From Gammaproteobacteria bacterium (GTDB taxonomy: Bacteria > Pseudomonadota > Gammaproteobacteria > UBA6429 > Thiohalophilaceae): a stretch of 40,957 nt of DNA. The stretch spans positions 1 to 40,957 of the forward strand of contig QILH01000296.1 in the NCBI GenBank assembly GCA_003233255.1, in the 5' to 3' direction. The translations under genes were made by a program, and so were the position numbers. The notes under the pieces were generated by a model that was not told the origin of the DNA, ran no database searches, and was given only the letters and a program-made list of their open reading frames with translations. Shown here one piece after another: positions 1 to 40,957 of this stretch (position 1 is the stretch's first letter; every line of letters begins with the position of its first letter).

Positions 1-173
1 TCTATCTGTTGAGTTAAATTTGTTTTTTGTTCTGCGAGGGTTTCAATGCTGTCCAATCGCTTGTCGGAGAGGGCCGCTTGTTCCTGTAACAAAATTTTGC
101 TGAGTTCAGTTAGAAAAGTATCCAGTTCGGTTAAGCTGGTTACCAGGTGGTGAATTGATTCTTGCTGGCTCAT
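1..173 (-). CDS. flgN: Flagellar export chaperone FlgN, N-terminal part (runs off the window start)
   Basis: ATG at 173 on the minus strand, 17 nt downstream of the flgM stop, open to the window edge. It translates to MSQQESIHHLVTSLTELDTFLTELSKILLQEQAALSDKRLDSIETLAEQKTNLTQQI, a helical Leu/Gln-rich N-terminus. The flgA-flgM-flgN order is canonical. Not in the ORF track because it is truncated. Confidence 0.55.
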   Translation of the reverse strand, partial: MSQQESIHHLVTSLTELDTFLTELSKILLQEQAALSDKRLDSIETLAEQKTNLTQQI

Positions 174-190
174 ACGGGTTTAAGGCAGGG

Positions 191-496
191 TTAGAAATCG
201 GCTTCAAAGTCCATCATTTTGTCGGCGACGCGATCTGGGTTGACCTTGTATTCGCCACGAGCAATCGCATCGCGTATCTCATTAACATGTGATTGATTGA
301 TTTCAGGTTGACTGGCGAGTTTTTGTTCCAGTGATTTTAGTCGTCCGGCCATATCGGTGATGCTAACCGTGTCACCCTGGGTTGAAGAGTGACTGCTGGA
401 TGTGTTTGAGTCACTATCACTTTTGACTGACGAAACCTGACGATCACTGGAGTGTTGACTCCGGCCAGAATTTATCCCGCTTATATCATGAGGCAT
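191..496 (-). CDS. flgM: Anti-sigma-28 factor FlgM
   Basis: 101 aa with a Ser-rich disordered N-terminus. The C-terminus INQSHVNEIRDAIARGEYKVNPDRVADKMMDFE is typical of the FlgM sigma28-binding region. Lies downstream of flgA. Confidence 0.85.
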   Translation of the reverse strand: MPHDISGINSGRSQHSSDRQVSSVKSDSDSNTSSSHSSTQGDTVSITDMAGRLKSLEQKLASQPEINQSHVNEIRDAIARGEYKVNPDRVADKMMDFEADF

Positions 497-530
497 GAAA
501 CTAGACTCCTAACGCATTTTGCCGTAATTG

Positions 531-557
531 TTAGCGGCTTGTTTTCGAAAAGCTTTA
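531..557 (-). promoter_or_regulatory. Sigma28 (FliA)-type promoter for flgM-flgN
   Basis: Minus strand reads TAAAGCTT-N11-GCCGCTAA against the consensus TAAAGTTT-N11-GCCGATAA (7/8 and 7/8, exact spacing). Sits in the flgA-flgM gap about 35 nt upstream of the flgM ATG. Confidence 0.7.
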
Positions 558-586
558 GCCATTAACTTTCATGTCCTTGAAATTGT

Positions 587-1321
587 TCACATTTTAACTC
601 TAACGGTCGAACGAGCAACCACTTCACCCGAGAGTTTTCGGCCGCTTCGATTATTTACGATGGAAATAACCTGGCCATGTTTACCGTCCATCAGGGCCTT
701 GCCAGCGGTGCGTATTTTAAGCCCATTGCCTTCTGCGATAATCGTGATCATCTCGCCTCGGGTTACCAATAATCGGGGTTTTACCATTTGCGCTGTGATA
801 ACTGCAGTGTTTCGAATCGAACGTTTCGCAATCATACCGATCAGGTTATTTATATCCGTAAATACACCGGCATGGTACCGTCCGACATCGTGACGGACAA
901 AACTCAGCTGTTGTTTCGTTATCATTTCCCCACGAGCGATAGGGTGTTTAGCCACAATGACATCGGTGTAGGCACGCACATGCACAGGCAGGCGAACCTT
1001 CCAGTTTGGAATTTCACAGCGAATGCCTATACTGGTAGAACCAATCGGTGCCTTATTGCTGGTAGTAAAAATCTGGAGTGTTGATTTGCATTTTTTAAGA
1101 CGTAAACGTTTATCAAGCCGCCCGAATTTGAATGTTAAATCGTATTGATCAGCATAATTATCGATGAGGTATTGTTTCACCGTTTGTTGTAGAGAGTTGT
1201 GTGTCTGATAGACGGTGCTGGCAAGTGTATTGCCCGTAATATACAGAGCAAAAACGGCCATAAAAATGACAGTAAGCCAATATTTACACGCGGCATAGAA
1301 ATTGTTTTCTGTTCGGTTCAT
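587..1321 (-). CDS. flgA: Flagellar basal-body P-ring formation chaperone FlgA
   Basis: 244 aa with an N-terminal hydrophobic signal-like segment and a C-terminal SAF-like region (VVAKHPIARGEMIT...VKPRLLVTRGEMITI). Divergent from the cheV/flgB side, as in Vibrio and Pseudomonas. Confidence 0.85.
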   Translation of the reverse strand: MNRTENNFYAACKYWLTVIFMAVFALYITGNTLASTVYQTHNSLQQTVKQYLIDNYADQYDLTFKFGRLDKRLRLKKCKSTLQIFTTSNKAPIGSTSIGIRCEIPNWKVRLPVHVRAYTDVIVAKHPIARGEMITKQQLSFVRHDVGRYHAGVFTDINNLIGMIAKRSIRNTAVITAQMVKPRLLVTRGEMITIIAEGNGLKIRTAGKALMDGKHGQVISIVNNRSGRKLSGEVVARSTVRVKM

Positions 1322-1402
1322 ACTGGCTCCAACTTAACTGATTGAAATCTATATCCATTTTAATATTGGGTTGTTAATAAGATTTTCATTATTACAGGAT
1401 GT

Positions 1403-1418
1403 TGCAAGACATATGCCA
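1403..1418 (-). promoter_or_regulatory. Sigma54-type promoter for flgA
   Basis: Minus strand reads TGGCAT-ATGTC-TTGCA (GG-N10-GC spacing exact), about 80 nt upstream of the flgA ATG. Confidence 0.6.
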
Positions 1419-1430
1419 GTGAAGTTACCC

Positions 1431-1457
1431 TAAGTTTTTGGCGTGGCTGGCCGCTAA
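1431..1457 (+). promoter_or_regulatory. Sigma28-type promoter for cheV-cheR
   Basis: TAAGTTTT-N11-GCCGCTAA. The -10 box is identical to that of the flgM promoter; the -35 box matches 6/8. About 25 nt upstream of the cheV ORF. Confidence 0.55.
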
Positions 1458-1480
1458 AGTAGGCAGATAAATAAATTTGT

Positions 1481-2449
1481 ATGGTGTTTGATATGGCTGG
1501 CGTAATGGAAGGTGTAGATCAGCGTACTAAGCTGGTCGGAGAAAATCGTTTTGAACTTTTATTGTTTGGTCTGGGTGGGCGACAAAAATTTGGAATCAAT
1601 GTCTTCAAAGTTCAGGAAGTCATTCAATGTCCGCCATTAACATCCATTCCAAATTCTCATCGAATCGTGCGCGGTATTGCCAACATGCGCGGCCGCACAA
1701 TTACGATTATGGATCTGGCCGCAGCCATTGGTCAAAAGCCGATCGACATCAGCAAAGAACAGTACGTCATCGTGACGGAATACAATCGGTCAACTCAAGG
1801 TTTTCTGGTTGGCAGTGTTGATAGAATTATAAACATGAACTGGAAAGATATTCTTCCTCCGCCCAGGGGGGTCGGAAACAATAATTATATGACGGCCGTA
1901 ACAAAAATCGAAGAGGCACTGGTTGAAATTATCGATGTCGAGAAAATCATGGCTGAACTAGTGGGTATCGTTATTGATGTCGAGGAAGATTCAACCGTTG
2001 ATAGCGAAGAGGCGAAGTCAATCAAGCTACTGGTTGCCGATGACTCTCTAGTTGCGCGTAAGCAGGTGAAGGCGACACTCGATAAAGTCGGGCTGGCATG
2101 CGATCTGGCAAAGAATGGTCAGGAAGCATTGAACATGTTGCAAGCCGCGGTGGCAGATGGTAAGCCATTAACCGACACCTATGACGTAATTATCTCAGAC
2201 ATTGAAATGCCCGAGATGGATGGTTATACCCTAACGACTGAAATTCGAGCCGATGAACGCCTGGCCAAAATTCCGGTTATGCTTCATACCTCTTTAAGTG
2301 GGACATTTAATAGCAATATGGTCAAAAAGGTGGGGGCGGACAGATTTGTTGCCAAGTTCGATGCCAAAGAACTTGCCAAAGAGGTCAAAGGATTACTGGA
2401 AGAGAAAGGTTTAATAAAGTCGGGCACATTTAAAGAGCTGGATGATTAA
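1481..2449 (+). CDS. cheV: CheV (CheW-like domain fused to a receiver domain)
   Basis: 322 aa. N-terminal CheW-like region (FELLLFGLGGRQKFGINVFKVQEV...RGIANMRGRTITIMDL) and C-terminal REC (LLVADDS...ISDIEMPEMDG...KF). The start could be a nearby downstream ATG (1493 or 1505). Confidence 0.9.
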   Translation: MVFDMAGVMEGVDQRTKLVGENRFELLLFGLGGRQKFGINVFKVQEVIQCPPLTSIPNSHRIVRGIANMRGRTITIMDLAAAIGQKPIDISKEQYVIVTEYNRSTQGFLVGSVDRIINMNWKDILPPPRGVGNNNYMTAVTKIEEALVEIIDVEKIMAELVGIVIDVEEDSTVDSEEAKSIKLLVADDSLVARKQVKATLDKVGLACDLAKNGQEALNMLQAAVADGKPLTDTYDVIISDIEMPEMDGYTLTTEIRADERLAKIPVMLHTSLSGTFNSNMVKKVGADRFVAKFDAKELAKEVKGLLEEKGLIKSGTFKELDD

Positions 2450-2467
2450 TATTTCGGCATCCACCCT

Positions 2468-3352
2468 ATGATGTCGGCACAAACTGGAAGTGATGAAAAA
2501 TTAGTGACGGACTCCTTATTATCAAAAGAACAGTATGATAATTTTCGCGGCTTTCTAGAAGATTCGTGCGGTATAGTTTTAGGCGACAATAAACATTATT
2601 TGGTCACGTCTCGTTTAAATAAATTGACGCATGAATTTTCTTTCGACTCATTAAGTACCATGTTGGATGAGTTAAAGAGAAAAAATGACGCAAAACTCAA
2701 AGAACGCGTTATTGATGCGATGACCACTAATGAAACAAGCTGGTTTCGGGATAATTACCCGTATGAGCTTTTAAAAGAAAATTTGATTCATGAAGTCATT
2801 AAAAACAACAAACCTAATCGTTTCAGGATTTGGTCAGCGGCATGTTCGACTGGACAGGAGCCGTATTCAATCAGTATGTCAATTAGTGAGTTCCAGATGA
2901 AAAATCCAGGCATGCTTAGTATGCCGATTGAGATTGTAGGCACGGATATATCAAATACCGTACTGGATATCGCACGACGTGCAGAATATGATCAATTAAG
3001 CGCATCTCGCGGTTTGCCAGAAGAAAAAAAGAAATTATTTTTTACCAGCATCGATGGCAATCGCTGGAAATTAAATGACAAAATAAAATCCATTGTTAAA
3101 TTTAATGAAATTAATTTACTGCAGAATTACACATTGATCGGTAAGTTTGATTTAATCTTCTGCCGAAATGTCCTGATCTATTTCTCAGCGGATCTAAAAA
3201 GCGATATTCTGAATCGCATGGCGCAAATACTAAACCCCGGTGGATTTCTTATCCTGGGTGGATCCGAATCACCCACTGGCTACAGTCGTGCCTTTGAAAT
3301 GACCCGATTCCCCCAGGGCGTTGTTTACCGATTAAAGGATAAGGTAGATTAA
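2468..3352 (+). CDS. cheR: Chemotaxis protein methyltransferase CheR (flagellar-cluster copy)
   Basis: 294 aa. Motifs TNETSWFRD, RIWSAACSTGQEPYSI and LIFCRNVLIYF are the CheR SAM-methyltransferase signatures. Confidence 0.9.
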   Translation: MMSAQTGSDEKLVTDSLLSKEQYDNFRGFLEDSCGIVLGDNKHYLVTSRLNKLTHEFSFDSLSTMLDELKRKNDAKLKERVIDAMTTNETSWFRDNYPYELLKENLIHEVIKNNKPNRFRIWSAACSTGQEPYSISMSISEFQMKNPGMLSMPIEIVGTDISNTVLDIARRAEYDQLSASRGLPEEKKKLFFTSIDGNRWKLNDKIKSIVKFNEINLLQNYTLIGKFDLIFCRNVLIYFSADLKSDILNRMAQILNPGGFLILGGSESPTGYSRAFEMTRFPQGVVYRLKDKVD

Positions 3353-3445
3353 CTAAACTTGCCGCCAGGCCATTACTTGCCCGTCCCTTCCCGTTGAACG
3401 TCTTCTCATATCACTAAGGTTTTGTTTTAATGTAGTTTTTTCTTC

Positions 3446-3461
3446 TGGCATGGTTGTTGCT
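3446..3461 (+). promoter_or_regulatory. Sigma54-type promoter for flgBCDE...
   Basis: TGGCAT-GGTTG-TTGCT with GG-N10-GC spacing, about 35 nt upstream of the likely flgB ATG. It overlaps the spurious 5' extension of the tracked ORF. Confidence 0.7.
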
Positions 3462-3494
3462 CTTATCACATTAGTTGATGTATCGGAGCATATC

Positions 3495-3893
3495 ATGCCA
3501 TTTAATTTTGAATCATATTTAGGCGTTCATGAACCTGCCTTGCACTTGCGAGCTAAACGGGCGCAAATCCTGGCTTCTAATTTAGCGAACATCAATACTC
3601 CGAATTATAAAGCGCGTGATATTGATTTCACTGCGGCATTGAAAAGTGCCCGCAGCGGCCCCGGTGCTCGCAGCATGCACGTAACTCATGCTATGCATAT
3701 TCAACCTGAAAAATTTATTATCGGTTCCGAATTAAAATACCGTAATCCATATCAAGATTCACTTGATGGAAATACGGTCGAACATCAGGTTGAAATGGCC
3801 GCTTTCTCAGATAATGCGATGCGTTACATGGCGAACTTGAGAATTCTTTCAGGTAAATTTAATACCCTGCGAACAGCGATAAAAGGACAATAA
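3495..3893 (+). CDS. flgB: Flagellar proximal rod protein FlgB
   Basis: Rod N-terminal motif (LASNLANINTPNYKARD). I prefer the ATG at 3495 (MPFNFES..), which has GGAG 7 nt upstream, over the tracked 3450, which lies inside the sigma54 promoter. Confidence 0.9.
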   Translation: MPFNFESYLGVHEPALHLRAKRAQILASNLANINTPNYKARDIDFTAALKSARSGPGARSMHVTHAMHIQPEKFIIGSELKYRNPYQDSLDGNTVEHQVEMAAFSDNAMRYMANLRILSGKFNTLRTAIKGQ

Positions 3894-3894
3894 C

Positions 3895-4308
3895 ATGTCA
3901 CTACTTAGTGTGTTTGATATATCGGGTACTGCATTACAGGCGGAAAGTATCCGACTTAATACAACGTCCAGCAATTTGGCCAACGCCAATAGTATCAGCA
4001 GTAGTCACGGTGGTACCTACCGCGCTCGTCATCCCGTATTTGCACCGATATATAATGAGTTTGGTGAACAGGAAGAGAATGTCGGAGTGAAAGTTTTAGG
4101 TATTGTCGAAAGCCAAAGACCCTTAAGGCGTGAACACAATCCCAACCACCCGATGGCCGACGAAGAAGGCTTTGTTTTTTTACCCAATGTAAACGTGGTC
4201 GAGGAGATGGCGAATATGATTTCGGCATCACGCGCTTATCAAACCAATATTGAAGTAATGAACAGTGCGAAACAGATGTTGATGCGCACATTAACCTTAG
4301 GGCAATAG
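3895..4308 (+). CDS. flgC: Flagellar proximal rod protein FlgC
   Basis: 137 aa. Motifs TSSNLANANS, PNVNVVEEMANMISASRAYQTN. Confidence 0.95.
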   Translation: MSLLSVFDISGTALQAESIRLNTTSSNLANANSISSSHGGTYRARHPVFAPIYNEFGEQEENVGVKVLGIVESQRPLRREHNPNHPMADEEGFVFLPNVNVVEEMANMISASRAYQTNIEVMNSAKQMLMRTLTLGQ

Positions 4309-4324
4309 CTAAAGGAATAACAGG

Positions 4325-5032
4325 ATGGAAGGTATAGATAAAACATTACCCACGTTTGAAAGCATGGGACTTAGTAAACAGAAACCGTTAGAAAAGCCAC
4401 GGCTGGGTCAGGAAGATTTTATGAATCTTATGATGGCCCAAATCAAACACCAGGATCCGATGAAACCGATGGAAAACGGTGACTTCATCAGTCAGATGGC
4501 CGAATTTAGTTCGGTCAGCGGCCTGAAGGAACTCAAGGATTCATTTAATACTCTGGCCAATGCGTTGCAGTCATCACAGGCCTTACAGGCGTCGTCGATG
4601 GTTGGACGACAGGTCATGGTGCCAGGTGATGTGGTGGAGCTTGCTGCACAAGGTGGAATACGTGGTTCAGTTGAAATTCCCCATGCTGCAGAAAAAGTGA
4701 CGGTTAAAATATTCAATCAGTCTGGGGCGCAAGTGGCCGTGATGGATCTGGGGCCGCAACGCCCAGGCTCAACTCAGTTTAACTGGGACGGTATTATTAA
4801 AAAGCTTGATGACACGGTTCCAGCTGTAGCGGGTAATCAGGAAATTCGCGCCGAAGTCGGCGTATACAGAGTAAAGGCGGAAGCCATTATTGATGGAAAG
4901 TCGAGCGCCGTTAAAACGTTTACTGTAGATAAAGTCGATAGTGTTTTGTTGGCAAATGATAAGCAGGGTGTCACGCTTAATCTAAAACATGCCGGTGCGA
5001 CACTGTTATCCGAAGTTCAAGAGATAATCTAA
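4325..5032 (+). CDS. flgD: Hook-capping/assembly protein FlgD
   Basis: 235 aa. QEDFMNLMMAQIKHQDPMKPM..FISQMAEFSSV is the FlgD N-terminal signature. Confidence 0.9.
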   Translation: MEGIDKTLPTFESMGLSKQKPLEKPRLGQEDFMNLMMAQIKHQDPMKPMENGDFISQMAEFSSVSGLKELKDSFNTLANALQSSQALQASSMVGRQVMVPGDVVELAAQGGIRGSVEIPHAAEKVTVKIFNQSGAQVAVMDLGPQRPGSTQFNWDGIIKKLDDTVPAVAGNQEIRAEVGVYRVKAEAIIDGKSSAVKTFTVDKVDSVLLANDKQGVTLNLKHAGATLLSEVQEII

Positions 5033-5056
5033 TCCGATTATTAAGGAGTAAGTAAC

Positions 5057-6313
5057 ATGCCATTCCGAGCCGCACTTAGTGGAATAAACTCAGCAAGTGA
5101 AGAGTTAAGAGTTATTGGTAATAACGTTGCCAATGCGAGTACAACCGGTTTTAAAAAATCACGCGCAGAATTTGCAGATGTGTATGCTGCAACAGATGGC
5201 GCAGCCAGTACCGCAATCGGTTCCGGGGTGAGGTTAGCCGGTGTCTCACAACAATTTGGTCAGGGTAATATTGGATTTACTAACAGCAAACTGGATTTGG
5301 CCATCAATGGTCGAGGTTTTTTTGTTTTAGATGAAGGTGGAACACGTGGTTATACACGTGCGGGTAATTTTCAGGTTGATCGGGAAGGGTTTTTAACAAA
5401 TCCGGATGGTGCCAAGTTAGTTGTTAATGGGGCGGATGAAAATGGCGCAATTACTGGAGCAGTAGGGCCTTTACAACTTGATCGTTCTAACATTACTCCG
5501 CAGGCAACTAACCGAGTTGATGTTGGATTGAACCTTGATAGTACCGAGGAACGTCCTCCAACCGTTCCCTTTTCTCCAAATATACCTTCATCGTTTAATT
5601 CGTCGACATCGCTTAGTGTTTTCGATTCGCTAGGGGGCTCTCATCTGGCCACAATGTATTACGTTAAAGGTGAGCAACCTGGAACCTGGGAAATGTATAC
5701 CTTGGTTGATGGTAAAGATATTCACGGTAGCCAGTCCCCACCGCTGGCTTTCGATACTTTGGGCTTTGATGGTGCCGGGCAATTAGCGAGTATAAATGGA
5801 ACTCCAGTCCCACCGGGCATTATTGAATACCCAGCGTTTGATACCGGTTCAGGTGCAGAACCTCTTCAGCTTAATATGAATCTGTTATCGAATTCGCCAA
5901 TAACTCAGTTTGGTACCCGTTTTAATGTAAGCGAGCTCACTCAAAATGGTTTCACCTCGGGACGTTTAAGTGGAATCGATTTTGATGATACCGGTGTGAT
6001 TCGTGCTCGCTACAGCAATGGTCAAACACGAACTCTGGGTCAGGTTGCTCTAGCCGATTTTTCTAACGCTCAAGGTCTTCGTCCACTGGGTGATACGGGT
6101 TGGGCAGAGAGTTTTGCTTCGGGTGTTCCATTACTGGGTACTCCGGGTTCCGGTAGTTTAGGCGTTTTGCAGTCAGGTGCTCTGGAAGGTTCGAATGTCG
6201 ATTTAACCAGTGAGCTGGTGAACATGATTACGGCACAACGAAATTTCCAGGCCAACGCGCAGGTGATTACGACTGCCGACACCGTTACTCAAACGATCAT
6301 TAACATAAGATAA
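5057..6313 (+). CDS. flgE: Flagellar hook protein FlgE
   Basis: 418 aa. N-terminus SGINSASEELRVIGNNVANASTTGFK and C-terminus LEGSNVDLTSELVNMITAQRNFQANAQVITT. Confidence 0.95.
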   Translation: MPFRAALSGINSASEELRVIGNNVANASTTGFKKSRAEFADVYAATDGAASTAIGSGVRLAGVSQQFGQGNIGFTNSKLDLAINGRGFFVLDEGGTRGYTRAGNFQVDREGFLTNPDGAKLVVNGADENGAITGAVGPLQLDRSNITPQATNRVDVGLNLDSTEERPPTVPFSPNIPSSFNSSTSLSVFDSLGGSHLATMYYVKGEQPGTWEMYTLVDGKDIHGSQSPPLAFDTLGFDGAGQLASINGTPVPPGIIEYPAFDTGSGAEPLQLNMNLLSNSPITQFGTRFNVSELTQNGFTSGRLSGIDFDDTGVIRARYSNGQTRTLGQVALADFSNAQGLRPLGDTGWAESFASGVPLLGTPGSGSLGVLQSGALEGSNVDLTSELVNMITAQRNFQANAQVITTADTVTQTIINIR

Positions 6314-6327
6314 CGGGCTGATTAATA

Positions 6328-7068
6328 ATGGATAAAGTCTTATACATAGCCATGTCCGGTGCCAAGCAAACGATGTTGGCCCAAACCGCGAACAGTAATA
6401 ATCTTGCAAACATTAGCACCCCCGGTTTTCGTGCTGATTACGCTCAGTTTCGCAGTATGCCGGTCTATGGTGGTGGACTGCCGACGCGCGTGTTCGCCAT
6501 GACGGAGCGTTCGGGTTCAGATTTTTCTATCGGTTCGATTAATGCGACCGGTAATACCATGGATATTGCTATCAAAGGTCAGGGCTGGATCGCGGTGCAG
6601 GCACCAGATGGAAGTGAGGCTTATACCCGTGCGGGTAATTTACGCCTGACAACAGAAGGCTTATTGGTAACAGGCGGAGGACATCCGGTAAAAGGAGATG
6701 GTGGCGTTATCACTCTGCCGCCGATTAACCGGTTGGAGATTGGTGCGGATGGAACTTTATCCGTTATGGCGCTGGGCGAAGAGGCTAATGCATTTGATAT
6801 CGCAGATAGAATAAAACTGGTTAATCCGCCAGCCAATGAATTGCAAAAAGGTACGGATGGCCTTATGCGTTTAGCCGACGGCGAAGAAGCAGAAGCTAAT
6901 GCCGATGTAAAAGTTGTTTCTGGAATGCTTGAATCCAGTAATGTAAACATCGCTTCTGCCCTGGTTAATATGATTGAGTTATCACGCCAATACGAGACAC
7001 AGATTAAAATCATGCGTGATGCTGAAGAAAATGCGGATGCGACCCGAGAACTTTTACGGATGGCATAG
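6328..7068 (+). CDS. flgF: Flagellar proximal rod protein FlgF
   Basis: 246 aa with rod-family N- and C-terminal motifs (NNLANISTPGFR; LESSNVNIASALVNMIELSRQYE). Confidence 0.9.
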   Translation: MDKVLYIAMSGAKQTMLAQTANSNNLANISTPGFRADYAQFRSMPVYGGGLPTRVFAMTERSGSDFSIGSINATGNTMDIAIKGQGWIAVQAPDGSEAYTRAGNLRLTTEGLLVTGGGHPVKGDGGVITLPPINRLEIGADGTLSVMALGEEANAFDIADRIKLVNPPANELQKGTDGLMRLADGEEAEANADVKVVSGMLESSNVNIASALVNMIELSRQYETQIKIMRDAEENADATRELLRMA

Positions 7069-7131
7069 AATCTGCAATTAAGTAATGTATCGTTAGATAT
7101 ATAACCGTAAATAAAATTACTGGAGTAACAC

Positions 7132-7914
7132 ATGAATCCATTATGGGTAAGTAAAACGGGTCTGGAAGCACAACAGAATCGGTTAGCAACCATAAGTAAT
7201 AATTTAGCAAACGTTAATACGACAGGTTTTAAACGCGATCGTCCTATTTTCGAAGATCTGATTTATCAAAATGTTCGTCAAGCGGGTGCGCAAACATCAC
7301 AGGAAACGGTATTGCCCTCTGGACTTATGTTAGGAACCGGTGTGCGTACCGTCGCCACCCAAAAAATTCATACCCAGGGTAATATATTACAAACGAAAAA
7401 CAAACTGGATGTTGCGGTACAGGGTCGTGGTTTGTTTCAAATTCAAAAACCAAACGGTGATGTAGCTTATAGCCGTACCGGTAACTTTCAACTTAGTGCG
7501 GAAGGCGTCATTGTGACGGCTTCGGGATATCCATTGCAACCGCAAATAACGGTGCCGGCAAATGCTGCGAGCTTGACTATTGGTAACGATGGCTCAGTCT
7601 CTATAACAACACCAGGTATTGCACAACCTCAACAAATTGGACAGTTCCAGCTTGCTGATTTTGTTAATCCAAGTGGATTACAACCTACAGGTGAAAATCT
7701 TTATCTGGAAACCACGGCCAGTGGTCCCCCTACGGTTGCTAACCCGGGTAATAATAATACCGGAACCTTGATTCAAGGCGCGCTAGAAGGCTCCAATGTT
7801 AATGTTGTAGAAGAGCTGGTTAATATGATTGAAACTCAGCGGGCATACGAAATGAATGCTAAGGCAATATCAACCATGGATCAGATGTTGCAGTTTGCCA
7901 ATAATCAGTTATAA
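7132..7914 (+). CDS. flgG: Flagellar distal rod protein FlgG
   Basis: 260 aa. ISNNLANVNTTGFKRDR...LEGSNVNVVEELVNMIETQRAYEMNAK. Confidence 0.95.
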   Translation: MNPLWVSKTGLEAQQNRLATISNNLANVNTTGFKRDRPIFEDLIYQNVRQAGAQTSQETVLPSGLMLGTGVRTVATQKIHTQGNILQTKNKLDVAVQGRGLFQIQKPNGDVAYSRTGNFQLSAEGVIVTASGYPLQPQITVPANAASLTIGNDGSVSITTPGIAQPQQIGQFQLADFVNPSGLQPTGENLYLETTASGPPTVANPGNNNTGTLIQGALEGSNVNVVEELVNMIETQRAYEMNAKAISTMDQMLQFANNQL

Positions 7915-7918
7915 AAAC

Positions 7919-8629
7919 ATGAAAAGTAAAATAAAATTTATAGCGCTAACCCGGTTATCCGCTGTGTTTATTGTCGTCATGACGATCGTTGCGCTAACCG
8001 GTTGCGTGAAAAGCGATAACGTTTTAACTAAAAATGAATTCAAACCACCGGTAATAGAGGCGCACGAACAGGAAAGTAAATACAACGGAGCGATTTACCA
8101 GGCAGGAATGCGGGTGAATTTATTTTCTGATACGCAGGCGAAACAAATAGGCGATATTTTAACGATTAACCTGGTTGAATCGGCAACGGCGCTGGCAAGT
8201 TCGGATACTGCGGCAGAAAAGAAACAAAATATAGAAATGCCGCCGCCTAAAATAGCCGGTGACGATGTTGTTAAAGACGGGAAAAATGTATTAGAAAATG
8301 AAATTGAAGCAGGAAGGGATTTTCGCGGAAGTGGCGAATCCAATCAGGCGCATAATTTTCAGGCCGTGATTACAGTGAGCGTGATCGATGTTCTACCGAA
8401 TCAACATCTGGTTGTTCGTGGTGAAAAAGTGATTATGCTGAATCAGTCTGATGATTACATACGTTTTTCAGGCATTGTACGCCCGCAGGACATTGATCAG
8501 AATAATACTATTGAATCACAAAAAGTGGCGAATGTACGCATTAGTTACTCAGGTCGAGGTGTTTTATCTGCGGCGAATAAAATGGGGCCACTGTCTCGAT
8601 TCTTTCAAAGTGGTGTTTATCCTTATTGA
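7919..8629 (+). CDS. flgH: Flagellar L-ring lipoprotein FlgH
   Basis: ATG at 7919 gives [29 protein letters not shown], a lipoprotein signal with a lipobox Cys. The tracked start at 7856 overlaps the flgG 3' end and is an artefactual extension. Confidence 0.9.
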
Positions 8630-8645
8630 GTCAGGAGTAGTAGCA

Positions 8646-9767
8646 GTGTTACAAAAAGCAGAGTTAAAATTTGTTCTTATTACTGGATTCCTGATGTTTT
8701 TTGCATTGCAGTCTGATTTTGTTGCAGCTGATCGGATAAAAGATATCGCCAAAATACAAGGAGTCCGGGATAACCAACTTGTCGGTTATGGATTAGTAGT
8801 AGGTTTGAATGGAACCGGCGATGGTAATGCACCTCATACAGTACAGAGCTTACGAGGAATGTTATCGAGACTCGGTGTTAATATACCGCAAAACGTATCG
8901 TTACAATCTAAAAATGTAGCCGCGGTAGCCATACATACCAGTTTACCTGCCTTTGCAAAACCTGGACAAACTATTGATATTACGATTTCATCAATTGGAA
9001 ATGCGAGAAGTTTGCGTGGCGGAAGTTTGCTTATCTCCCCTTTAAAGGGTGTTGATGGACAGGTTTATGCGATAGCTCAGGGAAATATCATAGTTAGTGG
9101 TTTTGGGGCGGAAGGGAATGATGGCTCAAGTGTAACCGTCAATATTACGAGTGTAGGTCGTATACCGAATGGGGCAACGGTTGAAAAGGCGGTTGAGACC
9201 CCATTTGGTAAAAAGCGTGAGATTGTGTTGAATTTGCGTACGCCAGATTTTACGACCTCAAATCAGGTTACCAAGGTTATTAACGAAACCCTGGGTCCTG
9301 GTACTGCCTATTCGATTGATGCGGGCTCAATAAATGTCCAAGCACCCGAAGATCTTGCACAAAGGGTATCGTATATTTCTTTACTTGAGAACCTGGAAGT
9401 CGAACCGGCTATACCCCCGGCACGAGTGGTTATTAATGCGCGTACCGGTACAGTTGTTATTGGTCGGCATGTGCGAGTATTACCTGCGGCGGTATCGCAT
9501 GGCAGTTTAACGGTGACTATTACTGAGAGTGTCAATGTGAATCAACCTGACGCGTTTTCGAGAGCGGGTCGTACGGTAACAACGCCGCAGTCGGATCTCA
9601 ATATTGTCCAGGACAATTCTCGTATGTTCAAGATCAAAGAAGGTGTGACCCTGGACGATGTTGTTCGTGGAGTAAATGAAGTGGGTCTGGCACCAGGTGA
9701 TTTAGTTGCCATCCTGGAAGCGTTAAAAGAAGCCGGTGCCTTACGCGCAGAGTTAATCGTCATATAG
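8646..9767 (+). CDS. flgI: Flagellar P-ring protein FlgI
   Basis: GTG at 8646 with AGGAG about 9 nt upstream gives a signal peptide (..[25 protein letters not shown]) followed by the FlgI core ([21 protein letters not shown]). The tracked start at 8451 lies inside flgH. Confidence 0.9.
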
Positions 9768-9880
9768 ATATGTTAGTGGCCGTAGGTTCCAGCGCAAAAT
9801 TATTTTGCCGAGCAGGCTATTTTTTGCCGGAAATTTCATTAAAATATACATAAAATCATACACTTAAAGTATATAGTGGT

Positions 9881-9896
9881 TGGCAGGTTTATTGCA
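9881..9896 (+). promoter_or_regulatory. Sigma54-type promoter for flgJKL
   Basis: TGGCAG-GTTTA-TTGCA with GG-N10-GC spacing, 45 nt upstream of the flgJ ATG, inside a 173-nt flgI-flgJ gap. Confidence 0.65.
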
Positions 9897-9940
9897 TTTC
9901 TATTCGTAATAAAGGCTATAGAACATGGAATTTTGTCTCA

Positions 9941-10837
9941 ATGCTAAGTAATAATACGCAATCTGTATATACCGATATTCAAGGCATGGCTCGGCTACGC
10001 ACTCAGGCGCGTAACGATCCTGAAGCCACCTTAAAACAGGTCGCAAAGCATTTTGAAAGTTTATATATGAATATGATGCTAAAAAGTATGCGTGCTGCGA
10101 GCTTTGGCGATCCTAATTTTGATTCCAACAGTAGCACAATGTATCGAGATATGTATGACAGTCAAATGGCATTACAGTTGAGCGAACAGCAAGGTATCGG
10201 GTTAGCGGATATGTTGGTCAAGCAATTACAAAAGAGTATGCCGGCAACCAGCAATGAAAATAAATCTGATAACGTTGAGTTCAATACGATCCCTCAGGGT
10301 ATTACTGCATCTCGGCATAAAACAGGATCTATCGATCCGGATAAATTTAACTCGAAAAATGAGTTTGTAAGTATTTTAATGCCTTATGCTGAGAAAGCGG
10401 CAGATGAATTAGAGGTCGCGCCACAAGTATTAATTGCCCAGGCTGCATTAGAGACAGGTTGGGGGCAACACATGCAGCGTTTACCAAACGGCAAAAGCAG
10501 TTATAACCTGTTTAATATTAAAGCTGGTTCGTCCTGGTCTGGGCCGGAGGTAAACATCAAGGCCCTGGAATACAGGAATGGAATTGCGGAAAAAACGAAT
10601 TCTTCTTTTCGAGTGTATGGCTCATTGCAGGAGAGTTTTGATGATTATGTTCAGTTTATAAAGTCTAACCCTAGATATCAGAACGCCCTGGCTGTTTCAA
10701 ATGATCCGGAGGCCTATACATATGAATTACAAAAAGCGGGTTATGCAACCGATCCAGATTATGCAGAAAAAATTAATAATATTTTTCAGCGAGAAATAAT
10801 TAGTGCGCCGTATTCAGAGTATCTACACGAAGTTTGA
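9941..10837 (+). CDS. flgJ: FlgJ, rod-binding domain plus peptidoglycan hydrolase (glucosaminidase) domain
   Basis: 298 aa. The N-terminal rod-binding motif is VAKHFESLYMNMMLKSMR. The C-terminal muramidase-like region reads AQAALETGWG...YNLFNIKA...GYATDPDYAEKI. Confidence 0.9.
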   Translation: MLSNNTQSVYTDIQGMARLRTQARNDPEATLKQVAKHFESLYMNMMLKSMRAASFGDPNFDSNSSTMYRDMYDSQMALQLSEQQGIGLADMLVKQLQKSMPATSNENKSDNVEFNTIPQGITASRHKTGSIDPDKFNSKNEFVSILMPYAEKAADELEVAPQVLIAQAALETGWGQHMQRLPNGKSSYNLFNIKAGSSWSGPEVNIKALEYRNGIAEKTNSSFRVYGSLQESFDDYVQFIKSNPRYQNALAVSNDPEAYTYELQKAGYATDPDYAEKINNIFQREIISAPYSEYLHEV

Positions 10838-10853
10838 ATCTTGAGGTAATATA

Positions 10854-12968
10854 ATGGCGGGTGGTGATTTATTAGGTATTAGTACTTCAGGGGTGCAGGC
10901 CGCGCAGCGGGCTTTGTCGACCGTGAGTCATAATATCGCTAATTCTTCTACCCCAGGCTACTCTCGCCAGAGGACAGATCTAGATACCCGCTCACCGCAA
11001 TTTGCCGGTAACGGTTCGATTGGTACGGGTGTGGTAGTCAACAGTGTTGATCGGTATTACGATGAATTTCTTACCTCAGAGGTTCGCCATACAAATTCAT
11101 TGAGTAAGTTTCTTGATAAGAGTTATGAGTTTACAACGCAAGTCGATAATCTTTTAGCCGATCCAGAAGCAGGTCTGGCGCCGGCCTTGTCTGAATTTTT
11201 TGATTCGGTCAATGGGGTGGCAAATGAACCCACCTCTAATGCTTCTCGTCAGGTTCTATTGAGCACTTCACGAAATCTGTCTGATCGATTTGCTTTTTTA
11301 AACGAACGCTTTGAATCGCTTCGTAAGGGCGTTAATCAGGATATGAAGGGTATGGTTGGCCAGGTAAATCAGCTTGCCAAAGGTATAGCAGAATTAAATA
11401 ATACCATCGTCAGAGCTCGTGAGGTTACCGATAAACCGGCAAATGATTTGCTGGATCAACGGGATAGACTGGTTCAGGAACTATCAGGCTTGATCAATGT
11501 ACGTACCACTATTCAGGATGATGATCGTATGAACGTTTTTATCGGTAATGGACAAACGCTTGTTATTGCTGATGTATATGAAGAATTAGGGACAAAGCTG
11601 AATGAGTATGATCCTTCTCAGCTTGATGTGATATTTAAAGGCAGCGGCCAGGAAATAGTGATAAATCAATTTCTCTCGGGTGGAGAGCTCGGCGGATTAA
11701 TTAAATTTAGAAAAGAAATTCTCGCGCCAGCACAAAATGAGCTAGGTCGGATAGCGATCGGTATTACCCAGTCATTTAATAATCAACATCGCCTTGGGAT
11801 GACGATGAATAATGAACTGGGTGGAAATTATTTCCGTCCAATTGACCTGAATGCGGCACTGGTTTTACCCAGCAATACGAATCGGGGTGACTTAAGAATT
11901 AACTCAGAAATTGTTGATACTAATAAATTGACGACCAGCAATTATCAGTTAACCTACAAAAATGGCCAATATGAATTATTACGTCTGGATGATGCGAAGG
12001 TAATCGGTCAATTTACCAGTTTACCTCATGAGATAGAAACCGATGGGTTCAAATTAACAATGGATGTGGGTGCGATAAAGGACGGTGATCGTTATATTAT
12101 TCAGCCGACTCGACGGTCAGCCGATATTTTTTCTGTTGCTATCAATACGGTTGATGAGATAGCTGCGTCAACCCCCATACGGGCCGAGGCGGATATTAAT
12201 AATCTGGGAAATGCCGATATTGAGATTACTCAAATCACCGATGTTGATAATACGGCCTTTAACGGTGCACCCGGCAAATTAAGCCCACCATACGTTATTC
12301 GATTTATCGATGAGAAAAATTTTGAAATATTAGATAATTCGGGTAAAGCGATTACTATCAAACAGGCAGCAACCGCGGATGATCCAGCGATTAATTTAAA
12401 TCAGTCACGTGGAACCGGTACAGATAATGCTGACAGTGAAACAGTAGGCAAGGAAAAACATGATCGAGATGACAAACAAAATACCGCCGGAGGCTTGTCA
12501 AAAGTTGAAACGGCGATAGCCTACGATCCTGGTACCGGAGCCACGATATTCCCGACACCTGGCGGCGTTGATCGCGGTATGCATATCCGTATCGATGGTA
12601 AACCAAAAACAGGGGACATGTTCAGAATAGAATATAACAAGGATGGTATAAGCGATAATAAAAACGCCCTTGCTCTAGCTGCGTTACAGACTAAACCTAC
12701 CTTGCTTAATGGTACTTCTGATTATGCACAGACTTATGGTCAACTGGTTTCCAGAGTAGGTAGTCGAACTCATGAGCTGGATATTAATCGCCAGGCGCAA
12801 ATGTTATTGCTCAATCAGGCCGTTGCATCGAAAGAGGAAATGTCTGGAGTGAACCTGGATGAAGAAGCAGCTGAAATGATACGCTATCAAAATATGTATC
12901 AGGCCAATGCGAAAGTCATTGCTGCTGCCAATCAAACCTTTCAAATCCTTATGGATGCATTCCGCTAA
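10854..12968 (+). CDS. flgK: Hook-filament junction protein FlgK (HAP1)
   Basis: 704 aa. N-terminus TVSHNIANSSTPGYSRQ and C-terminus GVNLDEEAAEMIRYQNMYQANAKVI. Long central insert. Confidence 0.9.
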   Translation: MAGGDLLGISTSGVQAAQRALSTVSHNIANSSTPGYSRQRTDLDTRSPQFAGNGSIGTGVVVNSVDRYYDEFLTSEVRHTNSLSKFLDKSYEFTTQVDNLLADPEAGLAPALSEFFDSVNGVANEPTSNASRQVLLSTSRNLSDRFAFLNERFESLRKGVNQDMKGMVGQVNQLAKGIAELNNTIVRAREVTDKPANDLLDQRDRLVQELSGLINVRTTIQDDDRMNVFIGNGQTLVIADVYEELGTKLNEYDPSQLDVIFKGSGQEIVINQFLSGGELGGLIKFRKEILAPAQNELGRIAIGITQSFNNQHRLGMTMNNELGGNYFRPIDLNAALVLPSNTNRGDLRINSEIVDTNKLTTSNYQLTYKNGQYELLRLDDAKVIGQFTSLPHEIETDGFKLTMDVGAIKDGDRYIIQPTRRSADIFSVAINTVDEIAASTPIRAEADINNLGNADIEITQITDVDNTAFNGAPGKLSPPYVIRFIDEKNFEILDNSGKAITIKQAATADDPAINLNQSRGTGTDNADSETVGKEKHDRDDKQNTAGGLSKVETAIAYDPGTGATIFPTPGGVDRGMHIRIDGKPKTGDMFRIEYNKDGISDNKNALALAALQTKPTLLNGTSDYAQTYGQLVSRVGSRTHELDINRQAQMLLLNQAVASKEEMSGVNLDEEAAEMIRYQNMYQANAKVIAAANQTFQILMDAFR

Positions 12969-14194
12969 TGGCGTTACGAGTGTCAACAAACCAGTTTCAT
13001 AAAGTAGCGGTTGATTCCATGCTGGAACAACAGGCGAAGCTGAGTAAGGTTCAACAGCAAGTTGCGACAGGTCGTAAAATTCATCTACCATCCGATGATC
13101 CGGTCGCTTCTGCAAAGATAGTCAAGTTAAATGATATTTTAAAATCATCTGATCAATTTCAATCGAATATTGTTGCCGCACGGGCAAGGTTAACACTCGA
13201 AGAAAGTGCCTTAGCCGATGTGGTCGAGGTTTATCATCGAGTCAGAGAGTTAACGATACAGGCAAATAATGCCAGTCAAACAAACGAAACACGTTCATTT
13301 ATTGCTGAAGAGATATCTCAATTATTAGAAGAAGTTGTAGGTCTTGCCAATGCGGCGGATAGTAATGGTGAATTTTTATTCTCTGGTAATAAAGGTAAAT
13401 TCAAGCCGTTCGCAAAAAACAGCACGGGCGGTTATGACTACAGTGGCGATGACGGGCAGCGATCAATTCAGATCGGGCCACGTCGAAAGGTAGCTATTAA
13501 TGATTCTGGCAGTGATGTGTTTCGAGAAATACGAGATGGTAATGGTAAATTTAATATATTAGAAGGTAAATTAAATAAAGGCAGTGGAGTGACTGATCCT
13601 GGTACGGTTACCGGGAATTATGATATGGGAACCTATGCCATTCTGTTTGATAGAAAAGAAAGCATTAATCCAGAAGAGCCGATGACATATGCGGTGGTTG
13701 ACGATAAAGGGAAAGAAGTTTTACCGGCGGGACAAAAGTATATCGAAGGTGCTTCAATTGAATTCTCTGGAGTCAATACGTTTATCAAAGGGAACCCAGA
13801 ACCTGGCGACTATTTTGTTGTCAGGCCGAGTTTTCATCAGGATATTTTTACCACCCTGGATAATTTTGTCATACAATTAAAAAAGGGGCATGGAACGGAT
13901 GCGGGCCAGGCAAAATTAAATAATGCGGTAAACCGATTGCTGGTTTCTATCGATCAGGCTTTAGGTAAGGTATTAGAAATTCGGGCTAATGTCGGAGCAC
14001 GTTTAAATGCGCTGGAAAGTCAGGAAAATATCAATGAGTCAGTTAAGATTCAGGTGAAGACGATTCTGTCTGACGTAGAGGACCTCGATTATGGTCAGGC
14101 GGTAAGTGAACTTAATCTAAAGTTAACCGGGTTACAGGCGTCACAGAAGGCTTTTACCCGAGTGCAGGATATTTCTTTATTCGATTATATTTAA
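12968..14194 (+). CDS. flgL: Hook-filament junction protein FlgL (HAP3)
   Basis: 408 aa. Flagellin-like N-terminus (MALRVSTNQF..) and C-terminal DYGQAVSELNLKLTGLQASQKAF. Its ATG overlaps the flgK stop (TAATG). Confidence 0.9.
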   Translation: MALRVSTNQFHKVAVDSMLEQQAKLSKVQQQVATGRKIHLPSDDPVASAKIVKLNDILKSSDQFQSNIVAARARLTLEESALADVVEVYHRVRELTIQANNASQTNETRSFIAEEISQLLEEVVGLANAADSNGEFLFSGNKGKFKPFAKNSTGGYDYSGDDGQRSIQIGPRRKVAINDSGSDVFREIRDGNGKFNILEGKLNKGSGVTDPGTVTGNYDMGTYAILFDRKESINPEEPMTYAVVDDKGKEVLPAGQKYIEGASIEFSGVNTFIKGNPEPGDYFVVRPSFHQDIFTTLDNFVIQLKKGHGTDAGQAKLNNAVNRLLVSIDQALGKVLEIRANVGARLNALESQENINESVKIQVKTILSDVEDLDYGQAVSELNLKLTGLQASQKAFTRVQDISLFDYI

Positions 14195-14605
14195 TTATTT
14201 CTGTCCATGATTTATAGCCTTGATGCCCAGATACTATTACTAAACCTGGATCGGCTAGCCGTTTTTCAGGCGCAATGGTTAGTGTTGAGATTATAGTGAA
14301 TTAACTACAAAAACTGGCGCTATAATGGATTCAATTCATAAAATCGTCCTGAGCACCGTTGCGATATAAATTTATGGTTAAAAATAGTCGTGGGGCGATA
14401 TAATGGCTATTTTCAATAAAAACAACAACTTAAAATATGCCGGGCCGGCAATTATTTTCCGCATTGTCTATAAAGAAGCCATGATCCGGGACGCTAGTGA
14501 TCCACGGGAGCGGTGATTACGCCTTGTGCGTATGTCCGCTAAAGTTGGATTCTCAATTCGGGTTATAACTGATTGAGATAAAGTTCGAAGAGGAGCATAA
14601 GCGTC

Positions 14606-16075
14606 ATGCCTCAAGTCATTAATACAAACATTATGTCGCTCAATTCGCAACGTAATTTGAACACCTCGCAAGAGGCGTTACAAACTTCCTTGCAGCGTCT
14701 GTCATCTGGTTTACGAATTAATAGTGCCAAAGACGATGCAGCAGGACTTGCGATTTCTGAGCGTTTTACTTCACAGATTCGTGGTTTGAATCAAGCAGTA
14801 CGAAACGCCAATGACGGTATTTCACTTGCGCAAACAGCAGAAGGTGCACTGGCGGAGTCTGGTAACATTCTGCAACGGATTCGTGAATTGTCTGTGCAAT
14901 CAGCCAATGCCACGAACTCGGCGTCTGATCGCCAGGCCCTACAGGCTGAAGTGGGTCAGTTGGTGCAGGAACTGGATCGAATTGCCACTAACACGGAATT
15001 CAATGGACAGAAATTACTGGACGGTACGTTTGGTACGGCGGTATTCCAGGTCGGTGCGAATGCGAATCAGACGATTCAAACGACCACCAATAACTTTCGT
15101 ATTGGGCAATTTGGTAACCACCGCATCGAAGGTGTTGAATCTTCAGCCGGTGCAACCAATCGTTATGCACAAGGTGACTCGCTGACCATTGCGGGTAATC
15201 TGGGCACTCGCACGATAGCTGTTGATCCGGAGTCAAATGCCAAAGCAGTGGCTTCAGCAATTGATGCAAAAAGTAATGAAACCGGTGTCAGTGCCTTTGC
15301 GAAAACTGAAATCGGTTTGTCTTTCAGTGCGGCAGGTGCTTATACGGTTGATGTGCAATCGGATAATAAGGACTTTCAGTCTATTTCCTTTACCCTGGCA
15401 GGTACCGAAGGAAATGATGGTCTGTCTGCTGCGGTTACTGCGTTTAATGATATTGCTTCTAAAACAGGGGTTACTGCCCGTTTAAGTGGTGATAGCAAAA
15501 CGGTTATTTTAACCAATGCGACGGGTAATAACATCACCATGCGCGATACGGTTAATTCTAACTCTGGCGATGTGATGATTGGTGGTGGATCACCAGGATC
15601 AGACGGAGCATCTGCTGGTGGTGGTACTGTGTTAGGTGCAAACGGTGCTGTTGATACGGCAGTGGTTGTTGGGCAAGTTATCTTTGACTCCGACAAATCA
15701 TTTGGTGTATCTGGTATTGGTGGTGCAACCAACATAATGGCTCAGGAAGCATCTGAATTGAATGCAGTTCAAGCTCTGGATGTGGGTACCGTTGCGGGTG
15801 CCAACCTTTCGCTTGCGATTGTTGATTCAGCATTAAATACAGTGAATTCACAACGGGCAAAATTTGGTGCGATACAAAGCCGCTTTGGTTCTACCATTGC
15901 TAACTTGTCGACCAATGCTGAGAACCTGACGGCTGCGCGTTCACGAATTCGTGATGCTGACTTTGCAATGGAAACTGCAGAATTAACACGGAATCAAATT
16001 CTGCAACAAGCCGGTGTGGCCATGCTTGCGCAAGCAAACGTTGCTCCACAGAGCGTCTTGTCGTTGCTGCAGTAA
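14606..16075 (+). CDS. fliC: Flagellin
   Basis: 489 aa. Canonical D0/D1 termini ([40 protein letters not shown]; ..[34 protein letters not shown]) flank a variable Gly/Ser/Thr-rich centre. AGAGGAG RBS. Confidence 0.95.
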
Positions 16076-16134
16076 GTGTGAGAGTGGAACGTGCGAAGTA
16101 ATGAAACGTTCCCATTACCAATAGAGGTGCTGAT

Positions 16135-16560
16135 ATGGATAATGAAACCATGGCGCAAATAACCTCGCTGGTAAACACGCGAAGCAACGGCAGTGAGATT
16201 AGTGTTACTCGGATCAAGGACGTTGATGTTGCGGCAGTGAAGCCAACCAGGATGGATGCAGCAACGAGTCTGGCGCAGGCGCGAGAGGCGTCTGCTGAAC
16301 AGATTAAGGTCTCACGAGAGTCGTTCGAAAGGGTTGTCAGCGAGTTGGAATCTTTTGTACAGAATTCACAACGCAACCTGGATTTTCATATTGATGATAA
16401 GACAGGGCGAGTTATCGTAAGTGTGGTGGATTCGACAAATGACTCGGTAATACGGCAAATTCCTTCCGAAGAGATGCTGGTACTATCGCATCGTATTCAA
16501 GAATACATGGATGACCATCAATTAGATATGAAAGGGATGTTATTGGAGTTAAAAGCTTAG
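16135..16560 (+). CDS. flaG: Flagellar protein FlaG
   Basis: 141 aa. LDFHIDDKTGRVIVSVVDSTNDSVIRQIPSEEML is the FlaG family core. Position is fliC-flaG-fliD. Confidence 0.8.
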   Translation: MDNETMAQITSLVNTRSNGSEISVTRIKDVDVAAVKPTRMDAATSLAQAREASAEQIKVSRESFERVVSELESFVQNSQRNLDFHIDDKTGRVIVSVVDSTNDSVIRQIPSEEMLVLSHRIQEYMDDHQLDMKGMLLELKA

Positions 16561-16563
16561 GAT

Positions 16564-16579
16564 TGGCATTGGAATTGCA
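16564..16579 (+). promoter_or_regulatory. Sigma54-type promoter for fliD-fliS-(fliT)
   Basis: TGGCAT-TGGAA-TTGCA with GG-N10-GC spacing, 70 nt upstream of the fliD ATG. Confidence 0.7.
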
Positions 16580-16593
16580 AATTACCCGGTAAG

Positions 16594-16619
16594 GCCGGCC
16601 CCGAATTGGCGGGGTCGGC
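16594..16619 (+). other. GC-rich stem-loop in the predicted fliD leader
   Basis: GCCGGCCCCG-aattgg-CGGGGTCGGC forms a 10-bp stem (one G.U pair) with a 6-nt loop. It lies between the sigma54 promoter and the fliD RBS. No T-tract follows, so it is not a typical terminator. Confidence 0.4.
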
Positions 16620-16648
16620 GATCTCGAATATTGTCACTGAGGAGCGGT

Positions 16649-18667
16649 ATGCAAGGCATCAATCCAACCGGGCTCGGCGGTTCCAGCCTTGATGTGGAAG
16701 GACTCGTCGATCAGTTAGTGACGGCAGAGGGCGCACCAGCCAGGAACCGACTGGATCGGCAAGAGGTTGAGACCCAGTCCAGTATTTCAGCGTTTGGTAT
16801 TTTTCGCGGCGCCTTATCCGATTTTCAGACCTCACTTGAAGGCTTACGGTCAAGTCAGGATTTTAACAAGATATCGACGGTCTCGTCAGATGAAGAAAAA
16901 ATCACACTGGTTGCCAATAACGAAGCTCAGGCAGGTGCCTATTCAGTAGAAGTTGAGCAATTGGCCCAGTCACACCGCCTGACTTCAAAGGCATTTAATT
17001 CTGAACTGGAGGCTATCGGTACCGGTAATCTAAGTTTCCAGTTTGGTCGCGTCGATTCTAATAGTGGGCAATTTATTAGTAATAATCAGGCAACGATTAA
17101 AAATATTAAAATAAGCGATGAAAATAATTCATTATTAGGGATTGCTCAGGTTATTAACCAGGCCGATTTTGGGATCCGGGCATCCATCATTAACGATGGC
17201 AAAGGCCATCGTCTGGCTTTATCGACCGAAGCCACAGGCGAGATAAACAGTCTACGTTTAGTGGTTACCGATCAGGACGGACGAATGAATGATGCTACTG
17301 GCCTGTCGAGATTGTCCTATGACCCAACCCAACCCAATACGATGAATATGATTGAAACTGCCAGGGCGCAGGACGCCGTGGTGTTACTGGATGGTATCCG
17401 AATAAATAATGCTTCAAATACAATTTCAGAGGCGGTGAAAGGGATTTCAATTGATATCAATGCACTGACCGATAAGCCGGTATTATTAACCGCAGAGTTT
17501 GATGTTGCTGCGGTGCAGGAAAGCATTCAGTTTTTTGTTGCCTCGTATAATGAAATTGTGAATACCATTCAGAGTGTGTCCGGTCTTGATCCTGAAACCG
17601 GTGTATCTGGGCCATTGGCGGGTGATTCCTCAGTGCGTGGTTTGGCGGAGCAAATACGGCGTGTCATAGGCGCATCCTTTAATGGCGTTAACGAAGATCA
17701 CGGTTCGTTAGCGAGTATTGGAATTGAGACGGAACGTAACGGTAGTCTGGTGGTTAATGAAGGTAAATTGCGTACGGCTATCGAAGATGAGCTGCAACAG
17801 GTTACCAAGTTGTTTTCACGTGCGGGCGCCACCAGTGATCCGCTGATTCGATATGTTTCCGCAGACGAAGATGCCAGAATGGGCACGCATGACATTACCA
17901 TAACCCAGTTAGCTAGAAAAGGTACCTACATCGGACGTGATATTGGGCAAAATGATTCATTCACCGTGCCGGCGGGAGAAAACGCTCTGGTGTTACGGGT
18001 TGATGGTGTGACCAGTTCAAAAGTGACGATACCTGCCGCCGTCTATGCGAGTGGTGCGCTATTAGCTGAGGCCTTACAGGGACAAATTAATAAAGATGAA
18101 GTATTCCGACGCGAAGATGTGTCTGTGTCGGTCAGCTATGTGGCAGGTCAGATGGTGATCACCTCAAATCGTTTAGGTGGACAATCACGGGTTGATGTGA
18201 TTTCAGCTGATAATAGCATTAAAGATTTAGGAATTGATCCCGCTGAGGGTATAGCAGGAGAAAATATAGCCGGACGTATAGGACGTTTTGGTGCTGAAGC
18301 CCAGGGCCAGATACTAACCGGTATGGGGGATGCGCAGGGAATCAAAATTGAGGTGATCGGAGGTAAGGAAGGAAACAGAGGCAATGTTTCTTTCTCGATG
18401 GGCGTAGCTGAGCAGCTGAGTAAAACGCTGGATCGTTACATTGGTAACCAGGGTGTTTTACAAACTCGCTCAGAAGGACTAAATCGGCGCATTGAAGATA
18501 TTAATCAACAGCGTGAACAGCTGGCTCGACGGTTAGAGACATCTGAGAAGCGATTAATGAAACAGTTTTCATCATTGGATGCCACTCTGGGGAAGATGAG
18601 AAGCACGAGTAATTTTTTATCAAGCCGATTAGCCGCATTACCGGGCGCGAGAGAAAGTAATAACTAG
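16649..18667 (+). CDS. fliD: Filament cap protein FliD (HAP2)
   Basis: ATG at 16649 with GAGGAG 5 nt upstream (the tracked TTG at 16631 is unlikely). N-terminus GLGGSSLDVEGLVDQLVTAEGAP and a C-terminal coiled coil. Confidence 0.9.
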   Translation: MQGINPTGLGGSSLDVEGLVDQLVTAEGAPARNRLDRQEVETQSSISAFGIFRGALSDFQTSLEGLRSSQDFNKISTVSSDEEKITLVANNEAQAGAYSVEVEQLAQSHRLTSKAFNSELEAIGTGNLSFQFGRVDSNSGQFISNNQATIKNIKISDENNSLLGIAQVINQADFGIRASIINDGKGHRLALSTEATGEINSLRLVVTDQDGRMNDATGLSRLSYDPTQPNTMNMIETARAQDAVVLLDGIRINNASNTISEAVKGISIDINALTDKPVLLTAEFDVAAVQESIQFFVASYNEIVNTIQSVSGLDPETGVSGPLAGDSSVRGLAEQIRRVIGASFNGVNEDHGSLASIGIETERNGSLVVNEGKLRTAIEDELQQVTKLFSRAGATSDPLIRYVSADEDARMGTHDITITQLARKGTYIGRDIGQNDSFTVPAGENALVLRVDGVTSSKVTIPAAVYASGALLAEALQGQINKDEVFRREDVSVSVSYVAGQMVITSNRLGGQSRVDVISADNSIKDLGIDPAEGIAGENIAGRIGRFGAEAQGQILTGMGDAQGIKIEVIGGKEGNRGNVSFSMGVAEQLSKTLDRYIGNQGVLQTRSEGLNRRIEDINQQREQLARRLETSEKRLMKQFSSLDATLGKMRSTSNFLSSRLAALPGARESNN

Positions 18668-18719
18668 TGAATGAATTTAGAAAATGTAATGATTATGCAC
18701 TAAGCAGTTGGAGTATGTT

Positions 18720-19124
18720 ATGAACATGTCAAAATTACACAGCGCAGTAAATGAATATAGTCAGGTCGGTGTAGCGTCGGGCGTTGAACAGGCCAGTCCG
18801 CATAGATTGATTCAGATGTTGATGGATGGGGCCATTGGAAAAGTTGCGATGGCAAAAGGCTTCATGGAACGAAATGAGATTTCACAAAAGGGGGCGCATA
18901 TTAGCTGGGCAATCTCTATTATTGAAGGCTTGCGCGCTTCACTGGATAAAAATGCCGGTGGTGAAATAGCCGATAATCTCGATGATTTATATGATTACAT
19001 GATTCGCAGATTGATACGGTCAAACTCAGAAAACAATCCCGACTTGCTTGATGAAGTCGTATCGTTGTTGCGCTCAGTTAAAAGTGCCTGGGACGAACTC
19101 CCTGCTATTGCAAATATGAAATAA
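18720..19124 (+). CDS. fliS: Flagellin-specific export chaperone FliS
   Basis: The core ASPHRLIQMLMDGAIGKVAMAK...AISIIEGLRASLD is FliS-like. The ATG at 18720 follows GGAG; the tracked TTG at 18708 is less likely. Confidence 0.9.
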   Translation: MNMSKLHSAVNEYSQVGVASGVEQASPHRLIQMLMDGAIGKVAMAKGFMERNEISQKGAHISWAISIIEGLRASLDKNAGGEIADNLDDLYDYMIRRLIRSNSENNPDLLDEVVSLLRSVKSAWDELPAIANMK

Positions 19125-19129
19125 TTAAA

Positions 19130-19459
19130 ATGGATATCAAATATATTTCTTTAAGGCGTAGTGCCGAGAAAATATTGCGACTTTCAAGGAGCATGTTACA
19201 GCAGGCGATCGACAGGCAATGGGATCAGTTAGCCTGCTTAGAAGTTGATCGTGGAAGGGCATTAAATCATTTATTTGATCATCCTGATATCAAACAATGT
19301 TTACCGATGTTGTCAGATATATTATATGAGGTTTTAGAAGTCGATCGGGAGTGTATACAGATCACTGAAAAAGAACGGTTTACGTTATTGCAGAACCTTC
19401 ACCACCAAAGTACGCAGGACAGGGCTGTAAATCTTTATCGAAATAACGCTCCCGGATAA
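19130..19459 (+). CDS. Small helical protein, FliT-like by position (putative FliD chaperone)
   Basis: 109 aa, predicted helical, directly after fliS where fliT or fliS-paralog genes lie. No diagnostic motif that I can verify by eye. Confidence 0.4.
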   Translation: MDIKYISLRRSAEKILRLSRSMLQQAIDRQWDQLACLEVDRGRALNHLFDHPDIKQCLPMLSDILYEVLEVDRECIQITEKERFTLLQNLHHQSTQDRAVNLYRNNAPG

Positions 19460-19539
19460 TACGCGTGATCGATTTTTATCGGTAATATCTCGCCATTGTA
19501 CTATTATTTATATATTCTCAAATTGAAAAGTAAATTCCC

Positions 19540-20043
19540 GTGTCTTGTTTACTCGAAAAAGAATTACCTTTTGCCTGGACTCTTATTAATGCACAAGATC
19601 CGTATGTCGAGTTTCCATTAAACCAGATTGCCTATGCTCTGATCGAGCATAATGAAGAACACTCTAATAAGTCCGTCAGTGAGGAAGAGTCCGACCTTCG
19701 CCGTGTCGAACATAAAGTAGATTTAATATTACAAATGCTGGGTCATATCATGCAGGCTAGCTCAGGGGTGCCCGATAAGATAAGATTGCAGCTATCTGCA
19801 GATGAGATAGCCTGGTATTACCCAGAAGCCGTAATAGATCAAGATTATCAGGTCACGCTGTTTTTGAGCGAAGATTATCGTCTGCCGCTTAATCTGCTGG
19901 TTCGTGTTATCAAGATTGAGTCAGGATGGTGTCATGCCGTAATAAAATACCAACGTGCGGATGAGCAAACAACCTGGGAAAAATGGGTGTTTCGGCAGCA
20001 TCGACGTCATGTTGCTCATATCAGGGCCGATACGAATCCATAA
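19540..20043 (+). CDS. Hypothetical 167-aa protein, possibly with a non-canonical PilZ-like C-terminal half
   Basis: GTG start. The C-terminal alternating beta-like pattern (IRLQLSADEIAWYYP..YQVTLFL...LLVRVIKIE.GWCHAVIKY...WEKWVF) resembles a PilZ barrel, but no RxxxR precedes it. The assignment is tentative. Confidence 0.35.
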   Translation: MSCLLEKELPFAWTLINAQDPYVEFPLNQIAYALIEHNEEHSNKSVSEEESDLRRVEHKVDLILQMLGHIMQASSGVPDKIRLQLSADEIAWYYPEAVIDQDYQVTLFLSEDYRLPLNLLVRVIKIESGWCHAVIKYQRADEQTTWEKWVFRQHRRHVAHIRADTNP

Positions 20044-20213
20044 AAACCTAAGACGATCATGCCTTGTGTCGTTCGTTTTTCTATATCCCCATATTTTTAT
20101 CCAATATAAAGTATTTAACGCCAATATTTTGACTTTCACTCAGTCACTGTCTACGCTCTTTACTGCACCAGTAAAATGAAAATTAATTTACTACTTTATA
20201 GAAATGGGAGCCT

Positions 20214-21638
20214 ATGTCTATACTAATTATTGATGATAATGTTGAGCGGCGAGATCAAGTTGAATTCTTGCTTAGTTTTATTGACTATGAACTTTATGCT
20301 GCGTCCTCTTCCGATGGATGGCAATCGAATAAAGCAGATAAAAATCCCGAAGTCGTCATTCTCGGCGATGTTGGAGGAACAGACGATATCATCAACACTA
20401 TTACGAAGGTAAAAGAGACGTTCGATTCGATTACGCCAGTATTAATATTAACGGAATTGCGTGACAAAAGTTTATTACCGCCTGAGATTACGGCAAAGAT
20501 CGTTAATGTCATTGAAGAACCCATCAAGCATCGCCAGTTGTTACACGCATTACATTTGGCGCAAGTCTACCGTGAGTCTCAGTCCAGTAATAGCAGTACC
20601 ACGCCCATGTTGTTTCGCAGTATGGTTGGACATTCACGTTCGATTATTCAGGTTCGCAAATTAATCGAACAGGTGGCCGATACCGGGGCAAACGTACTTA
20701 TTCTGGGGCAATCTGGCACGGGCAAGGAGGTGGTTGCCAGGAACCTGCATTACTATTCTTCTCGACGTGATCGCCCCTTTGTTCCGGTGAACTGTGGTGC
20801 GATTCCCCCAGACTTGTTAGAAAGCGAACTATTTGGCCATGAAAAGGGCTCCTTCACCGGGGCGATCTCGGCACGACAGGGACGATTTGAGCTTGCAGAG
20901 GGTGGGACATTATTTTTAGATGAAATTGGTGATATGCCGCTCGCTATGCAAGTTAAAATATTACGGGTATTACAGGAACGCGTATTCGAACGTGTCGGCA
21001 GCAACAAAAGTATTAAGGCCGATGTGCGAATTATTGCCGCGACCCACCGTGAACTTGAGACTGAGATTGCCGAAGGACGTTTCCGCGAGGATCTCTTTTA
21101 TCGTCTGAATGTATTTCCTATTGAAATGCCGGCATTAAAAGACCGTAGTGATGATATTCCTTTATTGATCAAAGAACTGGTTACTCGTATGGAGCATGAT
21201 CAACGAGGTTCGGTACGCCTGACTCCAACGGCGATTGCCGCTTTGGCGCATTATCCCTGGCCTGGTAACGTGCGTGAACTCTCTAATTTGATGGAACGCC
21301 TTATCATTATGCATCCCTATGGGGTTGTTGATGTTCGTGATTTACCTGAGAAATTCAGGGGACAGGTAGTGAATATCAACGAGGACGAGGTTTTATCGAT
21401 TGAATCGGTGATGGAAAATGATGATGCTGCTGCGAATGCAATGCGTTTACCCCGTAATGGACTCGATTTAAAAGAACATTTAAGTCAGTTAGAGTTTTCA
21501 CTAATTAAACAGGCATTGGACGAGGCCGATGGTGTGGTTGCGCATGCGGCGAAGCGTTTATCGATGCGTCGTACGACTCTGGTCGAAAAAATGCGCAAAT
21601 ACGGTTTGCAACGTCAAGAACACGTGTCGGGAATTTGA
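20214..21638 (+). CDS. fleQ: Sigma54-dependent master flagellar regulator FleQ/FlrA
   Basis: 474 aa with a degenerate receiver-like N-terminus. AAA+ core motifs: GQSGTGKEVVARNLH, EKGSFTGA, LFLDEIGDM, FREDLFYRLNVFPI. C-terminal Fis-type HTH (AAKRLSMRRTTLVEKMRKYG). Confidence 0.9.
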   Translation: MSILIIDDNVERRDQVEFLLSFIDYELYAASSSDGWQSNKADKNPEVVILGDVGGTDDIINTITKVKETFDSITPVLILTELRDKSLLPPEITAKIVNVIEEPIKHRQLLHALHLAQVYRESQSSNSSTTPMLFRSMVGHSRSIIQVRKLIEQVADTGANVLILGQSGTGKEVVARNLHYYSSRRDRPFVPVNCGAIPPDLLESELFGHEKGSFTGAISARQGRFELAEGGTLFLDEIGDMPLAMQVKILRVLQERVFERVGSNKSIKADVRIIAATHRELETEIAEGRFREDLFYRLNVFPIEMPALKDRSDDIPLLIKELVTRMEHDQRGSVRLTPTAIAALAHYPWPGNVRELSNLMERLIIMHPYGVVDVRDLPEKFRGQVVNINEDEVLSIESVMENDDAAANAMRLPRNGLDLKEHLSQLEFSLIKQALDEADGVVAHAAKRLSMRRTTLVEKMRKYGLQRQEHVSGI

Positions 21639-21691
21639 CCGTGAACGTTGTTACTTTCAGTAAGCATTTGTTTCGATAGCGAAATTTATTT

Positions 21692-21707
21692 AGGCATACT
21701 TCTTGCT
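21692..21707 (+). promoter_or_regulatory. Sigma54-type promoter for fleS-fleR(-fliE...)
   Basis: AGGCAT-ACTTC-TTGCT with GG-N10-GC spacing, about 70 nt upstream of the fleS ATG. Confidence 0.55.
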
Positions 21708-21776
21708 CAACATAGTAGACGTGACATTGGCTTATGATTTTTAAGTCGTTGAACTACTTGTTGGGAAAAAGGTGCC

Positions 21777-23108
21777 ATGAGTGCAGAATTAAACAAACAT
21801 GCGACCACGGATGAGTCACTTGAACAAAAGCGGGTGGTTGCTGCTCCTGATATATTTACGACACAATCTACCGAAGGTATAGCGTCTGGAGCGCAGGGTT
21901 CCAGGCAGGCCTTGCATGATGCCTTTTCGGCTTTTAACCAGATATCAAACCAGCTTGCCTCTTCATACCATGCTCTTGAACAACAAGTTGCGCACTTAAA
22001 CGTTGAGCTGAGTAAGTCTCATGAATCTCGTTTAAGGGAGTTAACTGAAAAAGAACGACTTGCCAATCGGCTGTCAACCTTATTGCAGGCTTTACCCGGC
22101 GGTGTTGTGGTGCTGGGTAGCGACGGTAAGATACAGGAATTTAATCCAACCGCGCTAGATTATCTGGGAGAACCCTTAGAAAACCAGTATTGGTCTGATG
22201 TGATTAAGCGCGCATTTTCGCCTAAGTCAGATGATGGGTACGATGTTTCGCTTGCGGACGGTCGACGTGTAAATATTTCCACTTGCCCATTGATGAATGA
22301 GCCGGGGCAGATTCTGCTGATAACCGATGTCAGTGAAATGCGCGACCTTCAGGAAAAACTAAACCAACGAGAACGCCTTGCCGCGATGGGAGAGATGGCC
22401 GCATCGCTGGCACATCAGATTCGCACGCCATTAAGTTCAGCCATGTTATACACATCAAATTTAAAACGAGTGGGGCTTGAAGAAAAAGATTTTAATCGCT
22501 ACACAATTAAAATTAAAGACCGGCTGGATCACCTGGAACATATCGTAAATGACATGCTGCTTTATTCGCGAAGCAATACCACAGGAAGAGATGATGAGTT
22601 TACAATGTCAGGTTTACTCACTGAACTCGAATTATTGCTGGATGAACAAATATTAAAGAGCAATGTTGAATTTAGCTGGCACGATTTGGTTGGGGCTAGA
22701 CTCGTTACTGCAAACAAACAAATGTTGTTGAGCGCGCTTTTAAATTTATGCGTTAATGCGATTCAGGCTATGCAAGGTAGCGGGAAATTAAAAGTTTTGT
22801 CAAAACAGGGAAGTAATGCGAGTCTAGAAATTCTAGTTTGCGATGATGGTCCAGGTATCAGTGAGGAAAAACTAAACAATATATTCGATCCGTTTTTCAC
22901 AACACGCAATGATGGTACTGGGTTAGGTCTCGCTGTGGTGCGAGCAATAATCCATGCACACAAAGGCGACGTTATAGTGGATACAGAAAAAGGTGTAGGA
23001 ACAACCTTTATTGTTCAAATACCCCTGCGCGAATTAAAAGAAAATATTCCCATAAATAGTTTGACACCTAATCTTGAAGTATCGGATGAGGTTAGAAAGA
23101 GAGGTTGA
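21777..23108 (+). CDS. fleS: Flagellar two-component sensor kinase FleS/FlrB (soluble; PAS, HisKA and HATPase domains)
   Basis: 443 aa with no TM segment. PAS-like region LLQALPGGVVVLGSDGKIQEFNP, H-box MAASLAHQIRTPLSS, N/G boxes (NLCVNAIQA; DDGPGI; GTGLGLAV). Confidence 0.85.
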   Translation: MSAELNKHATTDESLEQKRVVAAPDIFTTQSTEGIASGAQGSRQALHDAFSAFNQISNQLASSYHALEQQVAHLNVELSKSHESRLRELTEKERLANRLSTLLQALPGGVVVLGSDGKIQEFNPTALDYLGEPLENQYWSDVIKRAFSPKSDDGYDVSLADGRRVNISTCPLMNEPGQILLITDVSEMRDLQEKLNQRERLAAMGEMAASLAHQIRTPLSSAMLYTSNLKRVGLEEKDFNRYTIKIKDRLDHLEHIVNDMLLYSRSNTTGRDDEFTMSGLLTELELLLDEQILKSNVEFSWHDLVGARLVTANKQMLLSALLNLCVNAIQAMQGSGKLKVLSKQGSNASLEILVCDDGPGISEEKLNNIFDPFFTTRNDGTGLGLAVVRAIIHAHKGDVIVDTEKGVGTTFIVQIPLRELKENIPINSLTPNLEVSDEVRKRG

Positions 23109-23109
23109 A

Positions 23110-24486
23110 ATGTCAGTAGCACAAATTATGGTCGTAGAAGACGATGTTGATTTATTGGAAGCGCTTTCTGAAACATTAGAAAGTGCAGGTTATGACGTTA
23201 CCCAGGCAAAAGACGGACGTGACGCATTAAAAATTATCGAAAATAATTGTTTCGATTTGGTTGTGACGGATATACAGATGCCGAATATGGATGGTCATGT
23301 ACTATTAAAGAAAATAAAGGAGAAAACACCAGAATTACCCGTTATGTTAATGACAGCGTATGGAAGTATCCAGCAAGCTGTCGGTGCAATGCGTGATGGG
23401 GCTGTCGACTATATGGTTAAGCCATTTGAGGCCGAAGTGTTAGTGAATATGGTGTCACGTTATGCCGGGCAACCTGATGTTATGGGCGCCGACATGATTG
23501 CCGAAGATCCAAAATCAAAAGAAATGCTGTCAATAGCGAGTCGCGTTGCAAGAAGCACCGCGACTGTCATGATTACCGGTGAAAGTGGTGTTGGAAAAGA
23601 AGTGTTGGCGAAATATATCCATTCACACTCTAAGCGCAGTGAACAACCTTTTGTGGCAATTAACTGCGCGGCTATTCCTGAGAATATGTTGGAAGCAACA
23701 TTATTTGGGTATGAGAAAGGAGCTTATACCGGCGCCTATAAAGCATGCCCAGGTAAGTTTGAGCAGGCCCAGAGTGGTACTTTGCTACTTGATGAAATAA
23801 CAGAAATGGATAAAGGTTTACAGGCAAAGCTATTAAGGGTTTTACAGGAGCGTGAAGTTGAGCGACTTGGAGGAACTAAAGTAATTGAACTTGATGTCAG
23901 GGTGATTGCCACATCAAACCGGAATGTGCATGAGTATGTTGCGGAAGGAAAATTTCGTGAAGATTTATTTTATCGATTGAATGTCTTTCCCATCAATATT
24001 CATTCCCTGGTTGATCGCCAAGGTGACACGATTGCGTTAACAAAAAGAATAATTGAAAAAACCTGTAAGCAGTTAAATGTTGCGATTCCTGACTTGTTGG
24101 AGTGTGCCAAGAAAAAATTATTATCTCATACATGGCCGGGAAATGTGCGCGAGCTAGATAATGTTGTACAGCGCGCATTGGTTTTATTTGGCAAAGACGT
24201 CTTGACTGAAGACGACATCCATTTTGAATTAGGCGATCCAGTTTCAAGGCCAGCTGGCTTGCTGCATAACGCCTCTGTTTCGTTTGAATCCAGGGGTGAA
24301 AGTTTAAATAGTGAAGTTAAACAAAAAGAGTGGAATGTCATTGTAACGACTATAGCTGAAGTTAATGGTAGTCGCAAAAAAGCGGCAGAGAAGTTGGGGA
24401 TAAGCCAGCGCACGCTACGATATAAACTCGCAAAAATGCGCGAAGCTGGAGTAAGTATTCCAGGTCGTTCAGCAGAAATGTACTGA
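23110..24486 (+). CDS. fleR: Sigma54-dependent response regulator FleR/FlrC
   Basis: The ATG at 23110 (MSVAQIMVVEDD) lies 1 nt after the fleS stop and has an AGAGAGG RBS. REC (DLVVTDIQMPNMDG), AAA+ (GESGVGKE, EKGAYTGA), HTH (AAEKLGISQRTLRYKL). Confidence 0.9.
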   Translation: MSVAQIMVVEDDVDLLEALSETLESAGYDVTQAKDGRDALKIIENNCFDLVVTDIQMPNMDGHVLLKKIKEKTPELPVMLMTAYGSIQQAVGAMRDGAVDYMVKPFEAEVLVNMVSRYAGQPDVMGADMIAEDPKSKEMLSIASRVARSTATVMITGESGVGKEVLAKYIHSHSKRSEQPFVAINCAAIPENMLEATLFGYEKGAYTGAYKACPGKFEQAQSGTLLLDEITEMDKGLQAKLLRVLQEREVERLGGTKVIELDVRVIATSNRNVHEYVAEGKFREDLFYRLNVFPINIHSLVDRQGDTIALTKRIIEKTCKQLNVAIPDLLECAKKKLLSHTWPGNVRELDNVVQRALVLFGKDVLTEDDIHFELGDPVSRPAGLLHNASVSFESRGESLNSEVKQKEWNVIVTTIAEVNGSRKKAAEKLGISQRTLRYKLAKMREAGVSIPGRSAEMY

Positions 24487-24496
24487 GGTGAATTGA

Positions 24497-24832
24497 ATGA
24501 GTAATACTATTTCACCCGATGCATTGCTTGCTCAAATGCGTGGCATGATTGAGCAAGCAAAGATTGCTCCGACCACTAATGAAGTTACTGCTCCGTCCAA
24601 TTCTCAACGTGAGGCGTTTTCAAATTTACTAAAAAATGCTATTAATACAGTAAATGACAATCAACAATATGCGAATGAATTATCGACCGCAATGCAAAGC
24701 GGTGATCCGAGCGTGCAAATGTCTGAGGTAATGGTTGCTTTACAAAAATCAAATGTTTCGTTTCAGGCCATGGTAGAAGTTAGAAATCGTCTGGTTAGTG
24801 CATACCAGGAAATTATGAATATGCAAATATAA
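24497..24832 (+). CDS. fliE: Flagellar hook-basal body complex protein FliE
   Basis: 111 aa. FSNLLKNAINTVNDNQ...VMVALQKSNVSFQAMVEVRNRLVSAYQEIMNM. Confidence 0.9.
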   Translation: MSNTISPDALLAQMRGMIEQAKIAPTTNEVTAPSNSQREAFSNLLKNAINTVNDNQQYANELSTAMQSGDPSVQMSEVMVALQKSNVSFQAMVEVRNRLVSAYQEIMNMQI

Positions 24833-24843
24833 GGGCGTAAAGT

Positions 24844-26472
24844 ATGGCGGCAGAGCTTGTAAAATCAGATCAAATTAACTCGTCATTCCAGGGTATGTCC
24901 CAATTGCCCGTGTTACGTCAAATGGGTCTATTGATAGGTTTGGCCGCAAGTATCGCGATTGGGGTATATGTGGTTCTGTGGTCACAAAATCCAAATTACA
25001 CAGTGTTGTATCATCAGGCATCGGCAAAAGATGCAAGTGAAATTGTCAAGGTATTGCAAACCCGAAAAATTCAATATCAACTGGATACAAGCAACGGGGT
25101 GATATTGGTTGAGACAGGAAAAGTTCATGAAGCCCGCATGGCGCTGGCAGAACAAAGTCTACCCAGTCATTCAGGTGGGGGGTTTGAATTTATAAGTGAA
25201 CCGCAAGGTATTACAACTAATAGTTTTATTCAAAATAAACGTTATCAGGTTGCTCTGCAAAATGAACTGGCTGAGACCATTATGTGGATGTCGGCGGTTA
25301 ATAATGTACGCGTACACCTCGCATTACCTAAACAAAGTTCATTTTTAGCGGATAAACGTAAACCCAGCGCGTCGGTATTGCTTGATCTGGTATCTGGACG
25401 CATGCTGGAAGATGAGCAGGTAGAATCGATTATGAATCTGGTTGCATCCAGTGTTCCTAATCTAAAATATAAAGACGTAACCGTCGTTGATGATAAGGGG
25501 CGACTTCTTTCCAAGTCCGATCAAATGTCTGGTATAGGATTGTCATCAAGACAACTCGCGTATAAAAAACAGATTGAAAACGATTATAGAAATAACATCG
25601 AGAATATTATTTCACCAATTACGGGTGATGCTAAGGTGCGTGCTCAAGTTGTCGCTGATATGGATTTCACCCAATACGAGATGACTCAGGAATCGTTTAA
25701 TCCAGATGTACCTGCAGTACGAAGCGAGCAACGTGTCGAAGAAAGTACTAACGGTGGTGCAGCGGTATCGGGCATCCCTGGAGCGTTGAGCAATGAGCCG
25801 CCGGGTGCGGCAGATGCACCCGAAAATGCTGTTAATGCTACTGCAAACAATACTGGCGGTGCACGAAGTAAATCCAGTGTGCGATATACAATCAACAATG
25901 AACTTGATCGGTCGATTGTCCATAAACGAAAAAGTCCCGGAGAAATTAAAAAACTATCGATTGCTGTTGTTGTTGATCATAAGTCAGTTACTAATGCGGA
26001 AGGCGAAGAGGTGGCTACTCCATACACTAAAAATGAGCTGGATCGAATCACATTACTGGTGAAAGAAGCCGTTGGATTTAACATCATACGTGGAGATACC
26101 GTTAATGTTATTAATGCGGCCTTCTCCGTGCCCGAGCCACTTGGGCCGATACCAGAGAAATCATTGCTTGATGAACCCTGGGTTTGGGATGTAGGGAAGC
26201 AGATATTGGGTGGTTTATTGGCGGCAATTATTTTATTTGGCATTTTACGTCCGGTAATGCGTAATTTATCCGTTATGCCAAAACTTACAACGGTGACGGC
26301 CGGCCAGGAAGGAGATGATTTGCAGGATGATCAGCTAACACTCACTGGCGAACAGGAAGCCCGCTTGCCCAAGCCAAATGAATATGAATCAGATTTAGAC
26401 ATGGCCAAAGCAATGGTGGTACAGGAACCGAAACGAGTGGCGCAAGTAGTTAAACAATGGGTAAACGAGTAA
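24844..26472 (+). CDS. fliF: MS-ring protein FliF
   Basis: 542 aa with N- and C-proximal TM segments and the YscJ/FliF family core (VLYHQASAKDASEIVKVLQ...). Confidence 0.95.
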   Translation: MAAELVKSDQINSSFQGMSQLPVLRQMGLLIGLAASIAIGVYVVLWSQNPNYTVLYHQASAKDASEIVKVLQTRKIQYQLDTSNGVILVETGKVHEARMALAEQSLPSHSGGGFEFISEPQGITTNSFIQNKRYQVALQNELAETIMWMSAVNNVRVHLALPKQSSFLADKRKPSASVLLDLVSGRMLEDEQVESIMNLVASSVPNLKYKDVTVVDDKGRLLSKSDQMSGIGLSSRQLAYKKQIENDYRNNIENIISPITGDAKVRAQVVADMDFTQYEMTQESFNPDVPAVRSEQRVEESTNGGAAVSGIPGALSNEPPGAADAPENAVNATANNTGGARSKSSVRYTINNELDRSIVHKRKSPGEIKKLSIAVVVDHKSVTNAEGEEVATPYTKNELDRITLLVKEAVGFNIIRGDTVNVINAAFSVPEPLGPIPEKSLLDEPWVWDVGKQILGGLLAAIILFGILRPVMRNLSVMPKLTTVTAGQEGDDLQDDQLTLTGEQEARLPKPNEYESDLDMAKAMVVQEPKRVAQVVKQWVNE

Positions 26473-26484
26473 GGTAGTTTTATT

Positions 26485-27504
26485 TTGGCAGGCGAACAAA
26501 AAAACGAAAACATGAGTGGTGCTGAACGTGCGGCGATCTTGCTGATGACATTAGGCGAGAATGACGCGGCGGAAGTTTTAAAACATATGAGCCCCAAAGA
26601 AGTACAGAAACTGGGGGAGGCTATGGCTTCCATGTCCAATATTCCCAAAGAATTTGTAACCTCGGTGTTAGGTGATTTTTGTGATGCGGTTGATGAGCAA
26701 ACTGAGCTTGGTATAGGCAATGAAGAATATCTCAAGAATGTATTAAATTCAGCATTAGGTGAAGACAAGGCTAGTAGCGTCATAGATCGTATTCTTTTAG
26801 GGCGCCATTCTAAAGGTCTTGAGGCGTTAAAGTGGATGGAAGCACGTGCGGTAGCCGATATGATTCGCCTGGAACACCCACAAATAATTGCGATCGTATT
26901 ATCATATTTAGAACAGGATCAGGCGGCCGATGTGCTTGTTGCGTTACCAGAAAATATGCGTGTTGATATTGTTTTGCGTATATCTTTACTCGATGGTATT
27001 CAACCGAGCGCCATTCATGAACTTGATGATATGTTGGAAAAACAATTTTCAGGCAATGCCGACAGTATACGAACATCGGCCGTCGGTGGAATTAAAACAG
27101 CGGCAAATATTATGAATTATCTCGATAGCAGTATCGAAGCAGAAATTATCGAGAAAGTGAAAGAAGTGGACGAAGAAATTGGTACTAGTATTCAGGATCT
27201 CATGTTTGTATTTGAGAATTTGATTGAGGTTGATGATCGTGGGATTCAGGCGCTGTTACGAGAAGTCTCTTCTGAAACGCTTATTTTAGCTTTGAAAGGA
27301 GCAGATGAAGCAGTAAAAGAAAAAATTCTTAATAACATGTCACGTCGAGCTGGAGAGATGTTAAAAGATGATCTTGAGGCGCGGGGTCCGGTTAAATTGA
27401 GTGAGGTAGAAGGCGGTCAAAAAGAAATACTGACGGTTGCTCGCCGTATGGCAGAATCTGGCGAAATATCATTAGGCGGTAAGGGCGGTGATGAATATGT
27501 CTAA
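26485..27504 (+). CDS. fliG: Rotor/switch protein FliG
   Basis: 339 aa. MSGAERAAILLMTLGE..., EHPQIIAIVLSYL, C-terminal torque helix region. The start is either TTG 26485 or ATG 26512. Confidence 0.95.
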   Translation: MAGEQKNENMSGAERAAILLMTLGENDAAEVLKHMSPKEVQKLGEAMASMSNIPKEFVTSVLGDFCDAVDEQTELGIGNEEYLKNVLNSALGEDKASSVIDRILLGRHSKGLEALKWMEARAVADMIRLEHPQIIAIVLSYLEQDQAADVLVALPENMRVDIVLRISLLDGIQPSAIHELDDMLEKQFSGNADSIRTSAVGGIKTAANIMNYLDSSIEAEIIEKVKEVDEEIGTSIQDLMFVFENLIEVDDRGIQALLREVSSETLILALKGADEAVKEKILNNMSRRAGEMLKDDLEARGPVKLSEVEGGQKEILTVARRMAESGEISLGGKGGDEYV

Positions 27505-28126
27505 TGTTCTTTCGTCGGATGATGAGTCTGATGTTAAGGCCTGGCAAGCTCCTGATGTTGAGTTTTCAGATGGTAAAAGCAGCTACGGTGGCATGCTCAC
27601 AGCTGGAAGTATCGAAAAAATACAAAAAGACGCGTATGCCGAAGGTTTTGAAGCCGGAAAAAAGGATGGTTATAAGGCCGGAGAAGAACTGGTTAAGGAA
27701 AATATTTTTAAATTAACGTCAATAATGGAAGTATTGAACGAGCCGTTGCAGGAACTGGATGAAGATGTAGTTAAGCAATTACTGGAGTTGACAACTATTA
27801 TAGCGAGCCAGGTTATACGCCGAGAGCTACGTGCTGATCCTGGGCAGATTATTGCTGTGGTCAGAGAATGCATAAAATCGTTACCTATAGCCGCACGCAA
27901 AATTAATATTAATTTACATCCTGATGATGCCATGTTAGTTCGGGGTGCTTTTTCGATTGAAGAAAATTTAGATCAAAGTTGGAAAATAAATGAAGATCCG
28001 GTGCTGACCCGGGGTGGATGCCATATTGAAGCAGAAAATTCAAAAATTGATATGACCGTGGAGCAACAACTCAATCGTGTTGTGGCCAGTTTATTAGGTG
28101 ATGAACGTGAGCGAGACGAAGGTTAG
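27488..28126 (+). CDS. fliH: Flagellar export apparatus protein FliH
   Basis: 212 aa. Charged helical N-terminus and a FliH/YscL-like C-terminus. Overlaps the fliG stop and precedes fliI. The exact start is one of 27488, 27491 or 27497. Confidence 0.85.
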
Positions 28127-28140
28127 TTAAAAAATATCTC

Positions 28141-29571
28141 ATGCCTGCGGCCATAAAATCTTCGCTACGAGTTGCACGACAAAAAATCTGGTCTGCCTCT
28201 ATTTCAGTATGTGTAGATCGTTTAAAAGAACCCGCAGGAATTATTGTTGAAGGTAAGCTGAACCGAATGGTGGGGTTAACCTTAGAGGCGGTAGGTTGTC
28301 ATGCTGCAATCGGAGCACGCTGTCTGGTTGATAGCAATGACAATCAACCTATTGAAGCTGAGGTGGTAGGCTTTGCAAATGAACGTCTATTTTTGATGCC
28401 TACCGGTAGTATCCAGGGGCTTCGTCCAAACGCACGAGTTATTCCAACCGAACGTGTTTATGAAGCACCGGTTGGCCATGAATTGTTAGGGCGTGTTCTT
28501 GATGGCGCAGGACGTCCTTTAGACGGTAAAGGTGCATTAAATACAACGCACACACTACCTCTTACCGGTAGACAAATTAATCCCCTATCACGTCAACCCA
28601 TTGAACAACCTCTAGATGTGGGGGTGAGGAGTATTAATTCTTTGCTAACCATTGGCCGAGGTCAACGCATGGGCTTGTTTGCAGGTAGTGGCGTTGGTAA
28701 GAGTGTATTGCTCGGAATGATGACCAAGTTTACCAGTGCCGATGTGATCGTTGTTGGTCTTATCGGTGAACGTGGCCGTGAAGTAAAAGAATTTATTAAC
28801 AAGATTCTTGGCGAAGTGGGTATGTCGCGCTCGGTTGTGGTTGCCGTTCCGGCTGACTATACACCGGTCATGCGTATGCACGGTGCAGCCATGGCAACCA
28901 CGATTGCTGAATATTTCCGAGATCAGGGGCAGCATGTTTTATTGTTAATGGACTCACTAACACGTTATGCGCAGGCACAACGAGAAATAGCCTTAGCGAT
29001 AGGAGAGCCCCCTGCGACAAAAGGGTATCCACCATCAGTATTTGCTCGTTTACCCCAACTGGTTGAACGTGCTGGCAATGGTGATAAAGACGGTGGTTCA
29101 ATAACAGCAATTTATACAATTCTTACCGAAGGCCATGTGGAACAGGATCCTATTGCGGATGCGGCACGTGCAATTCTGGATGGTCATATCGTATTGTCGC
29201 GTGATCTGGCCGAAGCGGGACAATATCCGGCAATTGATATTGAGTCATCAATAAGCCGAACCATGAATGAAATCGTTAGTGACGAACAATTACAACTTGC
29301 GCAACGTTGCCGACTAATTAATTCAATTTATCGTCAAAATGAAGATCTTATTAGCGTGGGTGCCTATACTGTCGGTACCGATGCGCGTATAGATGAGGCT
29401 ATTAATTTTTATCCGACACTGCAACGATTTTTAAAGCAGGATATGAATACGGCGATGGACTGGAAAACCAGTGTTAATGGATTGCAAGCTATGTTTAATG
29501 AACATGATGTAAGACAACAGACGGCAGCTGCACAAATGAATACCGACATGATTAGTCATGGCCAAACCTAA
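28141..29571 (+). CDS. fliI: Flagellum-specific ATPase FliI
   Basis: 476 aa. Walker A GSGVGKS, Walker [12 protein letters not shown]1/T3SS ATPase core. Confidence 0.95.
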
Positions 29572-30016
29572 GTCAGAGCGTTTTAAAGTGTTGCAGAAAC
29601 TTGCCGGGCGGTATGAGAACATTGCTGCCAGGGATCTGGGCTTGTCTGTTGGGAACCTGGATGCACAAAGGTCACGTCTTATAGAATTACAGAAATTTCG
29701 CGATGAATATACGCAACAATTTAATGTGTCGGGTATGTCAGGCCTTAACAGTATGGCAATGCAATCTTTTCAGCAATTTATTAGCCAGATAGATGTTGCT
29801 ATACAACAGCAAAAACAAACGATTCTATTTGCCGAGCAAGATCACCAAAAGAAAAAACATAACTGGGAGGACAAACACAAGGAAACTCGCATTTATGACA
29901 AAACAATTGAAAAATTTGTTGTAAATGAACAAAATGATAAAGAACAATGTGATCAGGTTGAGATAGACGATTGTAATAATGCCCGATTGAAACCAAAAGA
30001 GTTCGATATCAAATAG
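29558..30016 (+). CDS. fliJ: Flagellar export chaperone/stalk protein FliJ
   Basis: 152 aa coiled-coil protein. Overlaps the fliI 3' end by 14 nt. Canonical position. Confidence 0.8.
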
Positions 30017-30063
30017 TTGTAATCTTCGTCAAGGGTTAACTTCTACTTCTTTTACCTCATTTC

Positions 30064-30079
30064 TGGCACGTCCATTGCA
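30064..30079 (+). promoter_or_regulatory. Sigma54 promoter for fliK
   Basis: TGGCAC-GTCCA-TTGCA is a perfect match to the TGGCAC-N5-TTGCA consensus, about 40 nt upstream of the fliK ATG. Confidence 0.75.
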
Positions 30080-30116
30080 AAATACCTTCAAACAAGTACT
30101 CATTTGAGGGAGTTTA

Positions 30117-31232
30117 ATGTCCGAATTTGCACCATCATTCGTTGCGGGTAGCATGCCTAAGGAAGCCGAGTTGGCCTCTGCCAGGCCATTAGCTGAAACA
30201 ACAGGTGATTCGGAAGCTTCTGATTTTGCATCACTTTTTGGTGAGATGGATTTTGCTTCAGTCAATTCAGATGATCCATCAGCTGCCCCAGCAGCGGATA
30301 GTTTAGTCTTACTTGAGGCGCTGGTAACCCGTCCCTTTAGCAATACCGACTCGCTTGCACATCCCGATAGTAAACTCTCGTTGCCTGCAAATTTACAACC
30401 CGGCGGCAACTTGTTGCCGTCATTATCTCCGTTAGTTGCCATGAGCGGCTACAGCGTTTTTGCCGATCAAGAGGGGGCTGCGGCGATTGCTTTTCAAGGT
30501 GACGGCAAAAATATTGTGGCATCAGGCACTCATTATGTAAATTCGGGTGTGCCAGCGATGCAACAAACTCAGGCTCAGTTGCGTGACATGATGCAGGCCA
30601 GTGGCATGCTCAACCAAAATGTTGACATGTTTGCGGTGCCGAAGTTGGATGCAGGTAAACAGCTCGAGATGCTTGTCAGTTTGACTCATCAGAATACAGC
30701 AATGCCAGTTGATAACCTGATCAGCTCTGGTGTGCAACCGTCAACACATGTCCTGTTGGGTCTACAGGGGGTAACAGAATTTTCGAATGTTTTAGCTGCC
30801 AGTAGTCGTAGTCCTGAAGCGATGACCGCGAGCTTAAATCAGCCCCAATGGAATCAACAGGTTGGTGATCGAATTAACTGGATGATTTCACAAGGGTTGC
30901 GACAGGCAGATATTCGATTAAATCCTCCGGAATTAGGGATGTTAGAGATACGGGTACAAATCCAGGGTGATCAGGCCAGTATTCAATTTAACACCGCACA
31001 TACAGACGTTAAGGATGCTCTGGATAATGCGATGCCGCGGTTAAGAGAAATGTTAGCCGCAAATGGCCTTAATCTGGCGGATGTAAATGTATCGCATCAG
31101 GGACATCAGCAGGCTGGGCAGGGTGACGGATCGAGGTCTGGCCACCCATCCCGATCTGAAGCTGAACAGAATGTCGAAAATCAGGCTACGAAGTCGTTTT
31201 TAAGTAATGGCATTATTGATTTTTATGCCTGA
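30117..31232 (+). CDS. fliK: Hook-length control protein FliK
   Basis: 371 aa. Low-complexity Ala/Ser/Pro N-terminal half and a C-terminal Flg_hook-type domain (IRLNPPELGMLEIRVQIQGDQASIQFNTAHTDVKDALD). Confidence 0.85.
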   Translation: MSEFAPSFVAGSMPKEAELASARPLAETTGDSEASDFASLFGEMDFASVNSDDPSAAPAADSLVLLEALVTRPFSNTDSLAHPDSKLSLPANLQPGGNLLPSLSPLVAMSGYSVFADQEGAAAIAFQGDGKNIVASGTHYVNSGVPAMQQTQAQLRDMMQASGMLNQNVDMFAVPKLDAGKQLEMLVSLTHQNTAMPVDNLISSGVQPSTHVLLGLQGVTEFSNVLAASSRSPEAMTASLNQPQWNQQVGDRINWMISQGLRQADIRLNPPELGMLEIRVQIQGDQASIQFNTAHTDVKDALDNAMPRLREMLAANGLNLADVNVSHQGHQQAGQGDGSRSGHPSRSEAEQNVENQATKSFLSNGIIDFYA

Positions 31233-31274
31233 CTAATTCGGCGTAAATAAATAATTTGTTTTAATAATAATTGC

Positions 31275-31301
31275 TAAAGCTCAAAACAGACCAGTCGATA
31301 A
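31275..31301 (+). promoter_or_regulatory. Sigma28-type promoter for the cheY-cheA-cheW-mcp... operon
   Basis: TAAAGCTC-N11-GTCGATAA against TAAAGTTT-N11-GCCGATAA (6/8 and 7/8, exact spacing), about 115 nt upstream of cheY. Confidence 0.7.
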
Positions 31302-31416
31302 GACCCTTAGAGTATGGCCGGAGTATTTCAAGCGGCTAAATACGCGCACATAGTACATGGTTATACGAATGGTAAATTTTACAAAGTAAATGGATATATT
31401 TAAGGAGTTTTAGTTC

Positions 31417-31782
31417 ATGGCTACCCGAATTCTTGCAGTTGATGATTCAACCTCAATGCGGCAAATGGTTACATTCACGCTAAAAGGTGCAGGTTATGAG
31501 GTAGAAGAAGCGGCAGATGGTCAACAGGCATTAGATATCGCAAAGGGTGGAAAATTTGATTTAGTGCTCTCGGATGTGAATATGCCCGTAATGGACGGAA
31601 TTACGCTGGTCAAAGAATTGCGATCATTATCAAATTATAAATTTACACCAATATTGATGCTAACAACGGAAAGCACCGGAGATAAAAAAACCGAAGGGAA
31701 ATCCGCTGGTGCAACTGGCTGGATAGTAAAACCATTTAATCCAGAACAATTACTTACAACGATCAAGAAGGTGCTTGGTTAA
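31417..31782 (+). CDS. cheY: Single-domain response regulator CheY
   Basis: 121 aa. ILAVDDS, LVLSDVNMPVMDG, LMLTTE, IVKPF. AAGGAG RBS. Confidence 0.9.
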   Translation: MATRILAVDDSTSMRQMVTFTLKGAGYEVEEAADGQQALDIAKGGKFDLVLSDVNMPVMDGITLVKELRSLSNYKFTPILMLTTESTGDKKTEGKSAGATGWIVKPFNPEQLLTTIKKVLG

Positions 31783-31803
31783 GCACCGTTGCCGGGGACA
31801 GGT

Positions 31804-33834
31804 ATGTCGATTGATATTTCACAGTTTTTGCAGACTTTCTTCGAAGAGAGCTTTGAAGGACTCGATATTATGGAGTCTGAATTACTGAATCTTAATGTGG
31901 GTTCGGCCGACAAAGAAACGATCAATACGATCTTTCGTGCGGCTCATTCTATCAAAGGTGGAAGCGGTACTTTTGGCTTAAGCTCGGTTGCCGATTATAC
32001 TCATGTTTTAGAAACTTTGCTTGACGAGATGCGTGATGGCAAGCGTGATGTAACACAACAATCGGTTGACGTAATGTTGCAGTCGGTTGACGTCTTACGT
32101 GAGATGTTAAATGCGCTACAGGATAATCTAGATCTGGATCATGATCGTATAGCCTCATCGCATAAGCAATTAACGGACTTGCTTTCGTCGGATACGAGTT
32201 TACCTGCAGCCAGCAGTACGGATTCGAATGCCCCTAAAGATTCAGATACGCAAGAAGAAAATTCTTCCGGCGGTTGGATTATTAATTTTAGTCCCTACCC
32301 GGATATGATGAAAACGGGTAATGATCCGGTCAGAATTATTCGTGAGTTAGAAGAGCTGGGCAATTTAACGATAGAATTGAATGATGAGAAAGTCCCTTCA
32401 CTTGATGAGCTTGAGCCAGAAAGTTGTTATTTATCGTGGAAGTTAACTCTGCACGCAGATGTTCCCATTGATGCGGTGCAGGATGTTTTTTCCTGGGTAG
32501 ACGATGAATGCGAGCTGCAAATAAATGAAATAATCATTAGTGATGGTTACTCCGGCCCAGATCGTCGCGCTCCAGAATCAACCGGGAAAGCTCGGAAAGC
32601 AGCCAGCAAAGAACAAACTTCAATTCGGGTTGGTATCGATAAAGTCGATGATCTCATTAATATGGTCGGCGAGCTGGTAATAACTCAGTCCATGTTACAT
32701 CAGTTACATGATGTTGAAGAATTTAATCAGAACACTCTGGAACGGTTACAGGATGGGCTGGCACAACTGGAACAGCATACTCGCGAATTACAGGAAAACG
32801 TTATGCGCATTCGCATGATGCCGATCAGTTTTGCGTTTCAACGTTTTCCTCGGTTGGTGCGCGACTTGAGTAATCAGTTTGGTAAAAATATTGAACTAAA
32901 ACTTACTGGCGAACAAACTGAGCTAGATAAAACGGTGATGGAGAAGATTGGTGATCCACTTGTGCATCTGGTGCGTAATTCACTGGATCACGGTATAGAA
33001 ATGCCTGAGATACGTGCTGAAGCAGGAAAACCCGAAACAGGAACCATCGAACTTAATGCCTTCCATCGCGGTGGAAATATAATTATTGAAATCAAAGATG
33101 ATGGTGCCGGGTTAAATACCCAAAAAATATTACAGAAAGCAAAAGAGAATGGTTTGGTCAAAGAGGGAGACACGATTACAACTGAACAGGTCAATGATTT
33201 GATATTCCAGCCCGGATTTTCAACTGCGGATGTGGTCAGTGATGTGTCTGGGCGTGGGGTGGGTATGGATGTGGTGCGTCGTAATATTCGTGCCCTCAAT
33301 GGTAGCGTGGAAGTCGTATCGACTCCCGGAGTGGGATCGGTCTTTACCATCCGTTTACCCATTACCCTGGCGATACTCGATGGACAACTTGTACGAGTAG
33401 GAAAAGAAACCTATGTGATCCCGTTAATTTCGATTATTGAATCATTACAGGTGAAAAATGAATTTGTTAATGCTGTCACGGGTAGCGCTGAAGTGTATAA
33501 GCTGCGTGATGAATATATTCCGATTTTGCGTTTATATGAGATATTTGATGTCGAACCGGATACAAAAAACTTATCCGCTGGGATGTTAGTTATTGTCGAA
33601 TCGGAAGGGCAAAAGCTGGCCATATTCGTCGACGAATTACTTTCTCAACAGCAAGTGGTTATTAAAAGTCTGGAAACAAACTTTAGAAAAATTGATGGTT
33701 TGTCGGGCGCTACGATATTGGGCGATGGCACAGTAGCATTAATTGCAGACATTGTTGGCGTCTATGAGTTGTACCAGAAGAAGATAGTTCCATCCGAATT
33801 AAAAGTGATTCATGATGGCGGAGTCGCAGCATGA
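31804..33834 (+). CDS. cheA: Chemotaxis histidine kinase CheA
   Basis: ATG at 31804 (MSIDISQFLQTFFEES). Hpt motif RAAHSIKGGSGTFG, dimerisation and HATPase regions (DPLVHLVRNSLDHG; DDGAGL; GRGVGMDVV), C-terminal CheW-like domain. Confidence 0.95.
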   Translation: MSIDISQFLQTFFEESFEGLDIMESELLNLNVGSADKETINTIFRAAHSIKGGSGTFGLSSVADYTHVLETLLDEMRDGKRDVTQQSVDVMLQSVDVLREMLNALQDNLDLDHDRIASSHKQLTDLLSSDTSLPAASSTDSNAPKDSDTQEENSSGGWIINFSPYPDMMKTGNDPVRIIRELEELGNLTIELNDEKVPSLDELEPESCYLSWKLTLHADVPIDAVQDVFSWVDDECELQINEIIISDGYSGPDRRAPESTGKARKAASKEQTSIRVGIDKVDDLINMVGELVITQSMLHQLHDVEEFNQNTLERLQDGLAQLEQHTRELQENVMRIRMMPISFAFQRFPRLVRDLSNQFGKNIELKLTGEQTELDKTVMEKIGDPLVHLVRNSLDHGIEMPEIRAEAGKPETGTIELNAFHRGGNIIIEIKDDGAGLNTQKILQKAKENGLVKEGDTITTEQVNDLIFQPGFSTADVVSDVSGRGVGMDVVRRNIRALNGSVEVVSTPGVGSVFTIRLPITLAILDGQLVRVGKETYVIPLISIIESLQVKNEFVNAVTGSAEVYKLRDEYIPILRLYEIFDVEPDTKNLSAGMLVIVESEGQKLAIFVDELLSQQQVVIKSLETNFRKIDGLSGATILGDGTVALIADIVGVYELYQKKIVPSELKVIHDGGVAA

Positions 33835-33844
33835 GAGGAATATT

Positions 33845-34360
33845 ATGACCGATGCAGAAATGCAAATTGACGAGCTGAAACGTGAAGACGCTGAAACGCG
33901 TGAGTTTTTAACGTTTATGTTGGCTGGCGAAGAGTACGGTGTAGATATATTGCGAGTACAGGAAATCAAGGGTTGGGATTCTGTAACTAATATCCCAAAT
34001 ACACCGGATTACATTCGTGGTGTGATTAATTTACGCGGTACGATTGTTCCTATTATCGATATGCGGCTGCGGTTTAAACTGGAGCCCCTTGAATATGGTC
34101 CAACTACGGTTGTGATTGTACTAAAAGTAGAAAAAAATTCAGAGTTCGTGCGCACTATGGGTGTCGTGGTGGATGCGGTTTCTGATGTGCATGATGTACC
34201 AGCCAACCAGGTTAAAGCCTCACCCGACTTTGGTACGACGGTAGATACCGATTTCGTAAAAGGACTTGCGACGGTGGGTGAAAAAATGGTCATTGTGTTG
34301 GATATAGATTATATGCTGAATTCGCAGGAGCTTGCGTCGCTAGATGAGGTTATGGAGTAA
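33845..34360 (+). CDS. cheW: Coupling protein CheW
   Basis: ATG at 33845 after GAGAGG gives about 171 aa. EFLTFMLAGEEYGVDILRVQEIKGW..IRGVINLRGTIVPIIDMR. Confidence 0.9.
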   Translation: MTDAEMQIDELKREDAETREFLTFMLAGEEYGVDILRVQEIKGWDSVTNIPNTPDYIRGVINLRGTIVPIIDMRLRFKLEPLEYGPTTVVIVLKVEKNSEFVRTMGVVVDAVSDVHDVPANQVKASPDFGTTVDTDFVKGLATVGEKMVIVLDIDYMLNSQELASLDEVME

Positions 34361-34465
34361 GCGTCTATGTTAGACAAAAACACAATTTTAGGTCAGCTGT
34401 TTCGTATGGGCGATAAATTTATTTATTGAAGATTATAGTATGGAGTTTTAATAGAGGTGAAGGCA

Positions 34466-37006
34466 ATGAAAGTAATTCAAGGTTTAAAGGGTTGGCAGAA
34501 GCTGGTGATTAACGTTTGCTTGCTCTCGGTGGCGCCATTAATATTATTGTATGTCGTTTCGACAGGTGCTGCCGTTTCGATTACCTCGCTTGAGGTTATA
34601 GTTGCGCTGGTGTTTTTTGTATCGTCACTTGTTGTTAGTAGCATGATGATGGGCTTCTCCAGTAGTGCTAATGTGGCGAATGCGAATCGACTCCAGTCGG
34701 CGCTTGATGCGGTAACCACTAATGTAATGGTGGCGGATGCAGACAATAACATTGTCTATATGAACGAATCAGTTACTGAAATGTTTAATTTAGCGGGCAA
34801 TGATATTCGCAAAGATTTACCTGGCTTCAATGAAAATGATTTGCTCGGTGGCAATATGGATCAGTTTCATAAAGATCCATCACATCAACAACGTTTAGTG
34901 GCTGGGTTGAAAGATACGGTTAAAGCAGAAATAAAAGTGGGTGGGCGCACTTTTGGCCTGGTTGCTACGCCTATATTTGATGAATCAAACTCACGCATCG
35001 GTACCGCCATTGAATGGGCGGATCGCACGGATGAGGTTTCGGCTAATAATACGCGCGCTATCCTTGAGGCAGAAAATGCACGCGTCAAATCTTCACTGGA
35101 TGCGGTGACCACAAACGTAATGATTGCAGATGAGAATAATGACATTGTTTACATGAATAATGCATTGGTTGGAATGTTTAATGAAGCGGGAGATGATATA
35201 CGAAAAGATTTGCCCGAGTTTAATGAGAAAAATCTGATGCATGGGAATATGGATCAGTTTCATAAAGATCCATCGCACCAACGCAAAATGGTGGGCAGTC
35301 TGAAAGAAACAATTAGCGCGGAAATAGTCGTTGGGGGGCGTACATTTTCACTGGTTGCTACCCCAGTATTCAAAGACGATGGTATTCGTTTAGGTACAGC
35401 TGTGGAATGGAAGGATCGTACTGCCGAATTAAAAGTTATTGAGAAAGAGCGACATTTAATGAACGAAGCGATGCGTGTCCAGGCAGCTTTGATGGCGGTG
35501 ACATCAAATGTGATGGTGGCCGATGTCGATAATAATATTATGTTTATGAATGAAGCATTAAAAGAAATGTTTGATGCAGCACAAAATGATATTCGCAAAG
35601 AATTACCAAATTTTGATCGCACGAAATTACTGGGCGGAAATATGGATCAATTCCATAAGAACCCCGCTCACCAGCAGCGTCTTGTTAGTGAACTCAAAAG
35701 CACAATTAAGGCCGAAATTGTAGTGGGTGGTCGAACTTTTTCACTTGTGGCCACGCCGGTATCTAATGAAGAAGGTGAACGTCTGGGTACGGCAATAGAA
35801 TGGAAAGATCGAACGGCTGAATTGCAAATCGAAAAAGAAGTTGAAAGCGTTGTAGTTTCCGCTGCTAATGGCGATTTAAGTAAACGTTTGGCTGTTGAAG
35901 GTAAGACAGGCTTCTTTAGAAATGTTAGCGAAGGAATTAATCAATTGGCGGCTGTTTGCGATGATGTAATCCAGGATACTATTCGCGTATTCGGTGCTAT
36001 GGCCGATGGCAATCTAACCGAGAAAATCAACAAAGATTATCAGGGTTCATTTGAACAATTAAAAAACGATGCTAACGCAACGATTGATAAATTTGTTCAG
36101 GTAGTCAATGAGATACAAAACACAGCAGCTTCTGTTAAGACTGGGGCATCTGAAATCTCGATTGGTAACCAGTCACTAAGTCAACGAAACGAAGAGCAGG
36201 CCTCCAGCCTTGAAGAAACGGCCTCCAGCATGGAAGAGATGACCAGTACGGTACGCCAGAATGCGGATAATGCGAATCAGGCGAACCAACTGGCAACTGC
36301 AGCTCGTAGTCAGGCTGAAAAAGGCGGTGAAGTTGTCGCTACGGCTGTGAATGCGATGAGTGAGATTAACACCAGCAGTAAAAAAGTTGCCGATATTATC
36401 AGTGTGATCGATGAAATAGCGTTCCAGACTAATCTGCTTGCTTTAAATGCTGCCGTGGAAGCGGCACGAGCAGGCGAACAAGGGCGTGGATTTGCGGTGG
36501 TGGCATCAGAAGTTAGAAATTTGGCACAACGTTCGGCGGGTGCGGCGAAAGAGATCAAGGATCTGATCGAAGAGTCAGTGAGTAAGGTTGATGAGGGTAC
36601 CGAATTAGTTAATGCCTCAGGTGAAACACTGGAAGAGATTGTCAATGGCATTAAGAAAGTGAGCAATATTGTTGCTGAGATCGCCGCGGCCAGCGCAGAA
36701 CAGGCAAGCGGTATTGATCAGGTTAATAAGGCGGTGACACAACTTGATGATATGACGCAACAAAATGCGGCGTTAGTAGAAGAGGCGGCTGCGGCTAGCG
36801 AGGCGATGCAGGAACAGTCGGAAGGTCTATCGGACTTAATGACCTTCTTTTCTACGGGCACTGATAGTGATCCAGGTGTTGTCAACGCGGTACCGAAAGT
36901 TGATGTGGTGAAACCCACACACCGCCAGCCCGTAAAGGTTGCTGCTGCAGGAGGTCAGTCAAAACCTAAAGCTATTCCTGATGATGAAGAATGGGAAGAA
37001 TTTTAA
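34466..37006 (+). CDS. Aer2-like methyl-accepting chemotaxis protein. Domains: TM hairpin, three tandem PAS (haem-type) domains, di-HAMP-like region, MA signalling domain, C-terminal EWEEF pentapeptide
   Basis: Two N-terminal hydrophobic segments. Three 131-aa repeats, each containing NMDQFHK(D/N)P(S/A)HQ and (I/V)EW(A/K)DRT. GDLSKRL and GNLTEKI HAMP-like segments. MA hairpin [38 protein letters not shown]. The ATG at 34466 is preferred over the tracked GTG at 34457. Confidence 0.85.
34685..35836 (+). repeat. Three in-frame tandem repeats of 393 nt (the PAS modules of the MCP)
   Basis: The motif AATATGGATCA recurs at 34853, 35246 and 35639, an exact 393-nt period. Copies 1 and 2 share a 29-nt identical run (aatatggatcagtttcataaagatccatc). 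The copies are otherwise diverged. Confidence 0.85.
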
Positions 37007-37106
37007 GGACAATTTATTATCAGTGGTTGATTTATAGTAATTGAGTCGTCCTGAATGGCGTAATACTCTAAATCTATTCTTTCGATTATATGGTTATTAA
37101 TAATAG

Positions 37107-37877
37107 ATGAGGCAAAGAATGGTGCGCCTGGTTTCTGTGGTCAATCAAAAAGGTGGAGTAGGTAAAACCACCACAGTTGCGAATCTTTCGCATATGCTGG
37201 CCTTAAGGGGCAATAAAGTAGCAGCAATTGATTTTGATCCGCAGGGCAGTTTAACCGTGAGCCTGGGTAAAAATTCGCGCAGTTTATCCGGTATGGATGA
37301 AGTGTTGTTAGAAGGTGCAGGAATTGATGAAGTCATGCACGAAGTCCGAGATAATCTTCAACTGGTTGCATGTGGGCCTCAGCTAGCGGCCTGTGAACAA
37401 AAACTGGAAAACACCTCAGCGGTGGCTAAACGTTTACGTAAAACTTTAAAAAACCTGGTTGACTATGATTATGTCTTACTGGATTGTCCACCGTCTTCTG
37501 GTTTCTTAGTCGTTAGTGCCTTATATGCAACTGAAGAAATATTAATACCGGTAGCGGGTGATTTCCTTGCATTACATGGAATGTCACACTTAATGGGTAC
37601 CCTGGCTCAATTCGAATCATCCTTGAAACTTAAACATAAACGCTGGATCGTGGTTACGCGTTTCCATCCCCGTCGGCGTCTTTCTCAGGGTGTAATTGAT
37701 AATCTGGTTGAACATTTCCCTGCTACGGTTTTAAAGACGCCGATTCGAGAAACTTCAGCATTAGCTGAAGGCCCGAGCTTTGGTTTGACCATAAGTGAAT
37801 ATCGAAATAAGAGTAACGGTTCGGCTGATTATGAAAAATTGGCTGTGGATTTTTGTAAAGGTAGAACAATACAATGA
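37107..37877 (+). CDS. Orphan ParA/MinD-family (deviant Walker A) ATPase, analogous by context to ParC/PpfA
   Basis: VVNQKGGVGKTTT (KGGxxGKT deviant Walker A), DFDPQGSL, VLLDCPPS. 256 aa, or 252 aa from the ATG at 37119, which has a GAGG RBS. No parB-like gene is adjacent. The stop overlaps the next ATG (ATGA). Confidence 0.85.
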   Translation: MRQRMVRLVSVVNQKGGVGKTTTVANLSHMLALRGNKVAAIDFDPQGSLTVSLGKNSRSLSGMDEVLLEGAGIDEVMHEVRDNLQLVACGPQLAACEQKLENTSAVAKRLRKTLKNLVDYDYVLLDCPPSSGFLVVSALYATEEILIPVAGDFLALHGMSHLMGTLAQFESSLKLKHKRWIVVTRFHPRRRLSQGVIDNLVEHFPATVLKTPIRETSALAEGPSFGLTISEYRNKSNGSADYEKLAVDFCKGRTIQ

Positions 37878-38791
37878 CAAAACAAAAAAAGAATATTATC
37901 GGTCATGACCCATTAGCCTGGATTTCTATTGATGACGAAGATGAAGTTTCTGAAGGAAAAAAATCATTAGGAGCTAATTCGAAGCAACAAACTGCGTCAA
38001 ACTCTGAAGCGCATCCATTTGGCATTGATGTTGGTGCCTTTTTACTTGGGTATGGGCTTATTCAGGATAATTTAACTGATATTGTATCTGATTTTTATAA
38101 GACATTATTTTTAACCCATTCAGAAGTTAAGCTCCTGTTTGAGAATTCAGATACGGAAGAACAACAACAAAAGCTGGCTAGAGCAATTTCATTGTTGGCT
38201 GATAACATCAATGATGTTGATAAATTGCTTACAGTTTTATCTGGTTTAGGAGAACGCCATCAACAATACGGTGCAGTTACCGAGCACTTTAATGCGGTAA
38301 ACGTTACCTTATTGTCGACCATAAAGACACATATCGGCCGAAAATGGACGAAGAAAATCTCTGCGAGCTGGGAAGTTGTTTTAGACAGAGCGGCAGAAGC
38401 TATGTTATCCGCCTATACAGATGAGTCAGAATTATCTCCAAGCGATGCAGAACCTGAGTCAACTGAGCCAGTAGAAGTAATTAATGACCAAAATAATGAT
38501 ACGGAACAGGCCAGTAATGAGGAGGGAGTGCTGTACCTGGCCGCATCACAGGATATTTCAACCGTCGAGGAATTGCTGGATAGAATAAAATCTGGCATTG
38601 ATGTTGGTCTGGTTAATATTAATATATCAAATGTTACGCGCATTGATGCGTCTTGTTTGCAGATATTATATTTACTTTTTCGCGATGCGGATATATATGG
38701 ATACGAAACAAAAATTAAAGGCTCATCGGAAGCGTTTGATCGATCTGTGCATTTGTTGGGTATGAGTAATGTATTAAAAGTGGCCGTATAA
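37874..38791 (+). CDS. Fusion protein: Lys-rich N-terminal peptide, VHb-like globin domain, acidic linker, STAS domain
   Basis: Residues about 60-180 align by eye with Vitreoscilla-type haemoglobin: DFYKTLFLTHSEVKLLF against TFYKNLFAKHPEVRPLF; EQQQKLA against EQPKALA; LGERH (F8 His, codon 38258-38260); W..V.....A. The C-terminal 90 aa are SpoIIAA/STAS-like (VNINISNVTRIDASCLQILY...IKGSSEAFDRSVHLLGM). Confidence 0.7.
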   Translation: MTKQKKNIIGHDPLAWISIDDEDEVSEGKKSLGANSKQQTASNSEAHPFGIDVGAFLLGYGLIQDNLTDIVSDFYKTLFLTHSEVKLLFENSDTEEQQQKLARAISLLADNINDVDKLLTVLSGLGERHQQYGAVTEHFNAVNVTLLSTIKTHIGRKWTKKISASWEVVLDRAAEAMLSAYTDESELSPSDAEPESTEPVEVINDQNNDTEQASNEEGVLYLAASQDISTVEELLDRIKSGIDVGLVNINISNVTRIDASCLQILYLLFRDADIYGYETKIKGSSEAFDRSVHLLGMSNVLKVAV

Positions 38792-39658
38792 ATGAAAGCA
38801 TTATCGACAAAAACAGAAGAAGCATTTAAAAAAAATCGTGAATTTGAGTTTAATGAGAGAGATTTTAAATTCATTGTTAATTTGGTAGGTGAGCGTACGG
38901 GCATTGTATTATCTGAGACCAAACGCGAAATGGTTTACAGCCGATTAACACGACGTATACGCGAACTTGGAATAAAGGACTTTACTACATATTGCAACAT
39001 GTTGCGTGACGGGGATCCTAATGAATTAATTAACTTTACAAATGCCTTGACCACAAATTTGACGTCTTTTTTTCGCGAACCTCATCACTTTGAATATCTG
39101 GCAAATACGGTTCTACCTGCTCTGGCGTCGACTAAAAAACAGCGACAGTTACGAATCTGGTCGGCAGGATGCTCTTCCGGAGAAGAGCCTTATACCATCG
39201 CCATGACGGTGCGCGAAGTTTTTCCAGAAAATTCTGGTTGGGATATAAAGATCATGGCCACGGATCTTGACTCAAATATGGTCGACAGGGCGCAGGCAGG
39301 AATCTACGTAGATGAAAGGGTAACCGGAATAGATAAACGGCGCCTAAAACGTTGGTTTGTTAAAGGCAAGGGGCAGAATTCAGGAAAAGTTAAAATAAAA
39401 CCAGAACTCCAGCAACTCATCACGTTTAAACAGTTAAATCTACTCCATGATTGGCCCATGCGAGAAGCCTTTGACGTTATTTTTTGTCGTAATGTTGTTA
39501 TCTATTTTAATAAAGATACACAGAGGGTTTTATTTTCCCGTTACTCAGATGTTATTGCTGACCATGGCCATTTGTTTATTGGCCATTCTGAGTCACTGAA
39601 CAAAGTAAGTGATGACTTTAATTTAATCGGCAAGACAATATATCAGAAGATCAGCTGA
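38792..39658 (+). CDS. cheR: Chemotaxis methyltransferase CheR (operon copy, CheR2-like)
   Basis: 288 aa. TTNLTSFFREPHHF, RIWSAGCSSGEEPYTI, VIFCRNVVIYF. The ATG directly follows the upstream stop (TAAATG). Confidence 0.9.
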   Translation: MKALSTKTEEAFKKNREFEFNERDFKFIVNLVGERTGIVLSETKREMVYSRLTRRIRELGIKDFTTYCNMLRDGDPNELINFTNALTTNLTSFFREPHHFEYLANTVLPALASTKKQRQLRIWSAGCSSGEEPYTIAMTVREVFPENSGWDIKIMATDLDSNMVDRAQAGIYVDERVTGIDKRRLKRWFVKGKGQNSGKVKIKPELQQLITFKQLNLLHDWPMREAFDVIFCRNVVIYFNKDTQRVLFSRYSDVIADHGHLFIGHSESLNKVSDDFNLIGKTIYQKIS

Positions 39659-40320
39659 TGGTTGCAGTAAACAGAGAAATAGATGAACGAAATCATCCTA
39701 AACCGATCTGTATAAGTGGTTTTGAGAATATCAACCGTTACTGGGACAGGCGCAATAATATTCACGCTGCAAAAATACTCCCAGGGGAATTTTATGTTAC
39801 AAAATTTAATGAGGCGGTTGTTACCGTATTGGGATCCTGTGTTTCTGCCTGCATTCGCGATCGAGTAAAACATATTGGCGGTATGAATCATTTTATGTTA
39901 CCGGCAGGTAACGAAGATAATCTTGAAGAGTTAAACAAAGCAGGAAATGCAGCACGCTATGGGAATTTCGCGATGGAACAACTAATTAATACTATATTAA
40001 GCAACGGAGGAAACCGTGAGCACCTTGAAGTCAAGTTATTTGGTGGCGGTAAGGTTCTAGGAGGTATGGATCAAATTCTTATCGGGGATAAAAATATTGC
40101 GTTCATACGCGGTTATGTGATTCTGGAAGGTTTGAGTGTGGTGGCACAGGATCTTGGTGACGTCTATCCAAGGAAGGTCATGTATTTTCCTAACACAGGG
40201 AAGGTCTGGCTTAAAAAACTTCACAAAGTGGATAATAAAACGATTGCCAGTCGTGAAAAACGTTACAAAGTCGAAATTCAGCAACAACCTGTTGAAAGTG
40301 ATATTGAGTTATTTGATTAA
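39658..40320 (+). CDS. cheD: Chemoreceptor glutamine deamidase CheD
   Basis: 220 aa. [14 protein letters not shown] (catalytic Cys region), [16 protein letters not shown]. The start overlaps the cheR stop (TGATG). Confidence 0.9.
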
Positions 40321-40325
40321 TCACC

Positions 40326-40957
40326 ATGGCTAAAATAAAAGTTGTAATTGTAGATGACTCAGCTCTGGTTAGACAGATATTAACCGAGATACTAAATTCG
40401 GATCCCGCTATTGAAGTGGTTGGTCATGCGCAGGATCCTATTATTGCACGAGACAAAATAAAATTACTCAATCCAGATGTGATTACCCTCGATGTTGAAA
40501 TGCCAAAGATGGATGGGGTGACTTTCCTGCGTAATCTAATGCGGCTGCGTCCAATGCCGGTTGTGATGATTTCATCGCTTACTGAGAAAGGGGCCGATAT
40601 AACCTTGCAGGCTATGGAAATCGGTGCGGTTGATTTTATTGCCAAACCCAGGATCGATGTTCAGGAAGGACTTGATGAGTATAAAGATGAGATCATTGCG
40701 AAAGTAAAAATGGCCGCTAAGGCAAAAGTCCGAGCCTACAATGATACTCCAATGAGAAAGATGAATATCGATCCTAAACTTAATGCTGATGCGGTGTTAA
40801 GTAGACGATCAAATAAACATTTTAAAACAACCGATAAGCTGATCGCGATAGGGGCATCTACCGGAGGCACGGAGGCGATTCGTGATGTACTTGTGTCGAT
40901 GCCACCGGATGCACCTGGCATCGTAATCAGCCAGCATATCCCGGAGGCCTTCAGTGC
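40326..40957 (+). CDS. cheB: Chemotaxis methylesterase/deamidase CheB, N-terminal about 210 aa (runs off the window end)
   Basis: Not in the ORF track because there is no stop in the window. [17 protein letters not shown]...[12 protein letters not shown]...FIAKP is the REC domain. It continues with ..[32 protein letters not shown], the esterase domain with its active-site Ser motif. Confidence 0.9.

Follow-up and report, generated by a model that had tools for sequence, protein, structure and literature searches.

The window analysed here is a 40,957-nucleotide stretch of gammaproteobacterial DNA (contig QILH01000296.1), and its forward strand carries a chemotaxis gene cluster. The cluster contains cheY (31417-31782; Pfam Response_reg), cheA (31789-33834; Hpt, H-kinase_dim, HATPase_c and CheW) and cheW (33812-34360; CheW), followed by an aer2-like chemoreceptor gene (34466..37006). 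Downstream of the receptor gene lie genes for a ParA/MinD-like ATPase (37107-37877; AAA_31/CbiA) and a globin-STAS protein (37874-38791; Globin and STAS_2), and then cheR (38792-39658; CheR) and cheD (39658-40320; CheD). The last gene, cheB, starts at 40326 and continues beyond the window end at 40957. The translation of 40320-40955 holds a receiver domain and then the beginning of a methylesterase, and a full CheB is present in a syntenic locus, L001. That locus also keeps both the ParA-like and the globin-STAS genes, which in the window lie between aer2 and cheR. The resulting order, cheY-cheA-cheW-aer2-(2 genes)-cheR-cheD-cheB, matches Aer2-containing F7 clusters in gene content and order (PMC10107281, PMC7184735). 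The operon of Pseudomonas aeruginosa Aer2 (PaAer2), cheY-cheA-cheW-aer2-cheR-cheD-cheB, has the same order. In the window, fliK immediately precedes the che cluster, within a gene cluster for a polar flagellum.

The receptor open reading frame (34457..37006, forward strand) encodes 849 amino acids when read from a GTG start at 34457 and 846 when read from an ATG at 34466. The ATG is the likelier start codon. It is preceded by a Shine-Dalgarno-like GAGGTG, and the database gene call (P0001, 846 aa) begins at the same position. Residue numbers throughout follow the 849-aa version used in the preliminary description of this DNA. As a result of the likelier ATG start, the actual numbers are probably 3 lower. 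Pfam models match the product as three PAS domains, HAMP_2 and MCPsignal, and its PDB matches include Tsr, 3VOL and 4HI4. The protein is very probably a tri-PAS-haem chemoreceptor of the Aer2 family, tethered to the membrane by a short N-terminal hairpin. After the hairpin the layout, all cytoplasmic, is PAS1-helix-PAS2-helix-PAS3-di-HAMP-kinase control-flexible tail-EWEEF. Computation established the domain architecture and fold, the correspondence of residues, the gene context and the conservation across the family.

The predicted membrane hairpin (34502..34657) consists of two hydrophobic segments, approximately aa 16-35 and 45-67, separated by a loop of about 9 residues, with no periplasmic domain. 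In the N-terminus the Kyte-Doolittle profile peaks twice above 2.4, and tethering to the inner membrane is predicted solely from this hydropathy. The AlphaFold2 (AF2) model places N-terminal helices at 12-36 and 43-57 with low confidence (pLDDT 32-59). The short transmembrane hairpin, lack of a periplasmic domain and absence of N-terminal poly-HAMP proposed in the preliminary description are consistent with both the hydropathy and the model. The hairpin without a periplasmic domain was considered as an unusual trait of this receptor, and this was rejected, as a similar short transmembrane-containing N-terminus is found in 44 of 267 homologues, proteins with 4 to 6 PAS domains among them.

The cytoplasmic region begins with three in-register repeats with an exact period of 131 aa / 393 nt, at 34685-35077, 35078-35470 and 35471-35863. 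A family HMM places the three PAS modules at aa 77-193, 208-324 and 339-455, N-terminal to the di-HAMP. The first repeat comprises PAS1 and a helical linker (aa 194-207), the second comprises PAS2 and a helical linker, and the third contains PAS3, the core PAS, which leads into the di-HAMP. Each copy carries the motif NMDQFHK(D/N)P(S/A)HQ, with His138, His269 and His400 encoded by CAT codons at 34868-34870, 35261-35263 and 35654-35656. Each also carries (I/V)EW(A/K)DRT, with Trp187, Trp318 and Trp449 encoded by TGG codons at 35015-35017, 35408-35410 and 35801-35803. The His-to-Trp spacing is 49 residues in all three copies. The repeats, the motifs and the spacing thus agree with what had been read from the DNA at the outset.

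The closest solved structure is the PAS domain of PaAer2/McpB (PA0176; 3VOL, 4HI4), which aligns without gaps to repeats 1, 2 and 3 (E 2.5e-37, 2.2e-32 and 4.9e-35) at 50-52% identity. Repeat 1 is 51% identical to 4HI4/3VOL and repeat 2 is 50% identical to 3VOL. The repeats are not a product of chance, since each of them alone matches the same solved domain. When chain index 5 of 4HI4 is taken as residue 173, His138, His269 and His400 align on PaAer2 His234, and Trp187, Trp318 and Trp449 align on Trp283. The PaAer2 residues F233, K235, P237, H239, Q240, L264 and D285/T287 are kept in all three copies as well, including the Leu at the Leu264 position and, at the C-terminus of each PAS domain, the DxT motif, which reads DRT in each module. 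A literature search for His234/Trp283 gave no match. The modules align less closely with VcAer2 (6CEQ; E 1e-12 to 1e-15), at about 30% identity as opposed to about 51% for PaAer2. These alignments, together with structural searches, bear out the earlier assignment of the repeats as Aer2-type PAS domains with His and Trp at the PaAer2 haem-pocket positions.

Generic Pfam models (PAS, PAS_4, PAS_8 and PAS_9) also match the repeat region, and they do not discriminate the cofactor. They would fit FAD-binding redox PAS domains of the Aer type, or generic small-molecule PAS domains, in place of haem sensors. This reading is highly improbable, because every copy retains an intact haem-ligating His motif and the sole PAS structures found by sequence are those of haem-bound Aer2 proteins (3VOL, 4HI4 and 6CEQ). 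The match to the aerotaxis receptor structure 31cj is confined to the signalling module (aa 549-797) and leaves out the PAS region, and on this basis a receptor of the E. coli Aer type with an FAD-PAS was rejected.

The AF2 model of the receptor (mean pLDDT 78.5) shows three PAS folds linked by helices of approximately 25 residues, with a long helix starting directly after each PAS I-beta strand. The first repeat forms a PAS fold with pLDDT of about 80-86, and its linker helix spans aa 191-215. The best PDB matches of the model in Foldseek are again 3VOL, 4HI4 and 6CEQ, with target TM scores of 0.82-0.89 and rmsd of 1.7-2.6 A. PAS3 is followed by a di-HAMP unit (35822..36091; ~aa 456-545), the counterpart of PaAer2 HAMP4-5. 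Pfam HAMP_2 matches aa 484-544 within it, and the segment containing PAS3 and the di-HAMP (aa 339-545) aligns without gaps to residues 23-228 of 3VOL (E 9e-61). The di-HAMP helices are modelled at 453-470, 485-516 and 531-559 with pLDDT of 86-92. The kinase-control module (36092..36856; MCPsignal, 5.5e-56) comes next. Residues 514-800 align with residues 231-517 of E. coli Tsr without insertions or deletions (E 1e-84), and Glu-Glu pairs occupy the Tsr methylation-site positions 297, 304, 311 and 493. Tsr is a 36H receptor, and the gapless alignment to it assigns the signalling module, at the level of sequence, to the 36H type. The protein ends in the pentapeptide EWEEF (36989..37003), a predicted CheR tether that fits the x-[HFYW]-x2-[HFYW] motif. 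Such a C-terminal motif has been called a fundamental trait of receptors of the Aer2-like kind (PMC7184735). The last PAS joined directly to a di-HAMP and a kinase-control module has been termed the Aer2 core (PMC10107281), and the window receptor contains this core, as PAS3 runs directly into the di-HAMP and MCPsignal modules.

PaAer2, like the window receptor, has an xWxxF pentapeptide, but it is a soluble protein with one PAS and three N-terminal HAMP domains, whereas the window receptor has three PAS modules, no N-terminal HAMP and a hairpin. VcAer2 of V. cholerae has the same succession of tandem PAS-haem domains, di-HAMP and 36H core, but is soluble and contains two PAS domains. The background on VcAer2 and on gas sensing by PaAer2 follows PMC10107281 and PMC13401364. 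[quoted passage not shown] 2022, PMC10107281). In common with the window receptor it has three tandem PAS domains with the E-eta His, I-beta Trp, H-beta Leu and DxT, followed by a di-HAMP and 36H kinase control, an identical EWEEF (PMC10107281), and a che cluster with CheA, CheW, CheY, CheR, CheD and CheB. VvAer2 is predicted to be soluble, in contrast to the hairpin-bearing window receptor, and its PAS domains, which belong to two Pfam families, are mutually 38-59% identical, whereas those of the window receptor reach 64-68%. The VvAer2 cluster encodes RsbU, RsbV and a second MCP, in place of which the window cluster has the ParA-like and globin-STAS genes. LiAer2 of L. interrogans (Orillard & Watts 2022), as described in PMC10107281, is a membrane-bound tri-PAS-haem receptor. 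From that summary it resembles the window receptor in being membrane-embedded, with three N-terminal PAS-haem domains and a core of PAS3, di-HAMP and kinase control. The same summary gives LiAer2 a potential periplasmic ligand-binding domain, unlike the hairpin and ~9-residue loop of the window receptor, and attributes to it a hexacoordinate deoxy haem and an inverted signalling polarity in E. coli as further differences.

By homology to PaAer2, VcAer2 and VvAer2, we infer that the window receptor binds haem, that O2 is its ligand and that labour is split among its three PAS domains. One b-type haem per PAS would be coordinated by the conserved E-eta His. On ferrous haem, O2 would displace the H-beta Leu and would be stabilised by the I-beta Trp. 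A movement of the C-terminal DxT (DRT) may then travel along the heptad-registered linker helices, with receptor output tuned by PAS2 and, to a lesser degree, by PAS1. Adaptation would occur by methylation of the Glu-Glu pairs, with CheR tethered to EWEEF and with CheB and CheD supplied by the same operon. The PAS domains of VvAer2 all bind O2 and b-haem, the latter in pentacoordinate form. Signalling there comes from PAS3 and is modulated by PAS2, and PAS1 can largely be dispensed with (PMC10107281). In VcAer2 the penultimate PAS modulates the terminal PAS.

The same architecture could also work with PAS3 as the only true O2 sensor, with PAS1 and/or PAS2 serving mainly as spacers or dimerisation scaffolds, or sensing redox, NO or CO. 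VvPAS1 provides a precedent, as it oxidises readily, is indifferent to replacement of the I-beta Trp and is largely dispensable, and the authors of the VvAer2 study mention redox or other ligands as options for it (PMC10107281). The atypical behaviour of VvPAS1 and of LiAer2 PAS2 implies that a His and a Trp in a module do not guarantee typical behaviour. The window modules also depart from PaAer2 at one pocket position. PaAer2 has a His at position 251, and the corresponding residues are V, I and I in PAS1, PAS2 and PAS3, so that the G-beta Tyr/His is absent from all three. As a consequence, their O2 affinity or stability may be different. The N-terminal modules vary among close relatives, and a receptor with only two PAS domains (P0027/L001) is 84% identical to that of the window. 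Against this, the full pocket set (F-H-K-x-P-x-H-Q, Leu, Trp and DRT) is present in all three modules, the modules are under purifying selection, and PAS1 is 87% identical to its positional counterpart in the orthologue P0004. Each of the nine Aer2 PAS domains examined so far binds O2, and their affinities are similar (PMC10107281). An O2-sensing role confined to PAS3 is therefore the less probable arrangement, although it retains appreciable weight beside three O2-binding modules.

The age of the triplication can be read from the divergence of the copies. The 131-aa repeats are pairwise 59-61% identical in amino acids and 62-64% identical in nucleotides, with 36-44% identity at the third codon position. 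Synonymous sites are saturated between copies (pS 0.69-0.81), and dN is approximately 0.33. The triplication is thus old and under purifying selection, as had been proposed from the DNA. The P0004 orthologue, which comes from an independent data set (Logan ERR2639424), is 82% identical to the window receptor and contains three modules in positional correspondence at 83-87%. The positional orthologues of PAS2 are module 2 of P0004 (83%) and module 1 of P0027 (81%), and the two PAS domains of P0027 match PAS2 and PAS3 of the window. The exact 393-nt spacing, and the longest exact in-register DNA run (29 nt, across the His motif in copies 1 and 2), might suggest that the repeats arose by recent tandem duplication or are an artefact of assembly, without functional significance. 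This explanation can be set aside with near certainty. It is refuted by the saturation of synonymous sites, by the low DNA identity of the copies (62-64%) and by the same three modules in P0004. The spacing itself is the modal one in the family.

The origin of the array was compared with that of the Vibrio one using the Aer2 of Vibrio sp. RE88 (L068), which stood in for VvAer2 itself. Its modules are 26-38% identical to those of the window. Since the window modules are closer to each other and to the PaAer2 PAS than to the Vibrio modules, the triplication is independent of the Vibrio one. As judged from these sequence comparisons, the window array was amplified independently from a PaAer2-like core PAS, and a module-by-module orthology with the Vibrio array is rejected. 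The tri-PAS design has accordingly arisen more than once.

A survey of the family found 892 modules of the PAS-haem type across 267 homologues, with 2 to 8 per protein. The His is kept in 864 of the 892 modules (97%) and the Trp in 888 (99.6%), and the position of PaAer2 H251 is a Tyr in 585/892 and a His in 156/892. Inter-PAS linkers are 17, 24 or 31 residues long in 592 of ~620 junctions. The His-His spacing is 131 in 343 of ~620, with spacings of 130 and 138 frequent alongside. The mode at 131 aa arises because the PAS is fixed at 106-107 residues and the linkers are quantised at 17/24/31. The exact period noted earlier is therefore the family mode, and its status as a special trait of this gene was rejected. 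Aer2 homologues with 3 to 8 PAS modules are abundant. The homologue copy-number surveys were ranked by summed score, and multi-PAS proteins are over-represented in them. In a less biased species-level genome sample, one PAS was present in 33 receptors, two in 12, three in 7 and four in 1.

The preliminary description regarded three PAS domains in series as a noteworthy expansion, while allowing that such receptors might prove to be common and already described. They are both, as VvAer2 and LiAer2 have been published and homologues with 3-8 modules abound. The tri-PAS-haem design is already characterised, and the window gene adds one example from an uncultured gammaproteobacterium, the impact of which is small. 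Beyond the independent origin of its array, two aspects are of modest value. The window modules are about 51% identical, without gaps, to the solved PaAer2 PAS, and they offer a convenient model for tandem PAS-haem signalling in a membrane-tethered receptor. In addition, PAS-haem arrays of 4-8 modules with heptad-quantised linkers are widespread, and no experimental study of them was found in the searchable literature.

The downstream globin noted in the preliminary description is real. It aligns with bacterial haemoglobins (3S1I, VHb and flavohaemoglobins; E 5e-16), and its LGERH falls on LGRRH with the proximal-His position kept. The globin and the Aer2 PAS array could form a joint multi-haem gas sensor, in which a ParA-positioned, tethered array may directly control flagellar aerotaxis and the STAS domain may give a partner-switching output. 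This is a speculative and rather improbable proposal, and we know of no Aer2 system for which direct control of flagellar aerotaxis has been demonstrated. No relevant paper came up in a literature search for globin-STAS or globin-Aer2 fusions. In other gammaproteobacterial lineages, tri-PAS Aer2 receptors carry a homologous globin fused at their N-terminus, as in L005.

The whole repeat region of the aer2-like chemoreceptor lies in a single open reading frame on the forward strand (34457..37006), which encodes 849 aa when read from its GTG. An SD-like GAGGTG lies 5-10 nt 5' of the ATG at 34466, where the database gene call for this protein (P0001) begins, giving 846 aa. This ATG is therefore a likelier start than GTG 34457. 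As a result, the residue numbers of the preliminary description, retained here, are probably 3 too high. The three tandem repeats occupy 34685-35077, 35078-35470 and 35471-35863 on the same strand, and each spans 131 aa or 393 nt, which bears out the exact period noted from the sequence alone. Every repeat contains the reported motifs NMDQFHK(D/N)P(S/A)HQ (with His138, His269 and His400) and (I/V)EW(A/K)DRT (with Trp187, Trp318 and Trp449), and the His-to-Trp distance is 49 in all three. Identity among the copies is 59-61% in protein and 62-64% in DNA, with only 36-44% of third codon positions matching. The copies had been described as diverged in DNA outside the His motif; indeed, the sole long identical stretch is 29 nt at that motif, between copies 1 and 2.

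Each repeat was searched singly against all PDB sequences, and in each case only three structures matched. Two are haem-bound PAS structures of P. aeruginosa Aer2 (PaAer2; 3VOL and 4HI4), with E = 2.5e-37, 2.2e-32 and 4.9e-35 for repeats 1, 2 and 3, and the third is the V. cholerae Aer2 (VcAer2) PAS, 6CEQ, with E of about 1e-12 to 1e-15. The alignments are gapless. When residues are mapped to PaAer2 (4HI4 chain index 5 = residue 173), the His and Trp of each repeat fall exactly on His234 and Trp283, the residues that the preliminary description had named. Pocket residues F233, K235, P237, H239 and Q240 (PaAer2 numbering), the H-beta Leu264 equivalent and the DxT motif, which reads DRT, are kept in all three copies. 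AlphaFold2, run on residues 1-560, gives a model (mean pLDDT 78.5) in which three PAS folds are joined by unbroken helices of ~25 residues (191-215 and 322-347) and followed by the HAMP helices. In structural comparison the model again ranks 3VOL, 4HI4 and 6CEQ highest (target TM 0.82-0.89; rmsd 1.7-2.6 A). There is good support for placing the protein among the Aer2-type PAS-haem receptors, and it is very likely a haem-binding gas sensor of this type. A FAD-containing PAS of the Aer type is excluded because the solved 'Aerotaxis receptor' 31cj matches the signalling module only.

The observation of three Aer2-type PAS modules is thus accurate. Three PAS-haem domains had been regarded as an expansion beyond the one of PaAer2 and the two of VcAer2, but a tri-PAS-haem architecture is already described experimentally, in the receptors of V. 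vulnificus (VvAer2) and L. interrogans (LiAer2), and is common in sequence databases. [quoted passage not shown] LiAer2 is summarized in the same paper as a membrane-embedded protein that bears three PAS-haem domains and perhaps a ligand-binding domain in the periplasm. The 'Aer2 core' is defined there as the last PAS, the di-HAMP and the kinase control module, with variable N-terminal domains. A 2026 review gives the same picture of tri-PAS Aer2 receptors. More than three Aer2 PAS-haem modules are not described in the literature searched, where three is the maximum.

Among the candidates scored in a full-length search, at least 3,771 proteins reached E <= 1e-30. When a single PAS was searched against a library of representatives at 50% identity, 3,754 proteins passed E <= 1e-3, and 481 of them also passed E <= 1e-30. 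An HMM built from the three window modules and the PaAer2 PAS (PaPAS) detected 892 PAS modules in 267 retrieved homologues. Together with a species-level genome sample, this copy-number survey found three-PAS receptors to be common. The best 120 full-length matches comprise proteins with two (1), three (7), four (72), five (30), six (4), seven (5) and eight (1) modules, and 147 further cluster representatives have two (96), three (37), four (11), five (2) or seven (1); both lists are ranked by summed score and favour multi-copy proteins. The species-level sample is less biased, and contains receptors with one (33), two (12), three (7) and four (1) modules. Shewanella violacea DSS12 (6 modules) and Chromobacterium violaceum (4) are named multi-PAS cases. 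Tandem arrays of 4-8 modules are abundant among the homologues (P0002, P0003, P0006, P0010, P0043 and others), and metagenomic proteins reach 7-8.

The modules are subject to common constraints. The His is kept in 864/892 modules, the Trp in 888/892, and the Asp and Thr of DxT in 862/892 each. Given this near-universality, retention of His and Trp in every window copy is a family rule and not a distinguishing trait. Of 887 modules, 667 have a His-to-Trp distance of 49. Successive His residues are 131 apart at 343 junctions, 130 at 142 and 138 at 56. Inter-PAS linker length, counted from the Thr of DxT to a set point in the following module, is 24 residues at 490 junctions, 31 at 64 and 17 at 38, in steps of exactly one heptad. 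This pattern accounts for the exact 131-aa period: the helices between modules have to hold coiled-coil register, which agrees with the in-line helical transmission put forward for VvAer2 (PMC10107281). One position departs from the family pattern. The equivalent of PaAer2 H251 is Tyr in 585/892 modules and His in 156/892, and all three window modules carry Val or Ile there (aa 155, 286 and 417; forward-strand codons 34919-34921, 35312-35314 and 35705-35707). We take this position to be the G-beta Tyr site of the first VcAer2 PAS (VcPAS1), which can help to stabilise O2. With Val or Ile in its place, the I-beta Trp would be the only residue left to stabilise O2 in the window modules.

Downstream of the repeats, PAS3 and the next 90 residues match the PAS-HAMP4-5 crystal construct 3VOL (E = 9e-61), and residues 514-800 align to E. 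coli Tsr 231-517 without any indel, which implies that the receptor shares the 36-heptad signalling module of Tsr. Where Tsr has methylation sites 297, 304, 311 and 493, this receptor has Glu-Glu pairs. The C-terminus is EWEEF, identical to the pentapeptide reported for VvAer2 (PMC10107281), and conforms to the x-[HFYW]-x2-[HFYW] tether, a "fundamental feature" of Aer2-like receptors (PMC7184735). At the other end, about 55 of the first 70 residues are hydrophobic, with hydropathy peaks at about 16-35 and 45-67 and a ~9-residue loop between them. This profile agrees with the predicted transmembrane hairpin, where AlphaFold2 places two helices with low confidence. The protein has neither a periplasmic domain nor an N-terminal HAMP. 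Short membrane-bearing N-termini with no room for a periplasmic domain occur in 44/267 homologues, 4- to 6-PAS proteins among them, so such a hairpin is not rare in the family.

The triplication had been called old and selected, and the substitution data support this. Among the window modules, Nei-Gojobori pS is saturated (0.69-0.81) and dN is about 0.33. All three modules recur in P0004, an orthologue that is 82% identical and comes from an unrelated data set (Logan ERR2639424); compared by position, they are 87, 83 and 84% identical to the window modules, and paralogous modules are 61-69% identical. The window modules are 64-68% identical to each other and 50-52% to PaPAS. Identity is only 26-38% to the Aer2 modules of a Vibrio (L068) and 27-40% to the modules of the tri-PAS receptor from a Chromatiaceae (L005). 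The window array thus probably arose by its own amplification of a core PAS like that of PaAer2 and is not homologous to the Vibrio array. The closest relatives, P0027 (locus L001, 8870-11992) and P0015, are 76-84% identical in the shared part and have a large periplasmic domain and HAMP instead of the hairpin, with two or three PAS modules. P0027, at 84% identity, has only two PAS, the counterparts of window PAS2 and PAS3 (81% identity each). N-terminal domains thus reshuffle rapidly around a constant Aer2 core inside one clade.

Architecture, fold, residue matches, operon and the constraints on the family are established here. By homology, we infer the haem ligation, O2 response and signal path as follows. 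Each PAS would hold one b-haem, with His138, His269 and His400 as ligands. O2 on the haem would push the H-beta Leu away and accept a hydrogen bond from the I-beta Trp; the DRT loop would shift, and the motion would travel along the heptad-registered linker helices. PAS2 and PAS1 may tune receptor output, and this division of labour is less certain than the identity as a haem-binding gas sensor. Adaptation would occur at the Glu-Glu sites through CheR tethered to EWEEF, together with CheB and CheD, and the hairpin would anchor the array to the membrane.

The aer2 gene is preceded by cheY, cheA and cheW and followed by genes for a ParA-like ATPase and a globin-STAS protein, then cheR, cheD and the start of cheB. 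The P. aeruginosa che2 cluster has the same order except for the two inserted genes. The insertion (ParA/MinD-like ATPase and globin-STAS, 37107-38791), the flagellar linkage and globin-Aer2 fusions are the only parts that might repay more work. Among 80 related loci, both inserted genes are common to the window and the syntenic L001 only. The ParA-like protein might position the receptor array, and the STAS domain hints at output by partner switching. The 305-aa globin-STAS protein combines a Globin domain (Pfam E 1e-12) with STAS, and its globin matches haemoglobins and flavohaemoglobins of bacteria (E 5e-16). The 'LGERH' of this globin aligns on 'LGRRH' of 3S1I, and we take its His to be the proximal F8 His. 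Haem binding is therefore plausible, as the four haem sites suggested for the operon in the preliminary description would require. Several other genomes encode tri-PAS Aer2 receptors with a homologous globin fused to the N-terminus, which argues for a functional link between the window globin and Aer2. The fusion in L005, a Chromatiaceae MAG (9740-12550; 936 aa), has a globin (Pfam E 1e-16) ~42% identical to the separate one of the window, three PAS, di-HAMP, MCPsignal and a DEWEEF end, and could hold up to four haem sites within one polypeptide. Similar arrangements occur in loci L006, L007, L010, L014 and L040. No papers on globin-Aer2 fusions were found in the literature searched.

The che cluster lies directly 3' of fliJ-fliK, at the end of a polar-flagellum set (window 29558-40957; L001 4432-17133). 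This linkage is noteworthy because, to our knowledge, the Aer2 systems studied to date do not directly control flagella. The window set includes FlgA, CheV, CheR, hook and rod genes, flagellin, FliD and FleQ/S/R. The closest genome is the MAG containing L001, labelled uncultured Ectothiorhodospiraceae bacterium, and synteny extends from fliG to cheB, with the ParA-like and globin-STAS genes included. In L001, a sigma-70-family gene (regions 2, 3 and 4), possibly FliA-like, comes after the che cluster. Genes for CheV (CheW plus receiver) and a second CheR adjoin flgA (window 1481-3352), so at least two CheR paralogues are present in this organism, which probably has a second chemosensory pathway as well.

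What the first reader, a model, noticed from the sequence alone, without database searches (positions are those of the whole stretch)
37107..38791. Two-gene module (orphan ParA-type ATPase + globin-STAS fusion) inserted into an otherwise canonical Che2/F7-type chemosensory operon
**Context.** From 31417 onward the order is cheY-cheA-cheW-(Aer2-like MCP)-X-Y-cheR-cheD-cheB. As I recall them, the P. aeruginosa che2 cluster and V. cholerae cluster III run cheY-cheA-cheW-aer2-cheR-cheD-cheB, with the receptor directly followed by cheR.

**What the sequence shows.** Two extra genes sit exactly at that junction and are translationally coupled to the operon:
- ATGA overlap at 37874-37877.
- TAAATG at 38789-38794.
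- TGATG at 39656-39660.

**Why it is unusual.** ParA-like ATPases inside che operons are known as array-positioning factors: ParC with the CheW-domain partner ParP in Vibrio, and PpfA with the receptor TlpT in Rhodobacter sphaeroides. The gene in the partner position here has neither a CheW nor an MCP domain. It is a haem-type globin fused to a STAS partner-switching domain.

**Hypothesis.** This could be a gas- or redox-gated positioning, assembly or partner-switching module for an O2-sensing chemosensory array. I do not know of a described equivalent.
Basis: partly seen in the sequence, partly recalled or inferred. Interest (0 to 1): 0.85.

Follow-up and report, generated by a model that had tools for sequence, protein, structure and literature searches.

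The report
Chemotaxis-array ParA with haem-globin adaptor
Two extra genes in a bacterial chemotaxis operon encode a ParA-type positioning ATPase and its partner, which joins a ParA-docking tail, a haem-binding globin and a STAS docking domain; this pairing is common in environmental bacteria, and I found no description of it.

Summary
Between an Aer2-like receptor gene and cheR lie a Soj-like ParA ATPase (probable start 37119) and a 305-residue protein. That protein has an invariant N-terminal peptide, a haem-competent flavohaemoglobin-type globin and a non-phosphorylatable STAS domain.

The word "inserted" is wrong:
- ParA relatives at 50% identity or more lie in che clusters of this type in all 10 sampled cases.
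- ParA divergence tracks that of CheA and CheR.
- In 87 of 88 loci the gene directly after ParA begins with the peptide [KR]KK-x-[MI]-G-x-D-P-L-A-W-[LIM].

The peptide sits on three interchangeable carriers: STAS alone, globin-STAS (as here), or the soluble globin-PAS receptor itself, as with PpfA/TlpT. A free STAS gene upstream of cheY is present in 22 of 22 loci where the receptor carries the peptide, and in 0 of 39 where STAS is fused behind it.

My best reading is a third kind of ParA/partner system for chemosensory arrays. The peptide engages ParA, and the STAS domain, which descends from the 5' "anti-sigma antagonist" of stage-1 F7 clusters, docks on the array. Gas-gating by the globin is plausible but untested. 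I found no description of this in the literature. I rate it a new variant of a known kind, of moderately high interest.

The parts
31417..31782 (+). cheY (response regulator), first gene of the che cluster; follows fliK
   Evidence: Pfam Response_reg 3.1e-29. There is no free-standing STAS gene in the 185-nt gap after fliK.
31789..33834 (+). cheA histidine kinase
   Evidence: Pfam Hpt, H-kinase_dim, HATPase_c and CheW domains.
33812..34360 (+). cheW (the only one in the cluster)
   Evidence: Pfam CheW 2.4e-36.
34457..37006 (+). Aer2-like receptor: N-terminal hydrophobic hairpin, three Aer2-type PAS domains, HAMP, MCP signalling domain, C-terminal EWEEF pentapeptide; it has no globin
   Evidence: Pfam MCPsignal 5.5e-56, PAS x3 and HAMP_2. 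NCBIfam Aer2_vibrio scores 707 bits, below its cut-off. Hydrophobic segments span residues 13-69, and the protein ends in EWEEF.
37119..37877 (+). ParA/Soj-like deviant Walker A ATPase (the ORF opens at 37107; the likely start is ATG 37119)
   Evidence: AAA_31 1.9e-40. Soj/ParA structures match at E about 1e-37, with the KGGVGKT, DxDPQG and DCPPS motifs aligned. GAGG lies 6 nt before 37119, and homologues are 251 aa.
37874..37924 (+). N-terminal peptide MTKQKKNIIGHDPLAWI of the adaptor; proposed ParA-binding and ParA-activating motif
   Evidence: G10, D12, P13 and W16 are invariant across 26 carriers of three architectures and in 70 unique peptides. The peptide is always on the gene after ParA, in 87 of 88 loci. 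It is absent from 78 generic ParA loci. It is disordered in the AF2 model.
37925..38029 (+). Disordered acidic and polar linker
   Evidence: pLDDT is below 50 for residues 1-43. Length and composition vary among homologues, and many relatives have a Lys-rich linker here.
38030..38410 (+). Haem-type globin domain of the M/flavohaemoglobin family, close to Hell's Gate globin I
   Evidence: Pfam Globin 1.1e-12. PDB 3s1i matches at 5e-16. Foldseek to 3s1i gives TMt 0.91 and rmsd 1.1 A. Tyr75 (B10), Phe89 (CD1), Gln97 (E7) and His129 (F8) are invariant in the clade and kept in 47 of 49 adaptor globins.
38411..38518 (+). Disordered acidic linker between the globin and STAS domains
   Evidence: pLDDT is below 50 for residues 184-215. 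The stretch is variable in the alignment.
38519..38791 (+). STAS domain with motif R-I-D-A-S-C-L-Q; Ala occupies the canonical phospho-Ser position
   Evidence: STAS_2 4.1e-5. The AF2 domain model matches RsbV and SpoIIAA at TM 0.70-0.74. An HMM of adaptor STAS domains hits the free-standing 5' STAS of sister clusters at 56-83 bits, but CrsA/HsbA-like STAS proteins at only 15 bits.
38792..39658 (+). cheR
   Evidence: Pfam CheR 2e-66. The start abuts the adaptor's stop codon (TAAATG).
39658..40320 (+). cheD
   Evidence: Pfam CheD 6.5e-27. TGATG overlap.
40326..40957 (+). cheB (5' part; runs off the window)
   Evidence: Sequence read. Syntenic loci carry a 356-358-aa CheB followed by fliA.

Best explanation
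The two genes form a ParA/partner cargo-handling module that belongs to this Aer2-type (F7-like) chemosensory system.

**The ATPase.** It is a Soj-like ATP-sandwich dimer.

**The adaptor.** The next gene encodes its cognate adaptor, which has three working parts:
1. A basic and aliphatic N-terminal peptide (KKNIIGHDPLAWI) on a disordered leash. It binds at the ParA dimer interface and stimulates ATP hydrolysis, as the N-terminal peptides of ParB, McdB, ParP and TlpT do.
2. A haem b globin of the flavohaemoglobin/HGbI type that can bind O2, NO or CO.
3. A STAS domain that cannot be phosphorylated in the canonical way. [quoted passage not shown] CheA is the most likely contact, by analogy with the STAS protein CheS.

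**The outcome.** ParA-ATP, bound to the nucleoid or to a polar anchor, tethers, spaces or partitions the array, so that each daughter cell inherits one.

**Status of each step.**
- Shown: the domain identities; conservation of the peptide and its strict adjacency to ParA; the three interchangeable carriers; the mutual exclusivity of free and fused STAS; co-inheritance with the che genes.
- Inferred: physical binding of peptide to ParA; the STAS target; the positioning matrix; any effect of the haem ligand.
For: **The ParA clade is chemotaxis-specific.**
- All 10 sampled homologues at 50-93% identity lie after cheW or the MCP in cheY-cheA-cheW...cheR-cheD-cheB clusters.

**The peptide marks the partner.**
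- A metagenome scan for the peptide alone returned 80 loci, all in such clusters.
- The peptide-bearing gene directly follows ParA in 87 of 88 loci.
- The peptide is absent from 78 generic ParA loci.
- It sits at the extreme N-terminus, has a net charge of about +2.3 before the invariant G-x-D-P-L-A-W, and is followed by a disordered linker.
- This fits the general partner-protein rule (PMC10241942, section 17) and the description of the ParB motif (PMC12462528, introduction).

**Fusion ("Rosetta-stone") evidence.**
- The peptide is fused directly to soluble globin-PAS-HAMP receptors in 33 loci. This is the PpfA/TlpT logic, so the cargo is the receptor array.
- A free STAS gene lies 5' of cheY in 22 of 22 such loci, and in 0 of 39 loci where STAS is fused behind the peptide.
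- The fused and free STAS proteins are close homologues, at 56-83 bits.

**Co-inheritance.** ParA divergence tracks CheA (rho 0.80) and CheR (rho 0.72).

**Active-site and haem residues.**
- The ParA catalytic motifs are intact, and the Arg at the Soj TMxDxR position is conserved.
- The haem-pocket residues are conserved.

**Precedent for the STAS target.** CheS, a STAS-only protein encoded upstream of cheY-cheA in alphaproteobacterial che operons, binds CheA (PMC12654446, section 13).
Against: - There is no direct evidence for any physical contact. A multimer prediction could not be run.
- In the window's lineage the receptor is membrane-anchored. Nucleoid-based partitioning of the PpfA type therefore fits less naturally here than in the sister lineages with soluble receptors.
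- The second Soj DNA-binding arginine (in the NVR motif) aligns with Ala, so DNA binding is uncertain.
- Homology of this STAS domain to CheS was not tested.
- The window's linker lacks the Lys-rich tract that many relatives have.
- The globin might play only a structural role, for example dimerisation.
Confidence: 0.6

Rival explanations
1. The module tunes signalling rather than positioning. The STAS domain acts like CheS, changing how CheA handles CheY or phosphate flow. ParA serves as an ATP-dependent switch, or sequesters the modulator. The globin feeds O2 or NO status into kinase output in trans, replacing the globin that this lineage's receptor has lost.
For: - The adaptor STAS is orthologous to the free 5' STAS that sits directly before cheY-cheA. 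That is the position of cheS, whose product binds CheA and alters CheY1 handling (PMC12654446, section 13).
- Only in the window's lineage has the receptor lost its globin while the adaptor keeps one.
Against: - This does not explain why a ParA ATPase and a ParA-partner-type peptide are strictly co-conserved with the module.
- It does not explain why the peptide can sit on the receptor itself.
- Known ParA-type proteins inside che clusters are positioning factors (PMC11407121, section 8).
- The two roles are not mutually exclusive.
Confidence: 0.15
2. The globin-STAS protein is an RsbR-like sensor of a partner-switching or stressosome pathway that controls a sigma factor. An example would be FliA, which follows cheB in relatives. 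The ParA would be incidental.
For: - Globin-STAS is the RsbR architecture, and a haem-binding RsbR forms an O2-sensing stressosome in Vibrio (PMC4976288, PMC9237108).
- fliA lies just downstream in syntenic loci.
- Related clusters carry a CrsA/CrsR-like STAS plus an RR-PP2C-kinase gene.
Against: - No rsbS, rsbT, rsbW or PP2C gene neighbours the adaptor in the window or its closest relatives.
- The SpoIIAA Ser58 position is Gly, Ala or Thr throughout the family.
- The adaptor STAS is only distantly related to the CrsA/HsbA-like STAS proteins, at 15 bits against 56-83 bits.
- The globin belongs to Pfam PF00042 and is HGbI-like, not the sensor or protoglobin type.
Confidence: 0.07
3. The ATPase is an FlhG/FleN-type regulator of flagellar number or placement that happens to sit in a che cluster next to the flagellar genes.
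For: In this lineage the cluster lies between fliK and fliA, inside a flagellar gene region.
Against: - The best structural relatives are Soj/ParA proteins (1e-37). MinD scores only 1e-15, and no FlhG structure appears at E below 1e-10.
- Sister loci in which the receptor carries the peptide are never linked to fliK (0 of 19), yet they keep ParA and the peptide.
- The partner peptide can be part of the receptor.
Confidence: 0.05

Closest known systems
ParC/ParP of Vibrio and other bacteria with F6 chemotaxis clusters
   Same: A ParA-like ATPase is encoded inside a che operon. The next gene encodes an adaptor that binds the ATPase through one region and enters the array through a C-terminal domain that contacts CheA and the receptors (PMC7534058, section 10; PMC5706961).
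   Different: - The partner here has no CheW-like AIF domain. It uses a STAS domain, and it adds a haem globin.
- The gene position differs: after cheW or the MCP and before cheR, not between cheB and cheW.
- The system type differs: Aer2/CheD/F7-like rather than F6.
- Sequence orthology to ParC could not be tested.
PpfA/TlpT of Rhodobacter sphaeroides
   Same: A ParA-like ATPase partitions a cytoplasmic receptor cluster on the nucleoid, and the ATPase-interacting region is the receptor's N-terminus (PMC11407121, section 8; the TlpT detail is from my own knowledge of Roberts et al. 2012). Sister loci of this family do exactly this: the peptide is fused to soluble globin-PAS receptors that follow ParA.
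   Different: In the window the peptide is on a separate globin-STAS protein, and the receptor is membrane-anchored. Orthology to PpfA was not tested.
Stage-1 F7 chemosensory cluster (Ortega et al. 2020) and Aer2
   Same: - The gene order matches: STAS-cheY-cheA-cheW-(cheW)-aer2-cheR-cheD-cheB (PMC7184735, section 10).
- The receptor has Aer2-type PAS-haem domains.
- The receptor carries a C-terminal xWEEF tether, with EWEEF in 61 of about 70 receptors.
   Different: - ParA takes the place of the second cheW.
- The 5' STAS is fused behind a ParA-binding peptide.
- The cluster is embedded in the flagellar region and followed by fliA, rather than by mcpA-STAS-PP2C.
- That paper and its supplements do not mention ParA.
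CheS (STAS-only protein of Sinorhizobium and Agrobacterium che operons)
   Same: It is a small STAS protein encoded directly upstream of cheY-cheA, and it binds CheA (PMC12654446, section 13). The free 5' STAS of the sister loci occupies the same position.
   Different: CheS has no ParA link, no peptide and no globin. Homology between CheS and this STAS domain was not tested.
RsbR-type globin-STAS sensors, including the O2-sensing Vibrio stressosome
   Same: The domain order is the same, an N-terminal globin followed by a C-terminal STAS, and in Vibrio the globin binds haem (PMC4976288, PMC9237108).
   Different: - The globin family differs: M/flavohaemoglobin type rather than sensor type.
- There are no RsbS or RsbT partners.
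- The canonical phospho-site is absent.
- This protein has an extra N-terminal peptide and sits next to ParA in a che operon.
Hell's Gate globin I and HGbRL (Methylacidiphilum)
   Same: These are the closest solved globins (3s1i at 5e-16 with TMt 0.91; 3wfw at 3e-14). HGbRL sets a precedent for this globin subgroup being fused to a signalling domain (PMC4476040).
   Different: HGbRL is fused to a Roadblock/LC7 domain, not to STAS or an MCP, and it has no ParA or chemotaxis context.

Membership tests
ParA/MinD deviant Walker A ATPases | Deviant Walker A motif xKGGxxGK[ST] with the signature lysine, plus the catalytic Asp and Walker B motifs | tested here: met
   NQKGGVGKTT, DFDPQG and DCPPS align with the same motifs of Soj (1wcv) and M. 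xanthus ParA (8ray). They are invariant in 24 homologues.
ParA/MinD deviant Walker A ATPases | A cognate partner with a charged, disordered N-terminal ATPase-interacting peptide | tested here: inconclusive
   A conserved basic and aliphatic N-terminal peptide lies on the adjacent gene in 87 of 88 loci. Binding and stimulation were not tested.
ParC/ParP system | The partner (ParP) carries a CheW-like AIF domain | tested here: not met
   The Pfam scan of the partner finds only Globin and STAS, with no CheW match.
ParC/ParP system | parC-parP lie between cheB and cheW of an F6 cluster | tested here: not met
   The order here is cheW-MCP-parA-adaptor-cheR-cheD-cheB.
ParC/ParP system | Sequence orthology of the ATPase to ParC; HubP-dependent polar localisation | not tested
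Localisation needs an experiment.
PpfA/TlpT system | The partner is a cytoplasmic chemoreceptor whose N-terminus engages the ATPase | tested here: not met
   The window's partner has no MCP domain, and the receptor has an N-terminal TM hairpin. The feature is met in 33 sister loci.
PpfA/TlpT system | Non-specific nucleoid DNA binding by the ATPase | not testable with these tools
   The Arg at the Soj TMxDxR position is conserved, but the second Soj DNA-binding Arg aligns with Ala. The result is indecisive.
M/flavohaemoglobin-type bacterial globins | A 3-on-3 globin fold with proximal His F8, Tyr B10, Gln E7 and Phe CD1 | tested here: met
   Pfam Globin 1.1e-12. NCBIfam flavohaemoprotein N-terminus 3e-16. 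Foldseek to HGbI gives TMt 0.91. Y75, F89, Q97 and H129 are invariant. Haem binding itself was not measured.
Globin-coupled sensors of the S (sensor/protoglobin) family, including RsbR | A sensor-type globin domain (Protoglobin or RsbRD_N profile) | tested here: not met
   The window protein has no Protoglobin or RsbR_N match. All the best PDB hits are M-type globins.
Globin-coupled sensors of the S (sensor/protoglobin) family, including RsbR | Stressosome partners RsbS and RsbT nearby; phosphorylatable STAS residues | tested here: not met
   No such neighbours occur in the window or in L001, L003 and L004. Ala occupies the SpoIIAA Ser58 position.
STAS domain | The STAS fold or profile | tested here: met
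   STAS_2 scores 24.1 bits, below the gathering score, in the window and 42-50 bits in homologues. The AF2 domain model matches RsbV, SpoIIAA and MlaB at TM 0.67-0.74.
Stage-1 F7 chemosensory cluster (Ortega 2020) | The order STAS-cheY-cheA-cheW-cheW-aer2-cheR-cheD-cheB-mcpA-STAS-PP2C | tested here: inconclusive
   The core order, the Aer2-like receptor, cheD and the EWEEF tether are present. Missing here are the second cheW, a free 5' STAS and the mcpA-STAS-PP2C tail. Relatives have fliA after cheB. Sister loci L006, L008, L172 and L173 do carry an mcpA-like receptor gene after cheB, and in the first three it is followed by STAS and PP2C genes. HMM-based class assignment (MiST) was not available.
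CheS | A STAS-only protein that binds CheA and modulates CheY handling | not tested
   Only positional analogy of the free 5' STAS supports this (PMC12654446). No CheS sequence or interaction test was available.

The most novel reading that the evidence does not exclude
The adaptor is a ligand-gated "luggage tag". The O2, NO or redox state of its haem globin changes the globin's oligomeric or conformational state. That change juxtaposes or separates the two N-terminal peptides, much as ParB clamp closure does, or it exposes the STAS docking surface. ParA-driven tethering, number, inheritance or kinase coupling of the oxygen-sensing array would then be switched by the very gas the array measures. 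This would be the first small-molecule-regulated ParA cargo adaptor.
Probability: 0.2. Interest if true: 0.85.

Novelty: new variant of a known kind. Interest (0 to 1): 0.62.

Why it matters
- ParA-type ATPases organise chromosomes, carboxysomes, flagella and chemoreceptor arrays. Only two partner types are described for arrays: ParP, which is CheW-like, and the receptor TlpT. This family adds a third adaptor type built on a STAS domain.
- The family shows the same short peptide moving between three carriers. That is unusually clean natural evidence for the "N-terminal luggage-tag" principle.
- It gives a testable function to the unexplained 5' "anti-sigma antagonist" of ancestral F7 clusters, whose cellular role and membrane or polar attachment are open questions.
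- It shows flavohaemoglobin-type globins recruited as sensor modules on receptors and adaptors, outside the classical sensor-globin family.
- If the haem state gates the adaptor, this would be a new regulatory logic for intracellular positioning.
- Cultured carriers exist for experiments: Beggiatoa alba and Sulfuriflexus mobilis. A Methylomarinum MAG carries the pair too, so cultivable methanotroph relatives may as well.

Tried and rejected
- **Genome-collection scan with a ParA alignment.** The conserved Walker motifs pulled in about 600 generic Soj/ParA loci. The 78 generic loci still served as a negative control for the peptide.
- **Cluster-member look-up for taxonomy.** Its closest relatives are hydrothermal-vent Gammaproteobacteria MAGs.
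- **Literature searches for ParA+STAS+globin, ParA in F7/Aer2 clusters and M-type globin sensors.** None described this module.
- **No ParC, PpfA, TlpT, ParP or CheS reference sequences could be obtained,** so orthology to them is untested. No ParC-type locus was among the fetched loci.
- **A multimer prediction of a ParA dimer plus peptide, or of STAS plus CheA, is not possible with the single-chain tool.** The ATGA frame shift also prevents a read-through construct.
- **Stressosome/RsbR reading, rejected.** There are no RsbS or RsbT neighbours, the globin is the wrong type and no phospho-site is present.
- **FlhG reading, rejected.** The ATPase is Soj-like, and loci with the peptide on the receptor are not linked to flagellar genes.
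- **Recent insertion or horizontal-cassette reading, rejected.** GC content is unremarkable, and ParA co-diverges with CheA and CheR.
- **Promoter and terminator scan.** It gave nothing above chance.
Full report
**1. What is in the window**

Downstream of a flagellar gene block (fliJ, fliK), nine genes run on the + strand. They are cheY, cheA, cheW, an 849-residue receptor, a ParA-type ATPase, a 305-residue protein, cheR, cheD and the start of cheB.

The 100-nt gap between the receptor gene and parA contains no promoter-like or terminator-like site, and such sites are not enriched anywhere in the cluster. GC content is unremarkable across the region.

The receptor has these features:
- two N-terminal hydrophobic segments (residues 13-69);
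- three Aer2-type PAS domains, a HAMP domain and an MCP signalling domain;
- a C-terminal EWEEF pentapeptide, the F7/Aer2-type tether for CheR and CheB.

**2. The ATPase**

The ORF matches AAA_31 (1.9e-40) and CbiA. Its closest solved relatives are chromosomal Soj/ParA proteins: T. thermophilus Soj 1wcv, M. xanthus ParA 8ray and H. pylori Soj, at E about 1e-37. MinD scores only about 1e-15, and no FlhG structure appears.

The deviant Walker A motif (KGGVGKT, with the signature Lys), DxDPQG and DCPPS are intact, and they are invariant in 24 homologues. The arginine at the Soj TMxDxR position is conserved, but the second Soj DNA-binding arginine aligns with Ala. Nucleoid binding is therefore possible but unproven.

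Homologues are 251 residues long, and a GAGG motif lies 6 nt before the ATG at 37119. The true start is probably 37119 rather than 37107.

**3. The second protein**

It has five segments:
1. An invariant N-terminal peptide, MTKQKKNIIGHDPLAWI.
2. A disordered linker.
3. A globin domain.
4. A disordered acidic linker.
5. A STAS domain.

*The globin.* It is of the myoglobin/flavohaemoglobin type, not the sensor-globin type:
- Pfam Globin scores 1.1e-12, with no Protoglobin match.
- The NCBIfam flavohaemoprotein N-terminus scores 3e-16.
- The best PDB hits are Hell's Gate globin I (5e-16), HGbRL and flavohaemoglobins.
- The AF2 model superposes on HGbI with TM 0.91 and rmsd 1.1 A.
- Tyr-B10 (Y75), Phe-CD1 (F89), Gln-E7 (Q97) and the proximal His-F8 (H129) are invariant in the clade. 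They are kept in 47 of 49 adaptor globins and in all 83 related receptor globins. The domain is very probably haem-loaded.

*The STAS domain.* It falls below Pfam's cut-off in the window (24.1 bits against 29.2). It is nevertheless clearly homologous to adaptors that pass the cut-off (42-48 bits). A separate AF2 model of the domain matches RsbV, SpoIIAA and MlaB at TM 0.67-0.74. The position of the SpoIIAA phospho-serine is Ala here and Gly, Ala or Thr across the family, within the motif R-I-D-[GAT]-[SA]-x-L-Q. Canonical partner-switch phosphorylation is therefore unlikely.

**4. Comparative genomics changes the picture**

A word-indexed search found only eight other full-length relatives of the globin-STAS protein. 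All had identical synteny: fliK-cheY-cheA-cheW-MCP-ParA-globinSTAS-cheR-cheD-cheB-fliA.

The ParA, in contrast, has more than 100 cluster representatives at 50-93% identity. All ten that I sampled lie in the same kind of che cluster. The sampled genomes include Beggiatoa alba and Sulfuriflexus mobilis. The genome-collection scan added a Methylomarinum MAG and a Thioalkalispiraceae MAG.

In every case the gene after ParA begins with the same peptide. I scanned the metagenome collection for the peptide alone, using the pattern [MIK][IM]GxDPL[AS]W[LIM]. The scan returned 80 confirmed loci, and every one lies in such a cluster.

Over 92 loci the results are:
- The peptide-bearing gene directly follows ParA in 87 of the 88 loci where upstream DNA is available.
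- None of the 78 generic ParA loci fetched by accident carries the peptide.
- The 70 unique peptides share an invariant G-x-D-P-L-A-W core. A Lys-rich stretch precedes it (mean net charge +2.3), and acidic residues follow it.

**5. Three carriers of one peptide**

The counts below are for non-redundant loci:

| Type | Architecture of the peptide-bearing protein | Loci | What follows |
|---|---|---|---|
| a | peptide-linker-STAS | 10 | usually a soluble globin-PAS-HAMP receptor |
| b | peptide-linker-globin-STAS | 46 | usually a soluble globin-PAS-HAMP receptor |
| c | peptide-linker-globin-PAS-HAMP-MCP (the peptide is on the receptor) | 33 | cheR |

- Type c is the PpfA/TlpT logic.
- All 67 globin-bearing receptors lack predicted transmembrane segments.
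- A free-standing STAS gene of about 100 residues lies directly upstream of cheY in 22 of 22 type-c loci, and in 0 of 39 type-a or type-b loci.
- An HMM of the adaptor STAS domains hits those free STAS proteins at 56-83 bits. It hits the CrsA/HsbA-like STAS proteins further downstream at only 15 bits.

So each cluster has exactly one copy of this STAS. It is either free, with the peptide on the receptor, or fused behind the peptide. Type-c loci match the published "stage-1 F7" order: anti-sigma antagonist-cheY-cheA-cheW-cheW-aer2-cheR-cheD-cheB-mcpA-antagonist-phosphatase (PMC7184735, section 10). The difference is that ParA stands where the second cheW would be.

The window's lineage (window, L001, L003, L004) is a derived form of type b. 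The receptor has lost the globin, gained a membrane anchor or a periplasmic domain, and sits upstream of ParA. The order MCP-ParA-STAS adaptor-cheR also occurs in L171, L172 and L009.

**6. Not an insertion**

Identity of ParA to the window's ParA correlates across loci with identity of the core che proteins:

| Compared protein | Spearman rho | n | p |
|---|---|---|---|
| CheA | 0.80 | 66 | 1.1e-15 |
| CheR | 0.72 | 63 | 2.4e-11 |
| CheD | 0.59 | 59 | 1.1e-06 |

The absolute identities are also similar. For L001 they are ParA 93, CheA 82 and CheR 85. For L005 they are 68, 64 and 63. ParA has therefore been inherited together with the cluster.

**7. Mechanism**

[quoted passage not shown] In ParB this motif combines aliphatic and basic residues, binds at the dimer interface, and works best when two copies are juxtaposed (PMC12462528). 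For chemoreceptor arrays, only ParC/ParP and PpfA are listed (PMC11407121, section 8).

*Inference.* The peptide here is the ParA-binding motif, and the cargo is the receptor/CheA/CheW array. The second point rests on the peptide being able to sit on the receptor itself. The STAS domain is the array-docking module. CheS, a STAS-only protein encoded upstream of cheY-cheA in rhizobial operons, binds CheA (PMC12654446, section 13). That makes CheA the leading candidate target, but I could not test homology to CheS.

*The globin.* It could sense gas, provide dimerisation that pairs two peptides, or both. In the window's lineage it is the only globin left in the operon, so it may supply in trans the input that the receptor lost.

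*The positioning matrix.* Whether ParA uses the nucleoid or a polar anchor is unknown. Many relatives carry histone-H1-like Lys-rich linkers (a Pfam HC2 match). These recall the nucleoid-binding tail of FrzCD (PMC5716589). The window's linker, however, is acidic.

**8. Rivals**

- *A CheS-like signalling modulator.* This is compatible with much of the data, but it does not explain the ParA and peptide conservation.
- *An RsbR-like stressosome sensor.* It is contradicted by the globin family, the missing phospho-site, the absence of RsbS, RsbT or PP2C neighbours, and the distance from CrsA-like STAS proteins.
- *An FlhG-like flagellar regulator.* It is contradicted by the Soj-like sequence and by type-c loci that are never linked to fliK.

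**9. Known or new**

The reference analysis of F7 systems does not mention ParA in its text or supplements. The model F7 clusters of S. oneidensis, V. cholerae and P. aeruginosa lack it (PMC9855816; PMC7534058; the P. aeruginosa case is from my own knowledge).

Reviews of ParA/MinD cargo systems list only ParC and PpfA for arrays. The globin papers I consulted describe sensor-type globin fusions and the HGbRL Roadblock fusion, but not M-type globins fused to STAS or MCP domains. Databases call these proteins "chromosome partitioning protein" or "hypothetical".

I therefore class this as a new variant of a known kind, a ParA/partner system for chemosensory arrays. Within that, the window shows a rarer sub-variant.

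**10. Limits**

- No physical interaction was tested.
- Many metagenome loci come from one sample series (Ga03162xx), so the counts overstate independent lineages. The sequences are nevertheless diverse, with adaptor globins averaging about 50% identity.
- Orthology to ParC, PpfA and CheS, and formal F-class assignment, remain untested.

Noticed in passing
window 37107-37121: The ParA ORF opens at ATG 37107. Homologues are 251 aa, and GAGG lies 6 nt before ATG 37119, so the real start is probably 37119.
   Followed up: yes
window 34457-34665 (receptor residues 13-69); L003 6023-9145; L004 361-3555: The receptors of this lineage are membrane-anchored. The window and L001 have a hairpin. L003 and L004 have two well-separated hydrophobic segments (residues about 7-36 and 314-348 in L003, about 25-56 and 224-256 in L004). 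All 67 globin-bearing receptors of sister loci have no predicted TM segment. This suggests a switch from cytoplasmic to membrane arrays while ParA was kept.
   Followed up: partly
L005 8753-9871; L089 8753-9340; L006 8756-9265: Many adaptors and receptor N-termini carry long AKKK-repeat, histone-H1-like linkers directly after the peptide (Pfam HC2 1.6e-7 in L005). These could bind the nucleoid directly, as the FrzCD tail does. The window's linker is acidic instead.
   Followed up: partly
L090 5503-6102 (Beggiatoa alba): This STAS-only adaptor keeps a vestigial globin start (ISPLGLDVES...) without the rest of the globin. That hints that some peptide-STAS adaptors arose by globin loss.
   Followed up: no
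proteins P0173 and P0209: Some globin-STAS adaptors have lost Tyr-B10 and the proximal His, so they probably no longer bind haem. This parallels the non-haem globin of Bacillus RsbR.
   Followed up: no
proteins P0130 (2461 aa), P0131, P0132, P0136: These are giant proteins with 9-14 tandem copies of this globin type. Their function is unknown.
   Followed up: no
L171 10712-11284; L172 8372-8950: An ORF of about 190 residues with no Pfam match sits between the STAS adaptor and cheR in two distant clusters. I did not test whether the two ORFs are related. It may be a further accessory component.
   Followed up: no
L006 14440-16756; L008 14612-16759; L172 11640-14756: Sister clusters end with an mcpA-like receptor, a canonical phosphorylatable STAS (DSSALG motif) and an RR-PP2C-kinase gene. 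This is the CrsA/CrsR (HsbA/HsbR) partner switch of stage-1 F7 clusters. The flagellar-linked lineages, including the window's relatives, have fliA there instead.
   Followed up: partly
L010 4825-8640; L156: Some receptors carry two tandem globins after the peptide, followed by three or four PAS domains (1271 aa in L010).
   Followed up: no
L023 2538-3457 (Phycisphaerae MAG): A CheW gene is followed by a ParA that is 48% identical to the window's, at the end of a contig in a planctomycete. The family may extend beyond the Gammaproteobacteria.
   Followed up: no
L009 33-4623 (Methylomarinum MAG): A methanotroph MAG carries MCP-cheW-ParA-peptideSTAS-cheR. The F7 cluster MEALZ_2869-2879 of M. alcaliphilum, already imaged by cryo-ET in Ortega 2020, has the right gene count to contain the same pair. 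This is unverified.
   Followed up: no
L139 around 6001: This is the only locus where the peptide-bearing gene is not called directly after ParA. A 153-residue globin-like ORF lies between them. It may be a frameshift or a split gene.
   Followed up: no

What the first reader, a model, noticed from the sequence alone, without database searches (positions are those of the whole stretch)
38015..38416. The globin domain looks like a classical 3-on-3 bacterial haemoglobin (VHb/flavohaemoglobin family), not a sensor-type globin
Aligned by eye against Vitreoscilla haemoglobin from memory, the domain keeps these features:
- The B-helix FYK.LF..H.EV..LF motif (Tyr B10 = Y75).
- The E-helix EQ.K(A)LA motif (Gln E7 near Q97-Q99).
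- The proximal His in LGERH (H129, codon 38258-38260).
- The H-helix Trp.

Known globin-coupled sensors (HemAT, and RsbR-type globin-STAS stressosome proteins) are generally described as using the sensor-globin lineage. A VHb-like globin wired to a STAS output and embedded in a che operon would be an unusual recruitment. It predicts real haem binding with an O2/NO-reactive distal pocket (Tyr/Gln).
Basis: partly seen in the sequence, partly recalled or inferred. Interest (0 to 1): 0.75.

Follow-up and report, generated by a model that had tools for sequence, protein, structure and literature searches.

The report
Haemoglobin-type globin adaptor in chemotaxis operon
A chemotaxis operon of an uncultured marine gammaproteobacterium encodes a small protein whose haem-binding domain is of the classical haemoglobin/flavohaemoglobin type rather than the "sensor globin" type. 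Comparison with related genomes suggests it links an oxygen-sensing receptor array to a ParA-type positioning ATPase.

Summary
Window 37874-38791 (+) encodes a 305-aa protein. Residues 48-181 are a 3-on-3 globin of the F/M (flavohaemoglobin-like) lineage, not the sensor (S) lineage.

- **Lineage:** Pfam Globin scores 48.8 bits and Protoglobin does not hit. A profile comparison gives 99.7% probability against F references and 21.8% against S references. The sensor references split off in 100/100 bootstraps.
- **Structure and pocket:** The AlphaFold model superposes on Hell's Gate globin I at TM 0.92 and 0.9 Å. Phe CD1, Tyr B10, Gln E7, Lys E10, Leu E11 and His F8 are invariant in the nine close family members.
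- **Closest relatives:** These are HGbI/HGbRL, not VHb.
- **STAS:** It is probably not a phospho-switch "output", because the canonical phospho-Ser position is Ala259.
- **N-terminal peptide:** A basic N-terminal peptide (MTKxKKxxIGxDPLAWI) marks whichever gene follows the ParA-like ATPase in 16 related loci. It is absent in the three loci without that ATPase.
- **Module shuffling:** In relatives the same globin type is fused to Aer2-like PAS receptors or inserted in CheA.

Best reading: a haem-bearing, ParP/TlpT-like adaptor of an Aer2-type chemosensory array. Haem binding and all interactions are untested. I rate it a new variant of known kinds, found only in uncultured gammaproteobacteria.

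The parts
37874..38791 (+). Globin-STAS gene (305 aa plus stop). Its ATG overlaps the ParA-like stop (ATGA), and its stop codon is followed immediately by the cheR ATG.
   Evidence: sequence
37874..37933 (+). N-terminal peptide, residues 1-20 (MTKQKKNIIGHDPLAWISID). It is basic and then hydrophobic, is predicted disordered, and is conserved. Putative ParA-partner peptide.
   Evidence: Invariant M1, K5, I9, G10, D12, P13, W16, I17; pLDDT <50 for residues 1-11; it heads whichever gene follows the ParA-like gene in related loci.
37934..38014 (+). Acidic/polar low-complexity linker, residues 21-47.
   Evidence: Variable in length and sequence; pLDDT <50.
38015..38416 (+). F/M-lineage 3-on-3 globin domain, residues 48-181. 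Predicted helices: A/B 53-81, C 83-89, E 94-110, F 115-131, G 136-157, H 160-179. No D helix.
38096..38098 (+). Tyr75 (B10), distal pocket.
   Evidence: Invariant in the close family; aligned with Tyr B10 of all F references.
38138..38140 (+). Phe89 (CD1).
38162..38176 (+). E helix Q97-Q-Q-K100-L101: Gln E7, Lys E10, Leu E11.
   Evidence: Alignment to HGbI and HGbRL and column table. Lys E10 is the haem-coordinating residue in closed HGbRL (PMC4476040).
38258..38260 (+). His129 (F8), proximal haem ligand.
   Evidence: Invariant; aligned with His F8 of all nine reference globins.
38369..38371 (+). Trp166 (H helix).
   Evidence: Invariant in all 22 globin-STAS proteins and all five F references; absent in S references.
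38417..38515 (+). Acidic interdomain linker, residues 182-214.
   Evidence: Variable; pLDDT <50 for residues 185-215.
38516..38788 (+). STAS domain, residues 215-305, with QDIS and RID-A-S-CLQIL motifs.
   Evidence: Pfam STAS_2 is below the cut-off for this protein alone, but 17/17 family members match. The family profile hits TM1442, MlaB and RsbV. pLDDT 84-93.
38645..38653 (+). D258-A259-S260. The position of the phosphorylated Ser of SpoIIAA/TM1442 is Ala here.
   Evidence: Alignment; profile alignment to TM1442.
37107..37877 (+). ParA/MinD-family ATPase gene (KGGVGKT deviant Walker A), translationally coupled to the globin-STAS gene.
   Evidence: Pfam AAA_31, CbiA, ParA, MipZ; NCBIfam.
34457..37006 (+). 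Aer2-like chemoreceptor: two N-terminal hydrophobic segments, three PAS repeats, HAMP, MCP signalling domain, C-terminal EWEEF.
   Evidence: best NCBIfam model is aerotaxis transducer Aer2, 707 bits.
31417..34360 (+). cheY (31417-31782), cheA (31789-33834) and cheW (33812-34360) of the same cluster.
38792..40320 (+). cheR (38792-39658) and cheD (39658-40320). cheB and fliA follow in relatives.

Best explanation
The gene encodes a three-module accessory protein of an Aer2-type (F7-like) chemosensory array.

- **Module 1, residues 1-20.** A short basic, disordered N-terminal peptide. I infer that it contacts the co-translated ParA/MinD-family ATPase, in the way the N-termini of ParP, TlpT, ParB, MinE, McdB and PomX contact theirs.
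- **Module 2, residues 48-181.** A haem-binding 3-on-3 globin of the flavohaemoglobin-like (F/M) lineage, HGbI/HGbRL subgroup. It has a Tyr B10 / Gln E7 / Lys E10 distal pocket that should bind O2, and also NO and CO, tightly.
- **Module 3, residues 215-305.** A non-phosphorylatable STAS domain. I infer that it docks the protein onto the receptor/CheA/CheW array.

The proposed working is that the protein tethers the Aer2 array to the ParA-like positioning system. It also gives the array a second haem site, chemically different from the PAS-haem sites. The ligand or redox state of that site would alter the STAS-array or peptide-ATPase contact.

**Shown in silico:** globin lineage, intact haem pocket, fold, operon structure, module shuffling, and co-occurrence of the peptide with the ATPase.
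**Inferred:** haem binding, every protein-protein contact, and the direction of signalling.
For: **Lineage and pocket.**
- Pfam Globin 48.8 bits and no Protoglobin hit.
- phmmer gives 30-63 bits to F references and 0-17 bits to S references.
- hhalign gives 99.7% probability, E 2e-25, against F references and 21.8%, E 1e-3, against S references.
- S references split off in 100/100 bootstraps.
- The AlphaFold globin has pLDDT >90. Foldseek's top hit is HGbI 3s1i, TM 0.92, 0.9 Å, with no sensor globin in the top 50.
- The residue signature F-Y-F-F-Q-K-L-H is identical to HGbI and HGbRL.

**Part of the array.**
- The order cheY-cheA-cheW-aer2-parA-globinSTAS-cheR-cheD-cheB is conserved down to 44% identity.
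- The same globin clade is fused to the N-terminus of Aer2-like PAS-MCP receptors. In L016 it is inserted into CheA.

**Peptide and ATPase.**
- There is a 4-nt ATGA overlap with the ParA-like gene.
- The motif heads the gene after the ParA-like gene in the window and 15 further distinct loci. That gene can be globin-STAS, a globin-less Lys-rich-linker-STAS protein, or a globin-PAS-MCP receptor.
- Both motif and ATPase are absent in L020, L021 and L018.
[quoted passage not shown] ParP and TlpT are the precedents (PMC5706961).

**STAS is not a phospho-switch.** Ala259 occupies the SpoIIAA Ser58 position. The canonical D-S-S STAS proteins in L020 and L021 sit beside REC-PP2C genes.
Against: - Nothing is experimental. 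Haem incorporation is inferred from conservation and a model that carries no cofactor.
- The motif also has a hydrophobic DPLAW core, which is not typical of described activating peptides. It could be a binding site for something else that merely co-occurs with the ATPase.
- The window receptor appears membrane-anchored (two hydrophobic segments, read by eye), so a nucleoid-type ParA partition role is less obvious than for soluble arrays.
- The binding partner of the STAS domain is unknown.
- Five distant globin-STAS proteins have lost His F8. The fold therefore has a haem-independent role at least there.
- The position of the clade inside the F lineage is unresolved (35/100 bootstraps).
- All homologues come from metagenomes or MAGs.
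Confidence: 0.5

Rival explanations
1. Partner-switch output. The STAS domain acts as an anti-sigma-factor antagonist whose availability is gated by the globin. O2 or NO status would then control a sigma factor (FliA just downstream, or RpoS) as in CrsR/CrsA or HsbR/HsbA. This is essentially the first reader's "globin wired to a STAS output".
For: - Ancestral F7 clusters carry anti-sigma antagonists plus a Ser phosphatase (PMC7184735). The S. oneidensis che1 locus includes the CrsR/CrsA partner switch that controls RpoS (PMC9855816).
- Distant relatives L020 and L021 carry STAS plus REC-SpoIIE downstream of cheB.
- fliA follows cheB in L001, L002 and L004.
- The STAS profile hits TM1442 and RsbV.
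Against: - The canonical phospho-Ser position is Ala259, and Gly or Ala throughout this che-STAS subfamily. The STAS proteins next to PP2C genes are a different type with D-S-S.
- No RsbW/SpoIIAB-type kinase, PP2C or anti-sigma gene lies in the che part of the window or in the flanks of L001 and L002.
- This reading does not explain the N-terminal motif or its link to the ParA-like gene.
Confidence: 0.15
2. Local enzyme or buffer. The globin works catalytically, like other F-lineage globins, as an NO dioxygenase or O2 store tethered to the array. It would protect or condition the PAS-haem sites of Aer2 rather than signal.
For: - The F lineage with Tyr B10 / Gln E7 is the classic NO-dioxygenase pocket (PMC3820574, PMC6950321).
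- The best NCBIfam model is NO-inducible flavohaemoprotein.
- The protein is placed beside a tri-PAS-haem receptor.
Against: - There is no reductase domain or partner gene in the cluster.
- The same globin is fused at the sensory N-terminus of receptors and inside CheA, which are positions typical of input domains.
- Orthologous-position globins that have lost His F8 are retained.
- The invariant Lys E10 suggests HGbRL-like ligand-gated hexacoordination (PMC4476040), which is a switch-like property.
Confidence: 0.15
3. Sensor-lineage globin-coupled STAS protein. The protein would be an RsbR-like stressosome component, haem-bound as in Vibrio or haem-less as in Bacillus.
For: The overall order, globin then STAS, and the size (~300 aa) resemble Vibrio RsbR (7o0i, 306 aa).
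Against: - There is no Protoglobin or RsbR_N hit.
- phmmer gives 1.4 bits to V. vulnificus RsbR, and the S profile reaches 21.8% probability.
- S references are separated in 100/100 bootstraps.
- The STAS profile does not hit 7o0i at E<=1.
- There are no rsbS, rsbT or rsbX neighbours.
- All haem residues are retained.
Confidence: 0.02

Closest known systems
Hell's Gate globins HGbI (3s1i/3ubc) and HGbRL (3wfw) of Methylacidiphilum infernorum
   Same: - Best sequence matches (E 5e-16 and 3e-14) and best fold match (HGbI TM 0.92, 0.9 Å).
- Same subgroup features: no D helix, Tyr B10, Gln E7, Lys E10, Leu E11, His F8 (PMC4476040).
- HGbRL is also an F-type globin fused to a small regulatory domain and was proposed to be a sensor.
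   Different: - HGbI is a single domain. HGbRL carries Roadblock/LC7, not STAS, and is confined to Methylacidiphilum.
- Neither is in a che operon, and neither has the N-terminal peptide.
- About 32% identity over the trimmed alignment columns.
- The domain-swapped HGbRL dimer is not what the monomer model shows (TM 0.45 to 3wfx).
Vibrio RsbR (V. brasiliensis / V. vulnificus O2-sensing stressosome, 7o0i)
   Same: A haem globin followed by STAS in a ~300-aa protein that senses O2 (PMC4976288, PMC9237108).
   Different: - Its globin is sensor (S) lineage, whereas here it is F lineage.
- Its STAS is phosphorylated within an RsbR/S/T stressosome. Here there are no rsbS or rsbT genes, the STAS is of another subfamily with Ala at the phospho-site, and the protein is embedded in a che cluster behind a ParA-like gene.
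ParP (Vibrio ParC partner) and TlpT (Rhodobacter PpfA partner)
   Same: - Both are encoded with a ParA-like ATPase in a che cluster.
- In both, an N-terminal ATPase-interaction region is joined by a flexible linker to a domain that integrates into the array (PMC5706961, PMC7993993).
- Here both formats occur among relatives: a separate adaptor (ParP-like) and a receptor carrying the peptide (TlpT-like).
   Different: - No sequence homology was tested or expected.
- The cargo domain here is STAS (plus a globin), not a CheW-like AIF domain.
- The interaction itself is untested.
HemAT and other globin-coupled sensors
   Same: A haem globin feeds a chemotaxis pathway. Relatives of the window protein even have globin-(PAS)n-MCP receptors.
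   Different: - HemAT uses a sensor-lineage globin fused directly to the MCP (16.8 bits to the window globin).
- Here the globin is F lineage and, in the window, sits on a separate STAS protein.
Anti-sigma-factor antagonists of ancestral F7 chemosensory clusters (CrsA/HsbA type)
   Same: Small STAS proteins are recurrent components of Aer2/F7 gene clusters (PMC7184735, PMC9855816). Relatives have a STAS gene just upstream of cheY.
   Different: - CrsA-type proteins have the D-S-S phospho-site and pair with a REC-PP2C-kinase protein.
- The window STAS has D-A-S and no such partner nearby.

Membership tests
F/M-lineage (flavohaemoglobin-like, 3-on-3) globins | Matches the classical Globin profile (PF00042) above its curated cut-off, and better than the sensor or truncated profiles. 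| tested here: met
   48.8 bits against a cut-off of 22; no Protoglobin or Bac_globin hit. hhalign 99.7% against F references and 21.8% against S references.
F/M-lineage (flavohaemoglobin-like, 3-on-3) globins | Full 3-on-3 helical sandwich (A, B, C, E, F, G, H). | tested here: met
   AlphaFold helices at pLDDT >90. TM 0.92 and 0.9 Å to HGbI; TM 0.77-0.83 to VHb, Cgb and thermoglobin.
F/M-lineage (flavohaemoglobin-like, 3-on-3) globins | His F8, Phe CD1, Tyr B10 and Gln E7 haem pocket. | tested here: met
   H129, F89, Y75 and Q97 are invariant and lie in the same columns as in the five F references.
F/M-lineage (flavohaemoglobin-like, 3-on-3) globins | Binds haem b and diatomic ligands. | not testable with these tools
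   Needs expression and UV-vis spectroscopy.
Flavohaemoglobin (Hmp/FHP) | C-terminal FAD/NAD(P)H ferredoxin-reductase module. | tested here: not met
   The NCBIfam flavohaemoprotein model matches only its globin part (model positions 17-133 of 399), at 59 bits against a cut-off of 432. The C-terminus is STAS.
Sensor (S) lineage globins / globin-coupled sensors sensu Hou and Alam | Protoglobin-type globin domain. | tested here: not met
   No PF11563 hit. 0-17 bits to HemAT, GsGCS, AfGcHK and VvRsbR. S references separate in 100/100 bootstraps.
RsbR-type stressosome proteins | RsbR-type STAS with rsbS and rsbT (and rsbX) neighbours. | tested here: not met
   No such genes in the window or in 20-kb relatives. 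The STAS profile does not reach 7o0i at E<=1.
STAS domain superfamily | Matches STAS profiles and has the beta-alpha STAS fold. | tested here: met
   The single protein is below the cut-off (24.1 against 29.2 bits). However, 17/17 family members hit STAS_2, best E 1e-15. The profile hits TM1442, MlaB and RsbV. The model shows alternating strands and helices at pLDDT 84-93.
Phospho-regulated anti-sigma antagonists (SpoIIAA/RsbV/CrsA) | Ser or Thr immediately after the conserved Asp (SpoIIAA Ser58). | tested here: not met
   D258-A259-S260. It is Gly or Ala across the subfamily, and D-S-S in the PP2C-adjacent STAS proteins of L020 and L021. The SpoIIAA sequence was recalled from memory; the TM1442 segment comes.
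ParA/MinD partner (ATPase-activating/adaptor) proteins | Encoded next to the ATPase, with a short, disordered, positively charged N-terminal extension ahead of a cargo-binding domain. | tested here: met
   ATGA overlap. K3, K5 and K6; pLDDT <50. Motif and ATPase co-occur in 16 loci and are both absent in 3. The rule comes from PMC7993993 and PMC10241942.
ParA/MinD partner (ATPase-activating/adaptor) proteins | Binds the ATPase dimer and stimulates ATP hydrolysis. | not testable with these tools
Needs AF-Multimer or biochemistry.
Aer2-type (F7-like) chemosensory cluster | cheY-cheA-cheW-aer2(PAS-haem MCP)-cheR-cheD-cheB gene order. | tested here: met
   The best NCBIfam model for the MCP is Aer2, below its equivalog cut-off (707 against 1200 bits). 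The F-class of CheA was not formally assigned.

The most novel reading that the evidence does not exclude
The protein is a gas-gated cargo adaptor. O2/NO binding or the redox state of an F-type haemoglobin domain would control whether a chemosensory array is engaged by its ParA/MinD-type positioning ATPase. Array assembly, placement or inheritance, and not only kinase activity, would then respond to oxygen. More broadly, a previously unrecognised clade of F-lineage "globin-coupled" modules would serve Aer2/F7 arrays as interchangeable parts: on STAS adaptors, on receptors and inside CheA.
Probability: 0.15. Interest if true: 0.85.

Novelty: new variant of a known kind. Interest (0 to 1): 0.6.

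Why it matters
- **Globin lineages.** Globin-based signalling in bacteria is textbook-assigned to the sensor lineage, and F-lineage globins are treated as enzymes or carriers. HGbRL is the lone putative exception. Here an F-lineage globin clade has been recruited repeatedly into one signalling machine: more than 60 of the 150 best 50%-identity clusters are linked to STAS or MCP domains. It offers a natural comparison of PAS-haem and globin-haem sensing within one array.
- **ParA adaptors.** The protein is a candidate third kind of ParA-to-chemoreceptor-array adaptor after ParP and TlpT. Its cargo-side domain is STAS, a domain whose role in F7 clusters is still unexplained.
- **Testability.** All proposed interactions can be tested with heterologously expressed proteins, although no cultured host is known.

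Tried and rejected
1. **Sensor-globin or RsbR reading.** Rejected by the profile, pairwise, tree and fold tests.
2. **Flavohaemoglobin proper.** Rejected because there is no reductase module.
3. **Phospho-switch STAS.** Judged unlikely because Ala occupies the phospho-site.
4. **Co-fold test of the N-peptide with the ParA-like ATPase.** I built a 13-row paired alignment of peptide, GS linker and ATPase.
5. **First bootstrap attempts.** One run timed out. One had NaN distances from an uncapped Kimura correction; its split counts were discarded and only its identity figures are used. It was redone.
6. **Position inside the F lineage.** It could not be resolved. A split that separates all che-linked globins from all references has only 35/100 support.
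7. **Genome-collection scan.** It found only distant relatives (<=38% identity), all in MAGs. The source organism of the window was not identified.
8. **Literature.** Six full-text searches (bear on this) found no description of an F-type globin-STAS protein or a globin-Aer2 fusion. The nearest item is an in-silico PAS+globin MCP in Corallococcus, mentioned in PMC13401364. The library lacks most subscription papers, including Vinogradov et al. 2013 (BBA), so prior mention cannot be excluded.
9. **Short contigs.** L006, L017, L019 and L022 were uninformative for gene context.
Full report
**1. What is there**

The finding lies inside one ORF, window 37874-38791 (+), 305 aa.

The gene is packed tightly into an operon. 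Its ATG overlaps the stop of the upstream ParA-like gene (ATGA), and its TAA is followed directly by the cheR ATG.

The surrounding genes are as follows:

| Gene | Window coordinates |
|---|---|
| fliI, fliJ, fliK | upstream of cheY |
| cheY | 31417-31782 |
| cheA | 31789-33834 |
| cheW | 33812-34360 |
| MCP with three PAS repeats | 34457-37006 |
| ParA/MinD-family ATPase | 37107-37877 |
| globin-STAS gene | 37874-38791 |
| cheR | 38792-39658 |
| cheD | 39658-40320 |

The rest of the window is a polar-flagellum gene cluster: CheV-like, flgE, flgI, flgK, flagellins, fliD and FleQ/S/R-like genes.

**2. Is the globin of the classical (F/M) type?**

Yes, by every test.

- **Profiles.** Pfam Globin PF00042 matches residues 73-177 at E 1.1e-12, 48.8 bits (cut-off 22). 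No Protoglobin, truncated-globin or RsbR_N hit appears even at E<=10. The best NCBIfam model is NO-inducible flavohaemoprotein, globin part only.
- **Solved structures, by sequence.** The order is HGbI 3s1i/3ubc (5e-16), HGbRL 3wfw (3e-14), FHP 1cqx (4e-13), VHb (7.5e-10), Cgb and thermoglobin, followed by plant and animal globins. No sensor globin is among the 60 listed.
- **Reference sets.** I collected true sensor-lineage sequences by querying the PDB with HemAT, which gave an exact match to 1or4, plus V. vulnificus RsbR 7o0i, AfGcHK 5ohe and GsGCS 2w31.
  - Pairwise phmmer of the window globin gives 30-63 bits to five F references and 0-17 bits to four S references. The VHb and Hmp sequences were recalled from memory; the others are copied from tool output.
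  - A profile of the nine close family members aligns to the F-reference profile at 99.7% probability, E 2e-25. It aligns to the S-reference profile at 21.8%, E 1e-3.
- **Tree.** In a bootstrapped neighbour-joining analysis (53 sequences, 133 columns) the S references split from everything else in 100/100 replicates. The window clade is monophyletic in 97/100. Its exact position inside the F side is unresolved (35/100).
- **Structure.** AlphaFold2 with a 22-sequence alignment gives pLDDT >90 across the globin. The helices are A/B 53-81, C 83-89, E 94-110, F 115-131, G 136-157 and H 160-179, with no D helix. Foldseek against the PDB puts HGbI first (TM 0.92, rmsd 0.9 Å, 30% identity). Neuroglobins, FHP, thermoglobin, VHb and Cgb follow, with no sensor globin in the top 50.
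- **Pocket residues.** F74, Y75 (B10), F79, F89 (CD1), Q97 (E7), K100 (E10), L101 (E11), H129 (F8) and W166 are invariant in the nine close proteins. They reproduce the HGbI/HGbRL signature exactly. VHb, FHP and Hmp have Ala at E10. The S references differ at CD1, E7, E10 and the H-helix Trp.
- **Lys E10.** This residue hexacoordinates the haem in the closed form of HGbRL. The HGbI/HGbRL subgroup is defined by no D helix, Tyr B10 and Gln E7 (PMC4476040).

The nearest relatives are the Hell's Gate globins rather than VHb.

**3. How rare is it, and what are its relatives?**

The word-indexed search of 5.8 billion proteins found only eight other proteins (44-62% identity). All are globin+STAS, and all come from metagenomes or MAGs.

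The exhaustive profile search found 108 clusters at E<=1e-30. Among the best 150:

- 22 are globin-STAS proteins.
- 41 have BLAST similarity to the window's Aer2-like receptor.
- Pfam confirmed globin+STAS in 10 of 10 tested.
- Pfam confirmed globin-(PAS)n-HAMP-MCPsignal in 7 of 9 tested.

Some of these relatives also touch the Protoglobin model weakly, but Globin always scores higher.

**4. Gene context and module shuffling**

In close relatives the order fliIJK, cheY-cheA-cheW, Aer2-like MCP, ParA-like, globin-STAS, cheR-cheD-cheB, fliA is conserved. A scan of species-representative genomes returned 12 loci, all from uncultured Gammaproteobacteria (Thiotrichaceae, Thioalkalispiraceae, Chromatiales). 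BLAST of their ORFs against the window proteins, with translations and Pfam, shows the same parts in different combinations:

| Variant | Loci | Arrangement |
|---|---|---|
| A | window, L001-L005 | PAS-MCP, then ParA-like, then N-motif-globin-STAS |
| B | L007-L009 | ParA-like, then N-motif-globin-STAS, then globin-PAS-MCP |
| C | L010, L012-L015 | ParA-like, then N-motif, Lys-rich linker and STAS (no globin), then globin-PAS-MCP |
| D | L011, L023/L024 | small STAS upstream of cheY; ParA-like, then N-motif-globin-PAS-MCP |
| E | L016 | STAS upstream of cheY; CheA with a globin inserted between the Hpt/P2 part and the dimerisation domain; ParA-like, then N-motif with three tandem globins |
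| F | L020, L021 | no ParA-like gene; globin-STAS without the N motif, then globin-PAS-MCP, cheR-cheD-cheB, then a canonical 101-aa STAS and a REC-SpoIIE protein |

Two regularities follow.

- **The globin travels with the core of an Aer2-type array.** It is fused to the receptor, inserted in CheA, or carried on the STAS protein. This Rosetta-stone pattern argues that the window protein works physically with that array.
- **The N-terminal motif M-x-(K/R)-x-K-K-x-(M/I)-I-G-x-D-P-L-(A/S)-W-(I/L/M) always heads the gene immediately after the ParA-like gene, whatever that gene's domains.**
  - It is present with the ATPase in the window plus 15 distinct loci.
  - Both are absent in L020, L021 and L018.
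  - I saw no discordant case.

**5. The N-terminal peptide**

Residues 1-20 are basic (K3, K5, K6) and then hydrophobic. They are predicted disordered (pLDDT <50 for residues 1-11) and are followed by a variable acidic linker.

The literature states a general rule. [quoted passage not shown] Examples are ParB, MinE, ParG, PomX, McdB and TlpT (PMC7993993, PMC10241942). For chemoreceptor arrays there are two formats (PMC5706961):

- ParP: an N-terminal ParC-interaction region, a linker and an array-integration domain.
- TlpT: a receptor whose own N-terminus contacts PpfA.

Both formats occur here among relatives (variants A-C and variants D-E). I therefore infer that the window protein is the ATPase's partner. 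This is inference from co-occurrence, gene overlap and analogy.

**6. The STAS domain**

On its own it scores below Pfam's cut-offs. The family is nevertheless clearly STAS:

- 17 of 17 members hit STAS_2.
- The family profile finds TM1442, MlaB, RsbV and SpoIIAA-like chains.
- The model is confident, at pLDDT 84-93.

Aligned to TM1442 and SpoIIAA, the residue after the conserved Asp is the phosphorylated Ser of partner-switch antagonists. Here it is Ala259, and it is Gly or Ala throughout this che-cluster STAS subfamily. That subfamily includes the small STAS genes upstream of cheY and the globin-less variant C proteins. In contrast, the 101-aa STAS proteins beside REC-PP2C genes in L020 and L021 have D-S-S.

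Ortega et al. noted anti-sigma antagonists as components of ancestral F7 clusters (PMC7184735). In S. oneidensis the che1 locus includes the CrsR/CrsA switch that controls RpoS (PMC9855816). The window-type loci have no kinase or phosphatase gene. I therefore read this STAS as a docking module rather than a phospho-switch output. I keep the partner-switch idea as a rival, because fliA lies just downstream in relatives.

**7. The receptor next door**

The MCP has two N-terminal hydrophobic segments (read by eye) and three near-identical PAS repeats. These carry MDQFHK(D/N)PxHQ and EW(A/K)DRT motifs. It also has a HAMP domain, the signalling domain and a C-terminal EWEEF. Its best NCBIfam model is Aer2. 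The V. vulnificus tri-PAS Aer2 binds haem in all three PAS domains and ends in EWEEF (PMC10107281). The array therefore probably already senses O2 through PAS-haem, and the globin would add a chemically different haem site.

**8. Mechanism and rivals**

- **Best reading (about 0.5).** A haem-bearing adaptor. The N-peptide contacts the ParA-like ATPase, the STAS domain contacts the array, and the ligand or redox state of the F-type globin modulates one of those contacts or the array output.
- **Partner-switch output (0.15).** Weakened by Ala259 and the absence of switch enzymes.
- **Tethered NO dioxygenase or O2 buffer (0.15).** Weakened by the lack of a reductase, by the input-like positions of the globin in fused relatives, and by the retention of haem-less copies.
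- **Sensor-lineage or RsbR-like protein (0.02).** Refuted.

Five distant globin-STAS proteins (P0053, P0089, P0082, P0085, P0104) have lost His F8 while keeping GRxWTK, Trp166 and the STAS motifs. The fold therefore has a scaffold role that does not need haem in those lineages. The window clade keeps the whole pocket.

**9. Novelty**

- Known STAS-linked globins are sensor lineage (PMC3287990, PMC4976288, PMC9237108).
- Known F-lineage chimeras are flavohaemoglobins and HGbRL (PMC7475203, PMC4476040).
- A recent aerotaxis review lists only sensor-type globin receptors, plus an in-silico PAS+globin MCP from a myxobacterium (PMC13401364).
- I found no description of this architecture, but the library lacks many subscription papers.

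I rate it a new variant of known kinds (haem-based chemotaxis sensing, and ParA-partner adaptors). Interest is moderate to high. Everything beyond sequence and structure classification remains inference, and there is no cultured host.

Noticed in passing
L016:6047-8659: A CheA kinase with an F-type globin (Pfam Globin, 53 bits) inserted between the Hpt/P2 part and the dimerisation domain. I know of no described globin-containing CheA.
   Followed up: partly
L016:9980-11482: The gene after the ParA-like gene starts with the N motif and then carries three tandem globin domains before the contig ends.
   Followed up: partly
P0010, P0011, P0012, P0016 (exhaustive search): Giant proteins made of many tandem globins of this same type. 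P0010 is 2461 aa with 14 matched stretches. Their origin and context are unknown.
   Followed up: no
L010:9737-10324, L012:9707-10330, L013:9638-10264, L014:9719-10330, L015:1937-2509: Globin-less partners consisting of the N motif, a 60-80-aa Lys-rich (KKKVAKKK) low-complexity linker, an acidic stretch and STAS. The linker looks like a non-specific DNA-binding tail, which would suit a nucleoid-based ParA system.
   Followed up: partly
window 34457-37006 (+): The Aer2-like receptor has three near-identical PAS repeats (MDQFHK(D/N)PxHQ ... EW(A/K)DRT) and a C-terminal EWEEF pentapeptide like V. vulnificus Aer2. Unlike soluble Aer2 proteins, it has two N-terminal hydrophobic segments (read by eye).
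   Followed up: partly
P0053, P0089, P0082, P0085, P0104 (alignment A2); loci L020, L021: Distant globin-STAS proteins have lost the proximal His F8 (Cys, Tyr, Phe or Ser instead) and often Tyr B10 or Gln E7, yet keep GRxWTK, the H-helix Trp and the STAS motifs. They are probably haem-less, by analogy with Bacillus RsbR. In the two with known context (P0082 in L020, P0104 in L021) there is no ParA-like gene and a CrsR/CrsA-like pair lies downstream.
   Followed up: partly
window 28141-40957, and L001/L002/L004: The whole che cluster sits inside the flagellar gene cluster, between fliK and (in relatives) fliA. No cheZ was seen in the loci examined.
   Followed up: no
window 1481-2449 (+) and 20214-24486 (+): A CheV-like protein (CheW + receiver) and a FleQ / sensor kinase / sigma-54 response-regulator trio. 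This is typical of polar-flagellum regulation in gammaproteobacteria.
   Followed up: no
window 38413-38922 (-): A 169-aa antisense ORF overlaps the STAS-coding part and the start of cheR. Nothing suggests that it is a gene.
   Followed up: no
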